NCBI GenBank assembly: GCA_012841305.1
Contig: DUVA01000181.1
Span: forward strand, 1-58,850
Source of the DNA: Bacillota bacterium
GTDB taxonomy: Bacteria; Bacillota; SHA-98; UBA4971
Direction: 5' to 3'
DNA length: 58,850 nt
In this document: piece by piece, positions 1 through 58,850 of the stretch
How positions within the stretch are numbered: position 1 is the first letter of the stretch
Layout: each line of letters opens with the position of its first letter
Made by a program: the position numbers and the translations under genes
The notes under the pieces: generated by a model
Told to the model about the DNA's origin: nothing
What the model saw: only the letters and a program-made list of their open reading frames with translations
Databases searched by the model: none

Positions 1-1
1 C

Positions 2-421
2 TACGACACCATGTGGGGCTCCACCAGGGAAATGGCTTTGGCTCTCCAGGATGGGCTTGAGGCGTGCGGTGTTCCTGTTACAGTGAAATCCTTACAGACG
101 AACCATATTTCGCAGATCGTCCCCTATCTCTTAACAGCAAAACTAGTGCTGGTAGGGTGTCCCACCATCAATAACGGGATGCTTCCGACAATGGCTGCTT
201 TTCTTACCTACATTAAAGGGCTACGACCCAAAAAGCGGGTAGGTTTTGCATTTGGCTCCTATGGATGGGGAGGCCAGGGAGCTCGGGAAGTTGCTTCTGT
301 TCTCAAGGATATGGGGTGGGACATGCCTGAGGAGACAGTGAACTTACAGTATGTACCCGGCGATGAAGACCTGGCCAACCTAAAAGAGATTGGAAGCAGG
401 CTAGCTAAGGTTCTTGAATAG
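2..421 (+). CDS. fprA: Flavodiiron protein (FprA type), C-terminal flavodoxin-like domain. The 5' end lies outside the window.
   Basis: The ORF is open to the window edge. Motifs [13 protein letters not shown] and FGSYGWGG are typical of the FMN module of A-type flavoproteins. An Hrb-like gene follows 13 nt downstream. Confidence 0.7.
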
Positions 422-434
422 GAGGGATGGAAAC

Positions 435-1118
435 ATGGATCTAAAGGCACTGCACAGCATCAGCTATGGGCTGTATGTGATTACATCCAAAGATGGCGAC
501 AAGATCAATGGACAGGTTGCCAACACAGTTTTTCAGATATCCAATGATCCACCTACAATTGCTGTCAGTATCAATAAGAAGAATCTGACGAACGAATTCA
601 TTAAGAAAAGCGGGTCATTTGCCGTTTCTGTCCTGAGTCACGAAACCCCCCTTTCCCTGATCGGACAGTTTGGTTTTAAGTCAGGTAGAGATGTGGACAA
701 GTTCCGAGGTGTGAATTACCGAACAACCCCGAAAGGGTTGCCTTATCTCGTAGATAATGTATTGGCATCTATTGAAGCAAGAGTGGTTCAAACTGTAGAT
801 GCAGGGACACACAACATTTTTGTCGGAGAGATCACTTATGCAGAGGTCTTGAAACAGGGCAACCCAATGACTTATGCTTATTATCACCAGGTTAAGAGGG
901 GGAGCACTCCTCCGTCTGCTCCCACTTATGTCAAAGAGGAGGAAAGGAGGAACAGCATGGATATCTATGAATGCACAATTTGTGGCTATAAATACGACCC
1001 CGGAGAGGGAGATCCGGAAAACGACATCGAGCCGGGAACACCTTTCGAAGAACTGCCTGATGACTGGGTTTGTCCTGTCTGTGGTGCAGGCAAGGATGTG
1101 TTTGAGAAGGTCAGCTAA
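435..1118 (+). CDS. hrb: High-molecular-weight rubredoxin: flavin-reductase-like domain fused to a C-terminal rubredoxin
   Basis: GGAGGG RBS at 421-426 precedes the ATG at 435. The N-terminal part looks like a flavin reductase domain (LYVITS...NGQVANTV). The C-terminus has the rubredoxin knuckles CTICGY and CPVCGAGK. Confidence 0.8.
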
Positions 1119-1167
1119 GACACTATAAGCCACGGGAAGAGTAGCATAGTAAAGCTTGGATATGACG

Positions 1168-1200
1168 AAGGCGCCCTCATGAAGAGCGCCTTTTCTTATT
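1168..1200 (+). terminator. Candidate intrinsic terminator of the fprA-hrb unit, between convergent genes
   Basis: AAGGCGC-11 nt loop-GCGCCTT hairpin followed by TTTCTTATTT. Confidence 0.5.
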
Positions 1201-1204
1201 TCAT

Positions 1205-1753
1205 TCAGTCGTCTTCTTCCTGTCCATTCCACATGATTACGGATTGAATGAACTCGAAGGATATTTTGTGATACATCTCATCCTTCTGAATACATAGAAT
1301 CAGCTCACGAGCTCGTGGGTTCGGCGCCATCATAGCCAGCTCTGCATATTCGCCTATAGCGTGAACTTCGCCTTCAATTGCCATGGCAACCCCTCTGGCG
1401 AAGTTCTCAGACGGAGTAAAAGGCGGCTGCGGGCAAGGCGGCTGCGGTTCACCGGGACATCCAGGCGGCATAGGGGGTTGTGGTAGCCATGCACTCTCCA
1501 GTAAATCGTCATTCTCCATGGTCTTGCTTGGCCAGTCCCAACCGTCAGGATCCATTCCGTCCTCCGGTTCCATTTCCGGGCATAGACAACTCAACTGCCT
1601 CGCATGCCTTCGCTCTTCAGCGGCAAAGCACATGATTCTGGCACGAATAGCTACGTGGGGCGCACTCTGTGCAAGATTCGTATACATACGAGCAGCTTCG
1701 AGTTCGTCGGCGATGGCAGCTCTGACTGCCTCGCAGAATTCGTTCGTCGACAT
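1205..1753 (-). CDS. Ferritin-like/rubrerythrin-like di-iron four-helix-bundle protein with a Pro/Cys-rich internal linker
   Basis: AGGAGG RBS upstream of the ATG at 1753 (MSTNEF). There are two E...ExxH half-sites (ADELEAA...AAEERRH and IEGEVHA...KDEMYH). They are separated by a low-complexity PQPPMPPGCPGEPQPPCPQPP segment. Confidence 0.6.
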   Translation of the reverse strand: MSTNEFCEAVRAAIADELEAARMYTNLAQSAPHVAIRARIMCFAAEERRHARQLSCLCPEMEPEDGMDPDGWDWPSKTMENDDLLESAWLPQPPMPPGCPGEPQPPCPQPPFTPSENFARGVAMAIEGEVHAIGEYAELAMMAPNPRARELILCIQKDEMYHKISFEFIQSVIMWNGQEEDD

Positions 1754-1839
1754 AACACGATGCCTCCTTTCGGAGGCATAATATGCGGATAAGACATGCG
1801 TTGCCACGCCCTTGTTTGCAGTTTTTCGGGTGGTCGCGA

Positions 1840-1948
1840 GTTACTGAGAACTTCTCGATGGTTTTCGCTGGTTTTCCGAGGAATTGGGTGGCCCCGCACG
1901 GTACGTACACTTTCTGGAACCGGCGATGACCTATGGTGATCTACCTGG
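1840..1948 (+). repeat. Copy A (degenerate) of the ~106-bp palindromic intergenic repeat family
   Basis: Aligns with copies at 21302, 43587 and 56217: GTTTTCGCTGGTTTTCC-CCGAGGAATTGG-GTGGCCC-CGCACGGTACGTACACTTTCTGGAACCGGCGATGACCTATGGTGATCTACCTGG. The 5' arm has diverged. Confidence 0.8.
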
Positions 1949-1958
1949 ATTATGCGAT

Positions 1959-2624
1959 TCAGGCCACCATTTCTCCGACATCATCAGGGACTATTAGGCA
2001 CGCGCTTGTTTTGGCCAAGACCTCATCCACAGTCACGCCTGGTGCCACCTCTCTCAAAACAAGGCCTTCGGTGGTTGGCCTAATGACTGCCATGTCAGTG
2101 ACGATAAGATCTACCATGCGCTTGGCTGTGATAGGCAATGAGCACCTCGGCACGATTTTCGGTTCTCCGTCTCTTCTTATGTGTTCCATAGCAACTATGA
2201 CCCGCTTTGTGCCGACTACCAGATCCATTCCTCCACCTATGCCCGGCCCTCCCCGCCCCGGTATCCAGTAATTTGCCAGATAACCTCGTTCATCTACTTC
2301 AAGGGCACCCAGGACAGTGACGTCTATATGGCCGCCACGAATTATGATAAATGACATGGCAGTATCAAAGAAAGCTGCCCCCGGTACCAAAGTTACCCAT
2401 TGGCCTCCTGCATTTGTCAGGTCCGGGATTTCCTCGCCCGGTTTAGCCAATGCACCCATGCCTACAAAGCCGTTTTCTGACTGGAACGTAATGTTCATTT
2501 CAGGGCTAATGTAGTTGCTTACGAGAGTAGGGGTTCCTATTCCCAGGTTAACTATTTCCCCGTAGTTCAACTCCTTGGCTACGCGCCACGCTATGAGGTC
2601 CTTCGGTGAGCTTGGCAAAGTCAT
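1959..2624 (-). CDS. atoA: 3-oxoacid (butyryl-CoA:acetoacetate) CoA-transferase subunit B
   Basis: Full-length match by eye to the ScoB/AtoA family (ENGFVGMG, SFIIIRGGHIDVTVLGALEVD, GGMDLV). It is the last gene of the lysine-fermentation operon. Confidence 0.85.
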   Translation of the reverse strand: MTLPSSPKDLIAWRVAKELNYGEIVNLGIGTPTLVSNYISPEMNITFQSENGFVGMGALAKPGEEIPDLTNAGGQWVTLVPGAAFFDTAMSFIIIRGGHIDVTVLGALEVDERGYLANYWIPGRGGPGIGGGMDLVVGTKRVIVAMEHIRRDGEPKIVPRCSLPITAKRMVDLIVTDMAVIRPTTEGLVLREVAPGVTVDEVLAKTSACLIVPDDVGEMVA

Positions 2625-2627
2625 GAG

Positions 2628-3308
2628 TTATACCCCCTTTACAACAATATCCACGAAGATTCCAGGGGTCACGACGTGCTCGGGTTCAACCTCCCCGATG
2701 TCAACCAGATTCTCAACTTCTGCAATGACAAGGTCAGCTGCTGTAGCCATAATAGGGTTGAAGTTGCGAGCGGTCCTTCTATATACGAGATTGCCTGCAG
2801 TATCTCCTTTGAACGCATACAGGAGGGCTATGTCTGCACGAAGCGGAAGCTCCAAAAGATATGTATTGCCGTCAAGTTCCATGACTGTCTTACCTTCTTC
2901 GACGCTTGTCCCTACCCCTGTGGGTGTCAGAATTCCTCCGAGCCCGGCGCCGGCTGCTCTGATTCTCTCCACGAGAGTGCCCTGGGGAAGCAATTCCATT
3001 TCAATCTTTCCGTCAGCTACAGCCTTGACTAGCTCAGGGTTTGTCCCTGTGTGCGTAGATATCATTTTGCGCACCAGGCCACATCGAACAAGTTTCCCTA
3101 TGCCTACTCCTGGAAAGGCCCCGTCATTGTAGATAACTGTAAGGTCTCCTACTCTCCTCTCACAAATGGCGTCAATGAGGGCTTTGGGAGTCCCAACACC
3201 GAGAAATCCAGGCAGCATCACAGTCATTCCGTCCTGAATAAACTCCATCGCTTCCTGGACGGTCTTCACCTTGCTCAATCTACACACCTCCTCGGTGATT
3301 AATAGCAT
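2628..3308 (-). CDS. atoD: 3-oxoacid CoA-transferase subunit A
   Basis: AtoD/ScoA-like (DGMTVMLPGF, ELLPQGTLVERIRAAGAGLGG, ADIALLYAFKGD). It lies 3 nt upstream of atoA. The exact start is uncertain. Confidence 0.85.
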   Translation of the reverse strand: MLLITEEVCRLSKVKTVQEAMEFIQDGMTVMLPGFLGVGTPKALIDAICERRVGDLTVIYNDGAFPGVGIGKLVRCGLVRKMISTHTGTNPELVKAVADGKIEMELLPQGTLVERIRAAGAGLGGILTPTGVGTSVEEGKTVMELDGNTYLLELPLRADIALLYAFKGDTAGNLVYRRTARNFNPIMATAADLVIAEVENLVDIGEVEPEHVVTPGIFVDIVVKGV

Positions 3309-3463
3309 TCTATCTAGTGTTAAGTCTCTGAATAAATAGTAGTATACAACAAGATTCCGACAACTCCAGGCGCAGTTGCCCCTGGATATCAGGGCTTACT
3401 GCGTCTCATCCATAGTGCGCACTCCTGAGGCAATATGGCTTGCGCCTCGAGAAGTTCATGGGA

Positions 3464-4282
3464 TCACGATTTCTTGATCCCTAAAATCTCTCTTGCCTCA
3501 TCGGGAGTCGCCACTTCCCTCCCCACTTCCTTGGCAATACGTGCAATCCTAGCTACCAACTGCGCATTGCTTTCCGCCGGCACACCCTTGGAATAGTAGA
3601 TGTTGTCTTCGAAACCAACCCTTACATGTCCTCCGGACGCAATCGCGATTGTGCCGAGTTGAAGTTCATAGCGGCCGATACCCGCCACTTGCCAGATGGC
3701 ATCAGGAGGTATCTCGCGCGTCATGTGGATGAGATTATGGATTGACCCGGACATTCCTCCCGGGATCCCCATGACAAAGTCGAAATACAACGGAGGCGCT
3801 ACCAGTCCCTTTTTCACCAGGCGCATTGCATTTGCTACATGCCCAAGATCGAATATTTCAAGCTCAGGCTTGATGCCCAGCTCCATCATTCTTGCTGCGA
3901 GTTTTTCCATGAGCGGTTGAGGGTTTAGAAAGACGTCGTCTCCGAAGTTGACTGTCCCACATGTGAGCGTCGCCATTTCAGGCTTCAGATCAAGAGGAAG
4001 CAATCGCTCTTCAGGCGCTGTCCCTACTGCTCCCCCAGTGGAAATCTGCACTATTACATCGCTCATCTCACGGATCAAGTCACAAGTGTTTCGAAAGATG
4101 TCCATGTCCTGTGTGGGGTTTCCTTCTTTGTCTCTAACGTGAACATGAACTACCGATGCGCCGCTGTTTCTCGCTTCAAGGGCTGCCCGGGCTATCTCCT
4201 CCGGAGTTATGGGAAGGTTCGGATTATGTTCCCTCGTGGTCTCTGCGCCGGTCAGCGCTGCGGTAATTATGAGTTTGTCCAC
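3464..4282 (-). CDS. kce: 3-keto-5-aminohexanoate cleavage enzyme (BKACE/DUF849 family)
   Basis: KLIITAALTGAETTREHNPNLPITPEEIA...GASVVHVHVRDKEGNPTQD is characteristic of Kce. It sits in the lysine-fermentation context. Confidence 0.85.
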   Translation of the reverse strand: MDKLIITAALTGAETTREHNPNLPITPEEIARAALEARNSGASVVHVHVRDKEGNPTQDMDIFRNTCDLIREMSDVIVQISTGGAVGTAPEERLLPLDLKPEMATLTCGTVNFGDDVFLNPQPLMEKLAARMMELGIKPELEIFDLGHVANAMRLVKKGLVAPPLYFDFVMGIPGGMSGSIHNLIHMTREIPPDAIWQVAGIGRYELQLGTIAIASGGHVRVGFEDNIYYSKGVPAESNAQLVARIARIAKEVGREVATPDEAREILGIKKS

Positions 4283-4284
4283 AA

Positions 4285-4677
4285 TTATCCTCCTTTCTTG
4301 CCAGACTGCCTATCTTTGGGCACCACGCAGGTGCCACTGGCTCTCAGCACAAGTTGGGGCTCTGCCAGCACCTCTGCGCTGGCAGAGCCGGATGATGTGG
4401 ATGTTATCACCTTATGAACTGCAAATTCCATTTTCCTTGAGGTGCTCCCCACCTTCGTGATGGTTCCTTTGGCTTCCAAGAAATCACCTGCGTAAACCGG
4501 AGCCAGGAACTCCACGTTATCATATGCTCTGAACAGGCCTTCATCCCCGTCATGCCTTATGAGGAGCTCAGTGGCTACATCACCCAGAAGCTCAAGGATC
4601 TTCGCTCCGTCCACGATTCCTCCTCCGTAATGTGCGTCTTTCTCGCTCATTCTGACTCTTATCAGGGATTCGTTCAC
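4285..4677 (-). CDS. kal: 3-aminobutyryl-CoA ammonia-lyase (hot-dog fold)
   Basis: 130 aa with [27 protein letters not shown]...[12 protein letters not shown]...TSRKMEF. It overlaps the kamE stop by 4 nt. Confidence 0.8.
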
Positions 4678-5450
4678 GGATACACCCCCTTTGTGTGCTC
4701 TTTCGAATTCCTTATTGTGCGCGCCAAGGCTTGTGCAATGAAGGAGCCTACATGAGAAGGCAGAGTGCCCGGGCCGAACCCGGCATCATAGCCGAGTTCA
4801 ATCGCCAGTTCATGAGATATTCTCGGACCGCCCATAATCAGCAATACCTTGTCGCGAATACCTTCTGCTTCCACCAATTCAGCCAGGTGAGTCAAATTGT
4901 CGATATGGATGTTTCTCTGGGTTACTACTTGAGACACCAAAAGCGCGTCTGCATTGACTTGGATAGCCTTTGCCAAAAGGTCTTCATTAGGCACTTGACT
5001 TCCCAGGTTATATGTGGTGAACCAGGGATAACGCTCAAGACCGTACTCTCCTCGATATCCCTTCATGTTAATTATCGCGTCAATTCCGACTGTATGGGCA
5101 TCAGTGCCGGTGCAAGCAGCTACCACCACGATTTTTCTGCCTATATGTTTTTCGATGAATCCGTTGATTTCCTGGTAGGACATGAAGTCTGCATCAACTT
5201 TGGGGATGTCAATCGCCGTCATGTCCACAGAATGGGTACATCTGCCGTATACCACAAAGAATGAGAAGTTATCAGCTATGTTATCAGAGTATACTACCTT
5301 GACATCTTCCAGTCCCATTTTCTCCCCGAGGAGCTCAGCTGCTTTTCTTGCTTCAGCATTACACTGAACCGGAAGTGTAAATGAAAGCTGCATGTATCCG
5401 TCATCAAGTGTATCTCCGTATGGCCTTACTCTTGTCATGTTCACTTCCAT
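4674..5450 (-). CDS. kamE: D-lysine/beta-lysine 5,6-aminomutase beta subunit (B12-binding)
   Basis: [20 protein letters not shown]-terminus and a Rossmann-like B12 domain ([15 protein letters not shown]). Its start overlaps the stop of kamD. Confidence 0.85.
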
Positions 5451-7063
5451 TACTCGGCCCCCCTTCCCTGCCCCTTGGCTGGATTACCCCAAAGCACAGG
5501 TGAAAAATCAGAGGAAGTAAGTTCCTGCATGAATATTCCAGGGAATGGGTTGTAATATCTCTCGCTTTTCCTTATCACGCCGTCCAGTCCCCTGCCGCCT
5601 GTGCGCTCTCTCTTGACAGACGCAAACATCCCGTCTTCGATAGCTGACATCAGGCTGATCTCAGCTACTTGCTCCAGCATAGAAGTGGCTTCTTTTAGCA
5701 CTTCATTTGCCCTCTTCTCCATGATCCCGCCTTTCTTGTATGTGATTTCCTCTCTCAGATGTCTTGCGTTGTCCATTATGTACTTGGCATTTTCTATTGC
5801 AAGGTACCTGTCCTGCAAATGCGGAGTGTGTACATGCTCAGTTAAGATTCCCAGAAGTTGTATGGTCTGGCCGGAGATGACTCCTGCAAGGTTAAACATT
5901 GCATCCATAAGGTGTCCCTTGAATATGTTGCCTGTCATATGCTTAGTCGGCGGCATGTACTTAAGCGGCGCCTCCGGAAAAATAATCCTTGCCATTTCAG
6001 CTTGAGCAAGCTCATAGAGGAACCCATCGGTCATGTCAGGGTCCATTTCATACGCATGTCCCAAGCCGATTTGCCAAGGAGTGAGTCCTGAGCGCCGTGC
6101 CAAGGCCTCATTTATGAATTGAGAAGCCAGTACAGTGTGGGCTTCCTCGTATGCGTCAGCGGTAGTTAAGTAATTATCTTCACCTGTGTTGATTATAACG
6201 CCTGCATAAGCATTGATCATCCTGGAGAAATGCTGGTCTACGAAGGTTCTTTGCATGTTTATGTTTCGGAACAGGATACCGTACATTGCATCGTTAAGCA
6301 TCATGTCAAGGCGCTCCAGTGCACCCATGGCTGCGATCTCAGGCATGCACAGTCCTGAGCAGTAGTTGACAAGACGTATGTAGCGTCCGCATTCCCTACC
6401 TACCGCATCCAAGGCCTCTCTCATTATTCTGAAGTTAGCTTGGGTTGCGTAGGTTCCGCCGAATCCTTCAGTTGTAGGGCCGTACGGCACATAATCCAGA
6501 AGGCTTTGACCTGTGCTGCGTATGACTGCAATTATATCAGCCCCACATTTCGCTGCAGCTTTCGCTTGAATCACATCTTCGTATATGTTTCCGGTGGCCA
6601 CAATTACGTAGAGGTAAGGAGGGGTGCCGGAATTGCTCCTTGCGATTAAACGCTCTCGCTGGAGCCTACGGCCTTTAATGTAAGAGCACACACGAGTTGC
6701 TTCATGTTCGATTACCCGTCTTACGGTATCATGGTCGGATCGGGGTATTCGGTCAAAACTAACCTCCTCACGGGCGAGGGCATTTGCAATCTCAGATAGC
6801 GACAAGCCTTGGTGAAGCATGGCTGAACCTATCCAGTAGGCTATACCGTCCTCCAGTAAGCCGGCAGCTTGAGCCTGATCAACAATGATGTTGGGCAATG
6901 GCACATCATTCTCATCTACGCCATTTATCCCCAGTAACCTGAGGACGGTTCTTTCAATGGATGTCGTCGTGTATGCTTCTATCGTCGGCTGAATGCCATC
7001 GGCAATCCTCCCTGCAGCAGATCTTGCTCTGTCCACGAAGGCCATGTCTATATCAAGTCTCAT
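5450..7063 (-). CDS. kamD: D-lysine/beta-lysine 5,6-aminomutase alpha subunit
   Basis: Long colinear similarity to KamD (LYVIVATGNIYEDVIQAKAAAKCGADIIAVIRSTGQSLLDYVPYG, NTGEDNYLTTADAYEEAHTVLASQFINE). Confidence 0.9.
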   Translation of the reverse strand: MRLDIDMAFVDRARSAAGRIADGIQPTIEAYTTTSIERTVLRLLGINGVDENDVPLPNIIVDQAQAAGLLEDGIAYWIGSAMLHQGLSLSEIANALAREEVSFDRIPRSDHDTVRRVIEHEATRVCSYIKGRRLQRERLIARSNSGTPPYLYVIVATGNIYEDVIQAKAAAKCGADIIAVIRSTGQSLLDYVPYGPTTEGFGGTYATQANFRIMREALDAVGRECGRYIRLVNYCSGLCMPEIAAMGALERLDMMLNDAMYGILFRNINMQRTFVDQHFSRMINAYAGVIINTGEDNYLTTADAYEEAHTVLASQFINEALARRSGLTPWQIGLGHAYEMDPDMTDGFLYELAQAEMARIIFPEAPLKYMPPTKHMTGNIFKGHLMDAMFNLAGVISGQTIQLLGILTEHVHTPHLQDRYLAIENAKYIMDNARHLREEITYKKGGIMEKRANEVLKEATSMLEQVAEISLMSAIEDGMFASVKRERTGGRGLDGVIRKSERYYNPFPGIFMQELTSSDFSPVLWGNPAKGQGRGAE

Positions 7064-8223
7064 TATGCAACACCGCCCCCTCCTGTCTCGTCTCCTGTTG
7101 TTTCGTGATAACCGGGTAGATTACGAGTCTTGCCGGCAACTACATCAACGACGGGAATATGCTTGATTGCCTTGGCTACTGCATCAAGCAGTGTTTCAGC
7201 ATCAAACATCCTGCCGTCAGGTGCAACCGGGCAAGTCGTTATGGCTTGAAGATGTATCTTGTGGAACACTCGAATTCTTCCGCCTCTCGACTTAAAGAGA
7301 GAAAGATCTCGATGGGTGGCAAGAATCCGCGTAGCGTCGCCTACAACTACTGTGGAACCGCGTGCCTTCCTGTTGGCTGCCAAATCCCTCATAAGATTCC
7401 CCGGAAGGGCCCCGCCCAGAATAATTGTGCTGCCCGGTCCGGGCAATTGCCTGATGATTTCAGCTGCGGATACAAGCACGCTTTTGACTTTCAGTTCCTC
7501 AACATGGTTGCCCATGGCGCCTGATGAGATTAGTACTACATCTTGGTTTGTTAAAGATTCCGGGTCGAATCTTTGTCTATGTGGATCTGACCATTGGGGA
7601 CAGGTGAGTATCTCAACTACTTGAGCTGTTCTGGATACTACTCCCTCTAATGTCGGTGCGACAACTGCCCCTGTGGATAGAATAGTAGTGTCAGCCAGGG
7701 ACGGAGCGGACGAGAATCTTCTCCCTGCAGCACCATCAATGACAATTAGCTCTGCTCCAAGGTGGCGCATGAGCTCTGTGACGCTCTTAACTACTGAGGC
7801 CTTGTTGCCGCTGGCAATTTCTATTGCGCCGGGAGAGTTGACTCTATAGATAATGAGCCTTCCCAAGACTGTTACATGTTTGGTCTTTATGAGAGGCTCC
7901 AAAGAAGCAGATGCGCTCATAGCGAGTTTTTCCGCTGTGGCGACAAGTGCCCCTCTTTGCACCTCAATTCTTGGCTTTGGAAGGCGCGTCACAGCATCCA
8001 GCTTCTCTCCGTCACGGCCGGAAGATGCGACTCCTATCCGCATTCCGACAGCGTGAGCCTGTTTGATTATGGCGTTTAGCGCAACGGTTTTCCCTGAATT
8101 CTTCGCAAGGCCTACAACTGCAATGTTATTTGCCCCGGAGAAAACCACCATGTCTATGGGGTTCTTTGTGTCATCGCGGCTTGGCGTGGCCGCGATCTTT
8201 GCGCTGGAGACACTTTGGTTCAA
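7063..8223 (-). CDS. P-loop NTPase embedded in the lysine cluster; possible aminomutase reactivase/chaperone
   Basis: Walker-A-like [12 protein letters not shown] start at 8223 is preceded by GGGGAGG with a 9-nt spacer. It overlaps the kamA 3' end by 53 nt and shares a base with the kamD start. The functional call rests on context only. Confidence 0.45.
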
Positions 8224-9433
8224 TGCTTACAGCCTCCCCACGGAGAAGAGATGACACACCTATGGATGTCTTCTCTTTGCAATCGCAAATTGAGCAATTG
8301 CTGCACCATTCACTCTTGTAGTCGTCAGGCTCAGTGTAGACGCTAATCACGCCTTCATAATTCCTCAACGCGACTTTATTGTGGCTTTGAGAAATCAGAT
8401 ACGTGGGACTGACCGGGATCTTTCCTCCCCCTCCCGGTGCATCCACTACAAAGGTAGGTACTGCCAGGCCTGAAGTGTGCCCTCGCAAATGCTCAATGAT
8501 CTCTATTCCTTTTGACACCGGAGTTCTAAAAGACGCAAGCCCTACAGACAAGTCACACTGATAGATGTAATAAGGCCTTACTCGAGTCTTCAGTAAGCCT
8601 TGGACAAGCTTTTTCATGATATGCGGGCAATCATTGATTCCTCTTAGCAATACTGACTGGTTTCCCAGGGGAATTCCTGCGTCTGCAAGGAGTCCACATG
8701 CATGCCTTGATTCACTCGTAATCTCGTCAGGATGGTTGAAATGAGTGTTTATCCATAGAGGATGGTACTTTTTCAACATAGAGCAGAGGTCAGGTGTTAT
8801 CCTCTGAGGAAGCACCACCGGCGTCCTTGTCCCAATACGGATGATCTCCACATGTTCAATGGACCTAAGCGTGCTTAGAATGTATTCAAGGACATTATCT
8901 TCAAGGATGAGGGGATCTCCGCCTGATACAAGCACATCTCTGACTGTCCTGGTTTGCCGGATATAATCAATTGCCCTGTCTATGTCGTCTCGTGTCACAG
9001 GTTCGTCCTCATGCCCTGCCAGCCTTCGTCTGGTGCAGTGACGGCAGTACATGGAGCAGAAGTTGGTGACCAAAAAGAGGACTCTGTCGGGATATCTATG
9101 CGTGATGTACCGAACAGGCGAATCTTCATCTTCAGCCAGGGGATCCACCATATCATGGGCGGTTGTTATCAGCTCTTTGGCTGTAGGGACCCCTTGTCTC
9201 CTGATAGGGCATTTCGGATCATCAGGAGACATCAAGCTTAAGTAGTATGGTGTGATCGCCATACGAAATCGGGTAAGGCATTGCTCTATACCCTCTTCTT
9301 CATCAGCAGTCAAGTGAAGAGCGTCCTTAAGGGTGCGGACATCTCTTACTCTGTTTTGCACTTGCCAGTGCCAATCGTTCCATTGGCGCTCATCGACTTC
9401 TTTCCAGAGCGGGATCTCTCGGAAGTGCCTCAT
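8171..9433 (-). CDS. kamA: L-lysine 2,3-aminomutase (radical SAM)
   Basis: [12 protein letters not shown] radical-SAM cluster motif, and overall KamA-like sequence ([20 protein letters not shown]). Confidence 0.9.
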
Positions 9434-9457
9434 GTCAATGCCATCTCCTTCTTGTAG

Positions 9458-10495
9458 TTACGACACTGCCCACCTCTCGAGGAACATCTTCATGAGTACA
9501 GGGCTTTCTCTTAGCACCGAGAGAGCGATTTCTGCATGGCCTTTGGTGTAACCATTGCCGATAATCATGTTCACATCTTTTCCAATGCCTTCTGCGCCGA
9601 GGGCGCAAGATGTGAAGCTTGTAGCCATACTGAAGAAGTAGACAGTTCCTCCGTCCCTTGTAGCCATTATTGAAGCCATTTCAGTTCCGGGGATATTCAC
9701 ACAGTTGATGGTCACATCAGCTAAACGTCCTGAAGTCAGCTGACTCACTTTGTCATAGACTTCAAGGGGCTTTGTAGCATCCAGGGAGAAGGCATTATCT
9801 GCAAGGCCTGATTGAACTATGCGATCATGGCTTACCTGACTGTGCCCCATCCCCAGGACTTTGCCTGTGACTCCCGCTCTTTTCTTAGCTTCATAAAGAC
9901 ACAGAAGCCCTGACTTCCCACCTGCCCCGATAATCAGCACAGTGTCACCGGGTTTTACAAGTCTTGCGGTTTGCGCAGGCGCTCCTGCTACATCAAGCAC
10001 CGCAAGGGCAAGAGCAGGAGGCATGTCAGAGGGCAGCTTAGCGTAAATCCCGCTTTCAAACAGGATCGCTTGCCCTTTGATTCTTACTTGATCTTGGTCC
10101 TGGCGGATTTCAAGGATCTCCTGAATTACCAGGGGAGTGAGGGTGAGCGATACCAAGCTCGCTATTCTGTCACCTGGTTTTATGCTGATATCAGAAATAT
10201 CAGGCCCGATTGCTTTGACTGTGCCTATGAACATCCCTCCGGAGCCTGTTACAGGGTTATGATGTTTACCTCGCGAACCTACGATGTCTTTCATGATCCT
10301 TGCGATTTCTTCGTTATCGCCGTTGGCTTGTTTCTTGATTTGGGTGAAACTTGCAGCATCAATATTCAGAGTGTCGACATCTACAAGGATCTCATTGTCA
10401 TAAAGGTCCATTGTGTTATCAATGCGCCATGCAGCCTGAGGTAACGCACCTCTTGGCTCCAAAACCCTATGAGTTCCGTACTTGCATCCTTTCAT
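9458..10495 (-). CDS. kdd: L-erythro-3,5-diaminohexanoate dehydrogenase
   Basis: MKGCKYGTHRV...LNIDAASF...HNPVTGSGGMFIG is Kdd-like. GGGAGGG RBS lies 7 nt before the ATG at 10495. It is the first gene of the operon. Confidence 0.85.
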   Translation of the reverse strand: MKGCKYGTHRVLEPRGALPQAAWRIDNTMDLYDNEILVDVDTLNIDAASFTQIKKQANGDNEEIARIMKDIVGSRGKHHNPVTGSGGMFIGTVKAIGPDISDISIKPGDRIASLVSLTLTPLVIQEILEIRQDQDQVRIKGQAILFESGIYAKLPSDMPPALALAVLDVAGAPAQTARLVKPGDTVLIIGAGGKSGLLCLYEAKKRAGVTGKVLGMGHSQVSHDRIVQSGLADNAFSLDATKPLEVYDKVSQLTSGRLADVTINCVNIPGTEMASIMATRDGGTVYFFSMATSFTSCALGAEGIGKDVNMIIGNGYTKGHAEIALSVLRESPVLMKMFLERWAVS

Positions 10496-10537
10496 ACTAA
10501 ACCCTCCCACCCGTTAAGAGCCTTACTCATAATCTAA

Positions 10538-10553
10538 TGCAAGTTCTATGCCA
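10538..10553 (-). promoter_or_regulatory. Sigma-54 (-24/-12) promoter of the lysine-fermentation operon
   Basis: The minus strand reads TGGCATAGAACTTGCA, which fits TGGCAC-N5-TTGCW with correct GG/GC spacing. The -12 element lies about 45 nt upstream of the kdd ATG. Confidence 0.65.
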
Positions 10554-10699
10554 TCATAATATCAGTCTGTGTCAAGCCGAGGCTGTGGTAACACCTGCCC
10601 TCACGCTAGTGTAATGCGGTAATACGTGGAATTTGGAAGCCGCCGAAAGGCTGGGAAACGATGCCGAAAGTTAGGCTGCTGCTTAAGGTTGGGCACCTT

Positions 10700-12097
10700 C
10701 TAATCAGTTGCCGGGAAGCCCCATGAATAATGCTTATCTTTGACTTCCCCGAGGTAAACAGGGGTTACCGCCTGGCGGAGTTCGCTTCTGCAGAACTCCG
10801 CGCGATTCAGTCCTACTTGAATGTGTTCATTGCAGGTTACGTATTTCCAGACAAGGCCTGTACGGTAGTTTTCTATCATGAGCAGGATTAGTCCTGCCGA
10901 GATTCCATGATAAGTCTCAGACCACCACTTCCCGTCTGCTGTGAAGCCTGAAGTAAAGCCGTATTTCCCCCATATACGGCTACCGTGTCTTTTGAGCATC
11001 TCTCTTGTAGCTTGCATAGAATCGTAAGGAGAAAACGGAATACACCCTATGGGCGCATGAGGGGCAAATACTCCGTGGTAGCAGTCGGCTGACGCCCCGT
11101 AGACTTGATATCCCTTAGGGCCTTCGCATAGGCTAAGTCCCCAAAGATCCCTGGTATGGGTCTTAAACTCACAAGATCTGAGCATAGAGTAGATACGGTT
11201 ATATCTTGTGGCTGACACCGTGTTATTCCAGTAGTTGGCGTAATAATCTTCTTTCGCTTTCACGTCTAGCCATAAATGGGGCAAGATGTAGGATGTGAGG
11301 CTTTCTTGAGGCACAAATATGTAGTTTCCCCGCACAGGCCTTCGAATTCTATGCCATGTTGATGCAGGCACGGGGTACGTAGGAGAACCCATTGCAAGGA
11401 TATACATTAGCATACTCTCATCGAAGGAGTCCCAACGCGCATCTTCAAAACCTGACTCAGGAGTCCAATTCCTGGCCAGTGTTTCACCGTGGTTCATCAT
11501 CCATTGCCAATTCACAGCTGAGTAAATCTCATATGCAAGGTCTTGGACCGCGGTTTGTGAGAAGAATTCTCCTGCGAACAATGCGCCTGCTATCAGAATA
11601 CATGTGTCCATTGAGGATACCTTGCTCTCTTGAAATCTGATACCTTCATTTATGTCAAGGAGCTGATAGAAGAACCCATTCGTTCGCTGAATTCTGTCTG
11701 AACTGAGCGTGCTCAAGGTGGTAGCGATTCTGTCATACCCTTCTTCCCTGCCTATCCATCCTCGCCTAATCCCTACAGGTATGGCAGACAGTCCTAGGCC
11801 TACCGCTGCTATGCTGCAAGGTGAATCCTCCGCGCTAGAGTGCGGGATGAGGCCGTTATGCGGGTTTGCTTCGTGCCAGAAATAATCAAAGGATTTCTTG
11901 GAGATTATAGAAAGCAGCTCCTCGTCATCCATGAGCAGAAGTCGGGACGCAAGGTTGTCTCTGCTGAGGGTGGTGTCTTCAAGGCCTGCCACGACTGAAG
12001 TAGTAACGGAAGTTAGGATAATAACTATGGAGGCAAGTATTACAGACCTATGAAGAAGCCAGGAAAAATAGCGTACACTTGCCGGATGCATTTCCAT
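10700..12097 (-). CDS. Membrane-anchored six-hairpin glycosidase-like protein (putative glucoamylase/GH144, PF10091-like)
   Basis: N-terminal TM segment, then FDYFWHEANPHNGLIP...MDTCILIAGALFAGEFF...GKYGFTSGF, reminiscent of endo-beta-1,2-glucanase-type (alpha/alpha)6 proteins. Assigned from memory of the family. Confidence 0.55.
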   Translation of the reverse strand: MEMHPASVRYFSWLLHRSVILASIVIILTSVTTSVVAGLEDTTLSRDNLASRLLLMDDEELLSIISKKSFDYFWHEANPHNGLIPHSSAEDSPCSIAAVGLGLSAIPVGIRRGWIGREEGYDRIATTLSTLSSDRIQRTNGFFYQLLDINEGIRFQESKVSSMDTCILIAGALFAGEFFSQTAVQDLAYEIYSAVNWQWMMNHGETLARNWTPESGFEDARWDSFDESMLMYILAMGSPTYPVPASTWHRIRRPVRGNYIFVPQESLTSYILPHLWLDVKAKEDYYANYWNNTVSATRYNRIYSMLRSCEFKTHTRDLWGLSLCEGPKGYQVYGASADCYHGVFAPHAPIGCIPFSPYDSMQATREMLKRHGSRIWGKYGFTSGFTADGKWWSETYHGISAGLILLMIENYRTGLVWKYVTCNEHIQVGLNRAEFCRSELRQAVTPVYLGEVKDKHYSWGFPATD

Positions 12098-12127
12098 ACC
12101 CTCCTAGGCAGGCTATCACAGCGGGAT

Positions 12128-13048
12128 TCAAACAAGTCTTGCAAGCAGGCAGTCTCTGTCCCCTTGTAGAAAATCAATTAGAGGCAGCTCAGGTAGGGTA
12201 TATGCTCCCGGGGATTGCTTAAGGCCGGCTCGTATGGCACCTACCATAATCTGCCCTGTAAGCGCAGGATTGTTTATGCTCATTTCAAACCTGAACCGCT
12301 GGTTCGAGGATATCCCTGAAACTCCCTTTCTTTCAATCATAACGCCGTGTCCAAGGTCTTTCAGGCTACTTACGCTGTCAGTACACGTAACCACAGTCTC
12401 GTCATTTGAGAAGTAAGGGTCGGTTATGATGGCTTCTCTCACTGAATCAAAATCAGCGCCTTCGTCGAGCTCCACGTACACCATGCGCCTGTGCACTCCT
12501 TGGCCTTTGGGATAAGTCATGGATATTGCATCTTTTACGCCTGGAACGGCTCTTACCGCAGTTGTGTGTCCCATACTCAGCCCAGGCCCGAAGTTTGTGC
12601 AGGTGATTCCCGAAGGCGCCATGATCTCCAGCATTACCCGGATCAGTGAATCAGTTCCGGGATCCCATCCTGAGGCGATTACTGCAACGCTTCCTGCTTC
12701 CCGCGCCACACGATCAAGAGTCTTCTTGACATGGATGAGTTCCCGATGAATATCGTAACTGTCCACTGTGTTAATGCCCAAACTGAGGATTTCCTCAGCG
12801 TACTTAGGAACTTGGCGGGTAGGGACTGCAAGGCATGCGACTTCCACCTGATCCAGGCTTTCGATGGACGCGACGACAGGAGTATCTCGGAGCTCAGGCG
12901 GGATACTCAGGCAGAGGCTCTCAGGCCTTCTTACGATACCCGCAAGCTCCAGATCCCCGGATGCCAAAATAGCTTGAGCAGCGAATGTTCCGACATTTCC
13001 GCACCCTACTACCGCAACTCGATGTTTTTTCTCATTTGACATATCCAT
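12128..13048 (-). CDS. ddh: meso-diaminopimelate D-dehydrogenase
   Basis: VAVVGCGNVG Rossmann motif, GWDPGTDSLIRV and GPGLSMGHTTAVRAVPGVKDA match the Ddh signature regions. The end LLARLV is Ddh-like. Confidence 0.8.
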   Translation of the reverse strand: MDMSNEKKHRVAVVGCGNVGTFAAQAILASGDLELAGIVRRPESLCLSIPPELRDTPVVASIESLDQVEVACLAVPTRQVPKYAEEILSLGINTVDSYDIHRELIHVKKTLDRVAREAGSVAVIASGWDPGTDSLIRVMLEIMAPSGITCTNFGPGLSMGHTTAVRAVPGVKDAISMTYPKGQGVHRRMVYVELDEGADFDSVREAIITDPYFSNDETVVTCTDSVSSLKDLGHGVMIERKGVSGISSNQRFRFEMSINNPALTGQIMVGAIRAGLKQSPGAYTLPELPLIDFLQGDRDCLLARLV

Positions 13049-14705
13049 TGCCTTCCTTCAAAAGAATAGAGGTTGAGTCCTGGCGGGGCTTACCGCGCCT
13101 TAGGAGGCAGCCGGGCCGCTCTCCCGTCAAATCCCCTTCGCAAAAAGCGAGTCTGCCGTTGACAATAACGTGTGAGAATCCCCTGGATAACTCATTGGGG
13201 TTATCAAATGTTGCCATATCCTCCACTTCGTCAGGGGAAAAGATTACTACGTCCCCCGCCATTCCCGGTCTTAGGATTCCTCGATCGAGGAGTCCCAAAC
13301 GCCAGGCAGACGCAGAGCTCATCTTCCTTACCGCTTCTTCAAGGGTAAGGACCTTCTCATCGCGCACCATGTGCCTTAATACCTTGCTGAAGGTTCCGTA
13401 CTGTCTTGGGTGGGACTTGCCACTTGAAGTCCATATCCCATCCGACCCAACCATGTGCAATGGTGAGGTAAACGTCGCAAGTACGTCTTCCCGATGGAAC
13501 GCTGACATGAGCCCCAGAGTCTTGCAGCTATCAGCTATGAGAAGGGTTGAGAGGATATCGAAGGGATCTTGTCCGAGTTCGTCTGACAACTGTTGGAGGC
13601 TCTTGCCCTCGTATGCCTTGTACTTGGTAGATGATACTGAAGATACTATGATGTTCTGCCAACCTACCAGAGCAACCTTACATTCCCACATCTTATCAGA
13701 GGTGCCATGAAGAGTTTCATGCCTTATCCTCTTATGCATCTCGTTATCTTGAAGCAAGACACTGAGGTTTTCAATCCCGCCCTCAAGCACCCAGGGAGGA
13801 AGAACCGAGCCGAGTGTGGTGCTTGCTACCGTGTAAGGATACATGTCACAGGTGATATCAATCCCCATCCTCCGTGCTTCTTCCATCACGTCCAGGGCTT
13901 GACTGACTTTCCCCCAGTTTGCTTCCCCTACAGCTTCCAAGTGTGACACATGTCCCGGTACCTTCGCTTCTCTTAGAATCCCCAACAGTTCCTGGATGGA
14001 CTCAAGAAGACATGTTCCGTATGTACGTATGTGGGCTGCAAGGAATCCCCCATATTCACCTGCTGTCCTTGCGAGTTCTCGAAGTTCTGCTGAGTCTGCA
14101 AAAGAGCCCGGCGCATAAATCAGGCCAATGGACAAGCCAAAAGCGCCGCCTTCCATGGCGTTTCTGAGAAAGCATTTCATCTTGGACATCTGCTCCCGGG
14201 AAGGGGGCCCCGGGTTATATCCCATGGCTGCTATTCGAATCGCCCCGTGACCTACCAGACTTGCCACATTAGTAGTAAGTCCTTTGGCATCCAGTAGAGC
14301 CAAGTAGTGGCTAATCGATGGTGCGACATCGTCTTCTGTGACATGCTTGGACAAAGAGGCCAAGTATGCGGTGAAAAGAGACTTGGTTTCCGGAACCATG
14401 GGGTACATGGAAAATCCGCAATTGCCGGCTACAACCGTGGTGACACCTTGCGAGAGCTTGGCGAGATTATCAGGATTTTCAGGGAAGCTAAGGTCGTCAT
14501 GGGAATGAATATCAATGAAACCCGGGCTCGCCACGCGTCCGTCAGCGTCAATCGTCAAATGGGCGGATTCGTCCACGTGCCTGTCCATGGCAACTATGTA
14601 TCCCCGGGATATCCCGATATCTCCCCTGAACCACGGGTTTCCCGTCCCGTCAACAATGCGTGCATTCTTGATCAATATGTCCAGCACTCTACCTAATGCC
14701 TCCAC
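13032..14705 (-). CDS. D-aminoacylase (N-acyl-D-amino-acid deacylase), amidohydrolase superfamily
   Basis: NARIVDGTGNPWFRGDIGI...PGFIDIHSHDD metal-binding motif and overall length (557 aa). It overlaps the rluD stop and the ddh start. Confidence 0.75.
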   Translation of the reverse strand: MEALGRVLDILIKNARIVDGTGNPWFRGDIGISRGYIVAMDRHVDESAHLTIDADGRVASPGFIDIHSHDDLSFPENPDNLAKLSQGVTTVVAGNCGFSMYPMVPETKSLFTAYLASLSKHVTEDDVAPSISHYLALLDAKGLTTNVASLVGHGAIRIAAMGYNPGPPSREQMSKMKCFLRNAMEGGAFGLSIGLIYAPGSFADSAELRELARTAGEYGGFLAAHIRTYGTCLLESIQELLGILREAKVPGHVSHLEAVGEANWGKVSQALDVMEEARRMGIDITCDMYPYTVASTTLGSVLPPWVLEGGIENLSVLLQDNEMHKRIRHETLHGTSDKMWECKVALVGWQNIIVSSVSSTKYKAYEGKSLQQLSDELGQDPFDILSTLLIADSCKTLGLMSAFHREDVLATFTSPLHMVGSDGIWTSSGKSHPRQYGTFSKVLRHMVRDEKVLTLEEAVRKMSSASAWRLGLLDRGILRPGMAGDVVIFSPDEVEDMATFDNPNELSRGFSHVIVNGRLAFCEGDLTGERPGCLLRRGKPRQDSTSILLKEGNGYVK

Positions 14706-15639
14706 TATCCAGTTTCATCAACACAGAACACATGTCTTCCGGTATTGGCGCCTCGATGTACATATGTTCACCGGTTGTTGGGTGGGTGAATGCCAGTGAG
14801 AAAGCATGTAGGGCTTGTCCTGTCATGCCGAAAGATTTTCCGCCTCGGGGTCCGTATACGTTATCCCCGATAATCGGATGGCCGATGTGCTTCAAGTGAA
14901 CTCGTATCTGGTGAGTTCTTCCGGTGATAGGTTGGACTCTGAGCAACGCGTATCCTCGGAACTCCCTTAGTGTCTCGTAATATGTTAGCGCAGCACGGGT
15001 TTTTCCCTCTTTAAGCACAGCCATCTTCTTTCTATGAATCGGGTGGCGTCCAACTGCTGCATCGATGTGCCCTTCTCTTTCATCGGGAACACCTGCGACT
15101 ATTGCAAGATAGATTTTTTCAACCATACGCCGCCTGAGGTCTCTTGCAAGAGTCATATGTGCTATGTCAGTCTTGGCAACTAAGATCACGCCTGACGTGT
15201 TCTTATCAAGCCTGTGGACAATTCCGGGGCGCTCCTTTCCGCCGATAGTCGACAATTTGTCGCTATGGTCAAGAAGGGCATTTACCAATGTCCCTGACCG
15301 GTTGCCACAAGCAGGATGAACTACCAGGCCACGGGGTTTGTTCACTGCGATTATGTCATCATCTTCATAGAGAATGTCCAAAGGGATATCTTCAGGCAAT
15401 ACCAAGTCTCTTTCAGGGGCGGGAACAGTGACAGACAGAATATCACCTTCCTTCACCTTCCTGCTTACTCGTGCATGCTCCCTGTTTATCAAGACAAGGT
15501 TACCTGTAATGAGCTTCTGCACGCGTGACCTGGAAAGGGCAAGCTGCCATGAAAGATAAACATCAAGGCGCTTGCCCTCATCACATTGCTCAACTTTGAT
15601 TATTCTAGTTTGCGATGTGTCAACTCCCGGCGACTCCAT
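14689..15639 (-). CDS. rluD: 23S rRNA pseudouridine synthase, RluD/RluA family
   Basis: S4 domain (RLDVYLS), catalytic HRLDKNTSGVILVAK, GRTHQIRVHL. Confidence 0.9.
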   Translation of the reverse strand: MESPGVDTSQTRIIKVEQCDEGKRLDVYLSWQLALSRSRVQKLITGNLVLINREHARVSRKVKEGDILSVTVPAPERDLVLPEDIPLDILYEDDDIIAVNKPRGLVVHPACGNRSGTLVNALLDHSDKLSTIGGKERPGIVHRLDKNTSGVILVAKTDIAHMTLARDLRRRMVEKIYLAIVAGVPDEREGHIDAAVGRHPIHRKKMAVLKEGKTRAALTYYETLREFRGYALLRVQPITGRTHQIRVHLKHIGHPIIGDNVYGPRGGKSFGMTGQALHAFSLAFTHPTTGEHMYIEAPIPEDMCSVLMKLDSGGIR

Positions 15640-15644
15640 GCCGA

Positions 15645-16409
15645 TTACCGCTGGCTTGCCGGACTTTGTTCCTCAATCGGTTCAGAAGATAGAATACGTA
15701 TGCAGGCAAATGCGCCAATTACAAGAAGTACGCTTGCTAGTTGAGTTATGGAGAATGGACCGATAAGTCTCGGCACATCCCTGAAAATCTCTACGATAAA
15801 CCTGCTAATAGAGTAGAGCCCTACGTAGAGAAACATTAGGTACCCCGGGAATTTCGTGTGATCCTTCTTAGCATATAAGGTTATAAAGATTACAAGACTC
15901 AAAAGGGCTGCGTAAATTTGAGTCGGATGTCTTAACGTGGCGTCGCCTGCACGACATGCCAGAGCCCATGGGACATTAGCAGGCAAACCAAAGCAGCAAC
16001 CATTCAGGAGACACCCGATTCTTACGATGGCATAGCCCAGCGCTATCAGAGGGGCGATAATATCAGCCATTATCCACCCGTTGAGCCCTGAGCGGCGCGT
16101 AAACGCTATGCCCACAAGAAGCGCAGCGATGAATCCTCCGTGGTAGGCCAGTCCTCCGTCGCGGAGATTAATGATTTGGATCGGGTCTCTGAAGTATGTC
16201 GGTATATCCAGCAGCACGAATAGCAGTCTTGCCCCAATTATCGCTGAGATACATACATACAGGGCCAGATCAAGGAACTTGTCAGGATCGATATCTCTTC
16301 GTCTTGCTTCGCGTATTCCCAGTATCGTACATACGACAAATGCGATAGCTAGAGAAAAGCCATATGAGAGGATAGGCACCCTCCCAAGTTGAAACAGAAT
16401 AGGCCTCAT
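15645..16409 (-). CDS. lgt: Prolipoprotein diacylglyceryl transferase
   Basis: Polytopic protein with YGFSLAIAF, GARLLFVL, GGLAYHGG, RIGCLLNGCCFG and HPTQIY motifs. Confidence 0.9.
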   Translation of the reverse strand: MRPILFQLGRVPILSYGFSLAIAFVVCTILGIREARRRDIDPDKFLDLALYVCISAIIGARLLFVLLDIPTYFRDPIQIINLRDGGLAYHGGFIAALLVGIAFTRRSGLNGWIMADIIAPLIALGYAIVRIGCLLNGCCFGLPANVPWALACRAGDATLRHPTQIYAALLSLVIFITLYAKKDHTKFPGYLMFLYVGLYSISRFIVEIFRDVPRLIGPFSITQLASVLLVIGAFACIRILSSEPIEEQSPASQR

Positions 16410-16900
16410 TTACTATTCCTCCCCCCAGGGTTTCCTATGACCAAGCTGTAAATCAAGACAGCCGCCCCTACACAGACAGCAATGTCTGCTACATTAAACA
16501 CAGGCCAGATGTGTACGTCTATGAAGTCTATTACGTGGCCCAGCCGGATTCTGTCAATCAGGTTTCCTGCTGCTCCGCCCACCACCATTCCGGCACCCAG
16601 CCGGAGTTTTTCACCAAGATGCTTATGGATGCCTTGTGCGACAACTATGATCCAAGCCGCCACGACCAGGCATGATACGATAATTGGGACTCTTGCAGTG
16701 GATAGGACGCCTAACGCAGAGCCTGGATTGTAGATTCGGGATATCTCGACAAGTCCTCCCAAGACAGAGATACCGGCACCGGTCGGGACGGTCTTCTCCA
16801 CCAGAAGTTTTGTGACCTGATCAAGGACGACAATGGCTGCAGGCAAGAAAAGTGACTGCACTATGACAGGATCTCTCCTCGCTACGTCATCTGTTACCAT
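16406..16900 (-). CDS. lspA: Lipoprotein signal peptidase II
   Basis: LDQVTK, NPGSA, GGAAGNLIDR and VFNVADI motifs. I chose the ATG at 16900 (GAGGG RBS) rather than the longer ORF to 16978. Confidence 0.85.
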   Translation of the reverse strand: MVTDDVARRDPVIVQSLFLPAAIVVLDQVTKLLVEKTVPTGAGISVLGGLVEISRIYNPGSALGVLSTARVPIIVSCLVVAAWIIVVAQGIHKHLGEKLRLGAGMVVGGAAGNLIDRIRLGHVIDFIDVHIWPVFNVADIAVCVGAAVLIYSLVIGNPGGRNSK

Positions 16901-17019
16901 GAGACGAGCCCTCAACGTGGGTATTGTACCATACATTGAAAGCGAGTTCAAGAACGCCCGGCACGCGTCGCGCTTCACGCATTCAGCGGTTCACACCCTT
17001 CAACATGCTGTTTGCACTA

Positions 17020-17694
17020 TCAGCGCGTACGCTTTATCCGGCTGCGTTGCCCTCCCGGAATCACCTTATAGTCTTTGGTAGCGATCATCTCTACATCTTC
17101 AACTGCTCCTCTCGTCTGATTCCCACCTTCTTCGAAGACTTCCCGACTGTCGAGGACGCCTACCAGATCTTGAGGCCCGCTTGCTGACCCATACCTCTCC
17201 AGATCTTGCCACACGTCTTCTCCGTCTGTGCCCGGAGTCTTCCTGTCGCGTATACCATTTCCAAATGGGATTCCAAGCACCTCTTCTTCTATGGGCCTGT
17301 CCCTTTTTGGAGGAGCAGTTGTATGAACATCACCTTGACACCGGCTACAGAGGCGTGTGTAGGGAATCAGATCCAGTCTGTCTTCTTCAATATCATTGCC
17401 GCAGTGTTCACATGTGCCGTAATTACCGCTATTTAAGAGGTCTATGGCTTCATCTACTCTCTTTAGGATGATCTTTGCGTCCTCACACAACTTTATGTCT
17501 TTTCCACGCTCAAAGAGCTCAGACGAGACGTCAGCCGGGTGGTTGTCATAGAGTGAAAGCTCACCTATGGAGTCTTTCATAGCTTGCTTTATACCCCCTT
17601 CTCCCTTTCCTTCCAGCGCCTCGATACGTTGTATGAGCCTTGCTCTTTCAGACAGTAATCGTTCCAGGTAATTCTGTATAGTCTCTTTATTCAC
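17020..17694 (-). CDS. ylyA: TraR/DksA-family zinc-finger protein (YlyA/YteA-like)
   Basis: C4 finger CEHCGNDI...CSRCQ after a coiled-coil region. Synteny ylyA-lspA-...-rluD as in Bacillus. Confidence 0.7.
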   Translation of the reverse strand: MNKETIQNYLERLLSERARLIQRIEALEGKGEGGIKQAMKDSIGELSLYDNHPADVSSELFERGKDIKLCEDAKIILKRVDEAIDLLNSGNYGTCEHCGNDIEEDRLDLIPYTRLCSRCQGDVHTTAPPKRDRPIEEEVLGIPFGNGIRDRKTPGTDGEDVWQDLERYGSASGPQDLVGVLDSREVFEEGGNQTRGAVEDVEMIATKDYKVIPGGQRSRIKRTR

Positions 17695-17707
17695 AGCCTT
17701 TAGCCTC

Positions 17708-18034
17708 CTATCTTAATCTCATGTGGCTGTTCACTGTTTTTACGATTTCCGCGATGAATTCACCGATTATGGGGATATTCAGCTGGACAATTCTGGACAG
17801 GATTATAATGAAGAGAGCTGCGAGTATTGTGGCGCCGATACCTATACCAAAGCCACGGGCAAGTCCCCCTAAGAAATTTACGAAGATTATCCTTCTGGGA
17901 TTCCTGAGGAACTCAACATACTCAGCAATGTTCATCTTATCCATAGCAAGGGATAATTCAGCTATACGGCGGATAAGAGTGTTTGCGGTTTCTCTGTCAA
18001 TATTCGCCTCTATTGGCTGATATCTCTTTGTCAT
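17708..18034 (-). CDS. Small membrane protein, DUF5665-like
   Basis: GGGAGG RBS before the ATG at 18034. NPRRIIFVNFLGGLARGFGIGIGATI hydrophobic core. Confidence 0.55.
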   Translation of the reverse strand: MTKRYQPIEANIDRETANTLIRRIAELSLAMDKMNIAEYVEFLRNPRRIIFVNFLGGLARGFGIGIGATILAALFIIILSRIVQLNIPIIGEFIAEIVKTVNSHMRLR

Positions 18035-18133
18035 GATTACATGTCCTCCCATTAGTTTGTCCAGGATACTATCTGTTTAACTGTTTGATAATGGTACGCA
18101 TCAGGACTCTTGAAAATGCTCATCAAAGCACTG

Positions 18134-18186
18134 CAAATTAAAAAGCGAGGCTTGACTGTGTACTTTAAGTACCCATAGCCTCGCTT
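18134..18186 (-). terminator. Rho-independent terminator
   Basis: On the minus strand, AGCGAGGCT-24 nt loop-AGCCTCGCT is followed by TTTTTAATTT, downstream of the gene ending at 18223. Confidence 0.75.
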
Positions 18187-18222
18187 TCTTATCCGTACCT
18201 GCTAAGATGCTTGTTCTTGCTT

Positions 18223-18474
18223 CTATGTGGTTATTGCTGATTTCACCTTAACGCCTTTTACATTGCCTAGTTTACCTGTAAGACTACCAATTTCATCTGT
18301 GGTCCCATTGATGATCAGAGCTATGACCCCTGCTTCTTTCTCTATGTGTGGAACACCTAGACGTCCGACGATAATGTCTGCGTGAAGACTTAGAATTTCG
18401 TTGACTTTCTTTGCAGCATTTAACCTATCCTCTACAACTATACCTACAACCGCAATTCTTGATTCTGAATCCAT
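18223..18474 (-). CDS. TM1266-family small ACT/NikR-C-like regulator (annotated in databases as iron-only hydrogenase system regulator)
   Basis: RIAVVGIVVEDR...VNEILSLHADIIVGRLGVP...GVIALIINGTTDEIGSLTGKLGNVKGVKVKS matches my recollection of the family. Confidence 0.6.
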   Translation of the reverse strand: MDSESRIAVVGIVVEDRLNAAKKVNEILSLHADIIVGRLGVPHIEKEAGVIALIINGTTDEIGSLTGKLGNVKGVKVKSAITT

Positions 18475-18494
18475 GTATCTCAAAGCCTCCTTAT

Positions 18495-18953
18495 CTAGCG
18501 TTTATCAAAAAAGGAAGGTAAAGGCCTGTCTTTCTTCTCCTCTCCCTCAGGCAAATCCAAGCCTATCTCAAAATTGCTTGGGGTGAATAAGAACACACCT
18601 TCACTTACCTTTTGCATACTGCCATTAAGTGCATACGTGGCGCCTCCGGCAAAATCCAATACGCGCCTGGCCAGTTCACGGTCTATGTCTGATATCCGCA
18701 CAATGACAGGACGCCTCTTCTTCAAACGCTCAAGGATGCCGGGGATATCGTCAAAGGATCCTGGTTCAGTGACTACCAACCTTGCTCTGGGTGATTGAGG
18801 AAGGGCAACCAGTCCCTTTCCTCGCTGACCTGCTCCGGCCCACGGACCTCCGTCACCTCGAAGTATGGAGTCTTCCGTAAACTCACATGTGTCATCAGCT
18901 ACTTCGCCGAACCCCATGAAGTCAAGGAGCCTGTCAATCAAACCTCTTCTCAC
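18495..18953 (-). CDS. sepF: Cell division protein SepF
   Basis: N-terminal LIDRLLDFMGF and C-terminal domain PVIVRISDIDRELARRVLDFAGGATYALNGSMQKVSEGVFLFTP. It lies downstream of ylmE as in Bacillus. Confidence 0.85.
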   Translation of the reverse strand: MRRGLIDRLLDFMGFGEVADDTCEFTEDSILRGDGGPWAGAGQRGKGLVALPQSPRARLVVTEPGSFDDIPGILERLKKRRPVIVRISDIDRELARRVLDFAGGATYALNGSMQKVSEGVFLFTPSNFEIGLDLPEGEEKKDRPLPSFFDKR

Positions 18954-18955
18954 GT

Positions 18956-19675
18956 TTACAGCACCGCCTTCCTGAAACGCGGACCGAATATCCCAGTGCC
19001 AATGCGGATCATCGTTGCCCCTTCCTCAACCGCGGTCTCAAAATCATGAGTCATGCCCATGGAAAGGTGAACCTTGCCGGGGCAGAATAGGCCGGCATCG
19101 CTGATTTTTTCACATATCTCTCTTGTCGTTCGAAAATACGGCCTTGCCTGCGAAGGGTCTTCTACAACAGGGGCAATGGACATTACCCCCCTAAGCCTGA
19201 CCCTACTGAGTGCCGAGATATCACCGGCTAAAGCTAAGGCATTCTCAGGTTCTATCCCGATTCTTGCGGGCTTACCCGTAACGTTGATTTCCAGGAGACA
19301 CTCTGCTGTTACATCCAGTCTCTCGGCGACTTTTTCCATTTCCTGCGCCAGCTTCCACGAGTCAAGTGAGTGAATTAACTCGAATATCGGAAGAGCGTGG
19401 CGCACCTTGTTGCGCTGCAAGTGGCCGACAAGATGCCAGCTTACCTTATTTCCGTCTATTTCATTCCCAAGCCTCTCGAATTTCGCCCTGGCTTCTTGAA
19501 CTCTGTTTTCACCCAGTATCGAGACGCCTTCGCCAACTGCTTCCATGATGTCCATGTCGTCCACGTTCTTCGTCACTGCAACAATGGTAATATCCTCGGG
19601 CTCACGTCCGGCTCTTTCCGCTGCTTCATAGACTCGGTTACGAACCAGTCTGAGCCTCTTAGCAATTTCAGTCAA
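18956..19675 (-). CDS. ylmE: YggS/YlmE-family PLP homeostasis protein
   Basis: VAVTKNV..., GENRVQEA, WHLVGHLQRNK, MGMTHDFETAVEEGATMIRIGTGIFG. Confidence 0.9.
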   Translation of the reverse strand: MTEIAKRLRLVRNRVYEAAERAGREPEDITIVAVTKNVDDMDIMEAVGEGVSILGENRVQEARAKFERLGNEIDGNKVSWHLVGHLQRNKVRHALPIFELIHSLDSWKLAQEMEKVAERLDVTAECLLEINVTGKPARIGIEPENALALAGDISALSRVRLRGVMSIAPVVEDPSQARPYFRTTREICEKISDAGLFCPGKVHLSMGMTHDFETAVEEGATMIRIGTGIFGPRFRKAVL

Positions 19676-19694
19676 AGATACGCTTCCCTCCTAT

Positions 19695-20672
19695 TTACCT
19701 CCATACGGTTATGCCTGCCTCATGTACCACATATGGATTCACTACAACCCGTTGCCCTTCTCGCAATCCTTCACACATTACTTGACTTTCGTCACCTGCA
19801 ATGACTGTTACGGGCTTAGAGTCTACTCCCAGGTTGGCTGGTATGTAGACCAGATACCCATCTTTCCCTTTAACAAGGGCTTGCTTAGGGATGATGATTC
19901 CTCTTTGAGTTCCGGTAATGATCTTAGCGTGAACGTGGCGGAGATAATACAGCTCATGAGGATAGTCAGTAAGTTCTAATAACAGAGCGCTCGGTTTCGG
20001 ATCATCCCGAGTCGAATCTACCCGGGAGACAATCTTAGCAGAGCAAAGGCGACCGGGTACCGAATCAAACCGTAAGGTGCACTTGCGCCCTTCAGTCAAA
20101 ACCCGACTGACTGAAGGCGTAATGCCGGGCTCAGGAAATACCAGGACATAGACACGGTAGTTATCAATTACCCGAAAAAGAGTTCGGCCTGTTTCAACTT
20201 GCATACCTGACTTCACACTCACCGGATTGGAGACAAGCTCGGACACCTTCTTAGCGTCAAAGTCCACCCACGAAGAGGGAGTGAGGATTCTTTCCAGTCC
20301 GTCTACGGTGAAACTGACAACGCCTGGTTTTTCAGGCACCAAACGGACTCCTGTATTGTCCTCTGTCCTTCTCTGGGTTTCGCCTGGCACGACTTGAGCT
20401 ATTGTCGTATCCGTCCGTGCTCTGCTCTTTTCCGGTGCAACCAGCCTCAGTGTGCCACCTGTAGGACTCAGGTAGACCATCTCGTCTCTTATAATAACGC
20501 CTTCTGAGCCCACTCCCTGTTCTATCTCGCCTCGTTTTGCAGGCACACAAACAAGCCTGCTTTCTGACTCTGATATCTGGGAGTTTTGGTTAAGCGACCA
20601 AGACACGAGTGCAATAACTGCAAGTGAGAAGACTATGAGCCAGAGTCTGGATTTAACCCCGCGATACTCCAT
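19695..20672 (-). CDS. N-terminally anchored HlyD/membrane-fusion-like barrel-sandwich protein
   Basis: Single N-terminal TM segment, then beta-rich domains with a C-terminus typical of periplasmic-adaptor-like proteins (IIPKQALVKGKDGYLVYI...GLREGQRVVVNP). Confidence 0.45.
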   Translation of the reverse strand: MEYRGVKSRLWLIVFSLAVIALVSWSLNQNSQISESESRLVCVPAKRGEIEQGVGSEGVIIRDEMVYLSPTGGTLRLVAPEKSRARTDTTIAQVVPGETQRRTEDNTGVRLVPEKPGVVSFTVDGLERILTPSSWVDFDAKKVSELVSNPVSVKSGMQVETGRTLFRVIDNYRVYVLVFPEPGITPSVSRVLTEGRKCTLRFDSVPGRLCSAKIVSRVDSTRDDPKPSALLLELTDYPHELYYLRHVHAKIITGTQRGIIIPKQALVKGKDGYLVYIPANLGVDSKPVTVIAGDESQVMCEGLREGQRVVVNPYVVHEAGITVWR

Positions 20673-20739
20673 GGCTTAGTTTTTCTATAACTTCTGCCAA
20701 ACTCCTGCCGCAGGGGAGAAGTGTCAGGTTGTTTTAGGC

Positions 20740-20772
20740 CTAAGTAGATCACCAAGGGAGTCACGGTCTCCT
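20740..20772 (-). repeat. Truncated, inverted remnant of the repeat family (H-arm plus core end) overlapping the nrdG stop codon
   Basis: The minus strand reads GAGACCGTGACTCCC-TTGGTGATCTACTTAG. Compare GAGACCGTTGATTTCTCCC and ATGGAGATCTACTTAG in copy B. Confidence 0.7.
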
Positions 20773-21282
20773 GCAGGCGTCGTAGGTGTCGCTGACGACT
20801 ACCGGTGCATTTTTCTCGAGAGACTTTGCGACGTCAATTACCCTCTGGTTCCGGGAACCTCTGAAAGCAAGGCCTAGATCCCTCTCGTCTTCATAAAAAG
20901 GCCCGTCTACCAGAAGGGTCGTTAATGATAATAGGTCATGCCATGTATCCCTGGATGAGCTCACCAAATCTTCCCACACATAACCTGTATACGTAACAAT
21001 ATCCAGTGACGATGATTTCAGCATATGGCCCAACTCAGCGAAGGCTTCCGCCTGGGAAAACGGCTCTCCCCCGCTGAATGTAACCCCTTGAGCCATAGGT
21101 ACTGAACGTATCATTTGGACGACTTGACCAACATCAAATAGCTTTCCCCCGTTCGGGTCATGGGTGTCCGGGTTTTGACAGCCGGGACAACCATGGGGGC
21201 ACCCTTGCGCGTATATCACTACACGAATGCCAGGCCCGTCCACAACGCTTTCTCTTGTTATCCCGGCCAGTCTCAGTCTCAT
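20761..21282 (-). CDS. nrdG: Anaerobic ribonucleoside-triphosphate reductase activating protein (radical SAM)
   Basis: MRLRLAGITRESVVDGPGIRVVIYAQGCPHGCPGCQNP. The longer ORF to 21450 runs through the repeat element and was trimmed to the ATG at 21282. Confidence 0.85.
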   Translation of the reverse strand: MRLRLAGITRESVVDGPGIRVVIYAQGCPHGCPGCQNPDTHDPNGGKLFDVGQVVQMIRSVPMAQGVTFSGGEPFSQAEAFAELGHMLKSSSLDIVTYTGYVWEDLVSSSRDTWHDLLSLTTLLVDGPFYEDERDLGLAFRGSRNQRVIDVAKSLEKNAPVVVSDTYDACRRP

Positions 21283-21301
21283 TATGAAATCCCAGTCCCT
21301 T

Positions 21302-21614
21302 CTAAGTATGAGTTCATTAGTTTTCGCTCGTTTTCCGATTGTCTCGGGTGGCCGGTGATTGGAACGAGGGGTGTCAAAATTCGGCCACTTGCCTACGGGC
21401 CGGATTTTGTCAAGGCGACCCGCTTGGGGAGCCGTCCCCGAGTGCAACACCGGCCACCCTGCATGGCACGTACACTTTCTGGAACCGGCGATTACTCATG
21501 CTGGAGACCGTTGATTTCTCCCAATAGCTGCCAGGTATTACCCTGTTTGTCAATGTACAGTCCATATTTACATTTAACTGGGAGAAATCAACGGTCTCAT
21601 GGAGATCTACTTAG
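21302..21614 (+). repeat. Copy B of the repeat family: core plus M2 module (about 21346-21459) plus H hairpin element (21504-21598)
   Basis: Termini are CTAAGTATGAG...ATGGAGATCTACTTAG. The M2 closing stem is GGGTGGCCGGTG/CACCGGCCACCC. The H arms are GAGACCGTTGATTTCTCCC/GGGAGAAATCAACGGTCTC. Confidence 0.85.
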
Positions 21615-23704
21615 TTTACCGGAAACGTTGTCCGGTGAGGCGTTCTTGCCGCAAGTTCAGCCCGCTTTGCGTCATTGAACCTATCAACTGTTGACAGATA
21701 CCCGGTAATGCGGCGTATTCGCCTTATACTCGATGACCCGCATTTCGGACATGAAGACTCTATTACTCCCGAATAGGAGCACTCCCTGCATTCGTCTATG
21801 GGGAAGTTAATACCGCCATAGCCCACATCGCAAGATCTCATATGTCTGACTATTGCTTCCACGGCTTCTATGTTGTGAGTCGGAGGAGAATCAAGTTCTA
21901 TGTAGGAAATGTGTCCTGCATTAGTGTACTTATGGTAGACACCTTCGATCATGATTTTCTCGTACATTCCAATTTCACAGTCAACAGGTACGTGGAAACT
22001 GTTCGTATAGAATTCCTTGTCTGTAACCCCTTCTATAACACCGAACTTCTTTCTGTCTTTTGCAATGAATCGTCCTGAAAGACCTTCTGCAGGGGTTGCA
22101 AGAAGAGTATAGTTCAGGTCATGGATTTCTGATGCTTCATCAACTAATTGTCTCATGAATGCCACAATTTCTACGCCGAGTCTTCGGGCTTCTTCATTTT
22201 CACCGTGATTATGCCCGGTGAGGGCTTTGAGGGCTTCCGCAAGCCCAAGGAATCCAACACTTAAGGTGCCGTGGACGATAGCGGATTCTATGGTATCGTC
22301 CGGCCCGAGATTTTCTGAATCAAGGTACAAGTGTTGCCCCATTAGGAATGGCATGTCCTTCACTTTTAGCCTGCACTGTATTCTGTATCTGTGAAACAGC
22401 TGTCTGATTGCAAGGCGCACAACTTCCCGGAGTCCGGTAAAGAACTTGTCAAGGTCACCTTGGGCCTTAATGGCTATCCTGGGCAAGTTCACTGATGTGA
22501 AAGAAAGATTTCCCCTGCCTGTTGTTACTTGAGGCCCTCGCCTGTTCGCTATGACTCTTGTCCTACATCCCATGTAAGCTACTTCATCGCCATAGGGTTC
22601 ATTGTATGAGGCGTCCATAAACGAAAAGGTCGGGTTCATTCTGCGACTTGCAACTCGCATAGCGAGACGAAACAGGTCGTAATTAGGATCGCCCGGGTTG
22701 AAGTTGACGCCTTCCTTGACCCTGAAAATTATGTTGGGGAATATCGGGTTTTCGCCTTTTCCAAGCCCTTTTTCAAAGGCCAAAAGCAGGCACCGGGTGA
22801 CCATCCTTCCTGCCTCACTCAAATCGCATCCCAAATTCACTGAGGAAAACGGAACTTGTGAGCCGGCTCTGCTATGCATTGAGTTGAGATTGTATACGAA
22901 AGCCTCCATAGCCTGATAAACGTCATCTTCCGGATACCCTTCCACAAACGACGCCATATCCCGGTCAAAGAATCCATAGGACTGGCCGCCATGCATATCA
23001 TTTTGAGAGCTCTGAAGTATTATTGCGGCAAGTGCAGTTGCGGAACTAGGTCTTTTGGGAGGCCTGATAAAGCCGTGGCCTGTGCTGAACCCGCGAGAAA
23101 GTAGATCATAGAGCGGAATTTGAATGCAGGTTAATGTCTTGCCGTAGAACTCCAGATCGTGAATATGAATGTCACCGTCAATGTGAGCATATGCAACGTC
23201 TTCCGGAATTAATCTATGAAGGTAGTAGTGGCGACTGGCTGCTGACGCTATTTGCAGCATCTTGGCTGAGGGTGAGTTGCCCACATTGGCGTTCTCACGG
23301 CTTGTTTCAACGAGGATATCTGCTACGATATCCATTAACTCAGCTTTGGCGTCGCGGATTCTCGTGCGCTTGTCACGGTAAAGTATGTATGATTTCGCTA
23401 CTTTTGCATGTCCGGCCTCGATAAGGACTCGCTCGACTATGTCTTGTATCCCTTCAACGGTGGGTATAGCCCCTACAAGCTCTTCCTCAAGATAGTCCAG
23501 TACTTTCTCAGTGAGCGTTTCCGCCCTATTCATGTTGTCTTGCCCTACCGCCAACTGGGCTTTGTAAATGGCGTAGGTTATTTTTGCCTTGTCAAACCTG
23601 ACTATCCTCCCGTCCCTCTTCCGAATACTTGAGAATGCTCTGGGTAAGGCTTTTTCTTGCGCCCAAAGCTCATTAGGGGCAGCCTGTCTTAGGGCTTCTT
23701 TCAT
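21611..23704 (-). CDS. nrdD: Anaerobic ribonucleoside-triphosphate reductase
   Basis: N-terminal ATP-cone, C-terminal Zn-ribbon cysteines (CRECSYSG...CPKCG) and glycyl-radical motif RRITGYL. Confidence 0.9.
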   Translation of the reverse strand: MKEALRQAAPNELWAQEKALPRAFSSIRKRDGRIVRFDKAKITYAIYKAQLAVGQDNMNRAETLTEKVLDYLEEELVGAIPTVEGIQDIVERVLIEAGHAKVAKSYILYRDKRTRIRDAKAELMDIVADILVETSRENANVGNSPSAKMLQIASAASRHYYLHRLIPEDVAYAHIDGDIHIHDLEFYGKTLTCIQIPLYDLLSRGFSTGHGFIRPPKRPSSATALAAIILQSSQNDMHGGQSYGFFDRDMASFVEGYPEDDVYQAMEAFVYNLNSMHSRAGSQVPFSSVNLGCDLSEAGRMVTRCLLLAFEKGLGKGENPIFPNIIFRVKEGVNFNPGDPNYDLFRLAMRVASRRMNPTFSFMDASYNEPYGDEVAYMGCRTRVIANRRGPQVTTGRGNLSFTSVNLPRIAIKAQGDLDKFFTGLREVVRLAIRQLFHRYRIQCRLKVKDMPFLMGQHLYLDSENLGPDDTIESAIVHGTLSVGFLGLAEALKALTGHNHGENEEARRLGVEIVAFMRQLVDEASEIHDLNYTLLATPAEGLSGRFIAKDRKKFGVIEGVTDKEFYTNSFHVPVDCEIGMYEKIMIEGVYHKYTNAGHISYIELDSPPTHNIEAVEAIVRHMRSCDVGYGGINFPIDECRECSYSGVIESSCPKCGSSSIRRIRRITGYLSTVDRFNDAKRAELAARTPHRTTFPVN

Positions 23705-23721
23705 TCATTACTCCTCCCTGC

Positions 23722-24177
23722 TTATCGGTTATGCAGTTCTTCGATTTCTCTGATAAAAGTCTCGATATCTTGGAATTCTTTGTACACCGACGCAAACCTG
23801 ACGTATGCAACCTTATCGATATTTTTCAACTGACGGAGCACGGCTTCTCCTATTGCGCTGCTTTCTACCTCTTGGTCAAGCTCGCCGCGGAGTTCTCTTT
23901 CTACGTTACTTGCGATGTCTTCAAGCGCGCTTACAGATATCGGACGCTTCTGACAGGCTTTCATGAGACCTGCCAATAGTTTGTTTCTGTCGAAAGGTTC
24001 TCTGCGCCCATCCTTCTTAATGACCATCATGGGAGCTTTCTCTACTGTCTCATACGTAGTGAAACGCTTTTGACATTTGAGGCACTCCCGTCTTCGCCTG
24101 ATTGCAGAGGCGGAGGCAGTAGAACGGGAATCTACCACCTTGCTGTCTGGGTACCCGCAAAACGGACACTTCATCAT
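23722..24177 (-). CDS. nrdR: Transcriptional repressor NrdR
   Basis: MKCPFCGYPDSKVVDSR zinc ribbon plus ATP-cone. Confidence 0.9.
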   Translation of the reverse strand: MMKCPFCGYPDSKVVDSRSTASASAIRRRRECLKCQKRFTTYETVEKAPMMVIKKDGRREPFDRNKLLAGLMKACQKRPISVSALEDIASNVERELRGELDQEVESSAIGEAVLRQLKNIDKVAYVRFASVYKEFQDIETFIREIEELHNR

Positions 24178-24213
24178 TGTCCCTCCGAGTTTATGATTAG
24201 CGTTAGCTATTTC

Positions 24214-24260
24214 CTACATATTGTGTATATGGGTATTTTATCATTCAACATATTGAGTAT
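24214..24260 (-). promoter_or_regulatory. Two candidate NrdR boxes upstream of nrdR-nrdD-nrdG
   Basis: Minus-strand TATACACAATATGTAG (24214-24229) and ATACTCAATATGTTGA (24245-24260) resemble acaCwAtATaTwGtgt. Centres are 31 bp apart. Confidence 0.5.
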
Positions 24261-24331
24261 CAATACATAGTCAGACAATCTTCGGAGGTTCTCATGCCTC
24301 TTTTGCTTCCTTACAGGCTAAGGCGCATTCG

Positions 24332-24360
24332 GAATAAAACTTCAGTTAGAAGGCAATAAT
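24332..24360 (+). promoter_or_regulatory. Weak forespore-type (sigma-F/G-like) promoter candidate for sigG
   Basis: GAATA-17 nt-CAATAAT compared with GHATR-N17/18-CATXHTA. The -10 element has several mismatches. Confidence 0.25.
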
Positions 24361-24403
24361 TCTTATTAAGGCTGAGATATTTTGGAAACGTGAGGGACCG
24401 CTC

Positions 24404-25177
24404 ATGATGATAAACAAGGTGGAAATCTGCGGGGTGAACACATCAAAACTGCCGGTTCTCTCGAACCAGAAAATGCGGGAGTTCCTGCAGCGTGTAAGAC
24501 AAGGCGACAAAGAGGCCCGCGATAAGCTGATACATGGGAATCTCCGTCTGGTGTTAAGCGTGATACAACGCTTCAATAACCGTGGCGAGTGTGTAGACGA
24601 TCTTTTTCAGGTAGGGTGTATCGGTCTCATGAAAGCTATTGACAACTTTGACCTATCACAGAACGTGAAGTTTTCCACTTACGCGGTTCCTATGATAATC
24701 GGGGAAATAAGAAGGTATTTGCGTGATAACAATCCTATTCGCGTGTCCCGTTCATTGAGGGATGTAGCATATAAAGCCCTACAAGTACGAGATACTCTTG
24801 TCAACAAGAACTCGCGGGAACCCTCAATAAGCGAGATCGCAGACGAGTTGAAACTGCCTCGTGAAGAGATTATATATGCTCTCGATGCTATTCAGGAGCC
24901 GGTATCGTTGTTTGAACCTATTTACCATGACAACGGGGATCCCATCTTCATTATGGACCAGGTTAGTGATGAGAAGAACCAAGATTCTACTTGGCTTGAA
25001 GGAATCTCCATCAGAGAGGCAATGGGAAAGTTAAGCGAAAGGGAAAGACTAATCCTAAGACTGAGATTCTTTGAAGGCAGGACCCAAATGGAGGTAGCTG
25101 ACGAAATCGGAATATCTCAGGCTCAAGTATCGCGACTGGAAAAGGCTGCACTAAAACATATGCGCCGTTTCGTCTGA
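24404..25177 (+). CDS. sigG: Sporulation sigma factor SigG
   Basis: Near-colinear with B. subtilis SigG: NKVEICGVNTSKLPVL, GNLRLVLSVIQRFNNRGE, DDLFQVGCIGLMKAIDNFDLS, ISQAQVSRLEKAA. Confidence 0.9.
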   Translation: MMINKVEICGVNTSKLPVLSNQKMREFLQRVRQGDKEARDKLIHGNLRLVLSVIQRFNNRGECVDDLFQVGCIGLMKAIDNFDLSQNVKFSTYAVPMIIGEIRRYLRDNNPIRVSRSLRDVAYKALQVRDTLVNKNSREPSISEIADELKLPREEIIYALDAIQEPVSLFEPIYHDNGDPIFIMDQVSDEKNQDSTWLEGISIREAMGKLSERERLILRLRFFEGRTQMEVADEIGISQAQVSRLEKAALKHMRRFV

Positions 25178-25205
25178 CGTCATACTAGGATTCCAAGTTT
25201 CGGAG

Positions 25206-25907
25206 GTGTCATTGTTGCGAGTTAAGACTGCAAAACCTCATCTCATAACACTAATCATGCTATGTGCGATGGTAATGTCAGAAATGTTTTGTGGGGCATG
25301 CCTGGCGGCTCTGTTAGGAGATGAGCAGACAGCCTTTAACACGACGAACCTCATAAGGCTGCACATTATGGCAAACAGCGACAGTCCGGAGGACCAAGCT
25401 TTGAAATTGGCAATCCGCGATACTGTCTTAATGGAAGTCAAAGGACTTCTCGTCGAAGCCACCACAAAGTATGAGGTATGGCAGATACTGTCTGAAAGTC
25501 TCAAAAAGATTGAAGACGCAGCCCGAAATGAAATCGGCGCAAGGGGCAAGTGTTATGAAGTTACAGTTGAACTTGGAACATTTGCTTTTCCGCCATGCAG
25601 TTATGGAGATCTCCAAGTGCCCGCAGGAGATTATGATGCTATTCGAGTTATGCTTGGGAGTGGAACAGGCCGGAATTGGTGGTGTGTGCTCTTCCCTCCC
25701 CTGTGCTTCATTGAAGTTGCAGATGACGGCAAAATACAAGGATTGGACACGAGTACTTCTCCCGGTGAAGCCCTTCTCAGGCTCGATCTCAGCCTCAAGA
25801 CATCCTATAGTGCCCCGTGGGACTTGCGCTTTCGCTCAACAATTCCTGTTCTTGAGAGGTTTGCATTCTCAAGGAGGCTTTCTCTTTCCCTAAGAGACCT
25901 GCTATAA
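25206..25907 (+). CDS. spoIIR: Stage II sporulation protein R
   Basis: IRLHIMANSDSPEDQALKLAIRD and GRNWWCVLFPPLCF signature. The true start is probably the TTG at 25212/25215, just after GGAGG at 25202-25206. Confidence 0.85.
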   Translation: MSLLRVKTAKPHLITLIMLCAMVMSEMFCGACLAALLGDEQTAFNTTNLIRLHIMANSDSPEDQALKLAIRDTVLMEVKGLLVEATTKYEVWQILSESLKKIEDAARNEIGARGKCYEVTVELGTFAFPPCSYGDLQVPAGDYDAIRVMLGSGTGRNWWCVLFPPLCFIEVADDGKIQGLDTSTSPGEALLRLDLSLKTSYSAPWDLRFRSTIPVLERFAFSRRLSLSLRDLL

Positions 25908-25976
25908 GTTATCTCTCTGCACACAATCTTTGAGTCTTGAATATAATAAATTTGTGGAAACGCGGGGGGTGATTGT

Positions 25977-26234
25977 ATGCTGGTCCGTGTTTCAGACCTA
26001 AGGGCCCGTGAAGTCGTAAATGTTGTAGACGGACGGAGGTTGGGGCCTATCTGTGACATGGAGATAGATCTTACTACAGGTCAGGTGACATCGATTATGG
26101 TGCCAGGCCCCTCCAAGTTCATGGGGATTCTCGGCCGCTACAATGATTACGTGATTCCTTGGTCAAGGATCAAGAGAATCGGAATGGACGTTATTCTCGT
26201 TGAGGCGAATGAGTACGCTGAGCCTGCCCAGTGA
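25977..26234 (+). CDS. ylmC: YlmC/YmxH-family sporulation protein (PRC barrel)
   Basis: VSDLRAREVVNVVDGRRLG...DMEIDLTTGQV..IMVPG...IPWSRIKRIGMDVILV. Confidence 0.85.
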   Translation: MLVRVSDLRAREVVNVVDGRRLGPICDMEIDLTTGQVTSIMVPGPSKFMGILGRYNDYVIPWSRIKRIGMDVILVEANEYAEPAQ

Positions 26235-27600
26235 CATATTCTCGTTCCCAAGCCGTCTCTGCCAACTCGCCATAGTCATTCGCGTATTTGTCAAGGTCAT
26301 CGGCAAGAACGGTAATGACTGATTCAGCGTTTTCATGGGTAGGTCTTGCTCCATGCCTGCACACGACATCTCTCAGTATATGAGGGTTATCCACTATCAT
26401 GCACGGCCTTAGGTGGTTGTCGTTAAGAGGCATCTTCGCTTTGATATCCATGAAGTACGGGGATGTCAAAGCCTGCTTAAGCGTTGTGTTTTTTATGTTA
26501 TCCACTGCAAAGTGAACAAATACGCACGGTTCAATATCTCCGTGGGCGTTAATATGCAGGTAACTTCTGCCTCCTGCCATGCAACCTGATACCATTGGAC
26601 CGTCATTCCAGAAATCAATGACAAAAATGGGCTTTGTTTTCCTGAGATTGATTACGTGTCTTCTCATGGTATCTCGCTGGGCAGGAGTGCACATGAGGTT
26701 TATGTCATCATCTTTTCCTACCGGGATTAACATGAAGAACCAACCGTACATAGCGCCCTTGTCAATCAGCATGTCAATGAAGGCTTCATCAGTAAGGGCT
26801 TCTGTATTAGCTCTTGTGTACGTTGCTGAAAATCCGAACACTGCACCTGCTGCCCTTAAGTTGTCCATTGCTTTCATGACTGTTTTGAAGGTTCCGGGCC
26901 CGCGTCTTGCGTCAGTTTCCGCTTCCATTCCTTCCAAGCTGATTGCAGGCGAGATGTTTCCCAGTTCCGCGAGGCGCCGGGCCAAGTGTTCATCTATGAG
27001 AGTACCGTTGGTATATACCATGAAGACTGCGTCATCATGTTTCTCTGCAATACTGAGTAGGTCCTCCCTAAGAAACGGCTCACCTCCTGAAATCACAAAG
27101 AAGTAAATGCCAAGCTCTTTCCCTTCAGAAATGATTCTGTCCAGGGTGGCTTCGTCAATTTCCCCTTCCTTCGAATAACGCCCTGCGTAGCATCCTGTGC
27201 AGTCTAGGTTGCACCGCATTGTCGGGCTTATCACGATCAATGACGGCACCGGTGTTCCCAGTTCCTCAGCACGCAGCTTTCGCTCCTGTTGACCCATGTA
27301 TGCTTCATTGATGAAGAGATTGACCAGCCCTCGTGTTCGATAACTTTCGTGAAGCTGAGAGAATCCTCGTTCTGCCAGTTTAGTCCATATATGATTTGGA
27401 TCTTCAAATGCTTTTCTTGCCATTTGAATCTGCTGTTTCTCGTTTGGCCCACCTGCAAACAACTCCAGAATTCTGGTTAAGGTCACCAAATTTCGTTGGG
27501 GATCTTTGGCCAGAAGAGACAGAGCATAGTCTATGGCTTGTGAAGCTACATACTTTTTCATAAGGTCGTACGTATTCAACTTAGGTCCCCCCTCTCTCAA
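26191..27600 (-). CDS. Radical SAM protein with C-terminal SPASM/auxiliary-cluster-like region, function unknown
   Basis: RCNLDCTGCYAG CxxxCxxC motif, GGEPFL, and later cysteines (GCMAGG...PCVFVHF). About 110-aa N-terminal helical extension. The start is uncertain (TTG at 27579 is plausible). Confidence 0.7.
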   Translation of the reverse strand: MREGGPKLNTYDLMKKYVASQAIDYALSLLAKDPQRNLVTLTRILELFAGGPNEKQQIQMARKAFEDPNHIWTKLAERGFSQLHESYRTRGLVNLFINEAYMGQQERKLRAEELGTPVPSLIVISPTMRCNLDCTGCYAGRYSKEGEIDEATLDRIISEGKELGIYFFVISGGEPFLREDLLSIAEKHDDAVFMVYTNGTLIDEHLARRLAELGNISPAISLEGMEAETDARRGPGTFKTVMKAMDNLRAAGAVFGFSATYTRANTEALTDEAFIDMLIDKGAMYGWFFMLIPVGKDDDINLMCTPAQRDTMRRHVINLRKTKPIFVIDFWNDGPMVSGCMAGGRSYLHINAHGDIEPCVFVHFAVDNIKNTTLKQALTSPYFMDIKAKMPLNDNHLRPCMIVDNPHILRDVVCRHGARPTHENAESVITVLADDLDKYANDYGELAETAWEREYVTGQAQRTHSPQRE

Positions 27601-27611
27601 GTTGTTATAGT

Positions 27612-28355
27612 CTACTCCACTTTTCTAATTTCGCGCCTGAGTTTTCTTATAATTCTCTTTTCCAGCCTGGATATATAAGACTGAGATATGCCCAGCAAAT
27701 CTGCAACCTCTTTCTGCGTCTTCTCTTTTCCGTCACCAAGTCCGAATCTAAGCTCCACTATTCTCTTTTCTCTCGAAGACAGCCTCTGCATAGCGTCATC
27801 CAGTAACGACTTATCTACTTGTTCTTCTATGCATCTATATACAATATCGCTGTCAGTTCCCATGACGTCAGATAGGAGGAGTTCATTGCCGTCCCAATCT
27901 ACATTGAGGGGTTCATCGAAAGACACTTCAGCTCTGACTTTGTTGCTTCTCCGAAGATACATAAGGATTTCGTTTTCAATGCATCGTGACGCATATGTGG
28001 CCAGCTTAATTTTTTTGGACGGATCGAATGTGTTGACAGCCTTAATTAGGCCAATCGTGCCGATGGATATCAGGTCTTCCACCCCTATTCCAGTGTTTTC
28101 AAATTTCCTTGCTATATACACTACGAGCCTTAGATTTCTCTCAATCAGCTCGCCTTTTACCCCTGTATCTCCCATTTCCAGGCGTGTCAAGAGCTCACTT
28201 TCTTCACTGGTTGAAAGGGGCGGCGGCAATACCTCTCCCCCATTCCCTACATAAAGAATCGGGCGGGTACGGATAAGGCCGTAGTTTATCGCCCATAGCA
28301 CGCTCTTCAGCCTCAGGTAGAGGAGTCGATTCATGAACGGGAGACCCATTTCCAT
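27612..28355 (-). CDS. sigE: Sporulation sigma factor SigE (pro-sigma-E)
   Basis: Colinear with B. subtilis SigE: [58 protein letters not shown]. Confidence 0.9.
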
Positions 28356-28404
28356 CCTAGTCTCCTCCTAGGCAATATTTATGGACTAATGCACTTATTC
28401 TTGC

Positions 28405-29283
28405 TCAAGAAGCCTCCGCCAAAACGTCGGGATGGAGTAGCGCAGAAAACGCGCCTCCTTTGGAGAACTTGGTTACGTGTATTCCAATGACTACGTTCTT
28501 CGTTTGAAAGTTTCGAGTTCCGTCTGATATGAGGATTTTATCAGCTCTAAACCCTGGGAGGAGGCCTTTCCCTTCGCCTATGGAGGTAAAGGGTATCACC
28601 CGAAACCTAGCAAGCCATGCTGAATTTGCCAAGAGCTCAGAGATAAGCCCTAGATCTCCTGCATCGAAGGCCATGAATGCTCGCCTGACTTCTTCCGGGA
28701 GAAACTTCGCGGCTGCACTATATTCCAGAAGAATTACAGGAGAGCCTGTAAGGGGATCTTTGAGTCTATTACCTGTGTCAATCAGGGCGTTTACCTGGAA
28801 TTGAATATCTCCAAAATGGATTTCTATTGGCACATACAGGAACCATTCTCGGAACCTCCGGCGGACATAGCCCCATCCGATTTCCGTAGTTGCCATGACA
28901 GTTCCCAATAGGCCCAAAAGCGTCGGTATGAGCCGGCTTCCTGTGAGGTAAGCGCAGGCTGAAGCGCCTCCGAATGCCAGGGCACTAATCCCTAGCACAT
29001 GGCAGGAGACGATAGCAAACTTGGACCATGGTAAAGGCCCGAAGGATATTCTGACTGCAGGGAGTATCGAAAGGATTGCCAGGGGGACTGCAGCATAAGC
29101 ACGAAGATACCCAGAGTGCAGTGAGACTATGATGACTGCGTCTATGAGTCCGGCTGTGATTGACGCTGCAAGTATCTTCGTATGCTTTGTTCTACAGCCG
29201 AGAACCTCTCCGGTTGCCCACAGGGTGAGCCAGTGCATGGCAAAAGTCATTACAGCGGCACTCATGACAGTTTTGTGAGGCAT
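28405..29283 (-). CDS. spoIIGA: Sigma-E processing peptidase SpoIIGA
   Basis: Five N-terminal TM segments plus the aspartic protease motif IDTGNRLKDPLTGSPV. The ATG at 29283 follows GGGGGTG. Confidence 0.85.
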   Translation of the reverse strand: MPHKTVMSAAVMTFAMHWLTLWATGEVLGCRTKHTKILAASITAGLIDAVIIVSLHSGYLRAYAAVPLAILSILPAVRISFGPLPWSKFAIVSCHVLGISALAFGGASACAYLTGSRLIPTLLGLLGTVMATTEIGWGYVRRRFREWFLYVPIEIHFGDIQFQVNALIDTGNRLKDPLTGSPVILLEYSAAAKFLPEEVRRAFMAFDAGDLGLISELLANSAWLARFRVIPFTSIGEGKGLLPGFRADKILISDGTRNFQTKNVVIGIHVTKFSKGGAFSALLHPDVLAEAS

Positions 29284-29325
29284 GAGATTCACCCCCGAAC
29301 GCTGCCCGGTTTCATCTCCTTATTA

Positions 29326-29358
29326 AGTATACAATCTTCATACTCAGAATTATGTCAG
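29326..29358 (-). promoter_or_regulatory. spoIIG-type promoter candidate with over-long spacer
   Basis: Minus strand reads CTGACA-21 nt-TATACT. The B. subtilis spoIIG promoter is known for a 22-bp spacer and Spo0A dependence. I found no convincing 0A box. Confidence 0.3.
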
Positions 29359-29392
29359 AATTGAGGACAAAATGACGATGACATAATTCAAG

Positions 29393-30454
29393 TTATCGTT
29401 TTTGACCTCGTCCTCTTCTAAGGAAGGCGGGTATATCCAGATCTTCACTGCCTGCGAAATCGCTGATTTCCACAGCTTCCAGTCCAACCCTCTCTCTGGC
29501 CTTTGATTCAAAACCTGTGGCAATAACGGTGATCTTGATCTCATCCGTTAGGTTTTCGTCAATCATTGCCCCGAATATGATATTGGCGTCAGTGTCAGCG
29601 GCTTTTGCAACCAGTTCAGCAGCTGCGTTTACCTCAAATAGGCCCAAATTGCTGCTTCCTGTTATGTTCATGAGCACGCCTTTGGCGCCGTCAATGGTTG
29701 TTTCAAGGAGAGGGCTTTCTATGGCAGCTTTCGCAGCCTTCTCAGCACGGCCTTCACCTGAAGCCGTCCCTATACCCATTAGAGCTGAACCTGCATTACA
29801 CATGATGGTTCTTACGTCTGCAAAATCGACGTTTATCAGGCCGGGCACGGTAATCAGGTCTGAGATGCCTTGTACTCCGTGGCGCAGCACATCATCTGCC
29901 AGTTGGAAGGCATCAAGAATCGAGGTGGCAGGCTCGCTAACCTGGAGGAGCCTATCATTGGGTATCACAATAAGGGCATCTACCTTGCTTTTCAGGTTAT
30001 CGACCCCTACCACTGCTTGAGCCATGCGTTTCCTACCTTCAAAGGTAAAAGGCTTCGTCACTACGCCTACGGTAAGAGAGCCCAGTTCTTTTGCAATGGA
30101 GGCTACGACAGGGGCTCCACCTGTACCTGTTCCACCACCCATGCCTGCAGTGATAAATATCATATCAGCTCCTTCTAAGGCGCGGCGAATCACGTCATAG
30201 CTTTCTTGAGCTGCCTGCTCTCCAACTTCAGGGTTTGAACCTGCACCAAGGCCTTTTGTGAGCTTTTCTCCAACCTGGATTTTTATACTGGCGTCAGATA
30301 TGGCCAGTGCCTGTGCATCAGTATTAACTGCTACAAACTCCACACCTGATAATCCCGCCGTTATCATCCGGTTTATCGCGTTGGAACCTCCTCCTCCGAC
30401 CCCTATCACCTTAATGTTTGTGAACTGCTCCATCTCAAGTTCCAGGTTGAACAC
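29393..30454 (-). CDS. ftsZ: Cell division GTPase FtsZ
   Basis: [13 protein letters not shown] and [14 protein letters not shown] start lies 7 nt after GGAGGG. Confidence 0.95.
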
Positions 30455-30488
30455 GTATTATCCCTCCTGCGTAACCGCCAAATTCAAA

Positions 30489-31679
30489 CTAGAAAAAGTC
30501 CTTTATGAACTCATCGAACCAACCTCTGACACTAAGCAGTGCCCTCCGAAATGCGGAGGGCTGTGATTCCCTGGCGAGTAAGAATCGGGAATCCCCTGCT
30601 ACATGCCGGGCAATTCCCAAGGCCACTTGCGAAAGTCTATGAGGCTCAATTCCTTTTGGCAGACTAACCGCATGAGACTTGCCAATTTGGGCCGGTAAAT
30701 CAAGGATCTCAGATGCCAGCTCTGAGGTGCCGGGGGCAAATGAGCCTGCGCCCGCAAAGAACACGCCACACGGCACGAGCCCATTACCTCGGACTTCACG
30801 GGTCTCTGATTCGATAAGCTCAATGATTTCTCGCAACCTCGCATCTATTATGTCTTGGATGAATTCATCTTTGTCCTTATCATTCTCTTCGTGGAAAGCA
30901 CTTCTCTGCTTTATTCTTTCAGCTTCCTCAAACGGAATCTTCATGCCAATAGCTATATCATTCGTGATGTGTACTCCGCCTACAGGCACACAGAGGAATT
31001 GGATTGGGGTACCTTCATAGAATGCTACCACCTGGGTTATCTGGCCACCGATATCAACCAACATTGCACCCCTGTGAGTCTGCTCATCTGTAAGAATTGC
31101 CTGTGCAACAGCTACAGGCTCTAAGATGCGTCCCTCAATAGATAAGCCTGCTCGCTCCACGCTTTCCGCCATGTTCTCGAGGATTGCAACTTGTCCCGTA
31201 ATAACCCTGGCGTTGACCTCTAATCTGATACCGGTCATCCCTTCAGGGTCTTGAATACCACCAAGTCCGTCTACGATATATTCCTGAGGTAGGACTGATA
31301 TGATCTCCCGGTCAGGCGGGACAGCAAGAACACTTGCCGCATCGAGGGCTTGCTTCACATCGAGGGCAGTTACTCGCCAATCATCTCCTGAGGTAGCCGT
31401 CATGCCGTGACTGGTGGCGCATGATACACGAATTACAGGGACTCCCACAAATACGTTGCGCGTATTAACGCCTGCCATGCGTGTTGCGCGCTTGTTTGCA
31501 GTTGCTATCGCAGATGCGACTTCATCAATATCAACAATCACTCCGCGACGAAGACCCTGGCACGGTTCTTCTCCGACGCCTATGACATCAATTTCGCCCT
31601 CGTCATTCACTCGAGCTATGACTTGGGATACTCGTGTAGTGCCGATATCTAAGCCGGCAATAATACTGTTATGAGACAT
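30489..31679 (-). CDS. ftsA: Cell division protein FtsA
   Basis: Actin-like ATPase: AGLDIGTT, VDIGGQ, GAGS; located upstream of ftsZ. Confidence 0.9.
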   Translation of the reverse strand: MSHNSIIAGLDIGTTRVSQVIARVNDEGEIDVIGVGEEPCQGLRRGVIVDIDEVASAIATANKRATRMAGVNTRNVFVGVPVIRVSCATSHGMTATSGDDWRVTALDVKQALDAASVLAVPPDREIISVLPQEYIVDGLGGIQDPEGMTGIRLEVNARVITGQVAILENMAESVERAGLSIEGRILEPVAVAQAILTDEQTHRGAMLVDIGGQITQVVAFYEGTPIQFLCVPVGGVHITNDIAIGMKIPFEEAERIKQRSAFHEENDKDKDEFIQDIIDARLREIIELIESETREVRGNGLVPCGVFFAGAGSFAPGTSELASEILDLPAQIGKSHAVSLPKGIEPHRLSQVALGIARHVAGDSRFLLARESQPSAFRRALLSVRGWFDEFIKDFF

Positions 31680-31711
31680 AGATTACCTCCTGTATCTACT
31701 ACACAAAGAAT

Positions 31712-32089
31712 TCAACGTCTTTCATATGACTCCTCTTCTCGGAGGAGCCTTCTTTTAAACCACTTATCAAGCATGTATCTTCGGATAATGCCTACATTAT
31801 TAAAGATTCTAATGCTAAAAGCCACAGTTGCCCCTAAAACGAGGTCAACGCCGAGTTTATCCCCTACCATGGTTAGCGCTGCGGCCAGTGCTGTATTTAC
31901 CACAAAGCCGGAAATGAAGACAGTCTTGTCAAAGGTCCCTTGTAACCCTGCGCGAATTCCGCCGAACACACAGTCCAGTGCTGCGAGAATACCTATAGCA
32001 ATATACTGTGAGTATTTTATTGGAAAGCGTAAAGGTGTAAGCAGGGCAATTATGATACCTACAATGAGACCGATCGCAGGCAGCATCAT
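31712..32089 (-). CDS. sbp: Small basic protein Sbp (DUF1290)
   Basis: Colinear with B. subtilis Sbp (ALDCVFGGIRAGLQGTFDKTVFISGF...IRRYML). Confidence 0.8.
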   Translation of the reverse strand: MMLPAIGLIVGIIIALLTPLRFPIKYSQYIAIGILAALDCVFGGIRAGLQGTFDKTVFISGFVVNTALAAALTMVGDKLGVDLVLGATVAFSIRIFNNVGIIRRYMLDKWFKRRLLREEESYERR

Positions 32090-32808
32090 TTCTGCGCTCC
32101 CTCCAATACCTGCTTAGCATATTGAAAATATAAACCGCCTTTATAACCTGGAATTTGGACTGAAGCCGCTTTTTGAACTTTCGCCTCGATGCCCCATGCT
32201 CTAAGAGTATCCAGTATTCCGTCTCTCATGTGCAACGCGCTGTCCAGCGCGTCAGGGTTACCAATTGCATGTATCTCATACGGCGGCCCAATCCGGACGT
32301 TATTGACGGAGATTACAGGGCCGGAACACCTGACTTCAGAAGTAGCGACCATCCTTTGGCCGTTTACCGATACGGCTTCAGCCCCTGCAGCTGACAGTTC
32401 ATTGACTACTTGAAGGATATCGTTATCATGGACAAGGAACAGTTCAGGGCTTTCCCCTGGCAGGGCTTGGCGCTTGCTGTCATTTAGTGTAACGATTACA
32501 CCGGAGCCTTCAACAGGTGTCAGTCCTGCAGCCATCCTTGCCTTTGCAAGTTCAGCTCTAATGGTTTCAGCAGTTTTTTCTCCCTCTACGACCTTGGATA
32601 CCTGCTCTCGAAGGACTTCTACTTCCTTTTCCAGGATCATTCTTTCTGCGTCAGATCTTCGTAGCATATCGCTGAGGTCTTCCAGTCGCCTTGACGGTAT
32701 CTGGCTTTTCCCTATGTACTCCTGTGTTCTAACCTGTCCCACCAGCAGTATGCCAAGGATAACGCACACTCCGGCGACATACAATTCAAATGCCCGAGCT
32801 CTTTTCAC
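32086..32808 (-). CDS. DUF881 division-associated protein (YlxW/YlxX-like)
   Basis: N-terminal TM segment, coiled coil, then GSGVIVTLND...LFLVHDNDILQVVNELSAAGAEAVSVNGQR. Confidence 0.8.
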   Translation of the reverse strand: MKRARAFELYVAGVCVILGILLVGQVRTQEYIGKSQIPSRRLEDLSDMLRRSDAERMILEKEVEVLREQVSKVVEGEKTAETIRAELAKARMAAGLTPVEGSGVIVTLNDSKRQALPGESPELFLVHDNDILQVVNELSAAGAEAVSVNGQRMVATSEVRCSGPVISVNNVRIGPPYEIHAIGNPDALDSALHMRDGILDTLRAWGIEAKVQKAASVQIPGYKGGLYFQYAKQVLEGAQK

Positions 32809-32872
32809 CTCTTACCCCCCAGCAGAAACCTGATCTCCCCCGTAGATTATACTATAGCTTGGGCATTTGTCA

Positions 32873-33625
32873 CTAGTTGGTATGTTTTATCACAGGTCTT
32901 TTGGGAAACCGTACGTCAATGTAGGATGCATGACGGTTTTCTTCATTCAACCTAAGCAATAGAGAATGTAAGACGTCAAGGCGTGTAAGATACTCGTTTC
33001 GAGTTCCTAACCCCAGCGTCACCCAGGTGCCGGATTGCAGGTAAATTGAGATGCCGGTGGCAATTGAATAGCTGATCTCCGAGACTTCTTTCGAGAGGTT
33101 CGGAGGGAGGATAGTTGCAACGAGGAGCACTGAATCAAGTCCTTGAGACTCAATCCGTTTTCCGACCAATACTTGTTGCGGTCTGATTCCGGTAATCAGC
33201 GGCGGGTCTTTTGCACCATAGGACTCAGCAATTGCGATAGCAAAGCCGTCGGCATCTACAAGGACGTAGTACCCTGAATAAGGCATGACTGCAACCTGCG
33301 CCCGCTCTGTCACGTTTAGTACCAGCGTAGAAGGAAGCTTGCGTGCTACCAGAACCTTGTCCACTCTTGGATGGGCCTCAATCCTCTCGGCCAACATAAT
33401 CAAGTCTACATCAAAGATGTTGGTGTCCTTGACGTAATCGCTAAGAACGGCAATCTCACCGGATGAAATGGTTGTAAGTCCCAAGATGTCTATATGCTCT
33501 ACGAGAAAGAATGAGGATTTGAGAAATCCAAAACTTGTACCTGCCAAGAACAAAAGAATCAGGGCAAAAGGTATCAGCCTCGAAGGCGCTCTTTTCTCTT
33601 CTCCGGAAACATCTAGTTCGTCCAC
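32873..33625 (-). CDS. ftsQ: Cell division protein FtsQ/DivIB
   Basis: TM segment plus POTRA (VEHIDILGLTTISSGEI) plus FtsQ beta domain; dcw position. Confidence 0.8.
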   Translation of the reverse strand: MDELDVSGEEKRAPSRLIPFALILLFLAGTSFGFLKSSFFLVEHIDILGLTTISSGEIAVLSDYVKDTNIFDVDLIMLAERIEAHPRVDKVLVARKLPSTLVLNVTERAQVAVMPYSGYYVLVDADGFAIAIAESYGAKDPPLITGIRPQQVLVGKRIESQGLDSVLLVATILPPNLSKEVSEISYSIATGISIYLQSGTWVTLGLGTRNEYLTRLDVLHSLLLRLNEENRHASYIDVRFPKRPVIKHTN

Positions 33626-33638
33626 AACGCAACTCCTA

Positions 33639-34919
33639 TTATCCTACCTGGCGCTTCTTCGTCATGTCTATCCTTTCAATTGAAGCGCCCAATAGTCTTA
33701 GTTTTCCCGGAAGATCCTCATATCCTCGATCAATGTGGTCAATTCCAGTGAGCTCGGTGACACCTTCAGCAGCCAGAGCTGCAAGGATTAGCGCAGCTCC
33801 TCCTCGAAGATCCGGTGCTTCCAGCGTAGTGCCATGCAAAGCGGGTACTCCGGTTATCATGGCCTGTTTCCCATCTACTGTTACCTTAGCGCCCATTTTT
33901 GTCAGTTCTTCAGTGTACTTGAATCTCAATGGGAAAACGCCTTCAATGATTTCAGATGTGCCTTCCGCTAAGCTCATCGCAGCAACAAACTGAGGCTGCA
34001 CGTCTGTGGGGAATCCCGGATAAGGCAGGGTTCGAATATTGGCTGAATGCAACCGTTTGTGCCATGGCTTTCTGGCGATTACATAGTTGTCCCCTTCTAT
34101 GATTTCCACTCCTGTTTCTCGAAGCTTGGCAATTAGAGCTTGCTGGTGTTCAGGGGTAGTGTTTTCAATGCGGGCTTCGCCTCCTGCTACCGCTATTGCA
34201 GTCAAGAATGTCGCCGCTTCTACACGGTCAGGGATTACTGTATAGTCAGTTGCGCGAAGTTCCTTCACGCCTTCAATCTTAATTGTATCAGTACCTGCTC
34301 CCTTTATATTCGCGCCTAAACGATTGAGGAAATTCTGTTCATCGACTATTTCAGGTTCTCGTGCTGCGTTCCGAAGGATAGTTGTTCCCTCAGCAAGACA
34401 GGCTGCAGTCATTATGTTTTCAGTCGCGCCGACGCTCGGTATGTCCAGGAGAATTTCCGCGCCTCTCAATGTAGACGCCTTGGCTGACACAAACCCGTAT
34501 TCCTCCCTGATTTCGGCGCCCAGGGCGGAAAATCCCTTTAGATGTAGGTCGATCGGACGAGGTCCGATATTGCATCCTCCGGGTTGTCTTGTCTTCACAT
34601 ATCCGAACCGCGCCAGAAGGGGTCCCATAACCTGAATTGATGCACGCATCCTTATTACCAGTTCCTCAGAGGGTTCCAGCTTGTTTACGCCTGACGGATC
34701 AATGACAATACTGCCATCTTGGTGGAAATCGACTGTTGCTCCCAGTCCTCTCAAAACGCCTGCCATGGTATTCACATCCACGATCTGTGGAATACCCGTG
34801 AGCCTGCACGGTCCTCCGGCTAATAGTGACGCAGCCATTATTTTTAAGGCTGCGTTCTTTGCGCCGCCTACCGTGACCTGTCCGCTGAGAGGCCTCGGGC
34901 CGGTAATCTTCAGTTTCAC
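33639..34919 (-). CDS. murA: UDP-N-acetylglucosamine 1-carboxyvinyltransferase
   Basis: GAKNAALKIMAASLL, catalytic-loop region RQPGGCNIGPRPIDLH, LRGGAALILAALAAEG. Confidence 0.9.
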   Translation of the reverse strand: MKLKITGPRPLSGQVTVGGAKNAALKIMAASLLAGGPCRLTGIPQIVDVNTMAGVLRGLGATVDFHQDGSIVIDPSGVNKLEPSEELVIRMRASIQVMGPLLARFGYVKTRQPGGCNIGPRPIDLHLKGFSALGAEIREEYGFVSAKASTLRGAEILLDIPSVGATENIMTAACLAEGTTILRNAAREPEIVDEQNFLNRLGANIKGAGTDTIKIEGVKELRATDYTVIPDRVEAATFLTAIAVAGGEARIENTTPEHQQALIAKLRETGVEIIEGDNYVIARKPWHKRLHSANIRTLPYPGFPTDVQPQFVAAMSLAEGTSEIIEGVFPLRFKYTEELTKMGAKVTVDGKQAMITGVPALHGTTLEAPDLRGGAALILAALAAEGVTELTGIDHIDRGYEDLPGKLRLLGASIERIDMTKKRQVG

Positions 34920-34940
34920 AGCGGAGTCACCCCCACATAC

Positions 34941-35852
34941 TTACCCCCCAAGGATTCTTACCTCGGGTTCTAGCATCACTTGGAACTTGGAATAGACGAC
35001 TTCTTGCACGTGTCTCATAAGAGAAATCACATCGTCTGCAGTGGCGCCTCCGTTATTCACGATGAAATTAGCATGAAGACAAGAAACTTCGGCACCGCCT
35101 ATGCTGACCCCTTTGAGTCCGGCTGCATCTATGAACCTACCGGCTCCTTGGCCGGTTGGGTTCTTAAACGCACACCCGGCGCTGGGTAGACTCAAAGGTT
35201 GACGACATGCGCGTTCTCGGAGGTATTCCTGCATGCGCTTTTGAACTCTCTCAGGCAAATCTCGCTTCAAGGCAAAGTCTACCTCAACAAGGATTAAGGG
35301 CTCCGCAAGGACGCGCGTGGTTTTTGTTCCCGGTTCAAGATTCTCTCGGTTCAATCGCATTTGGTGTCCGTCGTAGGTAATCACCTCCGCCGTATCAACA
35401 AGCTCAGCCATGAAACCACCAAAAGCAGCTGCGTTCATTGTTACAGCTCCGCCTACCGTCCCTGGGATCCCACCGGCGAATTCCAGGCCGGAGAGACCTT
35501 GGAGTGCAGCTTCTCTACATACCTGCGGCAAGAGCGCGCCTGCCCCGCATCGCAATATGCCGTCCCCCAGACGATTGACATGTGAAATGGTATTTGCGAT
35601 TTTTATTACGACTCCCCGTATTCCTTCATCTCTTACCAAGAGATTAGTGCCTGCGCCTATAATATGGAAAGGGGCTTGCAGGTCAGATAGGGCTTTGATG
35701 AGAACCAAAAGGTCCGGGATGTCCTGGGGCACAACTAAAACATCAGCAGGGCCTCCGATACGAAAAGAGGTATGGCGGGACATAGGTTCATTAGCGTATA
35801 CCGGTCCGCGCACCTTGTCTTTTAGCTGCAATGCCAGGGTTATTCCTTCCAC
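34941..35852 (-). CDS. murB: UDP-N-acetylenolpyruvoylglucosamine reductase
   Basis: FAD-binding domain (FRIGGPAD, IGAGTNLL) and C-terminal SAGCAFKNP. Confidence 0.9.
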   Translation of the reverse strand: MEGITLALQLKDKVRGPVYANEPMSRHTSFRIGGPADVLVVPQDIPDLLVLIKALSDLQAPFHIIGAGTNLLVRDEGIRGVVIKIANTISHVNRLGDGILRCGAGALLPQVCREAALQGLSGLEFAGGIPGTVGGAVTMNAAAFGGFMAELVDTAEVITYDGHQMRLNRENLEPGTKTTRVLAEPLILVEVDFALKRDLPERVQKRMQEYLRERACRQPLSLPSAGCAFKNPTGQGAGRFIDAAGLKGVSIGGAEVSCLHANFIVNNGGATADDVISLMRHVQEVVYSKFQVMLEPEVRILGG

Positions 35853-37291
35853 CCATCTCTCATCCTTTGCACAAATTCTCTGGCCACAGAGTCTATGTTG
35901 CCTGCACCCATCGTTACGACTATGTCATCGGATTTCACAAGGCCTGTCAACGTCCGCGCAATTTCATCAGTATTCTTGACGAAAATTGTCCTAGGGTTGC
36001 TATTCTTCTTTATTGCTTCTGCAAGTCCTTCACCGGTTACGCCCGGTAAGGGTTCCTCACCTGTACCTCTGTGATAAATGTCAGTTATTACTACAATATC
36101 AGCGCCTGCAAATGCTTTTACGAATCTGTCAAAAAGCAACTGGGTCCTGGTGAACCTTTGAGGCTGAAACACTACTACAAGGCGTCTCTTATGGGTCTCC
36201 TTAAGAGCTGATATCGTTGCCTCAATCTCCAAGGGGTGGTGAGCATAGTCATCCAGTACCAAGATGTTTTGAACTTCCCCTATAAGCTCCAGGCGCCGTC
36301 TTGCTCCTCGAAACTTACCCAGGCTAGCCTTGATTTTTTGGAATGGAATGCCGAGTTCAAGCCCGACTGCAATAGATGCCAAGGCATTGCATATATTATG
36401 CCTCCCTGGTACAACAAGTTCCACATTCCCCAGTGGAGTTTTGTCCAGAATTACTTGAAATTCATAACCTCGGCTTCTTACCACAAGGTTATGGGCTAAT
36501 AAGTCACCGTTTTCAAACCCAAACAGAAGCTTCCTGCACCTGAGGCCCTTTTCCATTTGCATGACCCGGGGATCATCAGCAAACAGAATAGCTAAATCAC
36601 GGTCGTCAATACCCTGGAGAAACGTGGCAAATGCCTTGTTGATGGAATCCGAATTCTTGTAATAGTCAAGGTGATCATCATCAATATTCGTTACCACTGC
36701 AATCCTGGGCTTGATCTTTAGAAAGGATCCATAGGCTTCGTCTGCTTCCACCACTATGACTTCACTCTGTCCGTATCTACCACCCATAGGCACGTGTTCG
36801 GCTTCTTCCCCCAGGATGATCGTGGGATCCAGGCCTGCCTCAATCATCATTACCCCTATCATCGATGACGTAGTGGTTTTGCCGTGAGTGCCTGTGACTG
36901 CAATTCCAAACTTGGACGCTACGAGCTTCCCTAAGATCTCAGCTCTGGTTACCACAGGTATTCCGTTTTGGATAGCTGTAGTAATCTCTACGTTGTCCGG
37001 AGGGATCGCGGCACTGACTACTGCAATACTTGCGCCTGCCACATTTGACGGGTCATGACCGACGTAAACGGAAGCTCCGAGACTGTGAAGGTATTCAAGC
37101 CGCAAAGACGGTGAAATGTCGCTGCCACTTACGGAGCAGCCCATCTCAAGGAGGACTTTAGCTATGGAACTCATTCCGTGCCCTCCGATGCCTATGAAGT
37201 GTATTCTACCCTTTGACTCTGTGAAGTTAAGTTCTCCCAAACCACACCCTACTTTCCGAGGATCTAGACAATTCAGCGTAGATCCGCGCAT
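35840..37291 (-). CDS. murC: UDP-N-acetylmuramate--L-alanine ligase
   Basis: IHFIGIGGHGMS, GTHGKTTTSSM, DDYAHHP. The start may lie downstream of 37291. Confidence 0.9.
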   Translation of the reverse strand: MRGSTLNCLDPRKVGCGLGELNFTESKGRIHFIGIGGHGMSSIAKVLLEMGCSVSGSDISPSLRLEYLHSLGASVYVGHDPSNVAGASIAVVSAAIPPDNVEITTAIQNGIPVVTRAEILGKLVASKFGIAVTGTHGKTTTSSMIGVMMIEAGLDPTIILGEEAEHVPMGGRYGQSEVIVVEADEAYGSFLKIKPRIAVVTNIDDDHLDYYKNSDSINKAFATFLQGIDDRDLAILFADDPRVMQMEKGLRCRKLLFGFENGDLLAHNLVVRSRGYEFQVILDKTPLGNVELVVPGRHNICNALASIAVGLELGIPFQKIKASLGKFRGARRRLELIGEVQNILVLDDYAHHPLEIEATISALKETHKRRLVVVFQPQRFTRTQLLFDRFVKAFAGADIVVITDIYHRGTGEEPLPGVTGEGLAEAIKKNSNPRTIFVKNTDEIARTLTGLVKSDDIVVTMGAGNIDSVAREFVQRMRDGWKE

Positions 37292-37344
37292 ATTGATCCT
37301 ATGCTGTTCTAGGTTCCTGTGCTACTCATAGGGAATTCAGGCCT

Positions 37345-38472
37345 TTAGGCCTGTCCCCTTGACAAGGAAACCACAATATCTACTAATTCATCAGCAGCCC
37401 CGGGCCGGCCCAGCTTACGGGATTGCGTTGCCATTTCTCCGCGCAGCTTCTCATCATCGATGATTTTGTTAATGGCTCGGAGTAAAGAATTCGGGCTTAA
37501 GTCCTTTTCGTGAATCACGAAGGCAGCACCGGCAGCTTCGAGCGCATTTGCGTTTTTCTCCTGATGTCCTTCAGCTGAGCTTGGCAAAGGAATGAGAATC
37601 GACGGCAAGCCTCGCCCGGTAATTTCCGCGATTGATATGGCGCCTGCCCTGCCTACTACAAGGTCAGAGCAAGCCATAGCATGATCCATGCGATAAATGT
37701 AGTCTTGTACCACAAGACGCGATGTTCTCAAAGCCTGGGCACAATTGGCCTCCAATTCCTTTATGACATGGTCGTAGTCAAGCTTACCAGTCTGATATAT
37801 CACCTGAGTATCTTTGGATCTCATCATTTCCGGCAGAATCTTGACCATCACTTTATTAATGGCTCTCGCTCCTTGACTACCACCGAAGATCAAGACTGTG
37901 AGATGCCGGGGGTTGAGTCCGAAAGCAGCCAGCCCTTGATTTCTCTTTGTTTCCAATATTGAACGTCTTATCGGGTTTCCGGTAAGACGTACTTTTGCGT
38001 TCCTAGGGAAATACTTAGCTGACTCAGGATACGTTACTGCTACCATATTGGCTATACGCGAGAGAATCCGCGTGGTGTACCCGGGCAAAGCATTCTGTTC
38101 ATGAATCAGGGTAGGTATACCCAGTAGCCATGCTGCCAGCACAACAGGGCCTGACACATAGCCTCCTGTTCCCACCGCAACATCAGGTTGGAACCTTTTT
38201 AGTATTGCCCTCGCCTGAAAGACGCCTTTGAAGGCACGATAAAAAGTTGTGAGCGTATCCAGCGACACCTTGCGCTGAAACCCTGCAACATCTATGAAGA
38301 GCAACTCGAAGCCTTCTTTGGGTACCACATCGACTTCCAGTCCCCTTTTCGTCCCGACAAACACAACCTCGGCATCGGGTATCCTCCCGAGGAGGGTTCT
38401 TGCTATCGTTATCCCAGGGTATATGTGTCCTCCGGTACCCCCGCCGGCAATTATCACTTTCACTGTCCTCAC
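37345..38472 (-). CDS. murG: Undecaprenyl-PP-MurNAc-pentapeptide GlcNAc transferase
   Basis: AGGGTGGHIYPG, EQNALPG, RAGAISIAEI. Confidence 0.9.
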   Translation of the reverse strand: MRTVKVIIAGGGTGGHIYPGITIARTLLGRIPDAEVVFVGTKRGLEVDVVPKEGFELLFIDVAGFQRKVSLDTLTTFYRAFKGVFQARAILKRFQPDVAVGTGGYVSGPVVLAAWLLGIPTLIHEQNALPGYTTRILSRIANMVAVTYPESAKYFPRNAKVRLTGNPIRRSILETKRNQGLAAFGLNPRHLTVLIFGGSQGARAINKVMVKILPEMMRSKDTQVIYQTGKLDYDHVIKELEANCAQALRTSRLVVQDYIYRMDHAMACSDLVVGRAGAISIAEITGRGLPSILIPLPSSAEGHQEKNANALEAAGAAFVIHEKDLSPNSLLRAINKIIDDEKLRGEMATQSRKLGRPGAADELVDIVVSLSRGQA

Positions 38473-39587
38473 CTCAAAGTCGAGTGCTTAGAGATATTAA
38501 GAAGCACTCCTATGGCGGCAAGTGTCGTTACCAGGGAAGACCCGCCTGAACTGATAAGGGGTAACGTTATACCTGTTATGGGCAGCGCTCCGGAAACGAC
38601 TCCAACGTTGACTATTGCTTGAAACACTATCATGGTAGTTATCCCTACTGCAAACAGCTTCCCAAAGACGTCTTGCGTAGCGATGGCGATACGCAGGCCC
38701 CGCCATGCAAACAGGAAATACAATACGAGCACTGAGGCAGCCCCTACAAAACCAAGTTCCTCTCCGATAATAGCAAAGATGAAGTCTGTGTGCTGCATGG
38801 GGAGATAAAGAAATTTCTGCCTGCTCCTTCCCAGTCCCACACCGAACAGTCCACCGGAACCCAACGCAAGAAGCGACTGGATAATGTGAAAACCGGAGCC
38901 TAGTGGATCTTCCCACGGGTGAAGAAACGCTAAAAAGCGTCTGGCTCGATAGGGAGCTGCAATAGCCATGGCTGCGAGCCCAGGAAGTCCTAAGGCAGCC
39001 AAAGACGCAAGATGAAAGATGCTTGCCCCTGCAGCAAACATCATAACAAGAGACACCGCCAGGATAGTCCCGGCAGTGCCGAAGTCCGGCTCGAGCACTA
39101 TCAAGCCGAATACTATCCCTACGATAATCAAAGGCGCCAGCAATCCCCTGGAGAATTGATGTATTCTTCCGATTCGGTTTGACAGGAGATTTGCCATGAA
39201 GAGGACCATGGCGAGTTTTGCTACTTCTGAAGGCTGGAATGGAATAGGGCCTATATCAATCCATCTCCTTGAACCCCGGATTGCCATACCAAGCCCGGGA
39301 AGAAGGACAGCAACGAGTAAGAGGAGGGCTACGATGAGCGCAGGCCAGGCTAGTTTCTTCCAGCCATTATAGTCAATCTGCATTGTGATGGTCATTGCCA
39401 CAATACCCAGTCCTGCCCATGCCAACTGACGTTTGAGGAAGTAGTAGGCGTCGCCATAGGTTGCCCGTGCAGTTACAGAGCTGGCACTGAAGACCATGAC
39501 CACTCCTATACTCAATAGGGCAAGCGTAAGCAAGAAGATCACTATGTCAGGCGAATAATTTGCACTGGATTTTCGCTCACGGTTCAT
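38469..39587 (-). CDS. ftsW: SEDS-family lipid II polymerase FtsW/SpoVE
   Basis: Ten-TM SEDS pattern (QPSEVAKL, HTDFIFAIIGEELGF, PLISSGGSS). Confidence 0.9.
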   Translation of the reverse strand: MNRERKSSANYSPDIVIFLLTLALLSIGVVMVFSASSVTARATYGDAYYFLKRQLAWAGLGIVAMTITMQIDYNGWKKLAWPALIVALLLLVAVLLPGLGMAIRGSRRWIDIGPIPFQPSEVAKLAMVLFMANLLSNRIGRIHQFSRGLLAPLIIVGIVFGLIVLEPDFGTAGTILAVSLVMMFAAGASIFHLASLAALGLPGLAAMAIAAPYRARRFLAFLHPWEDPLGSGFHIIQSLLALGSGGLFGVGLGRSRQKFLYLPMQHTDFIFAIIGEELGFVGAASVLVLYFLFAWRGLRIAIATQDVFGKLFAVGITTMIVFQAIVNVGVVSGALPITGITLPLISSGGSSLVTTLAAIGVLLNISKHSTLR

Positions 39588-39658
39588 AACATCTACCCTC
39601 CCTCGCTGCTTTCGCCTGGTGTTGTCGCTGTCGTGTCTGCTCGGTACGATTGCATTAT

Positions 39659-40624
39659 CTAATATTTAAGAAAAGCCAAGAACCCAAGCATTGAGAAGAT
39701 CATCCCCAGGATCCAGAATCGAGTTACCACTTTAGGCTCTTTCCATCCTGACAACTCAAAATGATGGTGAATAGGACTCATTCTAAAAACCCTCTTGCCA
39801 CCGCTGAGTCTGAAGTAGGTAACCTGGATTACCACAGATAATGCCTCAAGGACAAAAACCCCTCCTATGACAACCAGAAGGAATTCTGTCTTTGTAAGAA
39901 TTGCTAAGCTGCCAAGGGCTGCTCCAAGAGCCAAAGAACCGGTATCTCCCATGATTACCTCTGCAGGATGGCAGTTAAACCATGCGAAGCCTATACAAGC
40001 ACCTGCAAGAGCGGAAGCGAAAACACCAAGGTCCCGCCTGCCTAATATTGCTGCAACTACACTGTACGTAACGCAGGCCAGCGCTGATGTGCCTGCTGCC
40101 AGTCCGTCCAGGCCGTCAGTAAGGTTTACCGCATTAGATATGGATATCATGACAAAAATCACAAACAATGAATAACCGACTATCCCAAGATCCGGTCGAA
40201 AAGAAGTGAAGGGAATGGCAACAATAGATCCGAGTTCAGGTGAGGTTGCTACATATAGTCCTAGAAGCCCTGACAACAAGGCCTGGAAGGCAAGCTTGTA
40301 CCGTGCCCGTAACCCTAGGGGCCTCTGAAGCGCAACTATGATGAAATCATCTGCCAGGCCTATTGCTCCGAATCCCAGAGTGAGAAAGAGCGCCCATGCC
40401 ACGTCGAGTGTCCTGGGCGCCAAGAGGAGCGTGGACAATGAGACGCCGAGGAGAATCATGATTCCACCCATCGTTGGCGTGCCTGCCTTCCTAAGATGGG
40501 TCGAAGGGCCGTCCTGACGTATGGACTGTCCGACCTTCAGGGCCTTGAAAAGCCTGATAGCTGTAGGGCCGATTACGAGTACTATTGCGAAAGCGAGTAG
40601 CGCTGAGTACGCTTCATTTGACAT
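39659..40624 (-). CDS. mraY: Phospho-N-acetylmuramoyl-pentapeptide transferase
   Basis: GTPTMGG, NAVNLTDGLDGLA, MGDTGSLALG, HHHFE. Confidence 0.95.
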   Translation of the reverse strand: MSNEAYSALLAFAIVLVIGPTAIRLFKALKVGQSIRQDGPSTHLRKAGTPTMGGIMILLGVSLSTLLLAPRTLDVAWALFLTLGFGAIGLADDFIIVALQRPLGLRARYKLAFQALLSGLLGLYVATSPELGSIVAIPFTSFRPDLGIVGYSLFVIFVMISISNAVNLTDGLDGLAAGTSALACVTYSVVAAILGRRDLGVFASALAGACIGFAWFNCHPAEVIMGDTGSLALGAALGSLAILTKTEFLLVVIGGVFVLEALSVVIQVTYFRLSGGKRVFRMSPIHHHFELSGWKEPKVVTRFWILGMIFSMLGFLAFLKY

Positions 40625-42029
40625 GCTGTCTGCCTCCAGTGCTTTCCAAGAGCGCCTTGGAAATCTCCTCCATCTCCATTGATCTGGAGCCTTTGACCAG
40701 GATTACATCACCTGGACGCACAAGCTTCCTTAGCGTATCAATAGCCAGGTCCTTCTTGCGAAACATGAAGACCGTATCTTCACTCTTACCCAGCCGAATA
40801 GCCTCTTGCCCTGCAAGACCGGCTAAATCACCTACGGTAATGAGAACGTCAACGGAGCGCTCCATTACTTGTTTGCCCAGGTTTAGATGGGCTGTATCAG
40901 CAATATCGCCGAGTTCCAGCATGTTTCCTAGGACGGCAATTGTCCTTCCCTCTGTACCTCCTATATCCTTAAGCACATTCAGGGCTGCATTCATGGATGA
41001 AGGGCTTGCGTTGTAAGTGTCATCAATCACAGTGAATCCTGAAGCAGTTTCTATAATGTCCATGCGCTGGACAGTCAATTCGGCCTTGGCAAGCCCTTCG
41101 ATAACAGAACGTGTATCAAGGCCTGACACAAGGGCACAAGCTGCTGCTGCCAGAGCATTGTAAACATTGTGCGTGCCTGGGACAAGGACTTGAGCTTCAA
41201 AAGACCGGCTTCCGTACTCTATGGTTAATTGAGTCCCGTCTTTCCCAAGGCTGCGAAGGTTATGCCCCCTGATTTCGTTTCCGTCTTCCAGTCCGAAGAG
41301 AACGGAACGGCCTTGGACCCTGTCTTTCATTTTGGCAGTATAGGGACAGTCACCGTTTAGCACTGCAACACCGGTATCTCCCAGGACTTCAATAAGTTCA
41401 GACTTGGCTCTTGCGATGTTTTCACGGGAACCCAATAGTTCTATGTGGCTTTCTCCGACATTTGTGATGACCCCTACATTGGGCCGGATAATCTCGGAGA
41501 GTTCGCGGATTTCTCCCGGGGCTCTCATAGCAAGTTCAACGACACATGCTTCGTGATGCTCATCAAGTCCAAGCAAAGTCAGGGCAACCCCGATTTCATT
41601 GTTGAGGTTCCGATAAGTCTTGGCAGTCTCCATTCGTTGGGAAAAAATAGCGTGAATCATGTCCTTTGTCGAGGTCTTACCTGTACTCCCTGTTACTGCA
41701 ATAACAAAAGTCCCTAAACGCTGCCTATTGTAATGCGCCAGCCTCTGTAAGGCCCAAAGGGTGTCCTCTGTGTGAATTACCCATACTCCGCAAGGGAGAT
41801 CCCCGGTTTCGATTGTGCGGGACACTACTATACCACGCGCTCCTTTTGTGGCTGCCTCAAGAGCAAAATCATGTCCGTCAAAGTTCGGGCCTGTCAAGGC
41901 GAAGAACAGCTCCCCGCCTTTGATATTCCGCGAATCAGTGGCAATTCCCAGGAATGCTTCGTGTTTTCCGGGGATTTCGGCATGCGCCGAAATTGTGCTA
42001 AGAACTTCATCCAATGTGAATTTAGGCAT
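40614..42029 (-). CDS. murF: UDP-MurNAc-tripeptide--D-alanyl-D-alanine ligase
   Basis: VTGSTGKTSTKDM, DDTYNASP, MLELG. Confidence 0.9.
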   Translation of the reverse strand: MPKFTLDEVLSTISAHAEIPGKHEAFLGIATDSRNIKGGELFFALTGPNFDGHDFALEAATKGARGIVVSRTIETGDLPCGVWVIHTEDTLWALQRLAHYNRQRLGTFVIAVTGSTGKTSTKDMIHAIFSQRMETAKTYRNLNNEIGVALTLLGLDEHHEACVVELAMRAPGEIRELSEIIRPNVGVITNVGESHIELLGSRENIARAKSELIEVLGDTGVAVLNGDCPYTAKMKDRVQGRSVLFGLEDGNEIRGHNLRSLGKDGTQLTIEYGSRSFEAQVLVPGTHNVYNALAAAACALVSGLDTRSVIEGLAKAELTVQRMDIIETASGFTVIDDTYNASPSSMNAALNVLKDIGGTEGRTIAVLGNMLELGDIADTAHLNLGKQVMERSVDVLITVGDLAGLAGQEAIRLGKSEDTVFMFRKKDLAIDTLRKLVRPGDVILVKGSRSMEMEEISKALLESTGGRQHVK

Positions 42030-43539
42030 TCTTCATGCGCTCCTTCAGCAGGCTGGCTGCAACTTCTCTGTCGTCAAAATGGATGGTGGCGTCGTGAAAT
42101 ATCTGGTATGTTTCATGTCCTTTGCCTGCGATGACCAAAACATCACCTTCTTCAGCCGACAAGATTGCCCTTTCTATGGCAGATGCCCTATCAACGATGA
42201 TCTCATATCCTAAACGCGGTTGTCCCTCATTAAGCACGCCTTCTTCGATTTCTTTAGAGATATCACCGGCATCTTCAGTCCTGGGATTATCAGAAGTGAT
42301 AATCACGCGATCCGCTAAGGCTGCAGCGATCTTTCCCATCACCGGCCTCTTGGATCTGTCCCGGTCGCCTCCGCAGCCAAACACAACAGTTAGAGTGCCG
42401 GGTCCTAAGTGTCGTGCCTCTCTTAAGATGTTTTCAAGGCTGTCAGGGGTATGAGCGTAGTCAACCAAAACAGCAAAAGGTTGGCCTTCATCTACCGATT
42501 CGAACCTGCCAGGTACCCCTTTAAGGGATTGAAGGCCTGAGCTTATTGTATCAGGATCAAGTCCTCGCGCAAGCCCGCACGCTATCGCTGCGAGGGCATT
42601 GTAGACATTGAAGATTCCCTTGAGATTAAGGGATACGGGGAAATTACCTTGCGGCGTGTGGGCTGTAAAAGACGTATCCTTCCCGTACAACCTGAGCTCT
42701 TTGGCGGTTATCTGTGCTGAACCGTTAGAAATTCCGTAAGTTATGATTCCCGTAGGGACCTTCGACAGGATGAAATCAGAGTTGGGGTCGTCTACATTTA
42801 TGATGGATATCTTGGTTTTGTTGCTCTTTCCATGACTTACGGACTCAGCTGCAAGATTCTCAAAGAAAGATGCCTTTGTGGCAAGATAGTTGCTGAATGA
42901 ACCATGAAAATCCAGGTGATCATGGCCAATGTTAGTGAAGACTCCAAGATCGAAGTCGATTCCCCGTATTCTTTGAAGAGCAATGGCATGGGATGAAACC
43001 TCCATTGCTACCGCCTTTTCTTCAGATGCTCGCATTGTCGCAAGGAATTCTTGAATGTCTGAGGACTCAGGTGTAGTGTGTTTGGCCGGGATTGTCAGAT
43101 TCCGTGAAACGCAGCCGAGAGTCCCTATGATTCCACAGGACATTCCTGCCTTGTCCAGCACGCTCTTGATCAGGTAGGTTGTAGTGGTTTTGCCTTTGGT
43201 CCCTGTTACTCCTATACAGAACACTGATGCTGAAGGGTTATGGTAGAAAGCAGCTGCGATATCCCCTAGAGCCTTCCGGGAATCGGTGACTTTCACAACG
43301 CCCAGAGTACCGGGAACCTTGGTTTCTTTATCTATGACAACAGCTACCGCACCTTTCGCGGCTGCTTCAGGGATGTACGCATGGCCATCATGGTGCTCAC
43401 CGCGTATACATACAAACAGATATCCAGGGCGGATCCTGCGAGAATCGTAAGTGATTCCCAGAATCTCTACGTCAGCATTGCCGGTGCAACTATATGGAGT
43501 CACTCTGGAATGTGCCATAAGTTCGTTAAGTTTCATCAC
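42022..43539 (-). CDS. murE: UDP-MurNAc-L-Ala-D-Glu--2,6-diaminopimelate ligase
   Basis: GVTGTKGKTTTTYL, DYAHTPDSL and a DNPR motif (SDNPRTED) indicating meso-DAP specificity. Confidence 0.9.
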   Translation of the reverse strand: MMKLNELMAHSRVTPYSCTGNADVEILGITYDSRRIRPGYLFVCIRGEHHDGHAYIPEAAAKGAVAVVIDKETKVPGTLGVVKVTDSRKALGDIAAAFYHNPSASVFCIGVTGTKGKTTTTYLIKSVLDKAGMSCGIIGTLGCVSRNLTIPAKHTTPESSDIQEFLATMRASEEKAVAMEVSSHAIALQRIRGIDFDLGVFTNIGHDHLDFHGSFSNYLATKASFFENLAAESVSHGKSNKTKISIINVDDPNSDFILSKVPTGIITYGISNGSAQITAKELRLYGKDTSFTAHTPQGNFPVSLNLKGIFNVYNALAAIACGLARGLDPDTISSGLQSLKGVPGRFESVDEGQPFAVLVDYAHTPDSLENILREARHLGPGTLTVVFGCGGDRDRSKRPVMGKIAAALADRVIITSDNPRTEDAGDISKEIEEGVLNEGQPRLGYEIIVDRASAIERAILSAEEGDVLVIAGKGHETYQIFHDATIHFDDREVAASLLKERMKNA

Positions 43540-43586
43540 TCACGTGCCCCACCTATCCTGTGATTGTTATCGCCATTTGTGTCACA

Positions 43587-43692
43587 CTAAGTATGAGTTC
43601 ATTAGCTTTCGCTCGTTTTCCAAGGTCTTGGGTGGCCCTCAACGGTACGTACGCTTTCTGAAATCGGCGATTACTTATGGTGATCTGCTTAG
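43587..43692 (+). repeat. Copy C: minimal 106-bp unit of the palindromic repeat family
   Basis: CTAAGTATGAGTTCATTAGCTTTCGCTCGTTTTCCAAGGTCTTGGGTGGCCCTCAACGGTACGTACGCTTTCTGAAATCGGCGATTACTTATGGTGATCTGCTTAG, lying between pbp and murE. Confidence 0.85.
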
Positions 43693-43794
43693 AATAGCGC
43701 GGTTACTACCATTATTTCGCCAATGATTGTCCAGTATGACAAATACCGGGAAATTTATCTGTCTTGATTCTCCGGTGCAGCCCATGCCCACATA

Positions 43795-45909
43795 CTATTG
43801 ATTGACAGGGAGTGGCTCAAACCTTACTTGGACGACTGTACCGCGCTTAACAGACGTTCCATGCTGCGGTTTCGAGCTCTTGGCTACCCCGGTGCCTTCC
43901 GCTTCCATACGAAGGCCCAAGTCTGACAGGATAACTGCGACATCTTTCATAGTCCTGCCTATGACATTGGGGACTACCACTTCACCCTCTACATTATAGG
44001 ATTCGGGTTTATCCAAGTAAAGAATGACAGTGGTGCCTCTTTGGACTTTAGCCGATGCGGCCGGTATCTGGTGAACAACTTCCACGCCTGTGCCTTTCGT
44101 TGAGACGTCAAGGCCGAATTCTGCTACAAGAAGTCTTGCTGCTTCATCAGGATTACAGCCAATGAGGTTCGGCACAATCACTTGTCGGCTTTCCGGGTCG
44201 CGTTCTTCCGTCTCCGGGGGCATGCTTGGCGAGATCTCCATATACCTTAGGACATCCTTCAATATGCCTTGAAATGCAGGAGCTGCAAGGACTCCGCCAT
44301 AGCTTATGCCGACATCCGGTTCATCCCAGATTACCAGGATCGCTATTTTCGGATCTTCAACAGGTGCGAATCCTAAGAAAGACGCAACTCGTTTGTCAGA
44401 GTATCTACCTGCTTCAGGCTTTTCTGCAGTTCCTGTCTTGCCTGCCACGCGATAGCCGGGAACCTTGGCCCTGAACCCGGATCCGTTGACTACTACTGAT
44501 TCCAGTATCAGAGAAAGCTCTTTTGATGTCTCTGCACTGATAACCTGTCTTATGGGATCTTTCTGAAATTCCTTTATAATGAACCCGTCAGGGTCCACAA
44601 TTTTCGAAACAAGGTGAGGGCGCACGAGTGTACCGCCGTTTGCGATTGCCGAAAGCGCAGACAACAACTGAATGGGGGTTACGGAAATTCCTTGGCCGAA
44701 GGAAATATTGGCGAGTTCCACAGGCCCGACATTCTTCGGGCGTTGGAGAAGGCCTGTAGCCTCACCCGGATAGTCAATTCCCAACGAGCTTCCAAGCCCA
44801 AATGCTTGAATATACTTATAAAAGCGCTCCTGCCCCAGCTTGGTGCCTAGTGTGGCGAACACGACGTTACACGAGTTTTCAGTGGCTTCAGTAAACGTTT
44901 GACTCCCGTGGCCTCCTGCAAGCCAACATCTTACGTACCTGTCACCAACCTTTATGAATCCTGGGTCGAAGAAGGTGTCATCAGGCCTGACAACACGTTC
45001 TTCAAGGGCGGCAGCGGCAGTGATTATCTTGAAAGTGGAACCCGGTTCATACGTGTCTGACACAATAGGGTTTCTGCGAAAGGAGTCAGGTTGTTCAAAA
45101 TAGCGGTTAGGATTGTACGCAGGCCGTGAAGCCATAGCCAGCACTGCCCCGGTCATCGGATCCATGGCCAGAATCATTCCCCGCTTTGCTTTGACCTCTG
45201 CCATCCCCTTATCAAGCTCGCGCTCGACGATATACTGAATTACTTCATCTATGGTGAGATACAGGTCATTGCCATCTACCGGTGGTATGAACTGTGTAAT
45301 TCCACCGGGGATTTCTTTCCCTGTGGCATCTCGTTCCGACCTCACCTGCCCTCTTGTTCCTTGGAGGAAGGAGTCATACTGGACTTCGATACCTTCGAGT
45401 CCCTGATTGTCTATTCCCACTATGCCCAGGACATGGGCTGCCAGACTGTCTTTTGGATAAAACCTTTGGCCCCGTTCTGCAAATCCGATTCCTTTGAGGT
45501 TGAGTTTTCTGAGAGTCGCCGCTTTCTCCGGATCCACTCTGCGGTCTATCCAAACTGTAGCCACAGGTTCCGAGAGCTTCTTCCTCACAGTCTCCACATC
45601 AAGCCCAAGTATTTTTGAGACCTGTTTTGCAGTGTCCAACGGGTCATCAATGTCGGCTGGGACTGCATACACTGCATCAGCGCTGACACTCACCGCAAGT
45701 TCTCTGCCTTTGACGTCTCGGATAGTCCCCCTGCGAGCGTCTACAGGCACGGGATAGAGCCGTTGATCCAGAGCCAGCTTCCGGTAATGCTCATTTTGGG
45801 CAACTTGTACCCAGAAAAGTCTCCCGATGAGGAAAAGGGTGACTGCTGCCCACATAAGAAAAAGCGAGCCTACCCTCTTTTTCATGGTAATGCTCGAGTG
45901 ATTAGACAC
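43795..45909 (-). CDS. Class B penicillin-binding protein (FtsI/SpoVD type) with two C-terminal PASTA domains
   Basis: N-terminal anchor, dimerisation domain, transpeptidase motifs STFK, SCN and KTGT, then two PASTA repeats (VPNLIG..., VPNVIG...). Confidence 0.9.
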   Translation of the reverse strand: MSNHSSITMKKRVGSLFLMWAAVTLFLIGRLFWVQVAQNEHYRKLALDQRLYPVPVDARRGTIRDVKGRELAVSVSADAVYAVPADIDDPLDTAKQVSKILGLDVETVRKKLSEPVATVWIDRRVDPEKAATLRKLNLKGIGFAERGQRFYPKDSLAAHVLGIVGIDNQGLEGIEVQYDSFLQGTRGQVRSERDATGKEIPGGITQFIPPVDGNDLYLTIDEVIQYIVERELDKGMAEVKAKRGMILAMDPMTGAVLAMASRPAYNPNRYFEQPDSFRRNPIVSDTYEPGSTFKIITAAAALEERVVRPDDTFFDPGFIKVGDRYVRCWLAGGHGSQTFTEATENSCNVVFATLGTKLGQERFYKYIQAFGLGSSLGIDYPGEATGLLQRPKNVGPVELANISFGQGISVTPIQLLSALSAIANGGTLVRPHLVSKIVDPDGFIIKEFQKDPIRQVISAETSKELSLILESVVVNGSGFRAKVPGYRVAGKTGTAEKPEAGRYSDKRVASFLGFAPVEDPKIAILVIWDEPDVGISYGGVLAAPAFQGILKDVLRYMEISPSMPPETEERDPESRQVIVPNLIGCNPDEAARLLVAEFGLDVSTKGTGVEVVHQIPAASAKVQRGTTVILYLDKPESYNVEGEVVVPNVIGRTMKDVAVILSDLGLRMEAEGTGVAKSSKPQHGTSVKRGTVVQVRFEPLPVNQ

Positions 45910-45932
45910 AGACTGTTCCCTGCCTTATGAGT

Positions 45933-46475
45933 CTATTTAGGTCTGACTCTCGGATGATCACAACTGGGAATATCGTAGAACCATCTTGCTACAAAGGGTG
46001 AAACAAGGCCTATGAGGATGTCTTCAGTTCGAGCTGAGACCTCAGCTACCAGCCCTGAAAGCTTCTCTGATGTTTTCCTCGGAGAAGCGTCAGCCACATC
46101 CAGGCGATTGGTTACAGATGCTACCATAATGAATTCGGTTTTCAGAGGTTTTGTCATACCCAGAGATATCATAGCTTCTCTTTCAATCCTGGCAAGCGAA
46201 CTCAGCTGTGCCATGGATAGACTAAGGCGATCGTATTCTGTCTGAGTAGCCGCAAGCGTTCGCTCAAGCACATGTAATCGATAACCGGTATCGATTACGT
46301 GAGCTCTCAGTGCCAGGCTGCCAATGAGGAGTCCGGTGATAAGCAGAGCCCCAAACATTCGTTTTCCGAGGCCGGCGCGTTTCCTTGATTTTCCGGCGGC
46401 CTCTCTTGGTTTTGCCGGAGCCTGTTTAATTCTTCCTTTTGATCTAGGTAACGACCTCGCTGCCGCTGGTACCAT
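45933..46475 (-). CDS. ftsL: Cell division protein FtsL
   Basis: Basic N-terminus, single TM segment, coiled coil, and IEREAMISLGM motif. GGGGAGGG RBS lies 8 nt before the ATG at 46475. The longer ORF overlapping rsmH was rejected. Confidence 0.75.
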   Translation of the reverse strand: MVPAAARSLPRSKGRIKQAPAKPREAAGKSRKRAGLGKRMFGALLITGLLIGSLALRAHVIDTGYRLHVLERTLAATQTEYDRLSLSMAQLSSLARIEREAMISLGMTKPLKTEFIMVASVTNRLDVADASPRKTSEKLSGLVAEVSARTEDILIGLVSPFVARWFYDIPSCDHPRVRPK

Positions 46476-46497
46476 CTGTATTCCCTCCCCGATTCCC

Positions 46498-47421
46498 TTA
46501 GAACTTCTCTGCTGCTCTAAGCTTTGCACTCCGGGACCTGGGATTTGAGATAACCTCTTCCTCACAGGGAACAATAGGCTTCTTAGTCAGAATTCGAAGA
46601 CAGCCTTGGTTCCTCGACCCGGACATCTCAAGAAACATCGTTTTCACAATTCTATCTTCCAGGGAGTGATAAGAGATAACTACCAATCTTCCCCCTGGGC
46701 AAAGGATTCTTATGGCCTGATCTAAACCTTCGTGCAATTCATCCAATTCATGGTTTACTGCAATCCTGAGAGCTTGAAACGTGCGACGTGCAGGATGAGG
46801 GCCCGACCTCCTGGCTCTTGCCGGGATGGCTGCTTTGACGATATCCACAAGCTCACCTGTGGTAACTATCGGTGCCTTCTCCCGTCGCCTCACTATGAAT
46901 TCAGCTATGCGCGCCGCCCAGCGTTCTTCGCCATAGAGCTTGAGTATTTCGGCAAGTTCTTCAGCCGGCAGGTTGTTTACGAGGTCTCGGGCAGACTCCC
47001 CTGTTCCCTGCCTCATTCGCATATCAAGTGGACCGTCTTCCATGTACGAGAAGCCTCTTTCAGGTTCGTCCAATTGATAACTGGAGACTCCGAGATCGAA
47101 TAGGATTCCGTCAACCTGCAAAACGTTAAGGCGCATCACGATATCCTGTAAGTCGCTGAAGTTTCCATGAACGAAAGTTACGGTATCGCTGAAGTGTTTC
47201 AGTTCTTGCTTTGCAGCTGAGATTGCGTCTCGGTCCCTGTCTATCCCTATGATTTGAGCCCCTGCACCGGCGAATTCCAGAAGACCGAGGGTGTGCCCTC
47301 CGCTTCCCAGCGTGCAGTCGATGTAGACCCCGCCTGGCTTAGGATTCATTAACCAGACTACTTCGTCTGGCATGACCGGGGTATGGTATTCTCTCTTGAT
47401 GTTTTCTGTCATTTGGTTCAT
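46498..47421 (-). CDS. rsmH: 16S rRNA (cytosine1402-N4)-methyltransferase
   Basis: HTPVM, DCTLGSGGH, FDLGVSS, SYHSLEDR. Confidence 0.95.
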   Translation of the reverse strand: MNQMTENIKREYHTPVMPDEVVWLMNPKPGGVYIDCTLGSGGHTLGLLEFAGAGAQIIGIDRDRDAISAAKQELKHFSDTVTFVHGNFSDLQDIVMRLNVLQVDGILFDLGVSSYQLDEPERGFSYMEDGPLDMRMRQGTGESARDLVNNLPAEELAEILKLYGEERWAARIAEFIVRRREKAPIVTTGELVDIVKAAIPARARRSGPHPARRTFQALRIAVNHELDELHEGLDQAIRILCPGGRLVVISYHSLEDRIVKTMFLEMSGSRNQGCLRILTKKPIVPCEEEVISNPRSRSAKLRAAEKF

Positions 47422-47876
47422 CAGCCTGTTCTTGTGACTTCTCGGTCTATACCACCGTGAGCCAGTTTCTCGGCTATCTCCTCATAGGATTCCTCTGCCA
47501 GGCCTCTGTAACCCGTCCAAACCTCCAGGCTCCATATCTCTATTCTGTTCATGACACCGATGACTATCGCATCTTTGGAGAGGCCTGCATATTCTCTGAG
47601 ATAAGCGGGAATGTTGATTCGCCCTTGCCTGTCCAGTTCGCATTCGCATGCCCCTGAGAAGAACAGTCTGCTATACGCTCGCGCGTCTCGCATTGTAAGG
47701 GGGAGTTTTGAGAACTCAGCAAGTTGTCTCTCCCATTCATCCCTCGGAAAGATGAACAGGCACTTGTCCAGCCCTCTGGTAGCAAAAAAGTGGTCGCCTA
47801 GGTCGTCCCTGAATTTGGCGGGGATAGCCAGTCTACCTTTATCATCAATATTATGTTCATAGGTCCCGATGAACAT
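47421..47876 (-). CDS. mraZ: Transcriptional regulator MraZ
   Basis: MFIGTYEHNIDDKGRLAIPAKFR and a second DxxGR repeat (DRQGRINIP). Confidence 0.9.
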   Translation of the reverse strand: MFIGTYEHNIDDKGRLAIPAKFRDDLGDHFFATRGLDKCLFIFPRDEWERQLAEFSKLPLTMRDARAYSRLFFSGACECELDRQGRINIPAYLREYAGLSKDAIVIGVMNRIEIWSLEVWTGYRGLAEESYEEIAEKLAHGGIDREVTRTG

Positions 47877-47891
47877 TGGTGCCTGCAAATT

Positions 47892-47917
47892 CACCACTTC
47901 TCCCCACTTTGCCCCAC
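47892..47917 (-). promoter_or_regulatory. Candidate MraZ operator: three direct GTGGG/GTGGT repeats with 10-bp periodicity
   Basis: Minus strand reads aatGTGGGGcaaaGTGGGGagaaGTGGTGaat, located 16-41 nt upstream of the mraZ ATG. Confidence 0.55.
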
Positions 47918-48049
47918 ATTGGTAACAATTCTCTTCTATACTTATCCGTAAACTCCTTCTTGTACATGGAAACTTTTTCGAAGTAATTGAGAGTTGAGGT
48001 ATAGGAGGGGATTACTGCTATTGATGCGGAAAAAGATCGGGCTGTATAG

Positions 48050-48088
48050 ATCCAAAAAGGGACGGGCCAGAAGCAAGACTCGTCCCTT
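48050..48088 (-). terminator. Rho-independent terminator ending the three-gene envelope operon
   Basis: Minus strand reads GGGACG-16 nt loop-CGTCCC followed by TTTTTGG, 26 nt after the stop at 48114. Confidence 0.7.
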
Positions 48089-48113
48089 GTGGAATAGATT
48101 CTCTTTAGTGCAA

Positions 48114-49973
48114 TCAGCCGACTACTTCGTCGTCTACCCGGAACAGCCAGATTTCGCTATGACCGTTCATGTGTGATATGACAGCTATTTGACCCCTGAT
48201 CGACCAGGTGAATTCAGCTATCCCAGGTGCGCTTATTATCTGTTTTAATCTACCGCCACCCGAAGGGCATACTGCAAGACCTGCGGGGTTTGTCATTAGC
48301 CATTGGCCGCAAGGCGAGATTTCCAGCAAATCTCCGGCTTTCTCAGCCAGAATTCGGTGCAAGCCGTTTGATCTGTCAAAGCAATAGACAGTCTTGTTCA
48401 TTATGTAGTAGATGGACATTCCATCAGGTGATGCCTGTATTGCGCTGATGGCGCCCGGTAGTTGGAACAGTTCATTTGTGGTGCTGCCCTCTGACAATAC
48501 CAGGACACTGGAGGTTTTGTTGCCCGCGGATTGCGTTTCCAGTAATGCAAAGAATTCATAAGATCTGGAAGGACATCTGAGAGCAAGCAGAGTTCCACTC
48601 TTGACGGAGTAGAGTGTCTCATGTGAACCTGACCTTGGATCAAAGACGCCTATTTTGTATCCTCCGCTACCTCGAGCGACGTACCTAAGCACAGCGTTGT
48701 CAGGGCGCCATTCAATCTCAGAAACGGTCCATCCAGAGCCTGCGCTTTCAGCCTTCTCTTTCTTGTCGTCGGCTCTGAATAAGATTTTCCCTTTACTGAG
48801 GTATGCGAAGCTGCTCGCGTTTTTCCCCGGTTCCGGACGTTCATCCGATGGAACGTCTGTAACCTCACTGATATCGCCTGTCATTGCATCAAGCACCTTA
48901 AGCCCTTTTCCTGCCGAGACAAAGAATACTTCGCTTCCGTCAGCTGCCCATGCCGGATTCTTCGAGCCTTTGGCGCCTGCATTGAATCTTGCTATTTCTG
49001 TAAGTGGAACACCGTTATCCACAGGGGCCAACGGAGGCCTTACAGGACAAGCGATAGCCGGTAGGTAGCATGTGGGTTGGTCTCCACATGTTCTGCTGCA
49101 GGTTGCCGCGGAACCGCATGTAGGCACGCAGGTGTAATAACCTTTACAGGTGGCGCTACATGTTGACATGCCCTGGCTGCATGTGGCTGCGCACGTAGGC
49201 GTAGGACTGCATGTTGTTCCGGTTGTAGCGTGTTCAATGTCGCACCCTGATTCACACGTGGGTTGACTCCCGCATGTCTCAGCGCAAGTTGCGCCACACG
49301 TCGCGCCACAAGTTGCACTACACGTTTCCGCGCAAGTGGGGCCGGTTCCACATGTCGCGCTACATGTCGCTGTACAAGTAGGGTTAGTTCCGCACGTCGC
49401 TGCACAAGTAGGATTGGTTCCACAGGTGGCTGCGCATGTGGGGTTAGTTCCGCAAGTCGCACCGCATGTGACTACGCACGTAGGCTTTATCCCGCAGGTT
49501 ACAGCGCATGTAGACCCGCACGTCAGCCCGCAAGTGGGTTTAGTTCCGCAAGTCGCTGAGCATGTGTCTGCGCAAGTAACTTTAGTTCCGCATGTTGCAG
49601 CGCATGTAACGAGACATGTAGATGAGCATGTAGACCCGCACGTCAGCCCGCAAGTAGGTTTAGTGCCGCATGTCACGAGACAGGTGGGCGCAGTAGTAGG
49701 AGCAGGGCATATCCCGGATGTAGCCATAGGTTCTACCTGGTCGTTTTTCTCCCCTGACGAGTCGCTCTCCGGAGTCTCATATTCACTTGATTCGATACGC
49801 CAATACGGATTCTGAAGACGCTTATCCGCGAGTTCCGCCGAGTAAGCGAAAAGAGGTGAATCCATGACTTCCTCGGTAGCCTTCACCTTTGCGGCGGAAG
49901 TCCAAAACCCTACTACAAGCATGCATGAAAGCACTAGTACTACAGTCAAGAACCTTACTCTTTGTCTATTCAT
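48114..49973 (-). CDS. Secreted/anchored protein: signal-anchor, acidic linker, ~220-aa Thr-Cys ladder (about 45 Cys), Pro-rich hinge, TolB-like beta-propeller
   Basis: The ATG at 49973 lies 8 nt after AAGGAGGG, inside the end of the upstream gene (TGAAATG junction). N-terminus is MNRQRVRFLTVVLVLSCMLVVGF. The repeats are TCGTKPTCGLTCGSTC... The C-terminal part has propeller-like blades (ADGSEVFFVS, SPDGMSIYYI, SPCGQWLM). Confidence 0.8.
   Translation of the reverse strand: MNRQRVRFLTVVLVLSCMLVVGFWTSAAKVKATEEVMDSPLFAYSAELADKRLQNPYWRIESSEYETPESDSSGEKNDQVEPMATSGICPAPTTAPTCLVTCGTKPTCGLTCGSTCSSTCLVTCAATCGTKVTCADTCSATCGTKPTCGLTCGSTCAVTCGIKPTCVVTCGATCGTNPTCAATCGTNPTCAATCGTNPTCTATCSATCGTGPTCAETCSATCGATCGATCAETCGSQPTCESGCDIEHATTGTTCSPTPTCAATCSQGMSTCSATCKGYYTCVPTCGSAATCSRTCGDQPTCYLPAIACPVRPPLAPVDNGVPLTEIARFNAGAKGSKNPAWAADGSEVFFVSAGKGLKVLDAMTGDISEVTDVPSDERPEPGKNASSFAYLSKGKILFRADDKKEKAESAGSGWTVSEIEWRPDNAVLRYVARGSGGYKIGVFDPRSGSHETLYSVKSGTLLALRCPSRSYEFFALLETQSAGNKTSSVLVLSEGSTTNELFQLPGAISAIQASPDGMSIYYIMNKTVYCFDRSNGLHRILAEKAGDLLEISPCGQWLMTNPAGLAVCPSGGGRLKQIISAPGIAEFTWSIRGQIAVISHMNGHSEIWLFRVDDEVVG
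49047..49709 (-). repeat. In-frame tandem repeats encoding the Thr-Cys ladder (12-, 30- and 120-nt periodicities)
   Basis: For example, CGTNPTCAAT occurs three times (about 49380-49470), and a near-identical ~47-nt block occurs at about 49507-49553 and 49627-49675. Confidence 0.8.
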
Positions 49974-49974
49974 T

Positions 49975-52545
49975 TCATTTTCCCTCCTTTCCTTTTTCAA
50001 TCAGCCGAAACTCTAAGTCGTAGATGGACTTAAGGGTCGAGTCAGGTATCGTGGAAGTCGTTCCCATGAGTTCATCAGAGAAAAGTCTTGACGCTGCAAA
50101 TACAAAGACCTTACCTCGTCCGATTTGTTTTTCTGCAGCCACCGTCCTTTCCAGGCTATCACCCACTTGCAGATTACCGCCGGCTACTTGGTAAGTGAGG
50201 ACATGTCGCTGGATTGGTTCTCCGTCAAGGCTGATGACAGATGCGATTTTGGGTTCTTTGACGGAAAGTCCGAAATTCCGCAAGAATTCATTGGCCAATC
50301 TGTCCGAGGATCCGTTTCCATGCATAACTAACAGGTATCCACCGGATTCCACGTATTGCCTTATCATATGATATTCACGATTTGAGAAACGTTTAGCAAT
50401 ATTCATAAGCACGACGACGTCGCATTCCAGCGCCTCACGAAGAGATGCAACCCTGGGGCGGCCTTCTACCCGCTGAATCCAGGTATAGAATGTATGGTAG
50501 GCTTTGGATGAATCAAGGAATATTGTCTCCTCCGGCAGCAACATCAAGGTATGATCTCGTTCAAAAGCTACTTCCAGAGTATCGCTGCGAATCTTGGGGG
50601 GATGCCGATAAGCGGCAGAGGTGAGGCTCTGACAGGACCATATGGCCAGATAGATACCTATGAGCGCTGCAAAGGCCATAGAAGGAGCAAGTGGTGCGAA
50701 AGCACGGCCTCTTCTGCGTATAAGCAGGAAGAGCCCGCATAGCAGGACAGCCGCAGCACCTAGAAGAACTGCCGGTAACCAGGTCAGGTATGCATTGCGA
50801 TTGAGCCAACTGATCATGCCTATGAGGAGTTCCCATTTGCCCGGGATAAACATGAAGAAGTTGGACCACACTGTGCTGTCAGTGAATGCTACTACCCTTC
50901 CCTTTCCTGATGAAGCTGCAGCAGCCTGAATCAAGAGTCCATATTCCTTATCCAGATCCGGCCTGTCAGTGGCGAAGAAGTTCTCATGACTATAGTCAAG
51001 ATATAGACTCTTCACTCCATAACCTGTGATTACGCCGGAGGCAAAGGGTGATATCCCCATTGAGCAGGAAGTCGCAAATAGAAATCTCGGAAGAAGTATT
51101 GCCGCAGGGTGACGGAATATGCTACGGTCTTCGTATATTGAGAGGCCTCCGGTTCTGAGATCGTATGTGCCGTCATACTTAAAGCGTAATCCAAATCTCT
51201 CTGCAACAGGATTTAAGTACGTACTGGTTCCAAAGACATTTGTATGATCACCTACTAGGAAAAGCCCTCCGCCTTTCTTGACAAATTCGCAAATAGCGTC
51301 GATTTCTTCTTCGTTATATGCCTCAGTGGGTGTTTTCAACATCAAGATGTCACAAGTCCCGAGGAGTTCACGGGAGATCGGTGAGTCAAGGTTTTTTGCG
51401 ACGTCATAGTAATCTCGAAGATATGCTGCAAGGGAATAGTAATTGTATCCGGAATCTTCTCCGTACCATAGAGTATCGTATGGCCTGGTAGTCTTCTCCC
51501 AGATAGTGTGCTTTTCATCTATGAGGATTCTGCCCCGTTTCTTGATTCCCGGATCTCGAAATCCAAAGGCAAACACCAAAAGAAATGTGATTACACAGGC
51601 AAGAGCTTGAGGAGCCCACTGTTGGGATTGATGTTTGCCTATTTTGGCAGCTCCTTCATGCCGTTTCTTCTTTGGCGAATCTTGTGTGGTTCTTATTGGA
51701 TCTGCGGTATCTTGCGTATTATAGGTATGTGCAAATCCTTTCCAGGCCGGCATTAGGGCGAGAGGCAAGAAGCTTCCTAATACCCATGCAGGCAACCAGA
51801 ATATGTCATAGTCCCGGTATGAGACGGTAACAAGCAGAAGAAACACGTATCGTGCCAGGAAGAATGCAGCCAGAATGCTGAGGACTTCCCCGGTTTCCCG
51901 CATTATATTGATTAGGTTTCTGTTATGTTTCTTTCTTAGGATGACCTTCATGGTGATCCATCCGGCAAATACCATAATCATGAGGAGCAGGTTCAGTTTC
52001 TCCGACGTGGTGGCTAAAGTGAACTCATATCCCGGTGTGCGAATGAAAACACCATTTGCGCAAGGAGCCGCAGTTACTGAAAATATTCGAAGAAGCCAAC
52101 AGATGACCGGGTCTAAGACTTCTATGTGGTGATGACGGGACTCAAAGGCGACGAAAGACGGAAGCACGAGGGCTTGCACAGTCATGACAATTCCTGCAGT
52201 GGCAAAGCCTGCGGCAATCCTACGTAGACGATTTGCAAGAAGAGTCAAGACCAGGCCGCATGCAATGAGACAAAGGCCCAGATTTTCAGGGAACGGAATG
52301 TGCGTCGAGATAAGCACCAGCGGGACAGCGCATAGGACGTACTGCTTGAGTATGGTCCCCGAGGTATCCGCGCCTCTCGAAGAAGGGGATGAGACGCAAA
52401 ACAATACCAGCCCCATGAGCAAGGTTAACGTTCCAAGGCCACGTGAGGGGCTGTAATATGGTAGAAGCAATACCCAACTGAGTGAAAGGCTGACTATGCC
52501 TACCCATAAACCTATGGCGCTCCGTTTCCCTATCTCAATATCCAT
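49975..52545 (-). CDS. 856-aa polytopic membrane protein with two GldG/DUF4350-like extracytoplasmic alpha/beta domains (paralogue 2)
   Basis: About 10 TM segments, then domain (KKGGGLFLVGDHTNVFG...GKGRVVAFTDSTVWSN), 2 TM, then a second domain (ESGGYLLVMHGNG...GRGKVFVFAASRLFSD). Confidence 0.75.
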   Translation of the reverse strand: MDIEIGKRSAIGLWVGIVSLSLSWVLLLPYYSPSRGLGTLTLLMGLVLFCVSSPSSRGADTSGTILKQYVLCAVPLVLISTHIPFPENLGLCLIACGLVLTLLANRLRRIAAGFATAGIVMTVQALVLPSFVAFESRHHHIEVLDPVICWLLRIFSVTAAPCANGVFIRTPGYEFTLATTSEKLNLLLMIMVFAGWITMKVILRKKHNRNLINIMRETGEVLSILAAFFLARYVFLLLVTVSYRDYDIFWLPAWVLGSFLPLALMPAWKGFAHTYNTQDTADPIRTTQDSPKKKRHEGAAKIGKHQSQQWAPQALACVITFLLVFAFGFRDPGIKKRGRILIDEKHTIWEKTTRPYDTLWYGEDSGYNYYSLAAYLRDYYDVAKNLDSPISRELLGTCDILMLKTPTEAYNEEEIDAICEFVKKGGGLFLVGDHTNVFGTSTYLNPVAERFGLRFKYDGTYDLRTGGLSIYEDRSIFRHPAAILLPRFLFATSCSMGISPFASGVITGYGVKSLYLDYSHENFFATDRPDLDKEYGLLIQAAAASSGKGRVVAFTDSTVWSNFFMFIPGKWELLIGMISWLNRNAYLTWLPAVLLGAAAVLLCGLFLLIRRRGRAFAPLAPSMAFAALIGIYLAIWSCQSLTSAAYRHPPKIRSDTLEVAFERDHTLMLLPEETIFLDSSKAYHTFYTWIQRVEGRPRVASLREALECDVVVLMNIAKRFSNREYHMIRQYVESGGYLLVMHGNGSSDRLANEFLRNFGLSVKEPKIASVISLDGEPIQRHVLTYQVAGGNLQVGDSLERTVAAEKQIGRGKVFVFAASRLFSDELMGTTSTIPDSTLKSIYDLEFRLIEKGKEGK

Positions 52546-52572
52546 TGTCCCTCTTCCTCTGTGGATTCTCCG

Positions 52573-54948
52573 TTAAAATGCTATGCTTCTTAAGAACTCG
52601 ATGTTAGCGAGGTTGACTTCTGACAGAGTCTCAAGATTCATGTTTTCCAGGAACATAGAGTCGCCTACCACCGTGACCCTGCCCTGCCCTACTTGCCTGC
52701 AGACCGCGACAGGCCTTCCCCACGCTGAGACTAATGTAATTGCATTCTGACGGGAAGTTGATACAGGCCAGCCTTCACGAAATTTTAAGACACCCCAGGT
52801 TGTCTCTGCGTGAAATCCCCCAAGAGGCACAGGTTCCACCCTAAATCCAAATCTCTCTGCAAGGTTCCTTGTTCCTCGGCTCTCCTCCCAGCCTGTGGCG
52901 ATTACAAGTCTGCCTCCGTCTTCTGCATACTTCTCAAGAAAGTCTATTTCCTTGCTGCTGTATGATTGTTGAGCCCCGATAATGAACACGGTCTCAGCCC
53001 GATACAACACTTCTTCATCAAACTGTTCCATTTGAACAGGAAGAAGCTGGTTTCTTAAGATATTTTGATATAATCCGCCTATGCCTCGCACCCCCCATAG
53101 TTCAGAAGAGAAGGACGGCGAGTGTGACCGGTCTACTACAGCAGTTGCGCCTTGAAATCTCACCTTCTTTGGGGCACAGAACGAGACAGGTATTTCAAGC
53201 AGGATGAATCCGGCTATCGCCGCTGCTATGAGGCTACATAAGATGGTTATTCCCAGCGCAGTCCGGCGAGGCGCCGCCTTGCTTGTGGCTCGCCAGGCCA
53301 GAATGGCAGAGGCTGTAATACAGGCCACAAAGGCGAAGTGAGGCAGCCATCCGGAAGGTGATGCTCTCCTCTGCGAAAGCCAGGAAAATACATTATCAAG
53401 AAAATCGTGGGATAAGGCTAGCGCTCCATTTTGAAAAGGAGATGTATCACCGAAGACCAGGACTTTTCCGCGCCCGAATGACCCTTCAGCTACAACAACT
53501 AGATCCCCCAGACGCTCACCGGGACTGTATTTCAGATCTCCTAAGTATCCTGAATTGCAGTTCATGAGATCTGCTGCGTCAGCAAATCCACAAGTTGCGA
53601 CAACTACAGGCTTACCCGGTAACTTTACCCTGAGCGATGCACCGGTTCCGATTTGAGTCTGGCTTTCATCTATAATGTTCGTGGTGATTGGGTGTCTGCT
53701 GAACATTAGATTGCCTCTACCCCACCCCTCCTCCAAAATACTCCGGGCAGAGTCGAAGCTCACGCCGATGCCTGCAGGCACCATAACACAGTCAAACGGG
53801 TGAGATTCGTCGGGATAGAACGTATGATCCGCGAGGACAAGCAGAGACCCTCCGTGATAGACAAAGTCTTCCAAGGTTTTCTGTTGATCTTCGTTCAAGT
53901 TATCTCTGACATTAATTCCGACAACTATCTGCACACCGGATAAGTCCTGGGATGAGATCTCGCCCCAGGATACATCATACCCTGTTCCCTCAAGATATAC
54001 AGGAAGCCATCCAAATGAAGGCCTGAACTTGTCATTGAAATCATGAGGCGAGGTAGGCTCAAAGTCTACGTCCGGAGCAGCTAGGAACATTACTGACTTA
54101 TGAATCTGTCCCACTGCCATGGGAAGTGCGCCTACGACACACAGCAGTAGAGCGATAACTACGCCTGCAAGTCCTTTCACTCGGAACGCCGGGTTCCAAA
54201 CCAGGTAATAGCTGTTAGAGGAAGCATAGAAGCCTACCAAGACGGAGAAGCAAACAGCCAGGCATAGTACAAAGGGAACATAGCCCAGTCCGTCCAAGCC
54301 CAGGGTCTTGGCGAATATGAGTAAACAGGTAAGGTAAGAAGCCGTGCCTATAAGGAAATAAGTGACTAACATGCCTGGATTGCGCTGATGGCTTAGGGTA
54401 AAAATCACTAGACATACGAGGGTATAGAGCAACATCAGATCAAGGCTAAGATAGGTAGGCCCGTACACCCCAGGCCTTCCCGATAACACCGTAACTATCC
54501 TTGAGATAAATCTGTTGAGTCCCAGTATTTCAGCGTACTGAATGGAAAGGGCGTCCAGAGAGAGGGCCATAGCAGATCCAGTTACGGCTATGGCAAACCA
54601 CAAGACAGGGTACGCCTTTTCATCCCTTGCTGCTATGGACAGGACGAGAGGAATTGTCATGACGAACATAGTCACGTATAGTTTCCCGGTGTAGCTGAGT
54701 CTCTTGGCAGAAAGAAGGAGGAGCGCTGCTAAGATGCAAGTAAGGAAAGGGATTTTGGTTTTGTTGAAGGGAGTCTTCCTCACTAATATGTACATGCACA
54801 GCAAGAACCAGAGGGCTTCCAAGGCATGAGAAAACATGGTTATTCTACATGCAATTACCGACGTGGCAAGGAAGGTACAAAGAGAGCCCCATTCGATGCG
54901 GAATTGCCGCATCACAGGGCTTTCACTTTTTTGAGGAAGCAACGCCAT
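52573..54948 (-). CDS. 791-aa polytopic membrane protein with two GldG/DUF4350-like extracytoplasmic alpha/beta domains (paralogue 1)
   Basis: About 9 TM segments, then domain (YHGGSLLVLADHTFYP...GRGKVLVFGDTSPFQN), 2 TM, then a second domain (EDGGRLVIATGWEE...GQGRVTVVGDSMFLEN). Confidence 0.75.
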   Translation of the reverse strand: MALLPQKSESPVMRQFRIEWGSLCTFLATSVIACRITMFSHALEALWFLLCMYILVRKTPFNKTKIPFLTCILAALLLLSAKRLSYTGKLYVTMFVMTIPLVLSIAARDEKAYPVLWFAIAVTGSAMALSLDALSIQYAEILGLNRFISRIVTVLSGRPGVYGPTYLSLDLMLLYTLVCLVIFTLSHQRNPGMLVTYFLIGTASYLTCLLIFAKTLGLDGLGYVPFVLCLAVCFSVLVGFYASSNSYYLVWNPAFRVKGLAGVVIALLLCVVGALPMAVGQIHKSVMFLAAPDVDFEPTSPHDFNDKFRPSFGWLPVYLEGTGYDVSWGEISSQDLSGVQIVVGINVRDNLNEDQQKTLEDFVYHGGSLLVLADHTFYPDESHPFDCVMVPAGIGVSFDSARSILEEGWGRGNLMFSRHPITTNIIDESQTQIGTGASLRVKLPGKPVVVATCGFADAADLMNCNSGYLGDLKYSPGERLGDLVVVAEGSFGRGKVLVFGDTSPFQNGALALSHDFLDNVFSWLSQRRASPSGWLPHFAFVACITASAILAWRATSKAAPRRTALGITILCSLIAAAIAGFILLEIPVSFCAPKKVRFQGATAVVDRSHSPSFSSELWGVRGIGGLYQNILRNQLLPVQMEQFDEEVLYRAETVFIIGAQQSYSSKEIDFLEKYAEDGGRLVIATGWEESRGTRNLAERFGFRVEPVPLGGFHAETTWGVLKFREGWPVSTSRQNAITLVSAWGRPVAVCRQVGQGRVTVVGDSMFLENMNLETLSEVNLANIEFLRSIAF

Positions 54949-55043
54949 AGACCGAAGCTTTCCTTCTTTCTGGCTTAGGTCGATTAGTCAAGAATATAAG
55001 ACAATGGTGATAGAGGGCGGAAAGAACGGTATTCGGTACTGCA

Positions 55044-55072
55044 ATCATACTACCCGTGAATTGTCCTGTAAA
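55044..55072 (-). promoter_or_regulatory. Sigma-A-type promoter of the three-gene envelope operon
   Basis: Minus strand reads TTTACA-17 nt-TATGAT, about 95 nt upstream of the ATG at 54948. Confidence 0.6.
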
Positions 55073-55108
55073 TAGCATAAATAGAGAATTAACTGATAAG
55101 TCACAAGC

Positions 55109-55138
55109 ATGGCCCCGGCATCAATTTGCCGGGGCCAT
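55109..55138 (-). terminator. Strong hairpin downstream of the GNAT gene (terminator-like, poor U-tract)
   Basis: ATGGCCCCGGC-8 nt-GCCGGGGCCAT, an 11-bp perfect stem. Confidence 0.45.
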
Positions 55139-55165
55139 GTCGATGTGCTCTTCTTCTGTTATGTA

Positions 55166-55708
55166 TTATGAAGCCTTGTTTGAACCTGTTTCTCTCTCAT
55201 TGATATTTCTTTCAATTGCCATGAGAAAGAGTTTCTTAGGATTCCTCTCTTTGGCAATTTGCCTGGTCATTACCCAATTCTTGCGGAATCCGCACCTCTC
55301 GAAGCACCTTACCGCCCGTAGGTTGTCTGCCAGTACCCGAAGGTAAATCCGGTCCAGTCTTGTGGTGGAAAACACATAGTCCAGTAAGGACGAAATCGCG
55401 TCATGCCCGTAACCTTTACCGAGGTACTTCGGGTGTCCTATACGAACCACGAGCTCAGCTTCACTTCTGCGCCAGTTGATTTCTACAAGGCCAATGTCTC
55501 CAATTAGCGTGCCATCTTCTGCCTCTATTGCAAACATTCTTGTGGTGCGAGCATTTATCCGAGACATGTATTCCTCGCTTACTGTGAGGCGCCTGCTAGA
55601 ATGTTCAAATGCCGCAGTCGCGATGTGCTGCGCTGCTTCCCACTGACATATGACTTCCAAATCGGCGCCGTTTAGCGGACGAAGTAAAATCTTTTCGCCT
55701 TTAATCAC
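55166..55708 (-). CDS. GNAT-family N-acetyltransferase (RimJ/RimL-like)
   Basis: ILLRPL..., IGDIGLVEINW, GKGYGHDAISSLLDYVF, NLRAVRCFERCGF. GTG start at 55708 lies 8 nt after AGAGGTG. The longer ORF into spoVS was rejected. Confidence 0.75.
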   Translation of the reverse strand: MIKGEKILLRPLNGADLEVICQWEAAQHIATAAFEHSSRRLTVSEEYMSRINARTTRMFAIEAEDGTLIGDIGLVEINWRRSEAELVVRIGHPKYLGKGYGHDAISSLLDYVFSTTRLDRIYLRVLADNLRAVRCFERCGFRKNWVMTRQIAKERNPKKLFLMAIERNINERETGSNKAS

Positions 55709-55839
55709 CTGCGTGACACCTCTTCTTCCAGTCCACCACCCCACTTGTCGCAAAAAGACTTCGCCCCTGACCCCTCTGATACCTTTAAGTATTTTTATCC
55801 GCTTTCGGCATCCATGACCATGTATTATTTCCTGTGAGC

Positions 55840-56100
55840 TCACCTTGGCTGTACAATCAACTTGATCGCGGTCCTTTCTTCCCCGTCAATCTGCACATCA
55901 GTAAATGCAGGAATCATCACCAGATCTATGCCACTTGGCGCCACAAAGCCCCTGGCAATAGCAACAGCCTTAACAGCCTGATTCAGGGCGGCCGCGCCGA
56001 CTGCCTGAACTTCAGCACCTCCTCGTTCTCTCACAACTCCTGCCAACGCACCTGCCACGGAATTGGGATTTGACTTAGCAGACACTTTGAGGACTTCCAT
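55840..56100 (-). CDS. spoVS: Stage V sporulation protein S
   Basis: MEVLKVSAKSNPNSVAGALAGV...AVGAAALNQAVKAVAIARGF, 86 aa. Confidence 0.95.
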   Translation of the reverse strand: MEVLKVSAKSNPNSVAGALAGVVRERGGAEVQAVGAAALNQAVKAVAIARGFVAPSGIDLVMIPAFTDVQIDGEERTAIKLIVQPR

Positions 56101-56460
56101 ACTAAATTCCTCCTTGTATGGCCTGGAATGCCGGTTATGGATGAACTATTATATACCAAGGTATTACATTCCTGCTATATTTTCATATACAGTTAAAAAA
56201 ACGTGGAAGGGAAATACTTAAGTATGAGTTCATGAGACCGTTGGACTTCGCCAGTAACCACCAGTTTCGCCGAAGACGTCGACCAGTCTCTGCGATTCGA
56301 GAGGGCTGTGTTAACATAATGTGGGAAAGAGCAACGGTCTCGTTCATTAGTTTTTGCTCGTTTTCTCAGGACTTGGGTTGGCGGTGATTGCAACGAGGGG
56401 TGTCAAAATTCGGCCACTAGCCTACGGGCCGGATTTTGTCAAGGCAACCCGCTTGGGGAG

Positions 56461-57263
56461 CAGGAATTCCGCAAGCGCCGTTTTTCCTGGATATATATTC
56501 GAACCAGCACTCTGGTTATGGCCGTCAGATTAAATGGGAGTCTTACCCATCTATGAGAGAGCATATAGGGCCCCCTTTCCCCTACCCGGGCGGAAGCCTT
56601 ATTGACAATCCCAAAGCTCTTTTAGGGGGGCTCAGTCGAATGGCTTGCCCGGAGAGCCATTCCGGTTTTGCTTCATGATTCTCCGCGTCTTTTGCGGGGC
56701 GATAGTTCGCGTGGTCGAAAAACAACCACCGTGAGGCTCTTTGGTGGTTGATTCTCAACCATCTTTTTCAGCGCATTCGCTTGGATGGTTGAGAATCGAC
56801 CATCTTAGGGCTTGTTAATGGTTGATTATCGACCACGATCATGCCTCCAGGGGGCAGAATATAGAACACCTCATCACAGAGAATCCCTTCACATGAAGAT
56901 TGTGGATACAAAATCGACCACATTTTTAGAAAAGGTGAACGAAAATCTACCAGCTTTTCCAATACCGTGGTAGAAAACCTTCCACCTGAGCCTCAAAGAG
57001 CTATCAAAATCCCTCTTCAGCCCAAAAATGTGGTCGAAAATCAACCACTATTGCCGTTTGGGGTGGTCGAAAACCGACCATTTTCCGGCTTTTTGCTGCA
57101 GAAATCCCAAAAGGTGGTTGAAAGTGAACCGGCGTTTTGAAAAGAGTGGTTGAAAATCGACCATGTTCATGTTAACCGTAAGCGCCAAACAGCGCCCACT
57201 GCTCCCTTGCAGTGTTCATGCTGGTTCACCACATGATACACTCTATGGCTTGCGGAATTCCTG
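56461..57263. mobile_element. 803-bp non-coding TIR-bounded insertion (MITE-like) with target-site duplication
   Basis: Perfect 16-bp inverted termini CAGGAATTCCGCAAGC/GCTTGCGGAATTCCTG. Flanking direct repeat is GCTTGGGG(AG)/GCTTGGGG(G). The empty site is seen in copy B (CGCTTGGGGAGCCGTCCCC). No ORF with an RBS lies inside. Confidence 0.8.
56711..57164. repeat. Array of 11 imperfect 19-20-bp palindromes, GTGGTYGA-N3-TCRACCAC
   Basis: Copies at 56711, 56744, 56785, 56818, 56902, 56935, 56967, 57030, 57063, 57114 and 57146. Six neighbour spacings are 32-33 bp. Confidence 0.85.
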
Positions 57264-57385
57264 GCTTGGGGGCCGTCCCCGAGTGCAACACCGGCAACCC
57301 TCAACGGTACGTATACTTTCTGGAACTGGCGATTGCTTACGGTGTTCTGCTTGGATGCACTTTTGAGGCGGCAAATAGACTGGTG

Positions 57386-58171
57386 TCAATCGATGGCTGC
57401 TTCTCTAATCCTCTGAATCGCTTTAGTCTTGCCGGTACCGTAATCAACAGTGACCACCGCACCACACAGCTCAGTCGGCCCTGACGCAATCTGAAACTGC
57501 CTTGGCAGTCCTGTTAGGAAACGGTCTATTATGATATCAGTTCTTACTCCCAGAACTGAGTTTACCGGGCCTGTCATACCCAAATCAGATATATAACCTG
57601 TACCTTCCGGGAGAATTCTCTCATCTGCAGTCTGGACGTGGGTATGTGTCCCGACAATGCACGCAACCCGGCCATCGAGGAACCAACCCATAGCGATTTT
57701 CTCAGAGGTGGCTTCAGCATGGAAGTCCACGACAATTAAGTCACACTTCTCTGATAGCTCAGTCACAATAGCGTCAGCGACTCGAAAAGGACAGTCCAGG
57801 GGGGACATGAACACACGGCCGATCAAATTCACGACACCAAGTCTGATTCCGTTTGAAAGGTTTATGACAGTAGCTCCCTTGCCTGGAGCACCAGGGGGGT
57901 AGTTGGCAGGACGCAGAATGCGCGTGTTATCTTCAAGGAACCTGTAGAGTTCTTTCTTTTGCCAGACATGGTTCCCGGTTGTCAGAACCGAAATTCCAAG
58001 GCCAAACAACTCTTCAGCAGTATCCTGAGTAAGCCCAAGGCCTCCTGCTGCATTCTCACCATTGGCTATTATGGCGTCAGGCTTATAAGTATTGACAAGT
58101 TCAGGTAAAGCGGTCTTCACTGCACGCCGCCCGGGTCTGCCTACGATATCACCTATAAAAAGAAGATTCAA
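57386..58171 (-). CDS. ymdB: YmdB-family metallophosphoesterase (2',3'-cyclic-nucleotide phosphodiesterase, TIGR00282-like)
   Basis: LNLLFIGDIVGRPGR, GENAAGG, GNHVW, DFHAEATSEK, GTHTHVQTADE. TTG start at 58171 lies 7 nt after AGGAGG. Confidence 0.9.
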   Translation of the reverse strand: MNLLFIGDIVGRPGRRAVKTALPELVNTYKPDAIIANGENAAGGLGLTQDTAEELFGLGISVLTTGNHVWQKKELYRFLEDNTRILRPANYPPGAPGKGATVINLSNGIRLGVVNLIGRVFMSPLDCPFRVADAIVTELSEKCDLIVVDFHAEATSEKIAMGWFLDGRVACIVGTHTHVQTADERILPEGTGYISDLGMTGPVNSVLGVRTDIIIDRFLTGLPRQFQIASGPTELCGAVVTVDYGTGKTKAIQRIREAAID

Positions 58172-58190
58172 CCGGTGTCCTCCTAGAGCC

Positions 58191-58835
58191 TTAAGATTTC
58201 GTGCGCTCAGTCTGCTTATTGAAAACAAGAACGCGTCCTTCTTCGCGAAATCCTATTAGCTTTCTTTGCTGCACAGACTCTCTCAAATCGTCCAGCATAG
58301 TCTCGATCATTTCATCTTGATATACCAATTCTTCTTCGAATTCGCCTTCTTCGCTGTTCCCCTCACTTATCAGTTCAGAACCCAGCGCGTATCTGGCAAG
58401 TTCAATTATGAGAGATATTTCCTCTTGGGTCAGGGTGGCAACATCCCGAGATATCTCCACAATAGATACACTGTCAAACTCCAGTCGCTCTGCTTTGACC
58501 CTTGGAGCTCCCCTATGCACCAGAGAGGCGTACACTTCCACACTCTCAAAGAGTTTGTGGCAGAAGGCATCCCACAATCGGTCGGAAATAGAAGATGATG
58601 TCATGAACGTAAACTTAAGAATCTTGCCTTCCGGAACGAAGTTTACCGTCGCTATTTCCGGATAGCGAACCAGTATGGAAATGAGAAGGCTTACACTGTT
58701 TGCCGTGCTGTCAGAAATAGCTTCCAATTGGGTATCAGCGTCATCCACTGTGACCACCCCTCCTTGCGTCCTGTTCTCGCAGCTCAACTGAGAGTTCGCC
58801 ATAGGGGCAAAAACTCCTGCTAAGACAGTTCTCAT
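58191..58835 (-). CDS. Hypothetical acidic protein (no family recognised); start uncertain and close to the window edge
   Basis: Long ORF ending 19 nt upstream of the ymdB start. No motif recognised. It occupies the position where rny lies in Bacillus but is not RNase Y-like. Confidence 0.45.
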   Translation of the reverse strand: MRTVLAGVFAPMANSQLSCENRTQGGVVTVDDADTQLEAISDSTANSVSLLISILVRYPEIATVNFVPEGKILKFTFMTSSSISDRLWDAFCHKLFESVEVYASLVHRGAPRVKAERLEFDSVSIVEISRDVATLTQEEISLIIELARYALGSELISEGNSEEGEFEEELVYQDEMIETMLDDLRESVQQRKLIGFREEGRVLVFNKQTERTKS

Positions 58836-58850
58836 GAATCTTGGCGGGGC

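Follow-up and report, generated by a model that had tools for sequence, protein, structure and literature searches.

A self-complementary module in the nrdD–nrdG spacer of an uncultured Bacillota bacterium, probably the core of a BOX-like family of modular MITEs

The window analysed here, a stretch of 58,850 nucleotides, is contig C111 of a MAG (2.48 Mb, 278 contigs). On its minus strand, the genes for anaerobic ribonucleotide reductase (nrdD) and its activase (nrdG) are separated by copy B of a repeat that we call M1, the middle of which is a self-complementary module, M2 (Table 1). The stop codon of nrdD (TAA on the minus strand; 21611–21613) is the TTA of the terminal CTTAG of M1, so that M1 supplies the end of the nrdD reading frame. 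Four M1 copies were found in the window, all of them in spacers between unrelated minus-strand genes (CoA transferase/rubrerythrin, nrdD/nrdG, PBP/murE and ymdB/spoVS). The sequences quoted in an earlier note on this DNA were all in place, including those of the small hairpin of M1, which reads CCGA/TCGG in copy B (21335–21347), CCAA/TTGG in copy C and CCGA/TTGG in copy A.

Table 1. Parts of the repeat in the nrdD–nrdG spacer, the adjoining genes and the other M1 copies of the window.
Feature	Position	Strand	Description
nrdG, anaerobic ribonucleotide reductase activase	20761–21285	−	Fer4_12, Radical_SAM; downstream of the element on the gene strand
nrdD, anaerobic ribonucleotide reductase	21611–23704	−	NRDD, ATP-cone; upstream of the element on the gene strand
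M1 copy B, whole repeat	21302–21614	+	starts CTAAGTATGAG, ends ATCTACTTAG; ends CTAAGT...ACTTAG
M1 left arm, copy B	21302–21345	+	begins CTAAGTATGAG; small hairpin CCGA-TTGTC-TCGG at 21335–21347 (13 nt)
M2, central palindromic module	21346–21461	+	approximately 116 nt, self-complementary; three-way junction by alignments and covariance model
P1 5' arm	21346–21363	+	21346–21357, bulged A 21358, then 21359–21363; partner 21443–21459
P1 3' arm	21443–21459	+	TGCAA followed by CACCGGCCACCC
P2 5' arm	21365–21371	+	C, tandem G·A/A·G, then GGGG; partner 21436–21442
P3 long hairpin	21372–21412	+	arms 21372–21386 and 21398–21412, loop 21387–21397
P4 hairpin	21414–21433	+	GGCGACCC-GCUU-GGGGAGCC; arms 21414–21421 and 21426–21433; tandem G·A in copy B
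M1 right arm, first part	21460–21503	+	runs to ...GATTACTCATGCTG
Separate small element inside M1 right arm	21504–21598	+	ends GAGACCGTTG...CAACGGTCTC
M1 right arm, end	21599–21614	+	...ATCTACTTAG
Copy A	1859–1948	+	M1 without M2; left end truncated
Copy C	43587–43692	+	complete M1 without M2
Copy D	56217–57355	+	M1 and M2; M2 is 56375–56461 plus 57265–57300, split by a nested insert of approximately 800 nt (approximately 56462–57264)

The small element in the right arm of copy B also interrupts the left arm of copy D (approximately 56234–56345). On either side it is bordered by a 6-nt direct repeat (GTTCAT in copy D, ATGCTG/ATGGAG in copy B), and it recurs beside many M1 copies, both in the same genome and in relatives. 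The large insert of copy D sits in the P4 loop and is itself composite. Its outer part (nucleotides 1–204 and 739–807 of the insert) has inverted ends AGGAATTCCGCAAGC and a flank repeat of the GCTTGGGG type, and an M2 on contig C19 (approximately 8840) carries the same outer element in the same place; the inner element, of approximately 500 nt, has about 25 copies in the genome and contains many GGTCGAAAATCGACC-like palindromes.

Single-sequence folding, RNAalifold and the alignments agreed on a three-way junction built from helices P1 to P4. M2 of copy B folded far better than expected by chance on both strands, with −70.3 kcal/mol on the plus strand (z −5.9) and −59.0 kcal/mol on the minus strand (z −4.2). 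Three sets of copies were aligned: 47 copies from five genomes, 30 more divergent copies and, since these two sets had been picked by similarity, every copy from 797 contiguous kb of one genome of genus g2 (42 copies, here called the unbiased sample). Among the 47 copies, 91.3% of the cells pair on the plus strand, and double changes were seen at 11 pairs as compared with 5.8 expected (1 of 500 shuffles reached 11), together with 47 further pair types as compared with 39.4 expected (0 of 500 shuffles). Slid controls on the same copies all fell to 34–49% pairing. The mirror structure on the minus strand gave 89.1% paired cells and 12 doubly changed pairs (0 of 500 shuffles). RNAalifold returned the same fold for the 30 more divergent copies, with compensated changes in 20 of the 38 predicted pairs, and the unbiased sample contained 33 compensated cells at 17 positions, while 46 ‘other’ mismatches persisted. 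The compensatory changes that had been noticed in the window are thus real and general.

The changes are spread over the helices. The outer five pairs of P1 depend on which flanking module is present, and its column pair 5/115 is U-A 13 times, G-C seven times and C-G once; in the window, the closing stem is GGGTGGCCGGTG/CACCGGCCACCC in copy B (21346–21357 with 21448–21459) and GGGTTGGCGGTG/CACCGGCAACCC, with one G·G mismatch, in copy D, as had been reported. A C-G pair of P2 is U-A in a divergent subfamily (L105, L106, L123 and L131), which keeps P1 to P4 despite largely different helix sequences. P3 shows double changes at several pairs, and in genus g1 it holds one fixed U·G and one U·U; the U·G of copy B had been pointed out in the earlier note, which did not mention the U·U, and in genus g2 the U·G is replaced by C-G. 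All pairs of P4 are Watson–Crick in genus g2, and its loop is of the GNRA type in divergent copies. The pairing of M2 is maintained by compensatory changes between subfamilies, and the module is more than a random duplex repeat. The P3 loop contains CTAG, the presumed target of the TA-duplicating arms described below, in most genus g1 copies and CTTG in copy B, and in genus g2 it holds the palindrome CTGGCCAG.

The repeat is modular. M1 was found alone, with full M2, with an M2 from which one arm of the long hairpin is missing and with a mini-core of 23 nt; in some variants a 28-nt M1 core is duplicated beside M2, in direct or inverted orientation, and one M2 is inverted relative to its M1. 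The motif CCGGYGATTRC is common to M1 and M2, and most of the mosaic variants can be accounted for by exchange at this shared motif. In genus g2, the same M2 lies between either of two arm pairs, one M1-like and the other CTAAGTGAGGGTGC...GCACCCTCACTTAG, and chimeric arms and inverted cores also occur, as do copies flanked by other arms or by none. Terminal inverted repeats are present in both arm families (CTAAGTA...TACTTAG in M1, CTAAGTGAGGGTGC...GCACCCTCACTTAG in the second), the core folds independently of the arms, and the composite as a whole is small (approximately 106–313 nt), multi-copy and dispersed and contains no ORF, as expected of a MITE. An optional, independently folding core with alternative terminal modules around it is also the organization of BOX elements. 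A simple insertion of M2 into M1 gained no support: direct repeats are missing from the junctions, and GGGTGGCCACCC, the sequence expected at the site before insertion, is absent from the genome. M2 may have entered M1, or the ‘empty’ M1 may be an internal-deletion derivative. No ‘empty’ elements of the second type were found in five genus g2 genomes by a strict pattern search, the pattern of which was perhaps too strict. The arm-less copies suggest that M2 has, or once had, its own way of spreading.

A search of the genome with copy B gave 67 matches, including 55 M1 loci, and approximately 29 M2 matches, on both contig strands. Of 17 relatives from the same family, 14 carried M1, which was missing from all 23 genomes outside the family; two genomes of the same genus gave no match. 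With covariance model R1, M2 was detected in 17 of 18 genomes of the order, at 0–41 copies per genome in genus g1 and more than 100 in six genomes of genus g2, with a maximum above 130. The named relatives are uncultured Bacillota from anaerobic digesters. In the sister species G002, the spacer between nrdG and nrdD is approximately 50 nt long and carries no element. Related genomes are thus polymorphic for the insertion, both at this site and in their copy numbers, and the patchy high copy number and the empty orthologous spacer are the behaviour of a mobile repeat and not of a conserved RNA gene.

A divergent M2-like unit was seen in the same spacer in two species (L105:1310–1575 on contig C32 of G000, the genome of the window, and L106:2885–3000 in genome G005). 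The spacer lies between an MsbA-like ABC transporter gene and a nucleotidyl-transferase/LptC-related gene pair, and the unit is on the strand opposite to the genes. The L105 unit is partly tandem-duplicated, the second copy having yet another P4 helix sequence.

IS630 elements target CTAG and duplicate the TA. The flanks of most copies read C-TA...TA-G, which, as judged from the flanks themselves, is consistent with a TA duplicated in CTAG. DDE_3 (IS630-type) transposase genes were not found in the genome of the window and occurred only as fragments in 4 of the 18 genomes, and no autonomous partner element with matching ends was found; these genomes are incomplete MAGs, which often lose IS copies. 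The Y1 transposase (PF01797) was detected in 5 of the 18 genomes and in none of the six with more than 100 copies. Mobilization of the REP/RAYT or IS200/IS605 kind was therefore rejected, since Y1 genes do not co-occur with M2. The sole Y1 match in genome G000 (contig C157:35560–37290; L103/L104) is a decayed IS200/IS605-type element with a frameshifted tnpA that has lost the HUH motif, an N-terminal remnant of tnpB and an end sequence of approximately 100 nt at 35601 and 37160. Two M1/M2 composites flank this remnant head to head (35169–35396 on the minus strand and 37349–37880 on the plus strand).

In Streptococcus pneumoniae and S. suis, the boxB module of BOX elements is enclosed by either boxA/boxC or boxE/boxF, and boxB is missing from A1C1 forms (PMC3049150). 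The M1/M2 composite resembles BOX elements in having two terminal modules around an optional self-folding core, a core common to two arm families and core-less forms, and also in its clusters, in the insertion of elements into one another and in the tight fold predicted if it is transcribed (PMC3049150). It differs from BOX in that there is no sequence similarity, that the core is a single three-way junction of approximately 116 nt instead of tandem 45-nt units, and that the host is an uncultured Bacillota order; moreover, the arm ends suggest a TA-duplicating, IS630-like mover, as opposed to ISSpn2. RUP is a pneumococcal MITE ascribed to IS630-Spn1 (PMC3049150). With RUP and other IS630 MITEs and with the Correia elements of Neisseria (CREE/NEMIS), the composite shares a length of approximately 100–200 bp, the lack of coding capacity, terminal inverted repeats and TA at both ends, as well as long and internally deleted short forms and a location in intergenic spacers and operons (PMC3184786, PMC3049150). 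Unlike these elements, it had no cognate IS630-type element among the 18 genomes, and its core is conserved across arm families and also occurs arm-less.

The bcr1 repeats of the Bacillus cereus group and the ERIC repeats of enterobacteria are MITE-like, their stems are reportedly kept by compensatory changes, and they are transcribed together with adjoining genes and affect mRNA in a way that depends on their orientation (PMC3184786). M2 is likewise a dispersed MITE-like repeat with compensated stems; unlike bcr1 and ERIC, it shows no orientation preference across the family. REP/REPIN–RAYT and IS200/IS605 palindromes are also imperfect and of high copy number, and there the hairpin would be the recognized form and strand specificity would be expected, whereas M2 is three times longer and branched, does not co-occur with Y1 and shows no strand asymmetry. 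Membership in the REP/REPIN–RAYT class found no support in the 18 genomes, even though M1/M2 copies flank the frameshifted tnpA and tnpB remnant. We conclude that the M2/M1 repeat is probably a modular MITE of the BOX/RUP/Correia kind.

The reading that we prefer, and consider probable, is that M2 forms the self-complementary centre of the members of a modular, BOX-like MITE family that spread across one order of uncultured Bacillota living in anaerobic digesters. The composite would be moved in trans by a transposase that recognizes the arms, the ends of which (CTAAGT...ACTTAG, with TA within CTAG) are IS630-like. Pairing would be kept in the lineages that go on multiplying, as Watson–Crick palindromy that serves both strands, and the individual inserted copies would then decay neutrally. 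The neutral decay of single copies is suggested by the observed single substitutions, which were no milder than random ones on either strand (1.80 versus 1.96 ± 0.17 kcal/mol on the plus strand and 1.76 versus 1.85 ± 0.18 kcal/mol on the minus strand). Whole copies were more stable than the randomly mutated consensus to the same extent on both strands, by a summed 223 kcal on the plus strand and 224 kcal on the minus strand, a measure in which shared variants weigh heavily. What the MITE reading leaves unexplained is why the cargo module of a cut-and-paste element would have to retain a branched three-way junction.

Since copy B lies between nrdD and nrdG, the most likely RNA in this spacer is a minus-strand, operon-sense read-through transcript. 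Such a transcript would contain a structure of −59 kcal/mol that may alter the processing or stability of the mRNA, and the analogy of ERIC, Correia, BOX and bcr1 makes a cis effect on this mRNA plausible. It has also to be considered that the host keeps single copies as domesticated cis-acting RNA elements, the read-through fold tuning mRNA stability, processing or polarity in either orientation. This would agree with the position of copy B in an operon spacer, where it is probably transcribed on the minus strand, with the divergent copy that occupies the same ABC-transporter/nucleotidyl-transferase spacer in two species and with the precedents published for ERIC, Correia and BOX (PMC3184786, PMC3049150). 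However, single substitutions were no less destabilizing than random ones, the orthologous nrdD–nrdG spacer of the sister species is without the element, and the flanking genes are unrelated from copy to copy, so that we regard domestication as rather unlikely.

The earlier note had argued from wobble pairs that the fold is selected on the plus strand, as an antisense structured RNA or as a strand-specific single-stranded DNA intermediate. In the latter case, a strand-specific mobilizing enzyme of the HUH/Y1 type would use it. A palindromic repeat will always fold on either strand, and a strand cannot be assigned from a few G-U pairs in four copies. In the 47 copies, the gap in pairing between plus and minus strand was 2.2 points and was mostly due to one pair, which is U·G in 28 copies. 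The ratio of wobble positions on the plus strand to those on the minus strand was 27:19 in the 47 copies, 18:12 in the divergent set and 24:23 in the unbiased sample, and the pooled ratio, 69:54 toward the plus strand, was not significant. In the unbiased sample, departures of the G-U type (56 cells at 24 positions) and of the A-C type (54 cells at 23 positions) were equally common, and rare variants were 30 and 25, respectively. Thus, a preference of wobbles for the plus strand could not be confirmed as a property of the family. RNAalifold's own plus-strand structure gave wobbles at 22 versus 11 positions; this count was not used, since it is biased by the predictor, which drops any pair that would be A-C on the strand being folded.

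Several features do favour the plus strand. In genus g1, it folded more stably than the minus strand in 44 of 48 copies (mean difference −6.6 kcal/mol with RNA parameters, −2.2 kcal/mol with DNA parameters), and the fixed U·G of P3 and the tandem G·A of P2 and P4 in this genus would on the minus strand give C·A and pyrimidine mismatches. In addition, the P4 loops of four divergent copies are GNRA (GCGA, GCAA) on the plus strand, and the small hairpin of M1 has a G·U consensus with G-C and A-U variants and no A·C. Against these stand the pair adjoining that G·U, which is U·G five times and C·A five times, the plain Watson–Crick pairs that replace the tandem G·A of P4 in the high-copy genus, and the divergent copy L123, which is more stable on the minus strand. 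The high-copy form of genus g2 is almost equally stable on both strands (−85.9 kcal/mol on the plus strand and −81.5 kcal/mol on the minus strand), and the folding advantage of the plus strand is a property of the genus g1 consensus.

Orientation relative to genes was examined as well. In the genome of the window, 28 M1 copies were antisense and 12 sense to co-directional neighbours (10 further copies lay between convergent and two between divergent genes), a bias that would suit an antisense RNA. For M2, the antisense and sense counts were 15 and 8 in this genome, 6 and 6 at loci of other relatives (8 convergent, 2 divergent) and, in the reverse direction, 3 and 10 in G017 (7 convergent, 5 divergent), the gene calls of which are rough because the genome is GC-rich. 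Pooled, 24 M2 copies were antisense and 24 sense, so neither orientation is preferred in the family as a whole; copies lie between convergent genes more often than between divergent ones (10 versus 2, 8 versus 2 and 7 versus 5). The description ‘antisense to every flanking gene’ therefore holds inside the window, where nearly all genes are on one strand, and fails family-wide. A fixed orientation relative to replication was also rejected, as the comparison of element strand with regional GC skew gave 30:16 in the genome of the window and 13:26 in G017, with no constant rule.

A consensus scan found no promoter-like site on the plus strand upstream of M2, the single match lying downstream, inside another element. 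Rfam gave no match in the window at the gathering score, and at E values up to 10 only chance-level matches for copy B, a genus g2 copy and a divergent copy. A cis-antisense sRNA gene should have a plus-strand promoter and terminator of its own and a constant orientation with a conserved position. With copies in both orientations, no promoter-like site upstream, an empty orthologous spacer and 0 to more than 130 copies per genome, the element does not behave as an antisense RNA gene. A single-stranded DNA intermediate is possible but gained no support, as Y1 is absent from the richest genomes and the only Y1 gene of the genome itself is a decayed remnant. Selection of the fold on the plus strand only, in either form, thus appears improbable.

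The pairing could also have arisen with no selection on the fold, by processes at the DNA level: template switching at the quasi-palindrome, which would make one arm a copy of its partner, and recombination at short motifs common to different modules. The conservation is strand-symmetric, the mosaics are explained by exchange at CCGGYGATTRC, and flanks are duplicated in inverted form, all of which would agree with such processes. Yet many pairs of three separate helices have changed between subfamilies, and the conserved mismatches, bulges and junction residues, which copying of arms would erase, were retained; the ‘other’ mismatches of the unbiased sample persist as well. We therefore have little confidence in this explanation.

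Little weight can likewise be given to the idea that the 116-nt three-way junction is itself functional, as a structured single strand (DNA or RNA, the plus strand being slightly favoured) recognized by a putative enzyme that copies or moves the module. If true, it would explain the covariation across arm families, the arm-less copies and the more than 130 copies per genome, and M2 would represent a new class of hairpin-dependent mobile module instead of the passive cargo of a TA-MITE. Readings as an integron attC site, a retron or a riboswitch were rejected, as the copies are dispersed, multi-copy and linked to no gene class.

The modular BOX-like MITE reading has consequences for how such genomes are interpreted. 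It provides a clear BOX-like example outside streptococci, in which one folding core is common to different arm families, in a host order of uncultured, possibly diderm, spore-forming Bacillota. For annotation, it is of use to know that these elements fragment MAG assemblies, mimic riboswitch- or sRNA-like structures and sit in operons such as nrdDG.

Two minor observations concern the genome itself. An LptC-related protein (L105:2861–3490) and sporulation proteins (SpoVS; window 55840–56100) are both encoded in this genome, which hints at a diderm, spore-forming Bacillota lineage. Degenerate direct repeats of 30–54 nt were seen at 49308–49674 of the window, within a large minus-strand ORF, where they encode Thr-Cys-rich units.

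Follow-up and report, generated by a model that had tools for sequence, protein, structure and literature searches.

The repeat of about 106 bp described here, referred to as element A, is an ordinary, previously undescribed MITE that duplicates TA on insertion. It is a new family that belongs to a well-known kind of bacterial repeat. Element A is very probably a non-coding MITE that is moved in trans, and the most likely source of the transposase is an element of the IS630/Tc1-mariner type. Its dispersal, its inverted repeats, the TA/CTAG profile of its junctions, the polymorphism between occupied and empty sites and the amplification of subfamilies are all established. The window, that is, the whole stretch of DNA that was analysed, comprises 58,850 nt of contig DUVA01000181.1 (GCA_012841305.1) from a Bacillota bacterium of an uncultured anaerobic-digester lineage. 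B, C and D denote other small elements that are nested in copies of element A.

Copies of element A in the window

Four copies of element A and one inverted remnant are present in the window, as the earlier note had claimed, with offsets of only 1-2 bases. Copy 3 (43587-43692, plus strand) lies in the pbp|murE spacer and is the intact minimal unit, matching nhmmer model positions 1-106 with E = 9e-33. It is laid out as C-TA-[element 43590-43689]-TA-G, and the sequence of the 106-bp unit reads CTAAGTATGAGTTCATTAGC...GGTGATCTGCTTAG. Copy 1 (1841-1948, plus strand), in the spacer between atoA and the ferritin-like gene, is degenerate and covers model positions 17-103; its left end has decayed, and its right TA is now TG. 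Copy 2 (21302-21614, plus strand) lies in the nrdD|nrdG spacer and is interrupted by B and a C-type element. Copy 4 (56218-57354, plus strand) lies in the ymdB|spoVS spacer and carries three nested inserts (C, B and D). The remnant (20740-20771, minus strand) is located at the 3' end of nrdG and consists of the last ~16 nt of element A (TTGGTGATCTACT-TA-G) and a C-type fragment. All four places were described earlier as full copies; each does contain the 106-bp unit, but the longer ones are units interrupted by other small elements.

The four places are recovered both by a repeat finder and by the nhmmer profile. A 28-mer from the right half of the unit, with up to 3 mismatches allowed, matches the window four times (at 1900, 21465, 43644 and 57306), always on the plus strand, and has no match in 100 shuffles of the window. 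The density of element A in the window is about one copy per 12-15 kb. The ORFs that flank the copies are all on the minus strand, so that each of the four copies runs antisense to its operon. The consensus read by eye agrees with the consensus of 24 aligned copies and with that of 127 aligned copy segments, and the central palindrome, GTACGTAC, is present at unit positions 58-65 and is conserved. The TA/CTAG target signature and the nested insertions were not part of that first account.

The nrdG gene (20761-21300) is bracketed by two inverted right ends of element A (20741-21613), which read TA-AGTAGATCACC... and ...GGAGATCTACT-TA. This arrangement resembles a composite transposon and may be a coincidence.

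Dispersal of the family

An exact core 25-mer was found at 27 loci in a collection of species-representative genomes. Fifteen of these loci are in the MAG JAPXLY01, 8 in JAAYRV01 and 3 in DGZL01 (UBA4981), all of which are labelled as Bacillota or Firmicutes, and the remaining one is on a contig binned with Marinilabiliaceae. A 19-mer from the left end of the element gave 93 metagenome loci; ~75 of them hold genuine copies, for the most part in assemblies from anaerobic digesters, and the other 18 matched by chance. Distinct junctions in the ~1 Mb of retrieved DNA number 103 on the left and 84 on the right. In total, ~100 distinct insertion sites are known from three related Bacillota MAGs and from digester metagenomes. 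The genome-wide copy search therefore identifies a dispersed intergenic family, with ~100 sites outside the window, and not the product of a local duplication. Searches of plasmid and phage collections with the unit (BLAST) gave no match, and a search of viral contigs with the left end gave only two chance matches, both inside a phage gene.

The contig binned as uncultured Marinilabiliaceae (Bacteroidota; L007, CAZHHH010000126.1) is 7 kb long and carries one full copy of element A. It is probably a mis-binned contig of Bacillota.

Many copies of element A are located at contig ends, and the family accounts for assembly breaks in these organisms. Now that the element is named and bounded, it also accounts for the oversized operon spacers of this uncultured lineage of digester Bacillota.

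Insertion junctions and target site

Alignment of full copies with their flanks gives sharp edges at CTAAG... and ...CTTAG, beyond which the flanks are unrelated. In the junction profile, the interior of element A is conserved at 95-100%, and TA is present at each junction in 93-98% of ~100 distinct ends. The base outside the left TA is C in 75% and the base outside the right TA is G in 83%, and positions farther out are random. The intermediate conservation of the outer C and G, and the stepwise fall, are as predicted by target preference with duplication, and not as predicted for sequence of the element. Element A proper is AGTATGAG...GATCTACT, about 102 bp, and reaches 106 bp when the TAs and the flanking C and G are included. 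With its TA, the left end reads TA-AGTATGAGTTCAT..., or at greater length TA-AGTATGAGTTCATTAGTTTTCGC.

Comparison of occupied and empty alleles with the MAG JAPXLY01, whose loci L011 and L003 have flanks 86-88% identical to the window, is in agreement with this boundary. The window has an unoccupied CTAG at 3314-3317, in the context TTCTAT-CTAG-TGTTAAG. At the orthologous position of L011 (1759-1970) there is a composite of element A with B, flanked by C-TA...TA-G, and the filled site minus the element and one TA has the length of the empty site in the window. A second unoccupied site, at 32830-32833, reads CTGA, in the context CC-TGA-TCTCC. Its orthologue in L003 (3300-3405) holds a full copy of element A; the lengths fit a 2-bp duplication, and the site differs at 2 bases. 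In the reverse case, copy 1 of the window is absent from the orthologous spacer of L011, which is 36 bp only. A further comparison, between L005 and L027, yielded no empty allele, as a different sequence fills the site. The two clean pairs of occupied and empty sites, one of them reading CTGA, fit insertion of element A at TA in CTAG-like sites with duplication of the TA.

The stop codon of an adjacent ORF overlaps the TA junction of element A at three loci (L001 5007-5009, L015 3408-3410 and L019 5668-5670). Such overlaps are to be expected if TAG stop codons are frequent in CTAG targets, since insertion regenerates a stop (TAA or TAG).

Terminal repeats, fold and coding capacity

The ends of element A form imperfect terminal inverted repeats (TIRs), with 14/23 positions matching after the TA (AGTA......CAT.AGT..TCGC; binomial p about 3e-4), and the inverted repeats reported earlier are therefore real. 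The description of the repeat as palindromic is correct for these imperfect TIRs and for the central palindrome but does not extend to a stable fold: compared with shuffled sequences, the whole unit has no excess stability as RNA of either strand or as DNA (z = 0.03, -0.34 and 0.14). RNAalifold on 24 unique copies gave -9.4 for the plus strand, mostly from end-to-end pairing, and -2.6 for the minus strand. On 20 copies, the consensus fold reached -13.0 kcal/mol with a covariation term of -0.8, and a two-sided change was seen in 1/29 pairs. A covariance-model scan of the whole window against Rfam at gathering threshold gave 0 hits, which bears out the earlier statement that no known Rfam family is represented. 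At E up to 10, the unit gave only a 12-bit chance match to cow-rumen-3, for which the gathering score is 86.7. No promoter-like or terminator-like sites were found within the unit.

Column conservation is 0.95 and 0.91 at the two ends and 0.86 in the middle, values that are biased by the fetching of loci with exact left-end and core patterns. On the minus strand of element A, each of the three frames meets a stop codon before 20 nt have passed. On the plus strand, two frames are open from end to end (35 codons), with no consistent start. A reading as a small ORF was rejected, as the open frames are on the plus strand only and the substitutions are not biased toward synonymous changes. Overall, there is no evidence of a structured RNA in the element A family.

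Orientation in operon spacers

The common antisense orientation in operons, noted earlier for the window, is correct there (4/4) but weakens across the family. In short spacers between co-directional ORFs, family-wide, antisense copies outnumber sense copies by 36 to 13 (p = 0.0014, from crude ORF calls), and with local GC skew as a proxy, all copies together give 40:39. The plus strand of the window is C-rich throughout. The window thus exemplifies a tendency of moderate strength in operon spacers and does not reflect a rule. Orientation relative to replication and orientation relative to transcription are inseparable here because local GC skew tracks the coding strand, and the trend may arise from selection after insertion or from an effect of replication. 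Since the minus strand has stops in all frames, an element in the common orientation cannot extend the upstream ORF, which is a speculative contributor to the bias.

Elements nested in element A

B is an element of 104 bp with the ends GGTGATTGCA...TGCAACACC, and it abuts element A in 51/55 hits. It is placed after about position 51 of element A in all copies checked, and in the orientation of element A in all copies compared. It occurs in copy 2 of the window (21353-21456, 104 bp), in copy 4 (56382-56461 and 57263-57295, again at position 51, split by D) and at L011, L019, L021, L023 and L025.

C is another MITE, about 108 bp long; its terminal repeat is GAGACCGTTG, and it makes a 6-bp target duplication that is specific to each copy (ATAGTG, ATGGCG and others). 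In copy 4 it lies at 56234-56341 (108 bp), after position 16 of element A, with the duplication GTTCAT. In copy 2, a C-type element of 95 bp with GAGACCGTTG terminal repeats lies at 21504-21598, after position 96, and its flanks, ATGCTG and ATGGAG, represent a decayed 6-bp duplication of ATGGTG. The insertion point of C directly follows ..CAT and is equivalent in the two TIRs of element A (positions 16 and 96), and both orientations occur. It also occurs outside the window (L002, L004, L005, L022, L024, L062, L093 and others), and it was almost never found away from element A in the DNA examined, all loci of which were chosen for containing element A. Chimeras composed of positions 1-16 of element A, C and positions 91-106 of element A are present at L086, L103 and L105.

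D is a non-coding element of 801 bp that lies inside B in copy 4 (56462-57262). It has the terminal repeats AGGAATTCCGCAAGC and a target duplication of about 8 bp (GCTTGGGG), and fragments of its ends occur at L041, L089, L103 and L105. D contains ten copies of a 19-bp dyad, RTGGTYGAAAAYCRACCAY, and this array looks like a set of protein-binding sites.

It can be tentatively hypothesized that element A is the base of a hierarchy of mobile elements in which C uses the TIRs of element A as a specific landing site, a proposal judged somewhat less probable than its opposite. If it is true, each insertion of C splits a TIR, and C, as a hyperparasite, would disable the MITE that hosts it. Recombination between two copies of C would then produce chimeras in which nothing but the outer 16 bp remains at each end. 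Such position-specific nesting in the TIRs of element A would show, in a natural setting, one mobile element targeting another.

At L103 (7700-7790) and L105 (1350-1450), a 430-aa ORF is preceded by short direct repeats (..ATCATCAAGGCCTGCCT.. units) that come after a truncated left half of element A.

Re-amplified forms and differences among strains

A 70-bp derivative, in which positions 1-17 are joined to positions 53-106 and both ends are kept, is present at three loci of JAAYRV01 (L009 5650-5719, L010 5766-5835 and L026 2042-2113). The occurrence of this form at three loci implies that the shortened element spread on its own. The composite of element A with B (211 bp) is found in the window and, in JAPXLY01, at four or more loci, with B parts that are 95-98% identical and in the same position and orientation. 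This points to one insertion of B that would have been followed by amplification of the 211-bp composite.

Strain loci were fetched through exact matches to the SpoVS and MraZ proteins. Copy 3 is fixed within the species of the window, being identical in 10 strains that are ~99.6% identical to the window. At the site of copy 4, strain ERZ2847836 (L032 2830-2890), whose flanks are 99.5% identical to the window, carries a short degenerate copy with no C, B or D inserts, and this allele is locally much more divergent than its flanks. The difference between the two alleles suggests recombination or recent activity of elements in the spacer. Differences in presence and absence could be used as strain markers.

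Upstream of mraZ, a repeat-rich ORF (48114-50000 of the window) contains tandem units of 30/42 nt at 49308-49674. Strains that share ~99.6% identity elsewhere (L133-L142) differ in the length of this ORF, which ranges between 579 and 667 aa.

Proposed mechanism and alternative explanations

In the mechanism proposed, a DDE transposase from an autonomous insertion sequence, acting in trans, would excise element A and paste it elsewhere. The element carries imperfect TIRs of ~23 bp at its ends. Integration would take place at TA, preferably within 5'-CTAG-3', and the TA would be duplicated, so that copies read C-TA-(AGTATGAG...GATCTACT)-TA-G. After insertion in short spacers, copies would decay, lose internal parts or receive other small elements, and some of the resulting forms, such as the 211-bp composite and the 70-bp deletion form, would be re-amplified as units.

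The generic features of a MITE are all present: element A is small and non-coding, it has TIRs and a target duplication, and its dispersed copies differ in presence and absence. The features of an IS630-type target were found as well, namely the duplication of TA, the outer C (75%) and G (83%) and one empty site that is exactly CTAG. Elements of the IS630 family insert at TA and duplicate it (PMC2170065), and imperfect repeats of ~24 bp are sufficient in cis for ISY100 (PMC2170065). PMC2170065 cites Tenzen and Ohtsubo (1991) for a preference of IS630 for TA within CTAG. RUP, a 107-bp TA-targeting MITE of S. pneumoniae, is attributed to IS630-Spn1 (PMC2229807). As the TA/CTAG signature is a hallmark of IS630/Tc1-mariner elements, this superfamily is the likeliest source of the transposase, which would be of the IS630 type, and element A may still be mobile. 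The signature predicts that such a transposase is, or formerly was, active in the lineage. Against this explanation, the TIRs are weak, the whole unit has no excess fold stability, the clean pairs of occupied and empty sites number two, one of them with CTGA, and the CTAG palindrome alone leaves the 36:13 orientation bias unexplained.

The ~1 Mb of retrieved loci, which come from MAGs and short contigs that hold IS copies poorly, yielded no autonomous element whose ends match, and neither did the viral, plasmid and phage collections. A scan of the 1 Mb for TA-flanked pairs of inverted repeats 0.8-2.2 kb apart gave a sole clean pair, on an unrelated contig that was a chance hit. Every copy with only one half was checked for a parent, and all either lie beside ordinary genes or are themselves rearranged copies. 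A zinc-ribbon ORF beside a right half at L020 was considered as a TnpB-type context and rejected, as the ORF is 50 aa long and surrounded by housekeeping genes.

Duplication of TA at YTAG-like sites is known from other transposases too, including those of the IS427/IS1301 group (IS5 family), and the target of IS1301 is AYTAG. It is possible, although unlikely, that element A is a MITE mobilised by a transposase outside the IS630 family, for which this group is the candidate. The TA duplication and the C-TA-G preference also fit this group, and no parent was found by which to choose between an IS630 and an IS5-family source. The balance is shifted toward IS630 by two points: TA within CTAG is its textbook target (Tenzen and Ohtsubo 1991, via PMC2170065), and RUP, the closest analogue in size and target, is linked to IS630 (PMC2229807).

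Two further explanations dispense with a MITE altogether. The copies could be a structured non-coding or cis-regulatory RNA, such as an antisense sRNA or an element that processes or stabilises mRNA, with its many copies maintained by selection rather than by transposition. This would agree with the antisense orientation of 4/4 window copies and of the family in co-directional spacers (36:13), with the roughly 90% conservation of core positions 57-80 and with a small hairpin at 83-99 that tolerates changes from U-G to C-G. It is nevertheless very improbable, as the folds equal those of shuffled sequences on both strands, the covariation term is only -0.8 kcal/mol, a double change is seen in 1/29 pairs, and the unit has neither an Rfam match beyond the 12-bit chance hit nor a promoter-like or terminator-like site. 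Interior deletions and insertions are also tolerated and such forms are re-amplified, insertion sites vary among related genomes, and the orientation bias is gone by the GC-skew proxy over all copies (40:39). Alternatively, element A could be a REP/BIME-like repeat or a PATE derived from IS200/IS605, which a Y1/HUH transposase (RAYT or TnpA) would mobilise in single-stranded form. Such an origin would explain an orientation bias tied to replication, and a bias in operon spacers is seen, with 4/4 window copies on the C-rich strand, which is presumed to be lagging-strand sequence. However, these families make no target duplication, and the 2-bp TA duplication of element A largely refutes the idea. 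Stable terminal or subterminal hairpins are lacking (z -0.34 to 0.14), C-TA on one side mirrors TA-G on the other and no conserved target of 4-5 nt lies 5' of one end only, the IS605-type RNA families in Rfam gave no hit, and over all copies there is no net orientation bias relative to GC skew. This explanation is scarcely credible, the least probable of those considered. Mobilisation of element A as a MITE by an IS630-type transposase is the preferred explanation.

Comparison with known repeat families

REP/BIME and ERIC repeats can be targets for specific insertion sequences. Like element A, they are short intergenic repeats of operon spacers with orientation biases. REPs are GC-rich stable hairpins of 20-40 nt that are linked to RAYT and make no TA duplication, whereas element A has no hairpin and has the TA/CTAG signature.

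IS630, ISY100 and Tc1/mariner elements, with MITEs of the Stowaway type, share with element A the TA duplication, imperfect repeats of ~24 bp and, in IS630, the preference for CTAG (PMC2170065). These elements are autonomous, 1.0-1.3 kb long and encode a DDE transposase, whereas element A is ~100 bp and encodes nothing.

Correia/NEMIS elements of Neisseria resemble element A in having 100-155 bp, TIRs, TA duplication and hundreds of copies (PMC2229807). They are also often located in operon spacers and co-transcribed, with no known cognate transposase (PMC2229807), which is a further likeness. The TIRs of Correia elements are long (24-26 bp), nearly perfect and form hairpins that RNase III cleaves, and these elements carry IHF sites and promoters. 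In contrast, the TIRs of element A are weak (14/23), and no stable hairpin, promoter or terminator was found in it.

RUP is close to element A in size (107 vs 106 bp, with the TA and the flanking C/G counted), and each is a non-coding intergenic repeat with many copies in a host from the Bacillota. Both also have short imperfect TIRs, insert at TA and are associated with other mobile elements (PMC2229807). The TIRs of RUP are found in IS630-Spn1 as well, whereas no cognate IS was found for element A. RUP inserts into IS elements, while element A is instead the target of other MITEs, and the hosts differ, being S. pneumoniae for RUP and an uncultured anaerobic-digester lineage for element A. 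The likeness to RUP is claimed for size, target and kind only; the earlier note had not recognised the sequence as RUP.

The earlier note had placed the repeat outside BOX, RUP, REP/BIME, Correia and Rfam. There is indeed no Rfam match and the stable GC-rich palindrome of REP/BIME is lacking, but that note set RUP and Correia aside by sequence and not by kind. The findings on element A leave the understanding of how such repeats work unchanged. Its novelty holds at the level of the family, while its anatomy is that of a classical bacterial MITE of the RUP and Correia kind.

Follow-up and report, generated by a model that had tools for sequence, protein, structure and literature searches.

A conserved cassette of two paralogous GIFT-domain membrane proteins and secreted clients carrying an N-terminal SPLF motif

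The window, that is, the whole 58.8-kb stretch of DNA that was analyzed, holds one copy of a conserved, horizontally mobile cassette encoding two membrane proteins (A and B, usually translationally coupled in that order) and a secreted protein (C), here termed the client, which carries a short motif designated SPLF. We consider it very likely that A, B and the SPLF client form a real, conserved three-component system. As to its mechanism, we favor a heterodimer of A and B that recognizes the SPLF helix and docks clients at the membrane; to this reading we assign a probability of roughly 0.42, and it is inferred, with no interaction shown or modeled. An earlier sequence-only reading had described a self-contained cassette without a described counterpart. 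This was borne out, as no profile placed the trio in a characterized system, and no description of such a system was found in Pfam, NCBIfam, PADLOC or the searched literature.

Organization of the cassette

The cassette consists of three co-directional minus-strand open reading frames (ORFs) in the order A, B, C, and comprises the following elements.

55044 to 55072, minus strand: sigma-A-type promoter-like site TTTACA-17-TATGAT (10 of 12 consensus matches)
54949 to 55043, minus strand: 5' leader of ~90 nt with a GAAGGAAAG ribosome-binding site ahead of the ATG of A (from sequence)
52573 to 54948, minus strand: gene A, 791 amino acids (aa), polytopic membrane protein with two GIFT ectodomains, A-type subunit (ORF and Pfam)
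49975 to 52545, minus strand: gene B, 856 aa, paralogue of A, B-type subunit (ORF and Pfam)
48114 to 49973, minus strand: gene C, 619 aa from its ATG, secreted client (ORF)
48054 to 48086, minus strand: intrinsic terminator, a GGGACG...CGUCCC hairpin (48086 to 48059) and then UUUUU (T run, 48058 to 48054)

The promoter, leader, three coupled genes and terminator of the sequence-only reading were thus all present where it had placed them. A gap of 27 nt separates the stop of A from the start of B, and the stop of B (TGA, 49977 to 49975) and the start of C (ATG, 49973 to 49971) together read TGAAATG. The ORF of C can be extended to an in-frame TTG at 50000; a AAGGAGGG box (49989 to 49982) sits 8 nt before the ATG at 49973. 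The promoter-like site is the top one of the 217-nt intergenic region upstream of A and closely follows a separate hairpin terminating the GNAT gene. Promoter-like matches were not enriched, however (7 observed versus 10.3 expected in shuffled sequence), so that this site is supported by its position alone. The leader matched no Rfam family at E ≤ 1. The terminator hairpin (-21.6 kcal/mol, z = -2.5) was not picked up by a consensus scanner because of an internal bulge.

The flanking genes encode YmdB, SpoVS and GNAT on one side and MraZ, RsmH, FtsL and a PBP on the other, confirming that the unit is wedged between ymdB-spoVS-GNAT and the mraZ/dcw side. The further suggestion of an accessory insertion stood only in part: it is plausible because relatives at 52% identity carry the cassette elsewhere, but it is not shown, because the GC content of the cassette equals that of its flanks and a relative at 79% identity keeps the same synteny.

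A and B are paralogues with two GIFT domains each

A colinear alignment (21% identity over 491 aa, E = 9e-11) confirmed that A and B are two large paralogous membrane proteins; both have DHT and D(S/T)(S/T) motifs. Their parts are as follows.

54079 to 54948, minus strand: A, N-terminal membrane domain, aa 1 to 290 (~8 hydrophobic segments)
53344 to 54078, minus strand: A, first GIFT domain, aa ~291 to 535 (GG-x-LL-x2-GDHT, FD, GAS and GDTS-x2-QN conserved)
53173 to 53343, minus strand: A, transmembrane hairpin between the GIFT domains, aa ~536 to 592 (hydropathy; colinear with the hairpin of B)
52576 to 53172, minus strand: A, second GIFT domain, aa ~593 to 791 (DUF4350 match at residues 630 to 774)
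51562 to 52545, minus strand: B, N-terminal membrane domain, aa 1 to 328 (~9 to 10 helices in the model)
50782 to 51561, minus strand: B, first GIFT domain, aa ~329 to 588 (IDE-x-HS-x-WE, SGYNYY, GDHTNVFG and DST-x2-SNF)
50608 to 50781, minus strand: B, transmembrane hairpin, aa ~589 to 646 (model helix 590 to 645; segments 591 to 609 and 617 to 635)
49978 to 50607, minus strand: B, second GIFT domain, aa ~647 to 856 (Pfam, PDB profile and Foldseek matches)

That the products carry no recognized signature held insofar as no profile of a characterized system matched, but not for domains, since GIFT, DUF4350 and ABC_transp_aux domains were found in A and B. DUF4350 (PF14258) scored 56.9 bits in A (cut-off, 30.4) and IFT52_GIFT (PF23355) 30.8 bits (cut-off, 27.2); the corresponding scores for B, both over the gathering score, were 47.1 and 51.9 bits. 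ABC_transp_aux (PF09822) has a gathering threshold of 34.7 bits, which was exceeded by B (56.8 bits) and not reached by A (31.3 bits). Neither A nor B matched a peptidase, transferase or sortase family in Pfam or NCBIfam, and none of A, B and C matched the PADLOC anti-phage models at E ≤ 0.01. Sortase, EpsH/exosortase, rhomboid and CPBP identities were rejected in the absence of a Pfam or NCBIfam match, the isolated membrane domains included (E ≤ 10), and a GT-C glycosyltransferase or O-antigen-ligase-like identity was rejected because no GT-C or WaaL entry was among the PDB matches listed for the B membrane domain, which also lacks a conserved acidic residue.

B is the best-conserved component of the cassette, and its AlphaFold2 model had a pLDDT of 86 and a pTM of 0.87. 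The membrane domain of B, modeled on its own (pLDDT 83, pTM 0.80), resembled no PDB structure (best match, E = 0.26, TM < 0.2). It contains a small three-stranded sheet (aa 158 to 177), a disordered basic loop (aa 274 to 306) and the conserved residues W14, H139, R232, W250 and P261, and has no conserved acidic residue. The membrane domain of A is poorly conserved within the A family and had no Pfam match, even when searched alone at E ≤ 10. In the hairpin of B, RRRGR separates the two hydrophobic segments.

Within the cassette, conservation peaks in the first GIFT domain of B, where many polar residues are invariant (E344, E350, D433, H434, T435, N436, D556, S557, T558, K570 and E572). These look like a catalytic or metal/ligand site more than a peptide groove and, by inference from the model, would be located where the active site of the GATase1 fold sits. 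The second GIFT domain of B gave a sequence-profile match to IFT52 in the PDB (E = 3e-9); with Foldseek, a GIFT domain of B matched the N-terminal domain of IFT52 (5fmr and 5fms; E = 2e-7 to 9e-7, TM(target) 0.70 to 0.76) and OST48 (chain 8b6l_N; E = 3e-6). Conserved residues of the second GIFT domain of A are D606, H609, N629, R632, D763, N771, E773 and N782. Characterized GIFT proteins are taken to be scaffold, not catalytic, subunits.

Clients share the SPLF motif and differ in the remainder

Gene C of the window encodes the following regions.

49878 to 49973, minus strand: Sec-type signal peptide, aa 1 to 32 (MNRQRVRFLTVVLVLSCMLVVGFWTSAAKVKA); sole hydrophobic segment at aa 6 to 24, cleavage site inferred
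49800 to 49877, minus strand: SPLF motif region, aa 33 to 58 (TEEVMD-SPLF-AYSAELADKRLQNPYW); motif HMM, E = 1.4e-6
49047 to 49712, minus strand: Thr-Cys ladder, aa 88 to 309 (TCxx / TCGTxP units)
48117 to 48971, minus strand: C-terminal PD40/TolB-like beta-propeller, aa ~335 to 619 (weak matches only)

The ladder has 45 Cys residues, 42 of which follow Thr, at a spacing of 4 (27 times) or 6 (13 times) residues, and its DNA consists of imperfect 12-, 24-, 30- and 96-nt tandem repeats. The propeller was supported weakly in the window (PD40 [PF07676], 14.3 bits, E = 0.04, versus a gathering score of 20.9 bits; PDB TolB chains, E = 0.01), while the orthologues in L007 and L008 exceeded the PD40 threshold (34.2 and 36.5 bits). 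The sequence-only reading had presented C as a Thr-Cys-ladder/propeller exoprotein; the ladder and a segment read as a signal peptide were indeed seen, but the evidence for the propeller is weak, and neither ladder nor propeller is the conserved element, which is an SPLF motif that this reading had missed.

Every client has a signal peptide followed ~17 residues on by the SPLF motif (distance from the signal-peptide core: median 17, interquartile range 14 to 19). The motif covers ~17 residues, S-P-L-F-x-x-[S/R]-[L/T]-x-x-[S/A/T]-[I/L/V]-x-x-[L/M]-[E/D]-G, in which S, P, L and F are conserved at 96%, 94%, 78% and 87%, respectively; we read it as an N-capped amphipathic helix. It is common to bacterial and archaeal clients, the remainder of which is unrelated between lineages. 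As judged from sequence comparison, SPLF is the conserved element of C, and the ladder and propeller are lineage-specific passengers.

Repeats and C-terminal domains of clients differ by lineage, the C-terminal modules being of surface or wall types (CWB2, PD40, a type IX secretion C-terminal domain, the last at the terminus of the L051 client, and GEVED). Most clients are Cys-rich, with 45 to 119 Cys residues per protein in the extreme cases, those of Desulfobacterota have Met/Asp/Cys-rich "ETMDPxDxxC" repeats, and those of Thermoplasmatota (~220 aa) have only 2 to 3 Cys residues and no Thr/Cys repeats, with SPLF and A/B kept. In near-identical relatives, client lengths were 443, 579, 619, 657, 667 and 817 aa with differing ladder lengths, and ladder length was variable even inside the species. 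Such repeat-length variation is typical of spacer regions in surface proteins; strains likewise differ in the number of repeats in the "stalks" of Gram-positive surface proteins. A single A/B pair can be accompanied by as many as 3 or 4 client paralogues (L039, L035, L044, L060 and L069). The motif subtype of the client tracks the A/B lineage and not the host: a Thermotogae locus (L079) combines an archaeal-type B with an archaeal-type "TPLFAVRT" client.

The cassette recurs in Bacteria and Archaea

Two peptide patterns from the first GIFT domain of B retrieved 220 genomes, and the comparison set consisted of 80 genome loci at species level; every one came from a metagenome-assembled genome (MAG), and no isolate was seen. 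They belong to uncultured, anaerobic lineages of ~20 bacterial phyla, Thermoplasmatota and Methanothrix. A was immediately upstream of B in 64 of the 80 loci (median overlap, 4 nt); B was too close to a contig end for the A/B order in 10 further loci, and A or B was solo or separated in only 5.

Starting from B, an SPLF protein was found in 47 of the 80 loci, within 1 kb of the pair in 43, and in 29 (74%) of the 39 loci with at least 1.5 kb on both sides; about one-quarter of well-flanked loci had no nearby client. A partial Cys-rich ORF at the contig edge next to A was present in 5 more loci. Starting from C, all distant matches with enough flank (L003/L004, L006, L087, L088 and L091) adjoined A/B. 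A close homologue of C (P0002) was at a contig end, its upstream side not visible, and P0015, found via B, has the same cassette (L089). Among 5,067 ORFs, the SPLF motif HMM matched 63, in 54 loci. Gene order varied (C-A-B, A-B-C and divergent), with adjacency retained in two domains of life. This co-occurrence supports the idea of a functional link between the membrane pair and the third gene, and the neighborhood search that was to reveal whether the trio exists elsewhere found it across Bacteria and Archaea.

Besides clients, the compared neighborhoods contained no conserved neighbor, and no permease or ATPase family among them; nor did a peptidase co-occur in the compared loci. Only 4 of 87 loci had an ABC ATPase-like ORF, in no case adjacent, and the window had none. 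Radical-SAM-like ORFs (motif scan) were found in 3 loci only, KamA-like and non-adjacent, and lie more than 20 kb away in the window.

Relation to known systems

GldG (of GldA/GldF/GldG) is like A and B in having an extracytoplasmic GIFT-type domain anchored at the cytoplasmic membrane. However, GldG is bitopic, with N- and C-terminal anchors and a single periplasmic region, whereas B has ~9 to 10 helices and then GIFT, hairpin and GIFT; A and B also differ from GldG in their two GIFT domains each, their ~300-aa unmatched polytopic domain, their obligate pairing as paralogues and their SPLF clients. The GldG profile TIGR03521 scored 20 bits over 72 residues of B (cut-off, 389.85) and did not match A, and gldA/gldF-like partners, that is, a conserved ABC ATPase or permease, are absent from A/B loci. 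Placement of the trio in a GldG-type ABC system, which the sequence-only reading had named as a possible refutation, is thus not supported. Eukaryotic IFT52 and OST48/Wbp1 have the GIFT fold of both ectodomains and an assumed scaffold role in common with A/B, but their cellular context and partners are unrelated, and it is the A/B-type first GIFT domain that has the conserved polar patch.

The logic of A/B and SPLF is that of sortase/LPXTG, exosortase/PEP-CTERM, archaeosortase/PGF-CTERM, rhombosortase and myxosortase: a short motif on unrelated envelope proteins and a dedicated polytopic partner, with several clients possible, in both Bacteria and Archaea. In those systems the signal is C-terminal and tripartite, whereas SPLF is N-terminal, helical and ~17 residues past the signal-peptide core; A and B have no similarity to sortase, exosortase, rhomboid or CPBP, and cleavage at SPLF has not been shown.

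Clients resemble the Cys-Xaa-Xaa-Xaa targets of radical SAM enzymes (TIGR04117; PF27846, tSAM_targ_Cxxx_rpt) in their Cxxx-periodic Cys repeats, and Methanothrix clients of the cassette are recorded as PF27846 matches. The ladder of the window had no NCBIfam match at E ≤ 10 (TIGR04117 included), distant clients scored 10 to 17 bits against TIGR04117 (cut-off, 50), and PF27846 is absent from the precomputed record of the window's C. The cassette differs from these targets in having no linked radical SAM gene and in that SPLF, not the repeat, is conserved. The short-period Thr-Cys repeats of the Tenebrio antifreeze protein, a disulfide-stapled Thr/Cys beta-helix, may offer an analogy to the ladder. 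The archaeal DUF4350 proteins of arCOG01314, predicted to be part of a secretion/membrane-remodeling complex (Makarova et al. 2015, PMC5898192), are like A/B in their DUF4350/GldG-like ectodomain but are discussed there with the partner family arCOG02884, not with an A/B/SPLF cassette.

Possible functions of the cassette

In the docking model, A and B would form a heterodimeric platform in the cytoplasmic membrane, and, with help from A, the first GIFT domain of B would use its near-invariant polar patch to bind the SPLF helix, which would be the membrane-proximal N terminus of the client once exported by Sec. The client would then be docked and organized on the outer face of the cytoplasmic membrane with its variable passenger pointing outward. 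For the passenger of the window, the length-variable Thr-Cys ladder may serve as stalk or spacer and the PD40 propeller as head; in other Bacillota the head would consist of CWB2 wall-binding domains, and in many Gram-negative lineages there would be Cys-rich repeats alone. Docking is supported by the conservation of the first GIFT domain of B, which parallels that of the equally invariant SPLF. The A-B pairing, the reciprocal linkage with SPLF clients, the several clients per pair, the co-inheritance of client subtype and A/B lineage, the scaffold role ascribed to IFT52 and OST48, the surface and wall modules of clients and the stalk-like variation of the ladder also count in its favor. On the other side, docking alone leaves the large membrane domains with their conserved fold unexplained, and the type IX domain of the L051 client implies release across the outer membrane, which is hard to reconcile with a client permanently docked at the inner membrane. 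The catalytic-looking polar residues of the first GIFT domain of B and the well-flanked loci without a nearby client weigh against docking as well.

A rival reading has A/B as a maturation enzyme, with SPLF as recognition or cleavage signal and the first GIFT domain of B as the catalytic part, which we hold to be unlikely although credible. Such an enzyme might cut the client in or close to SPLF and then transfer or polymerize it, acting like a sortase or exosortase but at the N terminus, or it might modify the Thr/Cys repeats extracellularly. The invariant polar constellation and the DHT and D(S/T)(S/T) motifs of A and B would suit it, as would the fixed distance of SPLF from the membrane, seen also in membrane-associated processing systems, the several clients that one pair can have and the need of a type IX secretion client to leave the inner membrane; moreover, hydrolases of the GATase1 fold that use a nucleophile other than Cys are known (peptidase family S51). 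It is opposed by the lack of peptidase, transferase or sortase family matches, by the absence of a conserved gene for an energy source or donor substrate near A/B and, for its second form, by Thermoplasmatota clients, which offer no Thr/Cys repeats for modification; we also know of no enzymatic role for the GIFT proteins GldG, OST48 and IFT52. Clients with 2 to 3 Cys residues that still have SPLF and A/B likewise tell against a metal/sulfur system, in which extracellular Cys repeats would bind metals, metal sulfides or polysulfide in sulfidic, anoxic habitats, with A/B as membrane receptor or transfer partner. The extreme Cys content of other clients, the Desulfobacterota repeats and a distribution confined to anaerobes, among them Methanothrix and digester Bacillota, speak for it, but the conserved W, H, R, W and P of the membrane domain are an atypical set for metal transport, no conserved neighbor is metal related and there is no direct evidence whatever, so that we regard it as quite improbable.

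It is very doubtful that A/B are GldG-type auxiliaries of a transporter, ABC or otherwise, whose genes lie elsewhere, with the Cys-rich protein as cargo or merely co-regulated. That idea can draw on the PF09822 ("ABC-type uncharacterized transport system") matches, the weak TIGR03521 match and the database names of some homologues ("GldG family" and "motility-associated ABC transporter substrate-binding"); yet the rarity of ABC ATPase-like ORFs, the neighborhoods without conserved permease or ATPase family, the TIGR03521 score and the un-GldG-like architecture contradict it, and it leaves the strict A-B pairing and the link to SPLF clients unexplained. That C is a chance neighbor and SPLF an artifact of signal-peptide composition is scarcely credible: SPLF is short and promoter-like sites are not enriched, but the 63 ORFs matching the motif HMM fall in 54 loci, 43 of the 80 genome loci have an SPLF ORF less than 1 kb from A/B, the linkage is reciprocal from either starting gene, and adjacency is kept in two domains of life despite changes in order.

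Implications

If linkage reflects function, the cassette represents an undescribed cell-envelope system across ~20 bacterial phyla, Thermoplasmatota and Methanothrix; that all recovered genomes are MAGs is consistent with its having escaped description. The SPLF HMM and A/B profiles could annotate hundreds of proteins now called "hypothetical," "GldG family" or "ABC-type uncharacterized transport system" and would mend wrong gene calls over repeat regions. The docking model suggests, in a testable manner, that prokaryotic GIFT domains, relatives of IFT52 and OST48, are receptors for a defined peptide motif.

A bolder reading, which we consider speculative and rather unlikely, is that SPLF is the first N-terminal sorting signal shared by Bacteria and Archaea, and that the A/B heterodimer, as a new class of sorting/maturation machine with GIFT domains on a membrane fold unseen in solved structures, recognizes this signal, cleaves or covalently processes it and assembles Cys-rich repeat proteins into an envelope structure; if true, the sortase, exosortase and archaeosortase systems would have a counterpart acting at the N terminus. 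The extracytoplasmic repeat proteins of strict anaerobes, with their extreme Cys content and variable length, constitute an unexplored class of surface proteins. Their hosts include Methanothrix, a key methanogen of digesters, and the bacteria that partner it. Their chemistry may serve structure, metal binding or redox reactions, and it may have a bearing on aggregation and syntrophy.

Organization and flanks of the trio

Genes A, B and C are co-directional on the minus strand of the window, and the gene order, junctions, promoter, terminator and flanks described in the sequence-only reading were all confirmed at the following coordinates.

55072-55044, minus strand: promoter-like TTTACA-17-TATGAT, directly past a separate hairpin that terminates the upstream GNAT gene
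52573-54948, minus strand: gene A, 791 aa
49975-52545, minus strand: gene B, 856 aa
48114-49973, minus strand: gene C, 619 aa
48086-48054, minus strand: terminator (hairpin and U-run; -21.6 kcal/mol, z = -2.5) closing the trio unit

A and B are separated by 27 nt, the B/C junction reads TGAAATG, and the start of C was taken to be the ATG after the AAGGAGGG box rather than the in-frame TTG at 50000. Promoter-like sites were not commoner in this region than in shuffled sequence, so that TTTACA-17-TATGAT is backed by its position alone. The GNAT gene is terminated by a GC-rich hairpin of its own (GGCCCCGGCA...UGCCGGGGCC; 55105-55135, minus strand), distinct from the trio terminator, and the trio thus has its own promoter region without read-through from spoVS-GNAT. 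No Rfam family (no riboswitch or other RNA) and no tRNA were found in the leader or the window. The trio lies between YmdB, SpoVS and GNAT at one end and MraZ, RsmH, FtsL and a PBP at the other; all three trio proteins are annotated as hypothetical, and the host belongs to an uncultured Bacillota lineage of anaerobic digesters. Two radical-SAM-like ORFs in the window (minus strand, 8171-9433 and 26191-27600), one with CSMYCRHC (KamA-like) and one with CNLDCTGC, are over 20 kb away from the trio and were judged to be unrelated to it.

The proposal that the trio is an accessory insertion is plausible but unproven: in Bacillota relatives at 52% identity the cassette is located elsewhere, but synteny is preserved in the relative with a 79%-identical B (RecX, RNase Y, an unannotated gene, YmdB, SpoVS, GNAT, A, B, C, MraZ), and the GC content of the trio equals that of its flanks. 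Recent horizontal transfer, judged from composition, was rejected, as GC did not deviate.

A and B are paralogues with two GIFT domains and an unmatched membrane domain

A and B align colinearly as distant paralogues (21% identity across 491 aa, E = 9e-11). The sequence-only reading saw no recognisable signature in either, which did not hold, since each was found to contain two domains of the GIFT / DUF4350 / ABC_transp_aux / IFT52 type. An AlphaFold2 model of B, built from 29 homologues (pLDDT 86, pTM 0.87), predicted the following parts.

N-terminus of B: bundle of approximately 9-10 helices with a small three-stranded sheet (aa 158-177)
aa 274-306: disordered basic loop, followed by one further transmembrane helix
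aa 330-585: GIFT domain 1
aa 590-645: transmembrane hairpin, its two helices separated by RRRGR
aa 657-830: GIFT domain 2

From the positive-inside rule we infer that both GIFT domains are extracytoplasmic. When the model of B was compared with the PDB by Foldseek, the GIFT domains alone were matched, to the N-terminal domain of IFT52 (E = 2e-7, TM(target) 0.70-0.76), which was also recovered by sequence profile, to OST48 and to the GATase1-like "trimerisation" domains of the GH42 and GH164 glycosidase families. The membrane domain, modelled separately (pLDDT 83, pTM 0.80), had no match in the PDB (best E = 0.26, TM < 0.2) and none in a Pfam scan at E <= 10. Exosortase, GT-C, WaaL, ABC-2 and rhomboid-like folds were considered for this domain, and none was matched in the PDB search.

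Conservation, computed over 57 A and 76 B sequences, was highest within the cassette in GIFT domain 1 of B. Invariant residues in this domain were E344, W349, E350, Y367, N368, K404, G432, H434-G439, N445, R550, D556-S557-T558, S561, F563 and N582; H434-G439 is part of a GDHTNVFG motif in which D433 is 94% conserved, and K570 and E572 were also invariant in the alignment of 29 homologues. A retains equivalent GDHT and GDTS-x2-QN motifs and has conserved polar residues in its second GIFT domain as well. In the membrane domain of B, W14, H139, R232, W250 and P261 were conserved. B proteins of the Eisenbacteria type (loci L041, L052, L054, L064 and L076) carry "EIPxL(S/T)PLFY" after a conserved SR(Y/V)H in the membrane domain, at approximately aa 125-145 of B; this SPLF-like sequence within B may be a coincidence or a pseudo-substrate.

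A-B pairs are widespread

Full-length B homologues at 30-40% identity are annotated merely as "hypothetical," "DUF4350" or "GldG family." An exhaustive HMMER search of 1.84 billion clusters gave 683 clusters (50% identity) at E <= 1e-30 and 2,133 at E <= 1e-3, and a scan of one genome per species was positive for 220 genomes, of which 80 were retrieved, all of them MAGs. Bacterial hosts included Bacillota, Desulfobacterota, Nitrospirota, Planctomycetota (anammox), Verrucomicrobiota, Lentisphaerota, Bacteroidota, Ignavibacteriota, KSB1, Zixibacteria, Latescibacterota, Eisenbacteria, Krumholzibacteriota, Chloroflexota, Acidobacteriota, Actinomycetota (Coriobacteriia), Thermotogota and Patescibacteria; the archaeal host in the per-species scan was Thermoplasmatota, and the cassette is also widespread in Methanothrix. 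In 64 of the 80 loci A immediately preceded B (median overlap, 4 nt), and in 10 B was at a contig edge. Four loci with upstream space and no A-type partner, L017 (LCP-89), L021 (Nitrospirota), L044 (Zhuqueibacter) and L082 (Zixibacteria), are solo-B variants of the system.

Gene C encodes a client with a hypervariable ladder

The protein encoded by C is divided as follows.

aa 1-32: signal peptide
aa 33-58: SPLF region, followed by an acidic linker
aa 88-309: Thr-Cys ladder
aa ~335-619: PD40/TolB-like domain

The ladder contains 45 Cys residues, 42 of them preceded by Thr, at a spacing of 4 or 6 residues, and its coding sequence is made up of imperfect tandem repeats of 12, 24, 30 and 96 nt. 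Its length is hypervariable: the client of the relative with a 79%-identical B has 817 aa and a ladder of approximately 400 aa, and P0003, a C homologue at 76% identity, has 443 aa and a ladder of approximately 40 aa. Within one 90%-identity cluster, C proteins had 579, 619, 657 or 667 aa, differences that arise from the number of ladder repeats. The assignment of a beta-propeller to C, made in the sequence-only reading, is weak for the window protein itself; orthologues score above the Pfam threshold.

The ladder gives rise to long His/Val-rich antisense shadow ORFs (49263-49815, plus strand, in the window; 10490-11689, minus strand, in L089, the relative with the 79%-identical B). The public gene call in L089 was misled, comprising an antisense ORF of ~397 aa and just a 351-aa tail of the true 817-aa client. 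For propeller-only fragments of ~302 aa in the C cluster, one source gives the annotation "dipeptidyl aminopeptidase/acylaminoacyl peptidase," which looks like over-annotation via PD40 similarity. A lipoprotein reading, suggested by lipobox-like sequences ("VLSC" in window C, "LLSC" in L089), was rejected, as L007, L008, P0003 and all archaeal clients are without a lipobox.

An N-terminal SPLF motif links clients to A and B

Outside its own species cluster, only two homologues of C with the full architecture were found (93% and 76% identity). Remoter matches shared only the Cxxx-type Cys repeat and the N-terminal SPLF segment, and all those with enough flanking DNA adjoined an A/B pair (loci L003/L004, L006, L087, L088 and L091). 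When approached from the B side, the ORF adjoining the pair, after B or before A, repeatedly encoded a signal peptide followed by SPLF. A 26-residue motif HMM matched 63 of 5,067 ORFs, spread over 54 loci; iteration of the HMM by itself gained nothing, and SPAF, SSAF, STAF, SPFF and APVF variants were added manually from all-vs-all clusters. An SPLF protein was present in 47 of the 80 genome loci, at most 1 kb from the pair in 43, and in 29 of the 39 loci (74%) whose flanks each span 1.5 kb or more; 5 additional loci had a Cys-rich partial ORF beside A at a contig edge. The membrane pair is thus tied to the third gene, as the sequence-only reading had suggested, with the linkage found from both the C side and the B side, and chance adjacency of client and A/B is excluded.

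The motif consensus was S(96%)-P(94%)-L(78%)-F(87%)-x-x-[S/R]-[L/T]-x-x-[S/A/T]-[I/L/V]-x-x-[L/M]-[E/D]-G, a median of 17 residues past the hydrophobic core of the signal peptide (interquartile range, 14-19). We interpret this pattern, from sequence, as a putative N-capped amphipathic helix. Several loci had two to four client paralogues by a single A/B pair, and all-vs-all clustering of neighbourhood ORFs gave no conserved component besides clients. An ABC partner was rejected (ABC ATPase-like ORFs in 4 of 87 loci, never adjacent, and no conserved neighbour family), as was a link to a radical SAM maturase hinted at by PF27846 / TIGR04117 (radical-SAM-like ORFs in 3 loci, KamA-like and unlinked).

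Client motif subtype tracked A/B lineage and not host. In a Thermotogae MAG (L079, 6655-12592), B was closest to Thermoplasmatota B (37-40% identity) and the client carried "TPLFAVRT," the archaeal subtype; in an Anammoxibacter MAG (L019, anammox), B and client type both grouped with Thermodesulfobacteriota. The parts of the cassette therefore travel and evolve together, and in L079 the whole appears to have passed between domains.

Passengers depend on lineage

Sequence beyond the motif was lineage dependent throughout. TCxx/TCxxxx ladders occurred in Bacillota, Bacteroidota, KSB1 and others, and "ETMDPxDxxC" repeats in Desulfobacterota and an anammox MAG (up to 119 Cys per 1,448 aa). Thermoplasmatota clients were of two types, one of ~220 aa, poor in Cys (2-3 residues) and with a transmembrane segment at the C-terminal end, and one of ~110-145 aa with a small Cys cluster at the C terminus. 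C-terminal modules were CWB2 wall-binding repeats, a PD40 propeller, a type IX secretion C-terminal domain or GEVED. The client at L051 (13607-15865; 752 aa, 92 Cys) ends in FlgD_ig and a type IX secretion C-terminal sorting domain and that at L074 (3773-6856) has a GEVED domain, and some clients at least are therefore bound for the outer surface of diderm cells.

In Methanothrix (L091, 5976-12637 on a 3.04-Mb contig; L087; L092), the client gene is divergent from A-B, and the clients are proteins recorded in Pfam as PF27846 "tSAM_targ_Cxxx_rpt," with no radical SAM gene nearby. In 12 Thermoplasmatota loci (e.g., L037, 9374-10429), the client gene is followed by one for a conserved secreted protein of ~351 aa, which may be a lineage-specific fourth component or mere local synteny.

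Relation to known systems and proposed role

By their domains, A and B are members of the GIFT/DUF4350 superfamily, for which the Pfam test and the fold test were both met. They fail the tests that define GldG (equivalog score, ABC partnership and architecture), and a role as a GldG-like accessory of an unlinked ABC transporter is less likely and disfavoured by the evidence. The DUF4350 family arCOG01314 (Makarova et al. 2015, PMC5898192) is a different, bitopic protein. C fails as a Cxxx radical-SAM target (no HMM match, no maturase). Sortase and exosortase systems are alike in logic only, in having a motif and a dedicated membrane partner, whereas the cassette motif lies at the N terminus and no sorting enzyme is related to its membrane partner; the HXS defence system (PMC13128918), with its repeat-bearing periplasmic effector and dedicated maturases, is only a loose analogy. 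Scans of A, B, C, isolated membrane domains and nine diverse clients against NCBIfam, Pfam and PADLOC gave solely GIFT-type and passenger domains; neither NCBIfam release 20 (June 2026) nor the Pfam copy scanned includes a model dedicated to A, to B, to the membrane domain or to the SPLF motif. No description of the cassette was found in the literature searched on these domains, Cys repeats, radical-SAM target peptides, N-terminal sorting signals and Methanothrix Cys-rich surface proteins. Since no NCBIfam, Pfam or PADLOC system fits, the earlier claim of no described counterpart stands, and on these grounds we rate the cassette as new, combining one known domain type, a membrane fold without a PDB match and a signature motif that has not been described.

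A catalytic GIFT domain 1 in B, with SPLF as a signal for processing or transfer, is the main rival to a docking role. In its favour, Asp, His, Ser, Thr, Lys and Glu are numerous among the invariant residues of this domain and, as inferred from the order of secondary structure in the B model, occupy what would be the nucleophile-elbow and His/Glu positions of GATase1-fold enzymes; the client with a type IX domain favours a transient over a permanent interaction. A metal- or sulfur-binding role, less likely, is possible for Cys-rich passengers but leaves the Cys-poor archaeal clients unexplained.

The data establish the cassette, its architecture, its motif and the linkage of its parts. The docking role, our best explanation, is inferred: A and B would form a heterodimer, and the SPLF helix, near-invariant itself, would be recognised by the near-invariant patch of GIFT domain 1 in B. 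After Sec export this helix would be the membrane-proximal N terminus of the client. The client would thereby be docked and organised on the extracytoplasmic side of the membrane, its passenger pointing outward, and the passenger in the window may be a length-variable Thr-Cys stalk bearing a propeller head.

Follow-up and report, generated by a model that had tools for sequence, protein, structure and literature searches.

The Thr-Cys repeat is a real domain of an almost certainly exported 619-aa protein, which belongs to a rare and apparently undescribed three-gene module. The module consists of two large membrane proteins (A and B) and a cysteine-rich client with a conserved N-terminal tag, and it was found in anaerobic bacteria and in methane-producing archaea. 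The window is a 58,850-nt stretch of contig DUVA01000181.1 from a Bacillota bacterium (GenBank assembly GCA_012841305.1). The client gene is the last of a predicted three-gene operon, after the two paralogous ~800-aa polytopic membrane proteins, each with two GIFT/DUF4350 domains inferred to face outside. The features are collected in Table 1.

Table 1. Coordinates of the module and related features in the window.
Feature	Position	Strand	Description
Client gene	48114..49973	-	619 aa; ATG at 49973, stop at 48114-48116
Putative Sec-type signal peptide or N-terminal anchor	49878..49973	-	About residues 1-32; MNRQRVR, a hydrophobic core, then AKVKA|T
Conserved N-terminal tag	49815..49859	-	SPLFAYSAELADKRL, residues 39-53
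Thr-Cys ladder domain	49047..49709	-	Residues 89-309; 221 residues with 45 Cys in C-x-x-T and C-G-T-x-P-T units
30-nt tandem repeat	49366..49460	-	3.2 copies, 78% matches; encodes GTNPTCAATC three times
120-nt (40-aa) unit	49554..49673	-	Absent from the near-identical allele P0002
49-nt direct repeats	49506-49554 and 49626-49674	-	Bound the 120-nt unit; 120 nt apart, 94% identical
C-terminal domain	48117..49016	-	About 300 aa; possible TolB/PD40-type beta-propeller (weak match)
Shine-Dalgarno sequence	49982..49989	-	AAGGAGGG, 8 nt upstream of the client ATG, inside the last codons of gene B
Partner B	49975..52545	-	856 aa; about 9 membrane helices, GIFT/DUF4350 domain 1, a two-helix membrane hairpin, then GIFT domain 2; stop codon at 49975-49977
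Partner A	52573..54948	-	791 aa; distant paralogue of B with the same architecture
Promoter-like site	55044..55072	-	TTTACA-17-TATGAT, upstream of gene A
Unassigned rSAM/SPASM gene	26191-27600		About 20 kb from the module

The extreme Thr-Cys ladder reported in the preliminary description was confirmed. The ladder also contains 56 Thr. Thr precedes 42 of the 45 Cys, and 40 of the 44 Cys-Cys spacings are 4 (27 times) or 6 (13 times). In 10,000 shuffles of the same 221 residues, the Thr-before-Cys count averaged 11.4 (maximum 22), and the count of 4-or-6 spacings averaged 7.5 (maximum 17). The repeat units are C-[AGS]-[AVS]-T-C and C-G-T-x-P-T-C. All four Thr codons and both Cys codons are used, and the DNA copies are only 60-80% identical while the T and C positions are kept, which points to selection on the protein. 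Two details of the preliminary description did not hold. The spacing does not alternate strictly between 4 and 6, as there are runs of up to five consecutive 4s. The 30-nt and ~120-nt DNA repeats, described as near-identical, are not all so; only the one pair of 49-nt copies reaches 94% identity. However, the suggested length polymorphism is real. The close orthologue P0002 matches the window protein at 540 of 543 aligned residues, but lacks exactly 40 aa, in frame, which is one 120-nt unit. Other close orthologues are P0003 (76%) and the proteins of loci L007 and L008. Intact orthologues have 9 to about 85 ladder Cys. The apparent frameshift in the relative L011 is a run of N in the assembly.

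The interpretation given in the preliminary description was partly supported. The repeat is genuine, its number is polymorphic between relatives, and the protein is almost certainly exported, as judged by eye from its N-terminal sequence. Database scans found nothing significant for the ladder: no Pfam or NCBIfam model and no PDB sequence matched. AlphaFold2 modelling of the full client, with a 12-sequence alignment, gave pLDDT 34 and pTM 0.21, so that no fold can be inferred for the ladder or the C-terminal domain. The loose resemblance suggested to antifreeze-type TCT solenoids does not hold, as a 12-residue TCT solenoid does not fit. Across 46 family members, Cys counts are odd in 29 and even in 17; although parity is only an indirect test, an all-paired, disulfide-stapled solenoid gets no support. 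The three functions proposed there (metal rail, disulfide fibre, and modification substrate) could not be told apart by computation. A match to a catalogued Cys-rich repeat family with an assigned role had been named as a refuting condition. Relatives do carry such a family (PF27846/TIGR04114, 'tSAM_targ_Cxxx'), but it is not known to have a tested role, and the window protein itself does not reach its threshold. The most informative feature, the conserved tag together with the conserved pair of membrane proteins, had been missed. For the C-terminal domain, the window protein matched TIGR02800 at E 0.0097, far below the cut-off, and TolB in the PDB at E 3e-4; the orthologue in L007 matched Pfam PD40 at E 2.3e-8, above the cut-off.

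The client gene is co-oriented and tightly packed with A and B. The B stop codon ends 1 nt before the client ATG, which suggests translational coupling. The promoter-like site is a consensus match only, and the number of such sites in the region is no higher than in shuffled sequence. The A-B-client arrangement was seen in the window and in loci L002, L004, L005, L006, L088, and L089. The trio recurs in Bacillota, Coriobacteriia, Bacteroidota, Latescibacterota, Verrucomicrobiota, and the Methanotrichaceae and Thermoplasmatota archaea; the Methanothrix homologues include the OY821645.1 locus (L031). A and B form separate orthologous groups. Across 85 loci, the only recurrent gene families are A/B and Cys-rich clients. 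Thr-Cys-rich ORFs make up 36 of 236 ORFs within 1.5 kb of A/B, against 5 of 325 further away (Fisher p = 5e-10). The ladder is rare overall, with 29 hits in 1.84 billion representative proteins. However, some ladder proteins are not next to A/B (L087), and some A/B loci lack a client (L081). A GNAT acetyltransferase gene sits next to A in the window and occurs near the module in L089/L090 and L004, but a phmmer search found it in no other locus, and it was treated as coincidence. An ABC ATPase lies nearby in only 5 loci, and is not a general partner. An Rfam scan of the window gave no hits. The window encodes NrdG and lysine 2,3-aminomutase, which points to an anaerobe; the relatives come from uncultured organisms assembled from metagenomes.

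The tag was present in 62 distinct clients from many phyla. The family consensus is S-P-L-[FY]-x-x-[RSA]-hydrophobic-x-[QE]-A-hydrophobic-x-x-[LM], where the hydrophobic residue is L/V/Y/M at the first position and I/A/V/L at the second; in shorter form, it is SPL[FY]xx[RS]..[QE]A..L. This is the spacing of an amphipathic helix, and the motif lies a few residues after the signal peptide; a tagged client was defined by the motif within about 10-20 residues after it. The clients always carry the SPL[FY] tag and are Cys-rich, but the repeat type, the repeat number (9 to about 144 Cys), and the C-terminal anchor (none, propeller, CWB2, SLH, T9SS tail, or membrane helix) vary freely. Many family members are only a tag plus a ladder, 130-280 aa long. 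The tagged clients include Verrucomicrobia clients that have only 1-4 'YYWCxxCKxYH' units and no ladder, and 'TCD'-type clients rich in Asp and His. The shared features are therefore Cys chemistry plus the tag, not a particular fold. Across the family, 70% of the Cys-Cys spacings are 4, and the residue before Cys is Thr in 84% and Ser in only 5%.

The AlphaFold2 model of B is confident (pLDDT 87.4), and the topology was inferred from K/R-rich loops. The soluble domains of A and B match ABC_transp_aux, DUF4350, and IFT52_GIFT, and Foldseek matched B to IFT52 and OST48-like domains. More than 200 homologues of B were found, none with a functional name. The residues [DE]433-H434-T435, H479, D556, and N562 are conserved in both A and B, and the first GIFT domain of B has many invariant polar residues. 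The membrane domain of A/B had no match: Foldseek against the PDB listed only GIFT-domain hits among the 50 shown, a Pfam search at E <= 10 gave nothing credible, and a PDB profile search gave nothing. Literature searches on Cxxx repeats, DUF4350, and cysteine-rich or sheath proteins of Methanothrix found no description of this family or module. Two papers on Methanothrix electron transfer (PMC10470525, PMC12072023) do not mention such proteins, and Makarova et al. 2015 (PMC5898192) discusses a different, single-pass DUF4350 family.

The sequence and synteny analyses show the tight packing of the client gene with A and B, the recurrence of the trio, the shared tag, and the Cys-rich but otherwise variable nature of the clients; the outward orientation of the GIFT domains and every functional role are inferred. 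Our tentative explanation, held with less than even confidence, is that the ladder is an extracytoplasmic thiolate array handled by A/B. In this view, A/B would recognize the tag helix at the membrane surface after Sec export. The ladder would be the working part, an extended and probably beta-rich strand system with Cys on one face and Thr on the other, which would bind thiophilic metal ions to capture, store, or sequester them in sulfidic anoxic habitats. The conserved His/Asp residues in the first GIFT domain of both A and B, if they form a cluster, might serve as the hand-off or loading site. The members that are only a tag plus a ladder are consistent with the ladder as the working part, and the Cys parity shows no all-paired disulfide signal. 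However, there is no direct evidence for metal binding, and no metal transporter, chaperone, or regulator recurs near the module. The near-invariant Thr before each Cys is not explained by metal binding, and fits a beta-structural, glycosylation, or Thr-Cys cross-linking role better. Surface anchors such as CWB2, SLH, and T9SS tails place the mature protein away from the membrane; any contact with A/B would then be transient, which fits processing as well as metal hand-off.

A structural cross-linker is possible but less likely. The ladder would be a Cys/Thr/Gly/Ala/Pro-rich rod like the keratin-associated proteins, which stiffens or cements the cell envelope through intermolecular disulfide (or metal-bridged) links, or simply spaces the C-terminal domain away from the wall, with A/B as the assembly platform. 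The composition resembles high-sulfur matrix proteins, and ladders are fused to classic wall and surface anchors (CWB2, SLH, and T9SS tails). Repeat number varies widely between close relatives, as is typical of stalks. The dominant spacings are both even, which would keep Cys on one face of a beta-strand, and the odd or even Cys counts are compatible with intermolecular links. However, the ladder-only members have nothing to project, and Verrucomicrobia clients with as few as one CxxC unit cannot build a fibre. The hosts are also inferred to live in reducing, sulfidic settings, where disulfides are disfavoured.

A glycosylated stalk is unlikely. A/B would be a two-subunit, lipid-linked-sugar-dependent glycosyltransferase-like machine, which recognizes the SPLF tag as a leader and O-glycosylates the ladder Thr residues (or S-glycosylates Cys) after export, giving a mucin-like rod. 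The predicted architecture, about 9 membrane helices followed by large outward-facing domains, resembles the GT-C enzymes, and Foldseek matched the GIFT domain to an OST48-like chain of the human oligosaccharyltransferase complex (8b6l_N, E 1e-5). The preference for Thr over Ser before Cys, the invariant polar residues of B, and the transient contact implied by wall anchors or T9SS tails are also compatible with an enzyme. However, the membrane domain shows no sequence or fold similarity to any GT-C or other glycosyltransferase, and no sugar-activation or flippase genes recur nearby. This reading does not explain why Cys is as conserved as Thr, nor the Thr-poor CxxC clients.

A RiPP-like modification target is more doubtful still. 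The ladder would be cross-linked before export by a radical SAM/SPASM maturase encoded elsewhere, for example through Cys-Thr thioethers. Methanotrichaceae relatives carry PF27846, the protein P0005 weakly matches TIGR04117 (E 0.006), and the protein P0195 weakly matches TIGR04114 (17.4 bits, against a cut-off of 20 bits). The C-x-x-T unit puts Thr three residues after each Cys, a geometry used by thioether peptides. However, the window protein gave no hit to these models even at E <= 1, and the precomputed Pfam annotation of its cluster is empty. The radical SAM genes of the window are AblA, NrdG, and the unassigned rSAM/SPASM, all 20 kb or more away, and the last scores far below every maturase cut-off. 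No radical SAM gene lies within 7-10 kb of the module in any of about 85 loci, and a radical SAM partner was rejected as part of the module. The clients are also large proteins with Sec signal peptides, not small cytoplasmic peptides.

A more speculative and very unlikely possibility is that the A/B pair plus the SPLF tag is a previously undescribed extracytoplasmic maturation and docking system shared by Bacteria and Archaea, whose ladders are metal-loaded to form extended metal-thiolate or metal-sulfide chains. Such surface rails might store scarce Ni, Co, or Fe, or even conduct electrons between syntrophic partners such as Methanothrix and fermenting Bacillota in methanogenic consortia. The absence of any specific function (a fast-evolving low-complexity surface repeat or an ORF-calling artefact) is largely refuted, because although alternative frames of the repeat are open and copy number is unstable, the T and C positions are conserved across bacterial and archaeal phyla despite DNA divergence, the tag and the synteny with A/B are conserved, and orthologues are intact.

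If the module is what it appears to be, it defines a new cross-domain system of an N-terminal tag, two dedicated membrane proteins, and very Cys-rich surface clients. It occurs in organisms that dominate anaerobic digesters and sediments, including Methanothrix, a major source of biogenic methane. It offers candidates for how strict anaerobes obtain or buffer thiophilic trace metals in sulfide-rich water, what builds their unusually resistant envelopes, and whether non-cytochrome, non-pilus surface components take part in interspecies electron transfer. Even in the modest case, more than 200 'hypothetical/DUF4350' proteins and a set of unannotated Cys-ladder proteins would gain a shared context and a testable hypothesis, and the radical-SAM-target description attached to the related Cxxx repeat families would need qualifying for these proteins.

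The closest catalogued entries are TIGR04114/PF27846 and TIGR04117 ('Syntroph_Cxxx', a Cys-Xaa-Xaa-Xaa repeat described as a radical SAM target). They share tandem repeats with Cys at every fourth residue, and Methanotrichaceae members of the same client family are annotated as PF27846. These families are not known to have an experimentally tested role. The window protein does not reach either model; it is an exported multidomain protein, whereas the TIGR04117 profile is 98 positions long, and it is paired with two GIFT-domain membrane proteins and not with a radical SAM/SPASM maturase. The Tenebrio molitor-type beta-helical antifreeze proteins (TCTxSxxCxxAx) share a Thr-Cys dipeptide ladder with small residues, and a beta-structure with Cys on one face and Thr on the other is possible. 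However, the period here is 4 or 6, not 12, there is no TCT triplet, Cys counts show no bias towards even numbers, and the context is an anaerobic prokaryote with dedicated membrane partners. The metallothioneins share very high Cys content (20%), variable length, and possibly capacity-type thiolate binding of soft metals, which for the ladder is only inferred. The ladder has no CC, CxC, or CxxC motifs and no Cys-Cys spacing shorter than 4; its spacing is a rigid 4 or 6 with Thr before Cys, and the proteins are extracytoplasmic, up to about 144 Cys long, and fused to surface anchors, the window protein being 619 aa and not a small protein. The high-sulfur keratin-associated proteins and the Dictyostelium Cys-rich extracellular matrix repeats are Cys/Thr/Ser/Pro/Gly-rich short tandem repeats in extracellular structural material that is cross-linked through Cys. 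They are eukaryotic, share no homology, and have no tag-plus-membrane-partner system, and disulfide chemistry is questionable in sulfidic anoxic habitats. The dedicated sorting systems (exosortase/PEP-CTERM, archaeosortase/PGF-CTERM, and rhombosortase/GlyGly-CTERM) also pair a short conserved tag on diverse surface proteins with a dedicated multi-pass membrane protein across many phyla. Here the tag is N-terminal, directly after a Sec signal peptide, the partners are two GIFT/DUF4350 proteins with no similarity to sortases, and any cleavage or attachment would be by analogy only. Finally, the soluble domains of A and B resemble the GldG, IFT52, and OST48 GIFT-domain proteins. GldG is an accessory subunit of an ABC transporter, whereas A and B carry their own orphan membrane domain of about 9 helices, occur as a tandem paralogue pair, and lack a regular ABC partner.

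The Thr-Cys ladder lies within an ORF on the minus strand. The true start of this ORF is almost certainly an internal ATG, which gives a protein of 619 aa. A Shine-Dalgarno sequence (AAGGAGGG) sits 8 nt upstream of this ATG, and the stop codon of the preceding gene ends 1 nt before it. Residues 89-309 contain 45 Cys and 56 Thr in 221 residues, and Thr precedes 42 of the 45 Cys. Of the 44 Cys-Cys spacings, 27 are 4 and 13 are 6. In 10,000 shuffles of these residues, the Thr-before-Cys count never exceeded 22 (mean 11.4), and the 4-or-6 spacing count never exceeded 17 (mean 7.5). The ladder observed in the preliminary description is therefore confirmed, and is far beyond chance. The units are C-[AGS]-[AVS]-T and C-G-T-x-P-T. 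However, two details of that description were wrong. The spacing was said to alternate strictly between 4 and 6, but runs of five consecutive 4s occur; the tandem DNA copies were said to be near-identical, but most are only 60-80% identical. The conserved Thr and Cys use all four Thr codons and both Cys codons; the pattern is therefore maintained at the protein level and is not just recent DNA duplication. The coordinates of the features are summarized in the table.

Coordinates of the ladder gene, its partner genes and other features (window positions unless a locus is named)
Feature	Position	Strand
ORF containing the ladder, as listed	48114-50000	minus
Start codon (ATG) of the 619-aa protein	49973	
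Shine-Dalgarno sequence	49982-49989	
Stop codon of the preceding gene	49975-49977	
Thr-Cys ladder (residues 89-309)	49047-49709	minus
120-nt unit absent from P0002	49554-49673	
Partner gene A	52573-54948	
Partner gene B	49975-52545	
GNAT (Acetyltransf_3) gene	55166-55843	minus
SpoVS-like gene	55840-56100	minus
Region without ORF of 90 aa or more	56100-57386	
ymdB	57386-58228	
Cell-division/cell-wall gene cluster	43795-47897	minus
Orphan radical SAM/SPASM gene	26191-27600	minus
Ladder protein with C-terminal CCP[HN]N, locus L032	9681-10844	
Ladder protein with C-terminal CCP[HN]N, locus L049	9794-10777	
T9SS-tailed ladder protein and C25 peptidase, locus L087	9001-13700	

The ladder is polymorphic in length. 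The metagenomic protein P0002 matches the window protein at 540 of 543 aligned residues, but lacks exactly 40 residues. The missing piece is one 120-nt unit, which is bounded by 49-nt direct repeats of 94% identity. An orthologue with 76% identity (P0003) has only 9 ladder Cys, whereas the orthologues in two other Bacillota MAG loci (L007 and L008) have about 85 and about 81 ladder Cys, respectively, and are intact. The apparent frame break in the relative at locus L011 is a run of N in the assembly.

The N-terminus consists of MNRQRVR, a hydrophobic core, and AKVKA|T, which reads as a Sec signal peptide when judged by eye. Residues 39-53 are SPLFAYSAELADKRL, and the ladder follows at residues 89-309. 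The last ~300 residues have weak similarity to the TolB propeller (TIGR02800, E 0.0097; TolB in the PDB, E 3e-4); the L007 orthologue hits Pfam PD40 above its cut-off. No Pfam family matched the window protein.

A word-indexed search identified 13 proteins. An exhaustive HMMER search of 1.84 billion representatives, using residues 1-330, identified only 29; the ladder is therefore rare. The real relatives share a signal peptide, an S/T-P-L-F/Y motif, and a Thr-Cys ladder, although their C-termini differ widely. Many have no further domain and are only 130-280 aa long. Others carry CWB2 wall-binding repeats, an SLH domain, a T9SS sorting tail, a LamG-like domain, a GH25-like region with a C-terminal membrane helix (read from the sequence of relative P0017 only), or, in Methanotrichaceae, a domain that appears beta-sandwich-like from reading the sequence. 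One Methanotrichaceae-type subfamily (at loci L032 and L049, and proteins P0014 and P0015) ends in a conserved C-terminal CCP[HN]N motif. Across 60 family members, 70% of the ladder spacings are 4, 12% are 6, and 8% are 5; 84% of the ladder Cys follow Thr. The longest ladder has about 143 Cys (L056, a Methanothrix MAG).

The main result is the conserved neighbourhood. The two genes directly upstream, A and B, encode polytopic membrane proteins of 791 and 856 aa, with ABC_transp_aux, DUF4350, and IFT52_GIFT domains. Every relative with enough flanking DNA shows the same pair next to the ladder gene, namely loci L002/L003, L004, L005, the archaeal-type L006 (in divergent orientation), L088, and L089/L090. 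BLAST separated clear A and B orthologous groups, which are only distant paralogues of each other. A scan of GTDB species genomes with a B alignment returned 80 loci, all from uncultured genomes, belonging to Bacillota, Nitrospirota, KSB1, Bacteroidota, Latescibacterota, Eisenbacteria, Gemmatimonadota, Coriobacteriia, Planctomycetota, Verrucomicrobiota, Thermoplasmatota, and Methanotrichaceae. There are exceptions: one Methanotrichaceae locus (L081) has A/B but no client at the usual site, and one T9SS-tailed ladder protein (P0176, at L087) lies not next to A/B but next to a gingipain-like C25 peptidase that also has a FlgD_ig domain. Clustering of all the neighbouring ORFs found only four recurrent families: A/B (165 ORFs in 85 loci), the Thr-Cys ladder family (25 loci), a Verrucomicrobia family (11 loci), and giant PVC T-x-C-P ladder proteins (9 loci). 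Thr-Cys-rich ORFs make up 36 of 236 ORFs within 1.5 kb of A/B, against 5 of 325 further away (p = 5e-10).

The giant proteins, of about 1400 aa, sit next to A/B homologues in Planctomycetota and Verrucomicrobiota (L030, L034, L052, L055, L059, L062, L068, L069, and L075), and are built from an 8-residue T-x-C-P-x-x-x ladder (for example CPAVETRCPAVKTQCP). The SPLF tag was not found in them. They may be relevant to the Cys/Pro-rich envelopes reported for planctomycetes. In the window, a GNAT gene lies directly upstream of A. GNAT genes also flank the module in L089/L090 and L004, but in none of the other loci, and this is probably coincidence. Further along, between a SpoVS-like gene and ymdB, about 1.3 kb contains no ORF of 90 aa or more and no Rfam match, which is unusually long for non-coding sequence in this densely packed window. 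Directly downstream of the ladder gene begins a standard cell-division/cell-wall cluster, with mraZ, rsmH, an ftsL-like gene, and a PASTA-domain penicillin-binding protein; no terminator-like site separates it from the ladder gene.

The Verrucomicrobia proteins encoded directly after B (L059, L062, L063, L066-L069, L074, L077, and L079) have no ladder. They begin with the same motif (GGSPLYxxAVxExxxGL), followed by 1-4 YYWCxxCKxYH units and Pro/Ala-rich linkers, and gave only sub-threshold zinc-knuckle-type Pfam hits. The Latescibacterota, Eisenbacteria, and Gemmatimonadota clients are TCD-type Cys/Asp/His-rich proteins, which begin SS(P)AFxxxLxxAVxRLEG. Alignment of 62 distinct clients gave the consensus S-P-L-[FY]-x-x-[RSA]-hydrophobic-x-[QE]-A-hydrophobic-x-x-[LM], which has the spacing of an amphipathic helix. 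All of the clients share this tag and cysteine-richness, but not a particular repeat or fold.

B has more than 200 homologues, all annotated as hypothetical, DUF4350, or GldG family. AlphaFold2 with 53 sequences gave a confident model (pLDDT 87.4, pTM 0.87), in which about nine membrane helices with a small beta-sheet insert are followed by GIFT domain 1, a long two-helix membrane hairpin, and GIFT domain 2. Two K/R-rich loops (residues 276-304, and RRRGR at about 612-618) most likely face the cytoplasm, which would place both GIFT domains outside. Foldseek matched only the GIFT domains, to IFT52, GH42M-type domains, and an OST48-like chain; searches of the membrane domain found no Pfam or PDB relative. 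The first GIFT domain of B carries many invariant polar residues, of which [DE]433-H434-T435, H479, D556, and N562 are also conserved in A.

Structure prediction of the client gave only a poor model (pLDDT 34), from which no fold can be assigned. Three observations bear on function. First, the dominant spacings, 4 and 6, are both even, which would keep all Cys on one face and all Thr on the other face of an extended beta-strand; this is a suggestion only, since 8% of the family spacings are 5. Second, Cys counts are odd in 29 and even in 17 family members; this parity, which is only an indirect test, gives no support to an all-paired disulfide solenoid. Third, many members are ladder-only, and the same system also serves clients with a single CxxC-H unit. 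We therefore take the Cys chemistry itself to be the function. Our preferred reading, which remains tentative, is that the ladder might be an exported thiolate array that binds soft metals and is loaded or unloaded by the His/Asp sites of A/B. The near-invariant Thr is not explained by this reading. The repeat pattern, the recurrent A/B pair, and the shared tag are results of the sequence comparisons, whereas the outward orientation of the GIFT domains, the metal binding, and the role of A/B in loading are inferred. Among the alternatives, a cross-linked structural rod is possible but unlikely; a leader-guided extracytoplasmic glycosylation substrate is less likely, and a radical-SAM-type modification target is doubtful. 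A functionless repeat is very improbable. The framing in the preliminary description is partly supported.

Literature searches found no description of the ladder family, the tag, or the A/B pairing. The Methanotrichaceae relatives are tagged as PF27846 (tSAM_targ_Cxxx_rpt) in the precomputed annotation. The matching NCBIfam model, TIGR04114, is an 18-residue Cys-rich repeat, and TIGR04117 is described as a Cys-Xaa-Xaa-Xaa repeat radical SAM target protein. The window protein did not hit these models, even at E <= 1, and no radical SAM gene recurs near the module. The three radical SAM genes of the window, AblA, NrdG, and an orphan radical SAM/SPASM protein, are all 20 kb or more away. The best NCBIfam hits of the orphan (469 aa), to NirJ2, AhbD, and various peptide maturases, are all far below their cut-offs, and it may mark an unrelated peptide-modification or cofactor locus. 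The closest catalogued relatives in kind are the Cxxx-repeat proteins, which are themselves uncharacterised; the window protein differs from them in falling outside their models, and it sits in what appears to be an undescribed, cross-domain three-gene module.
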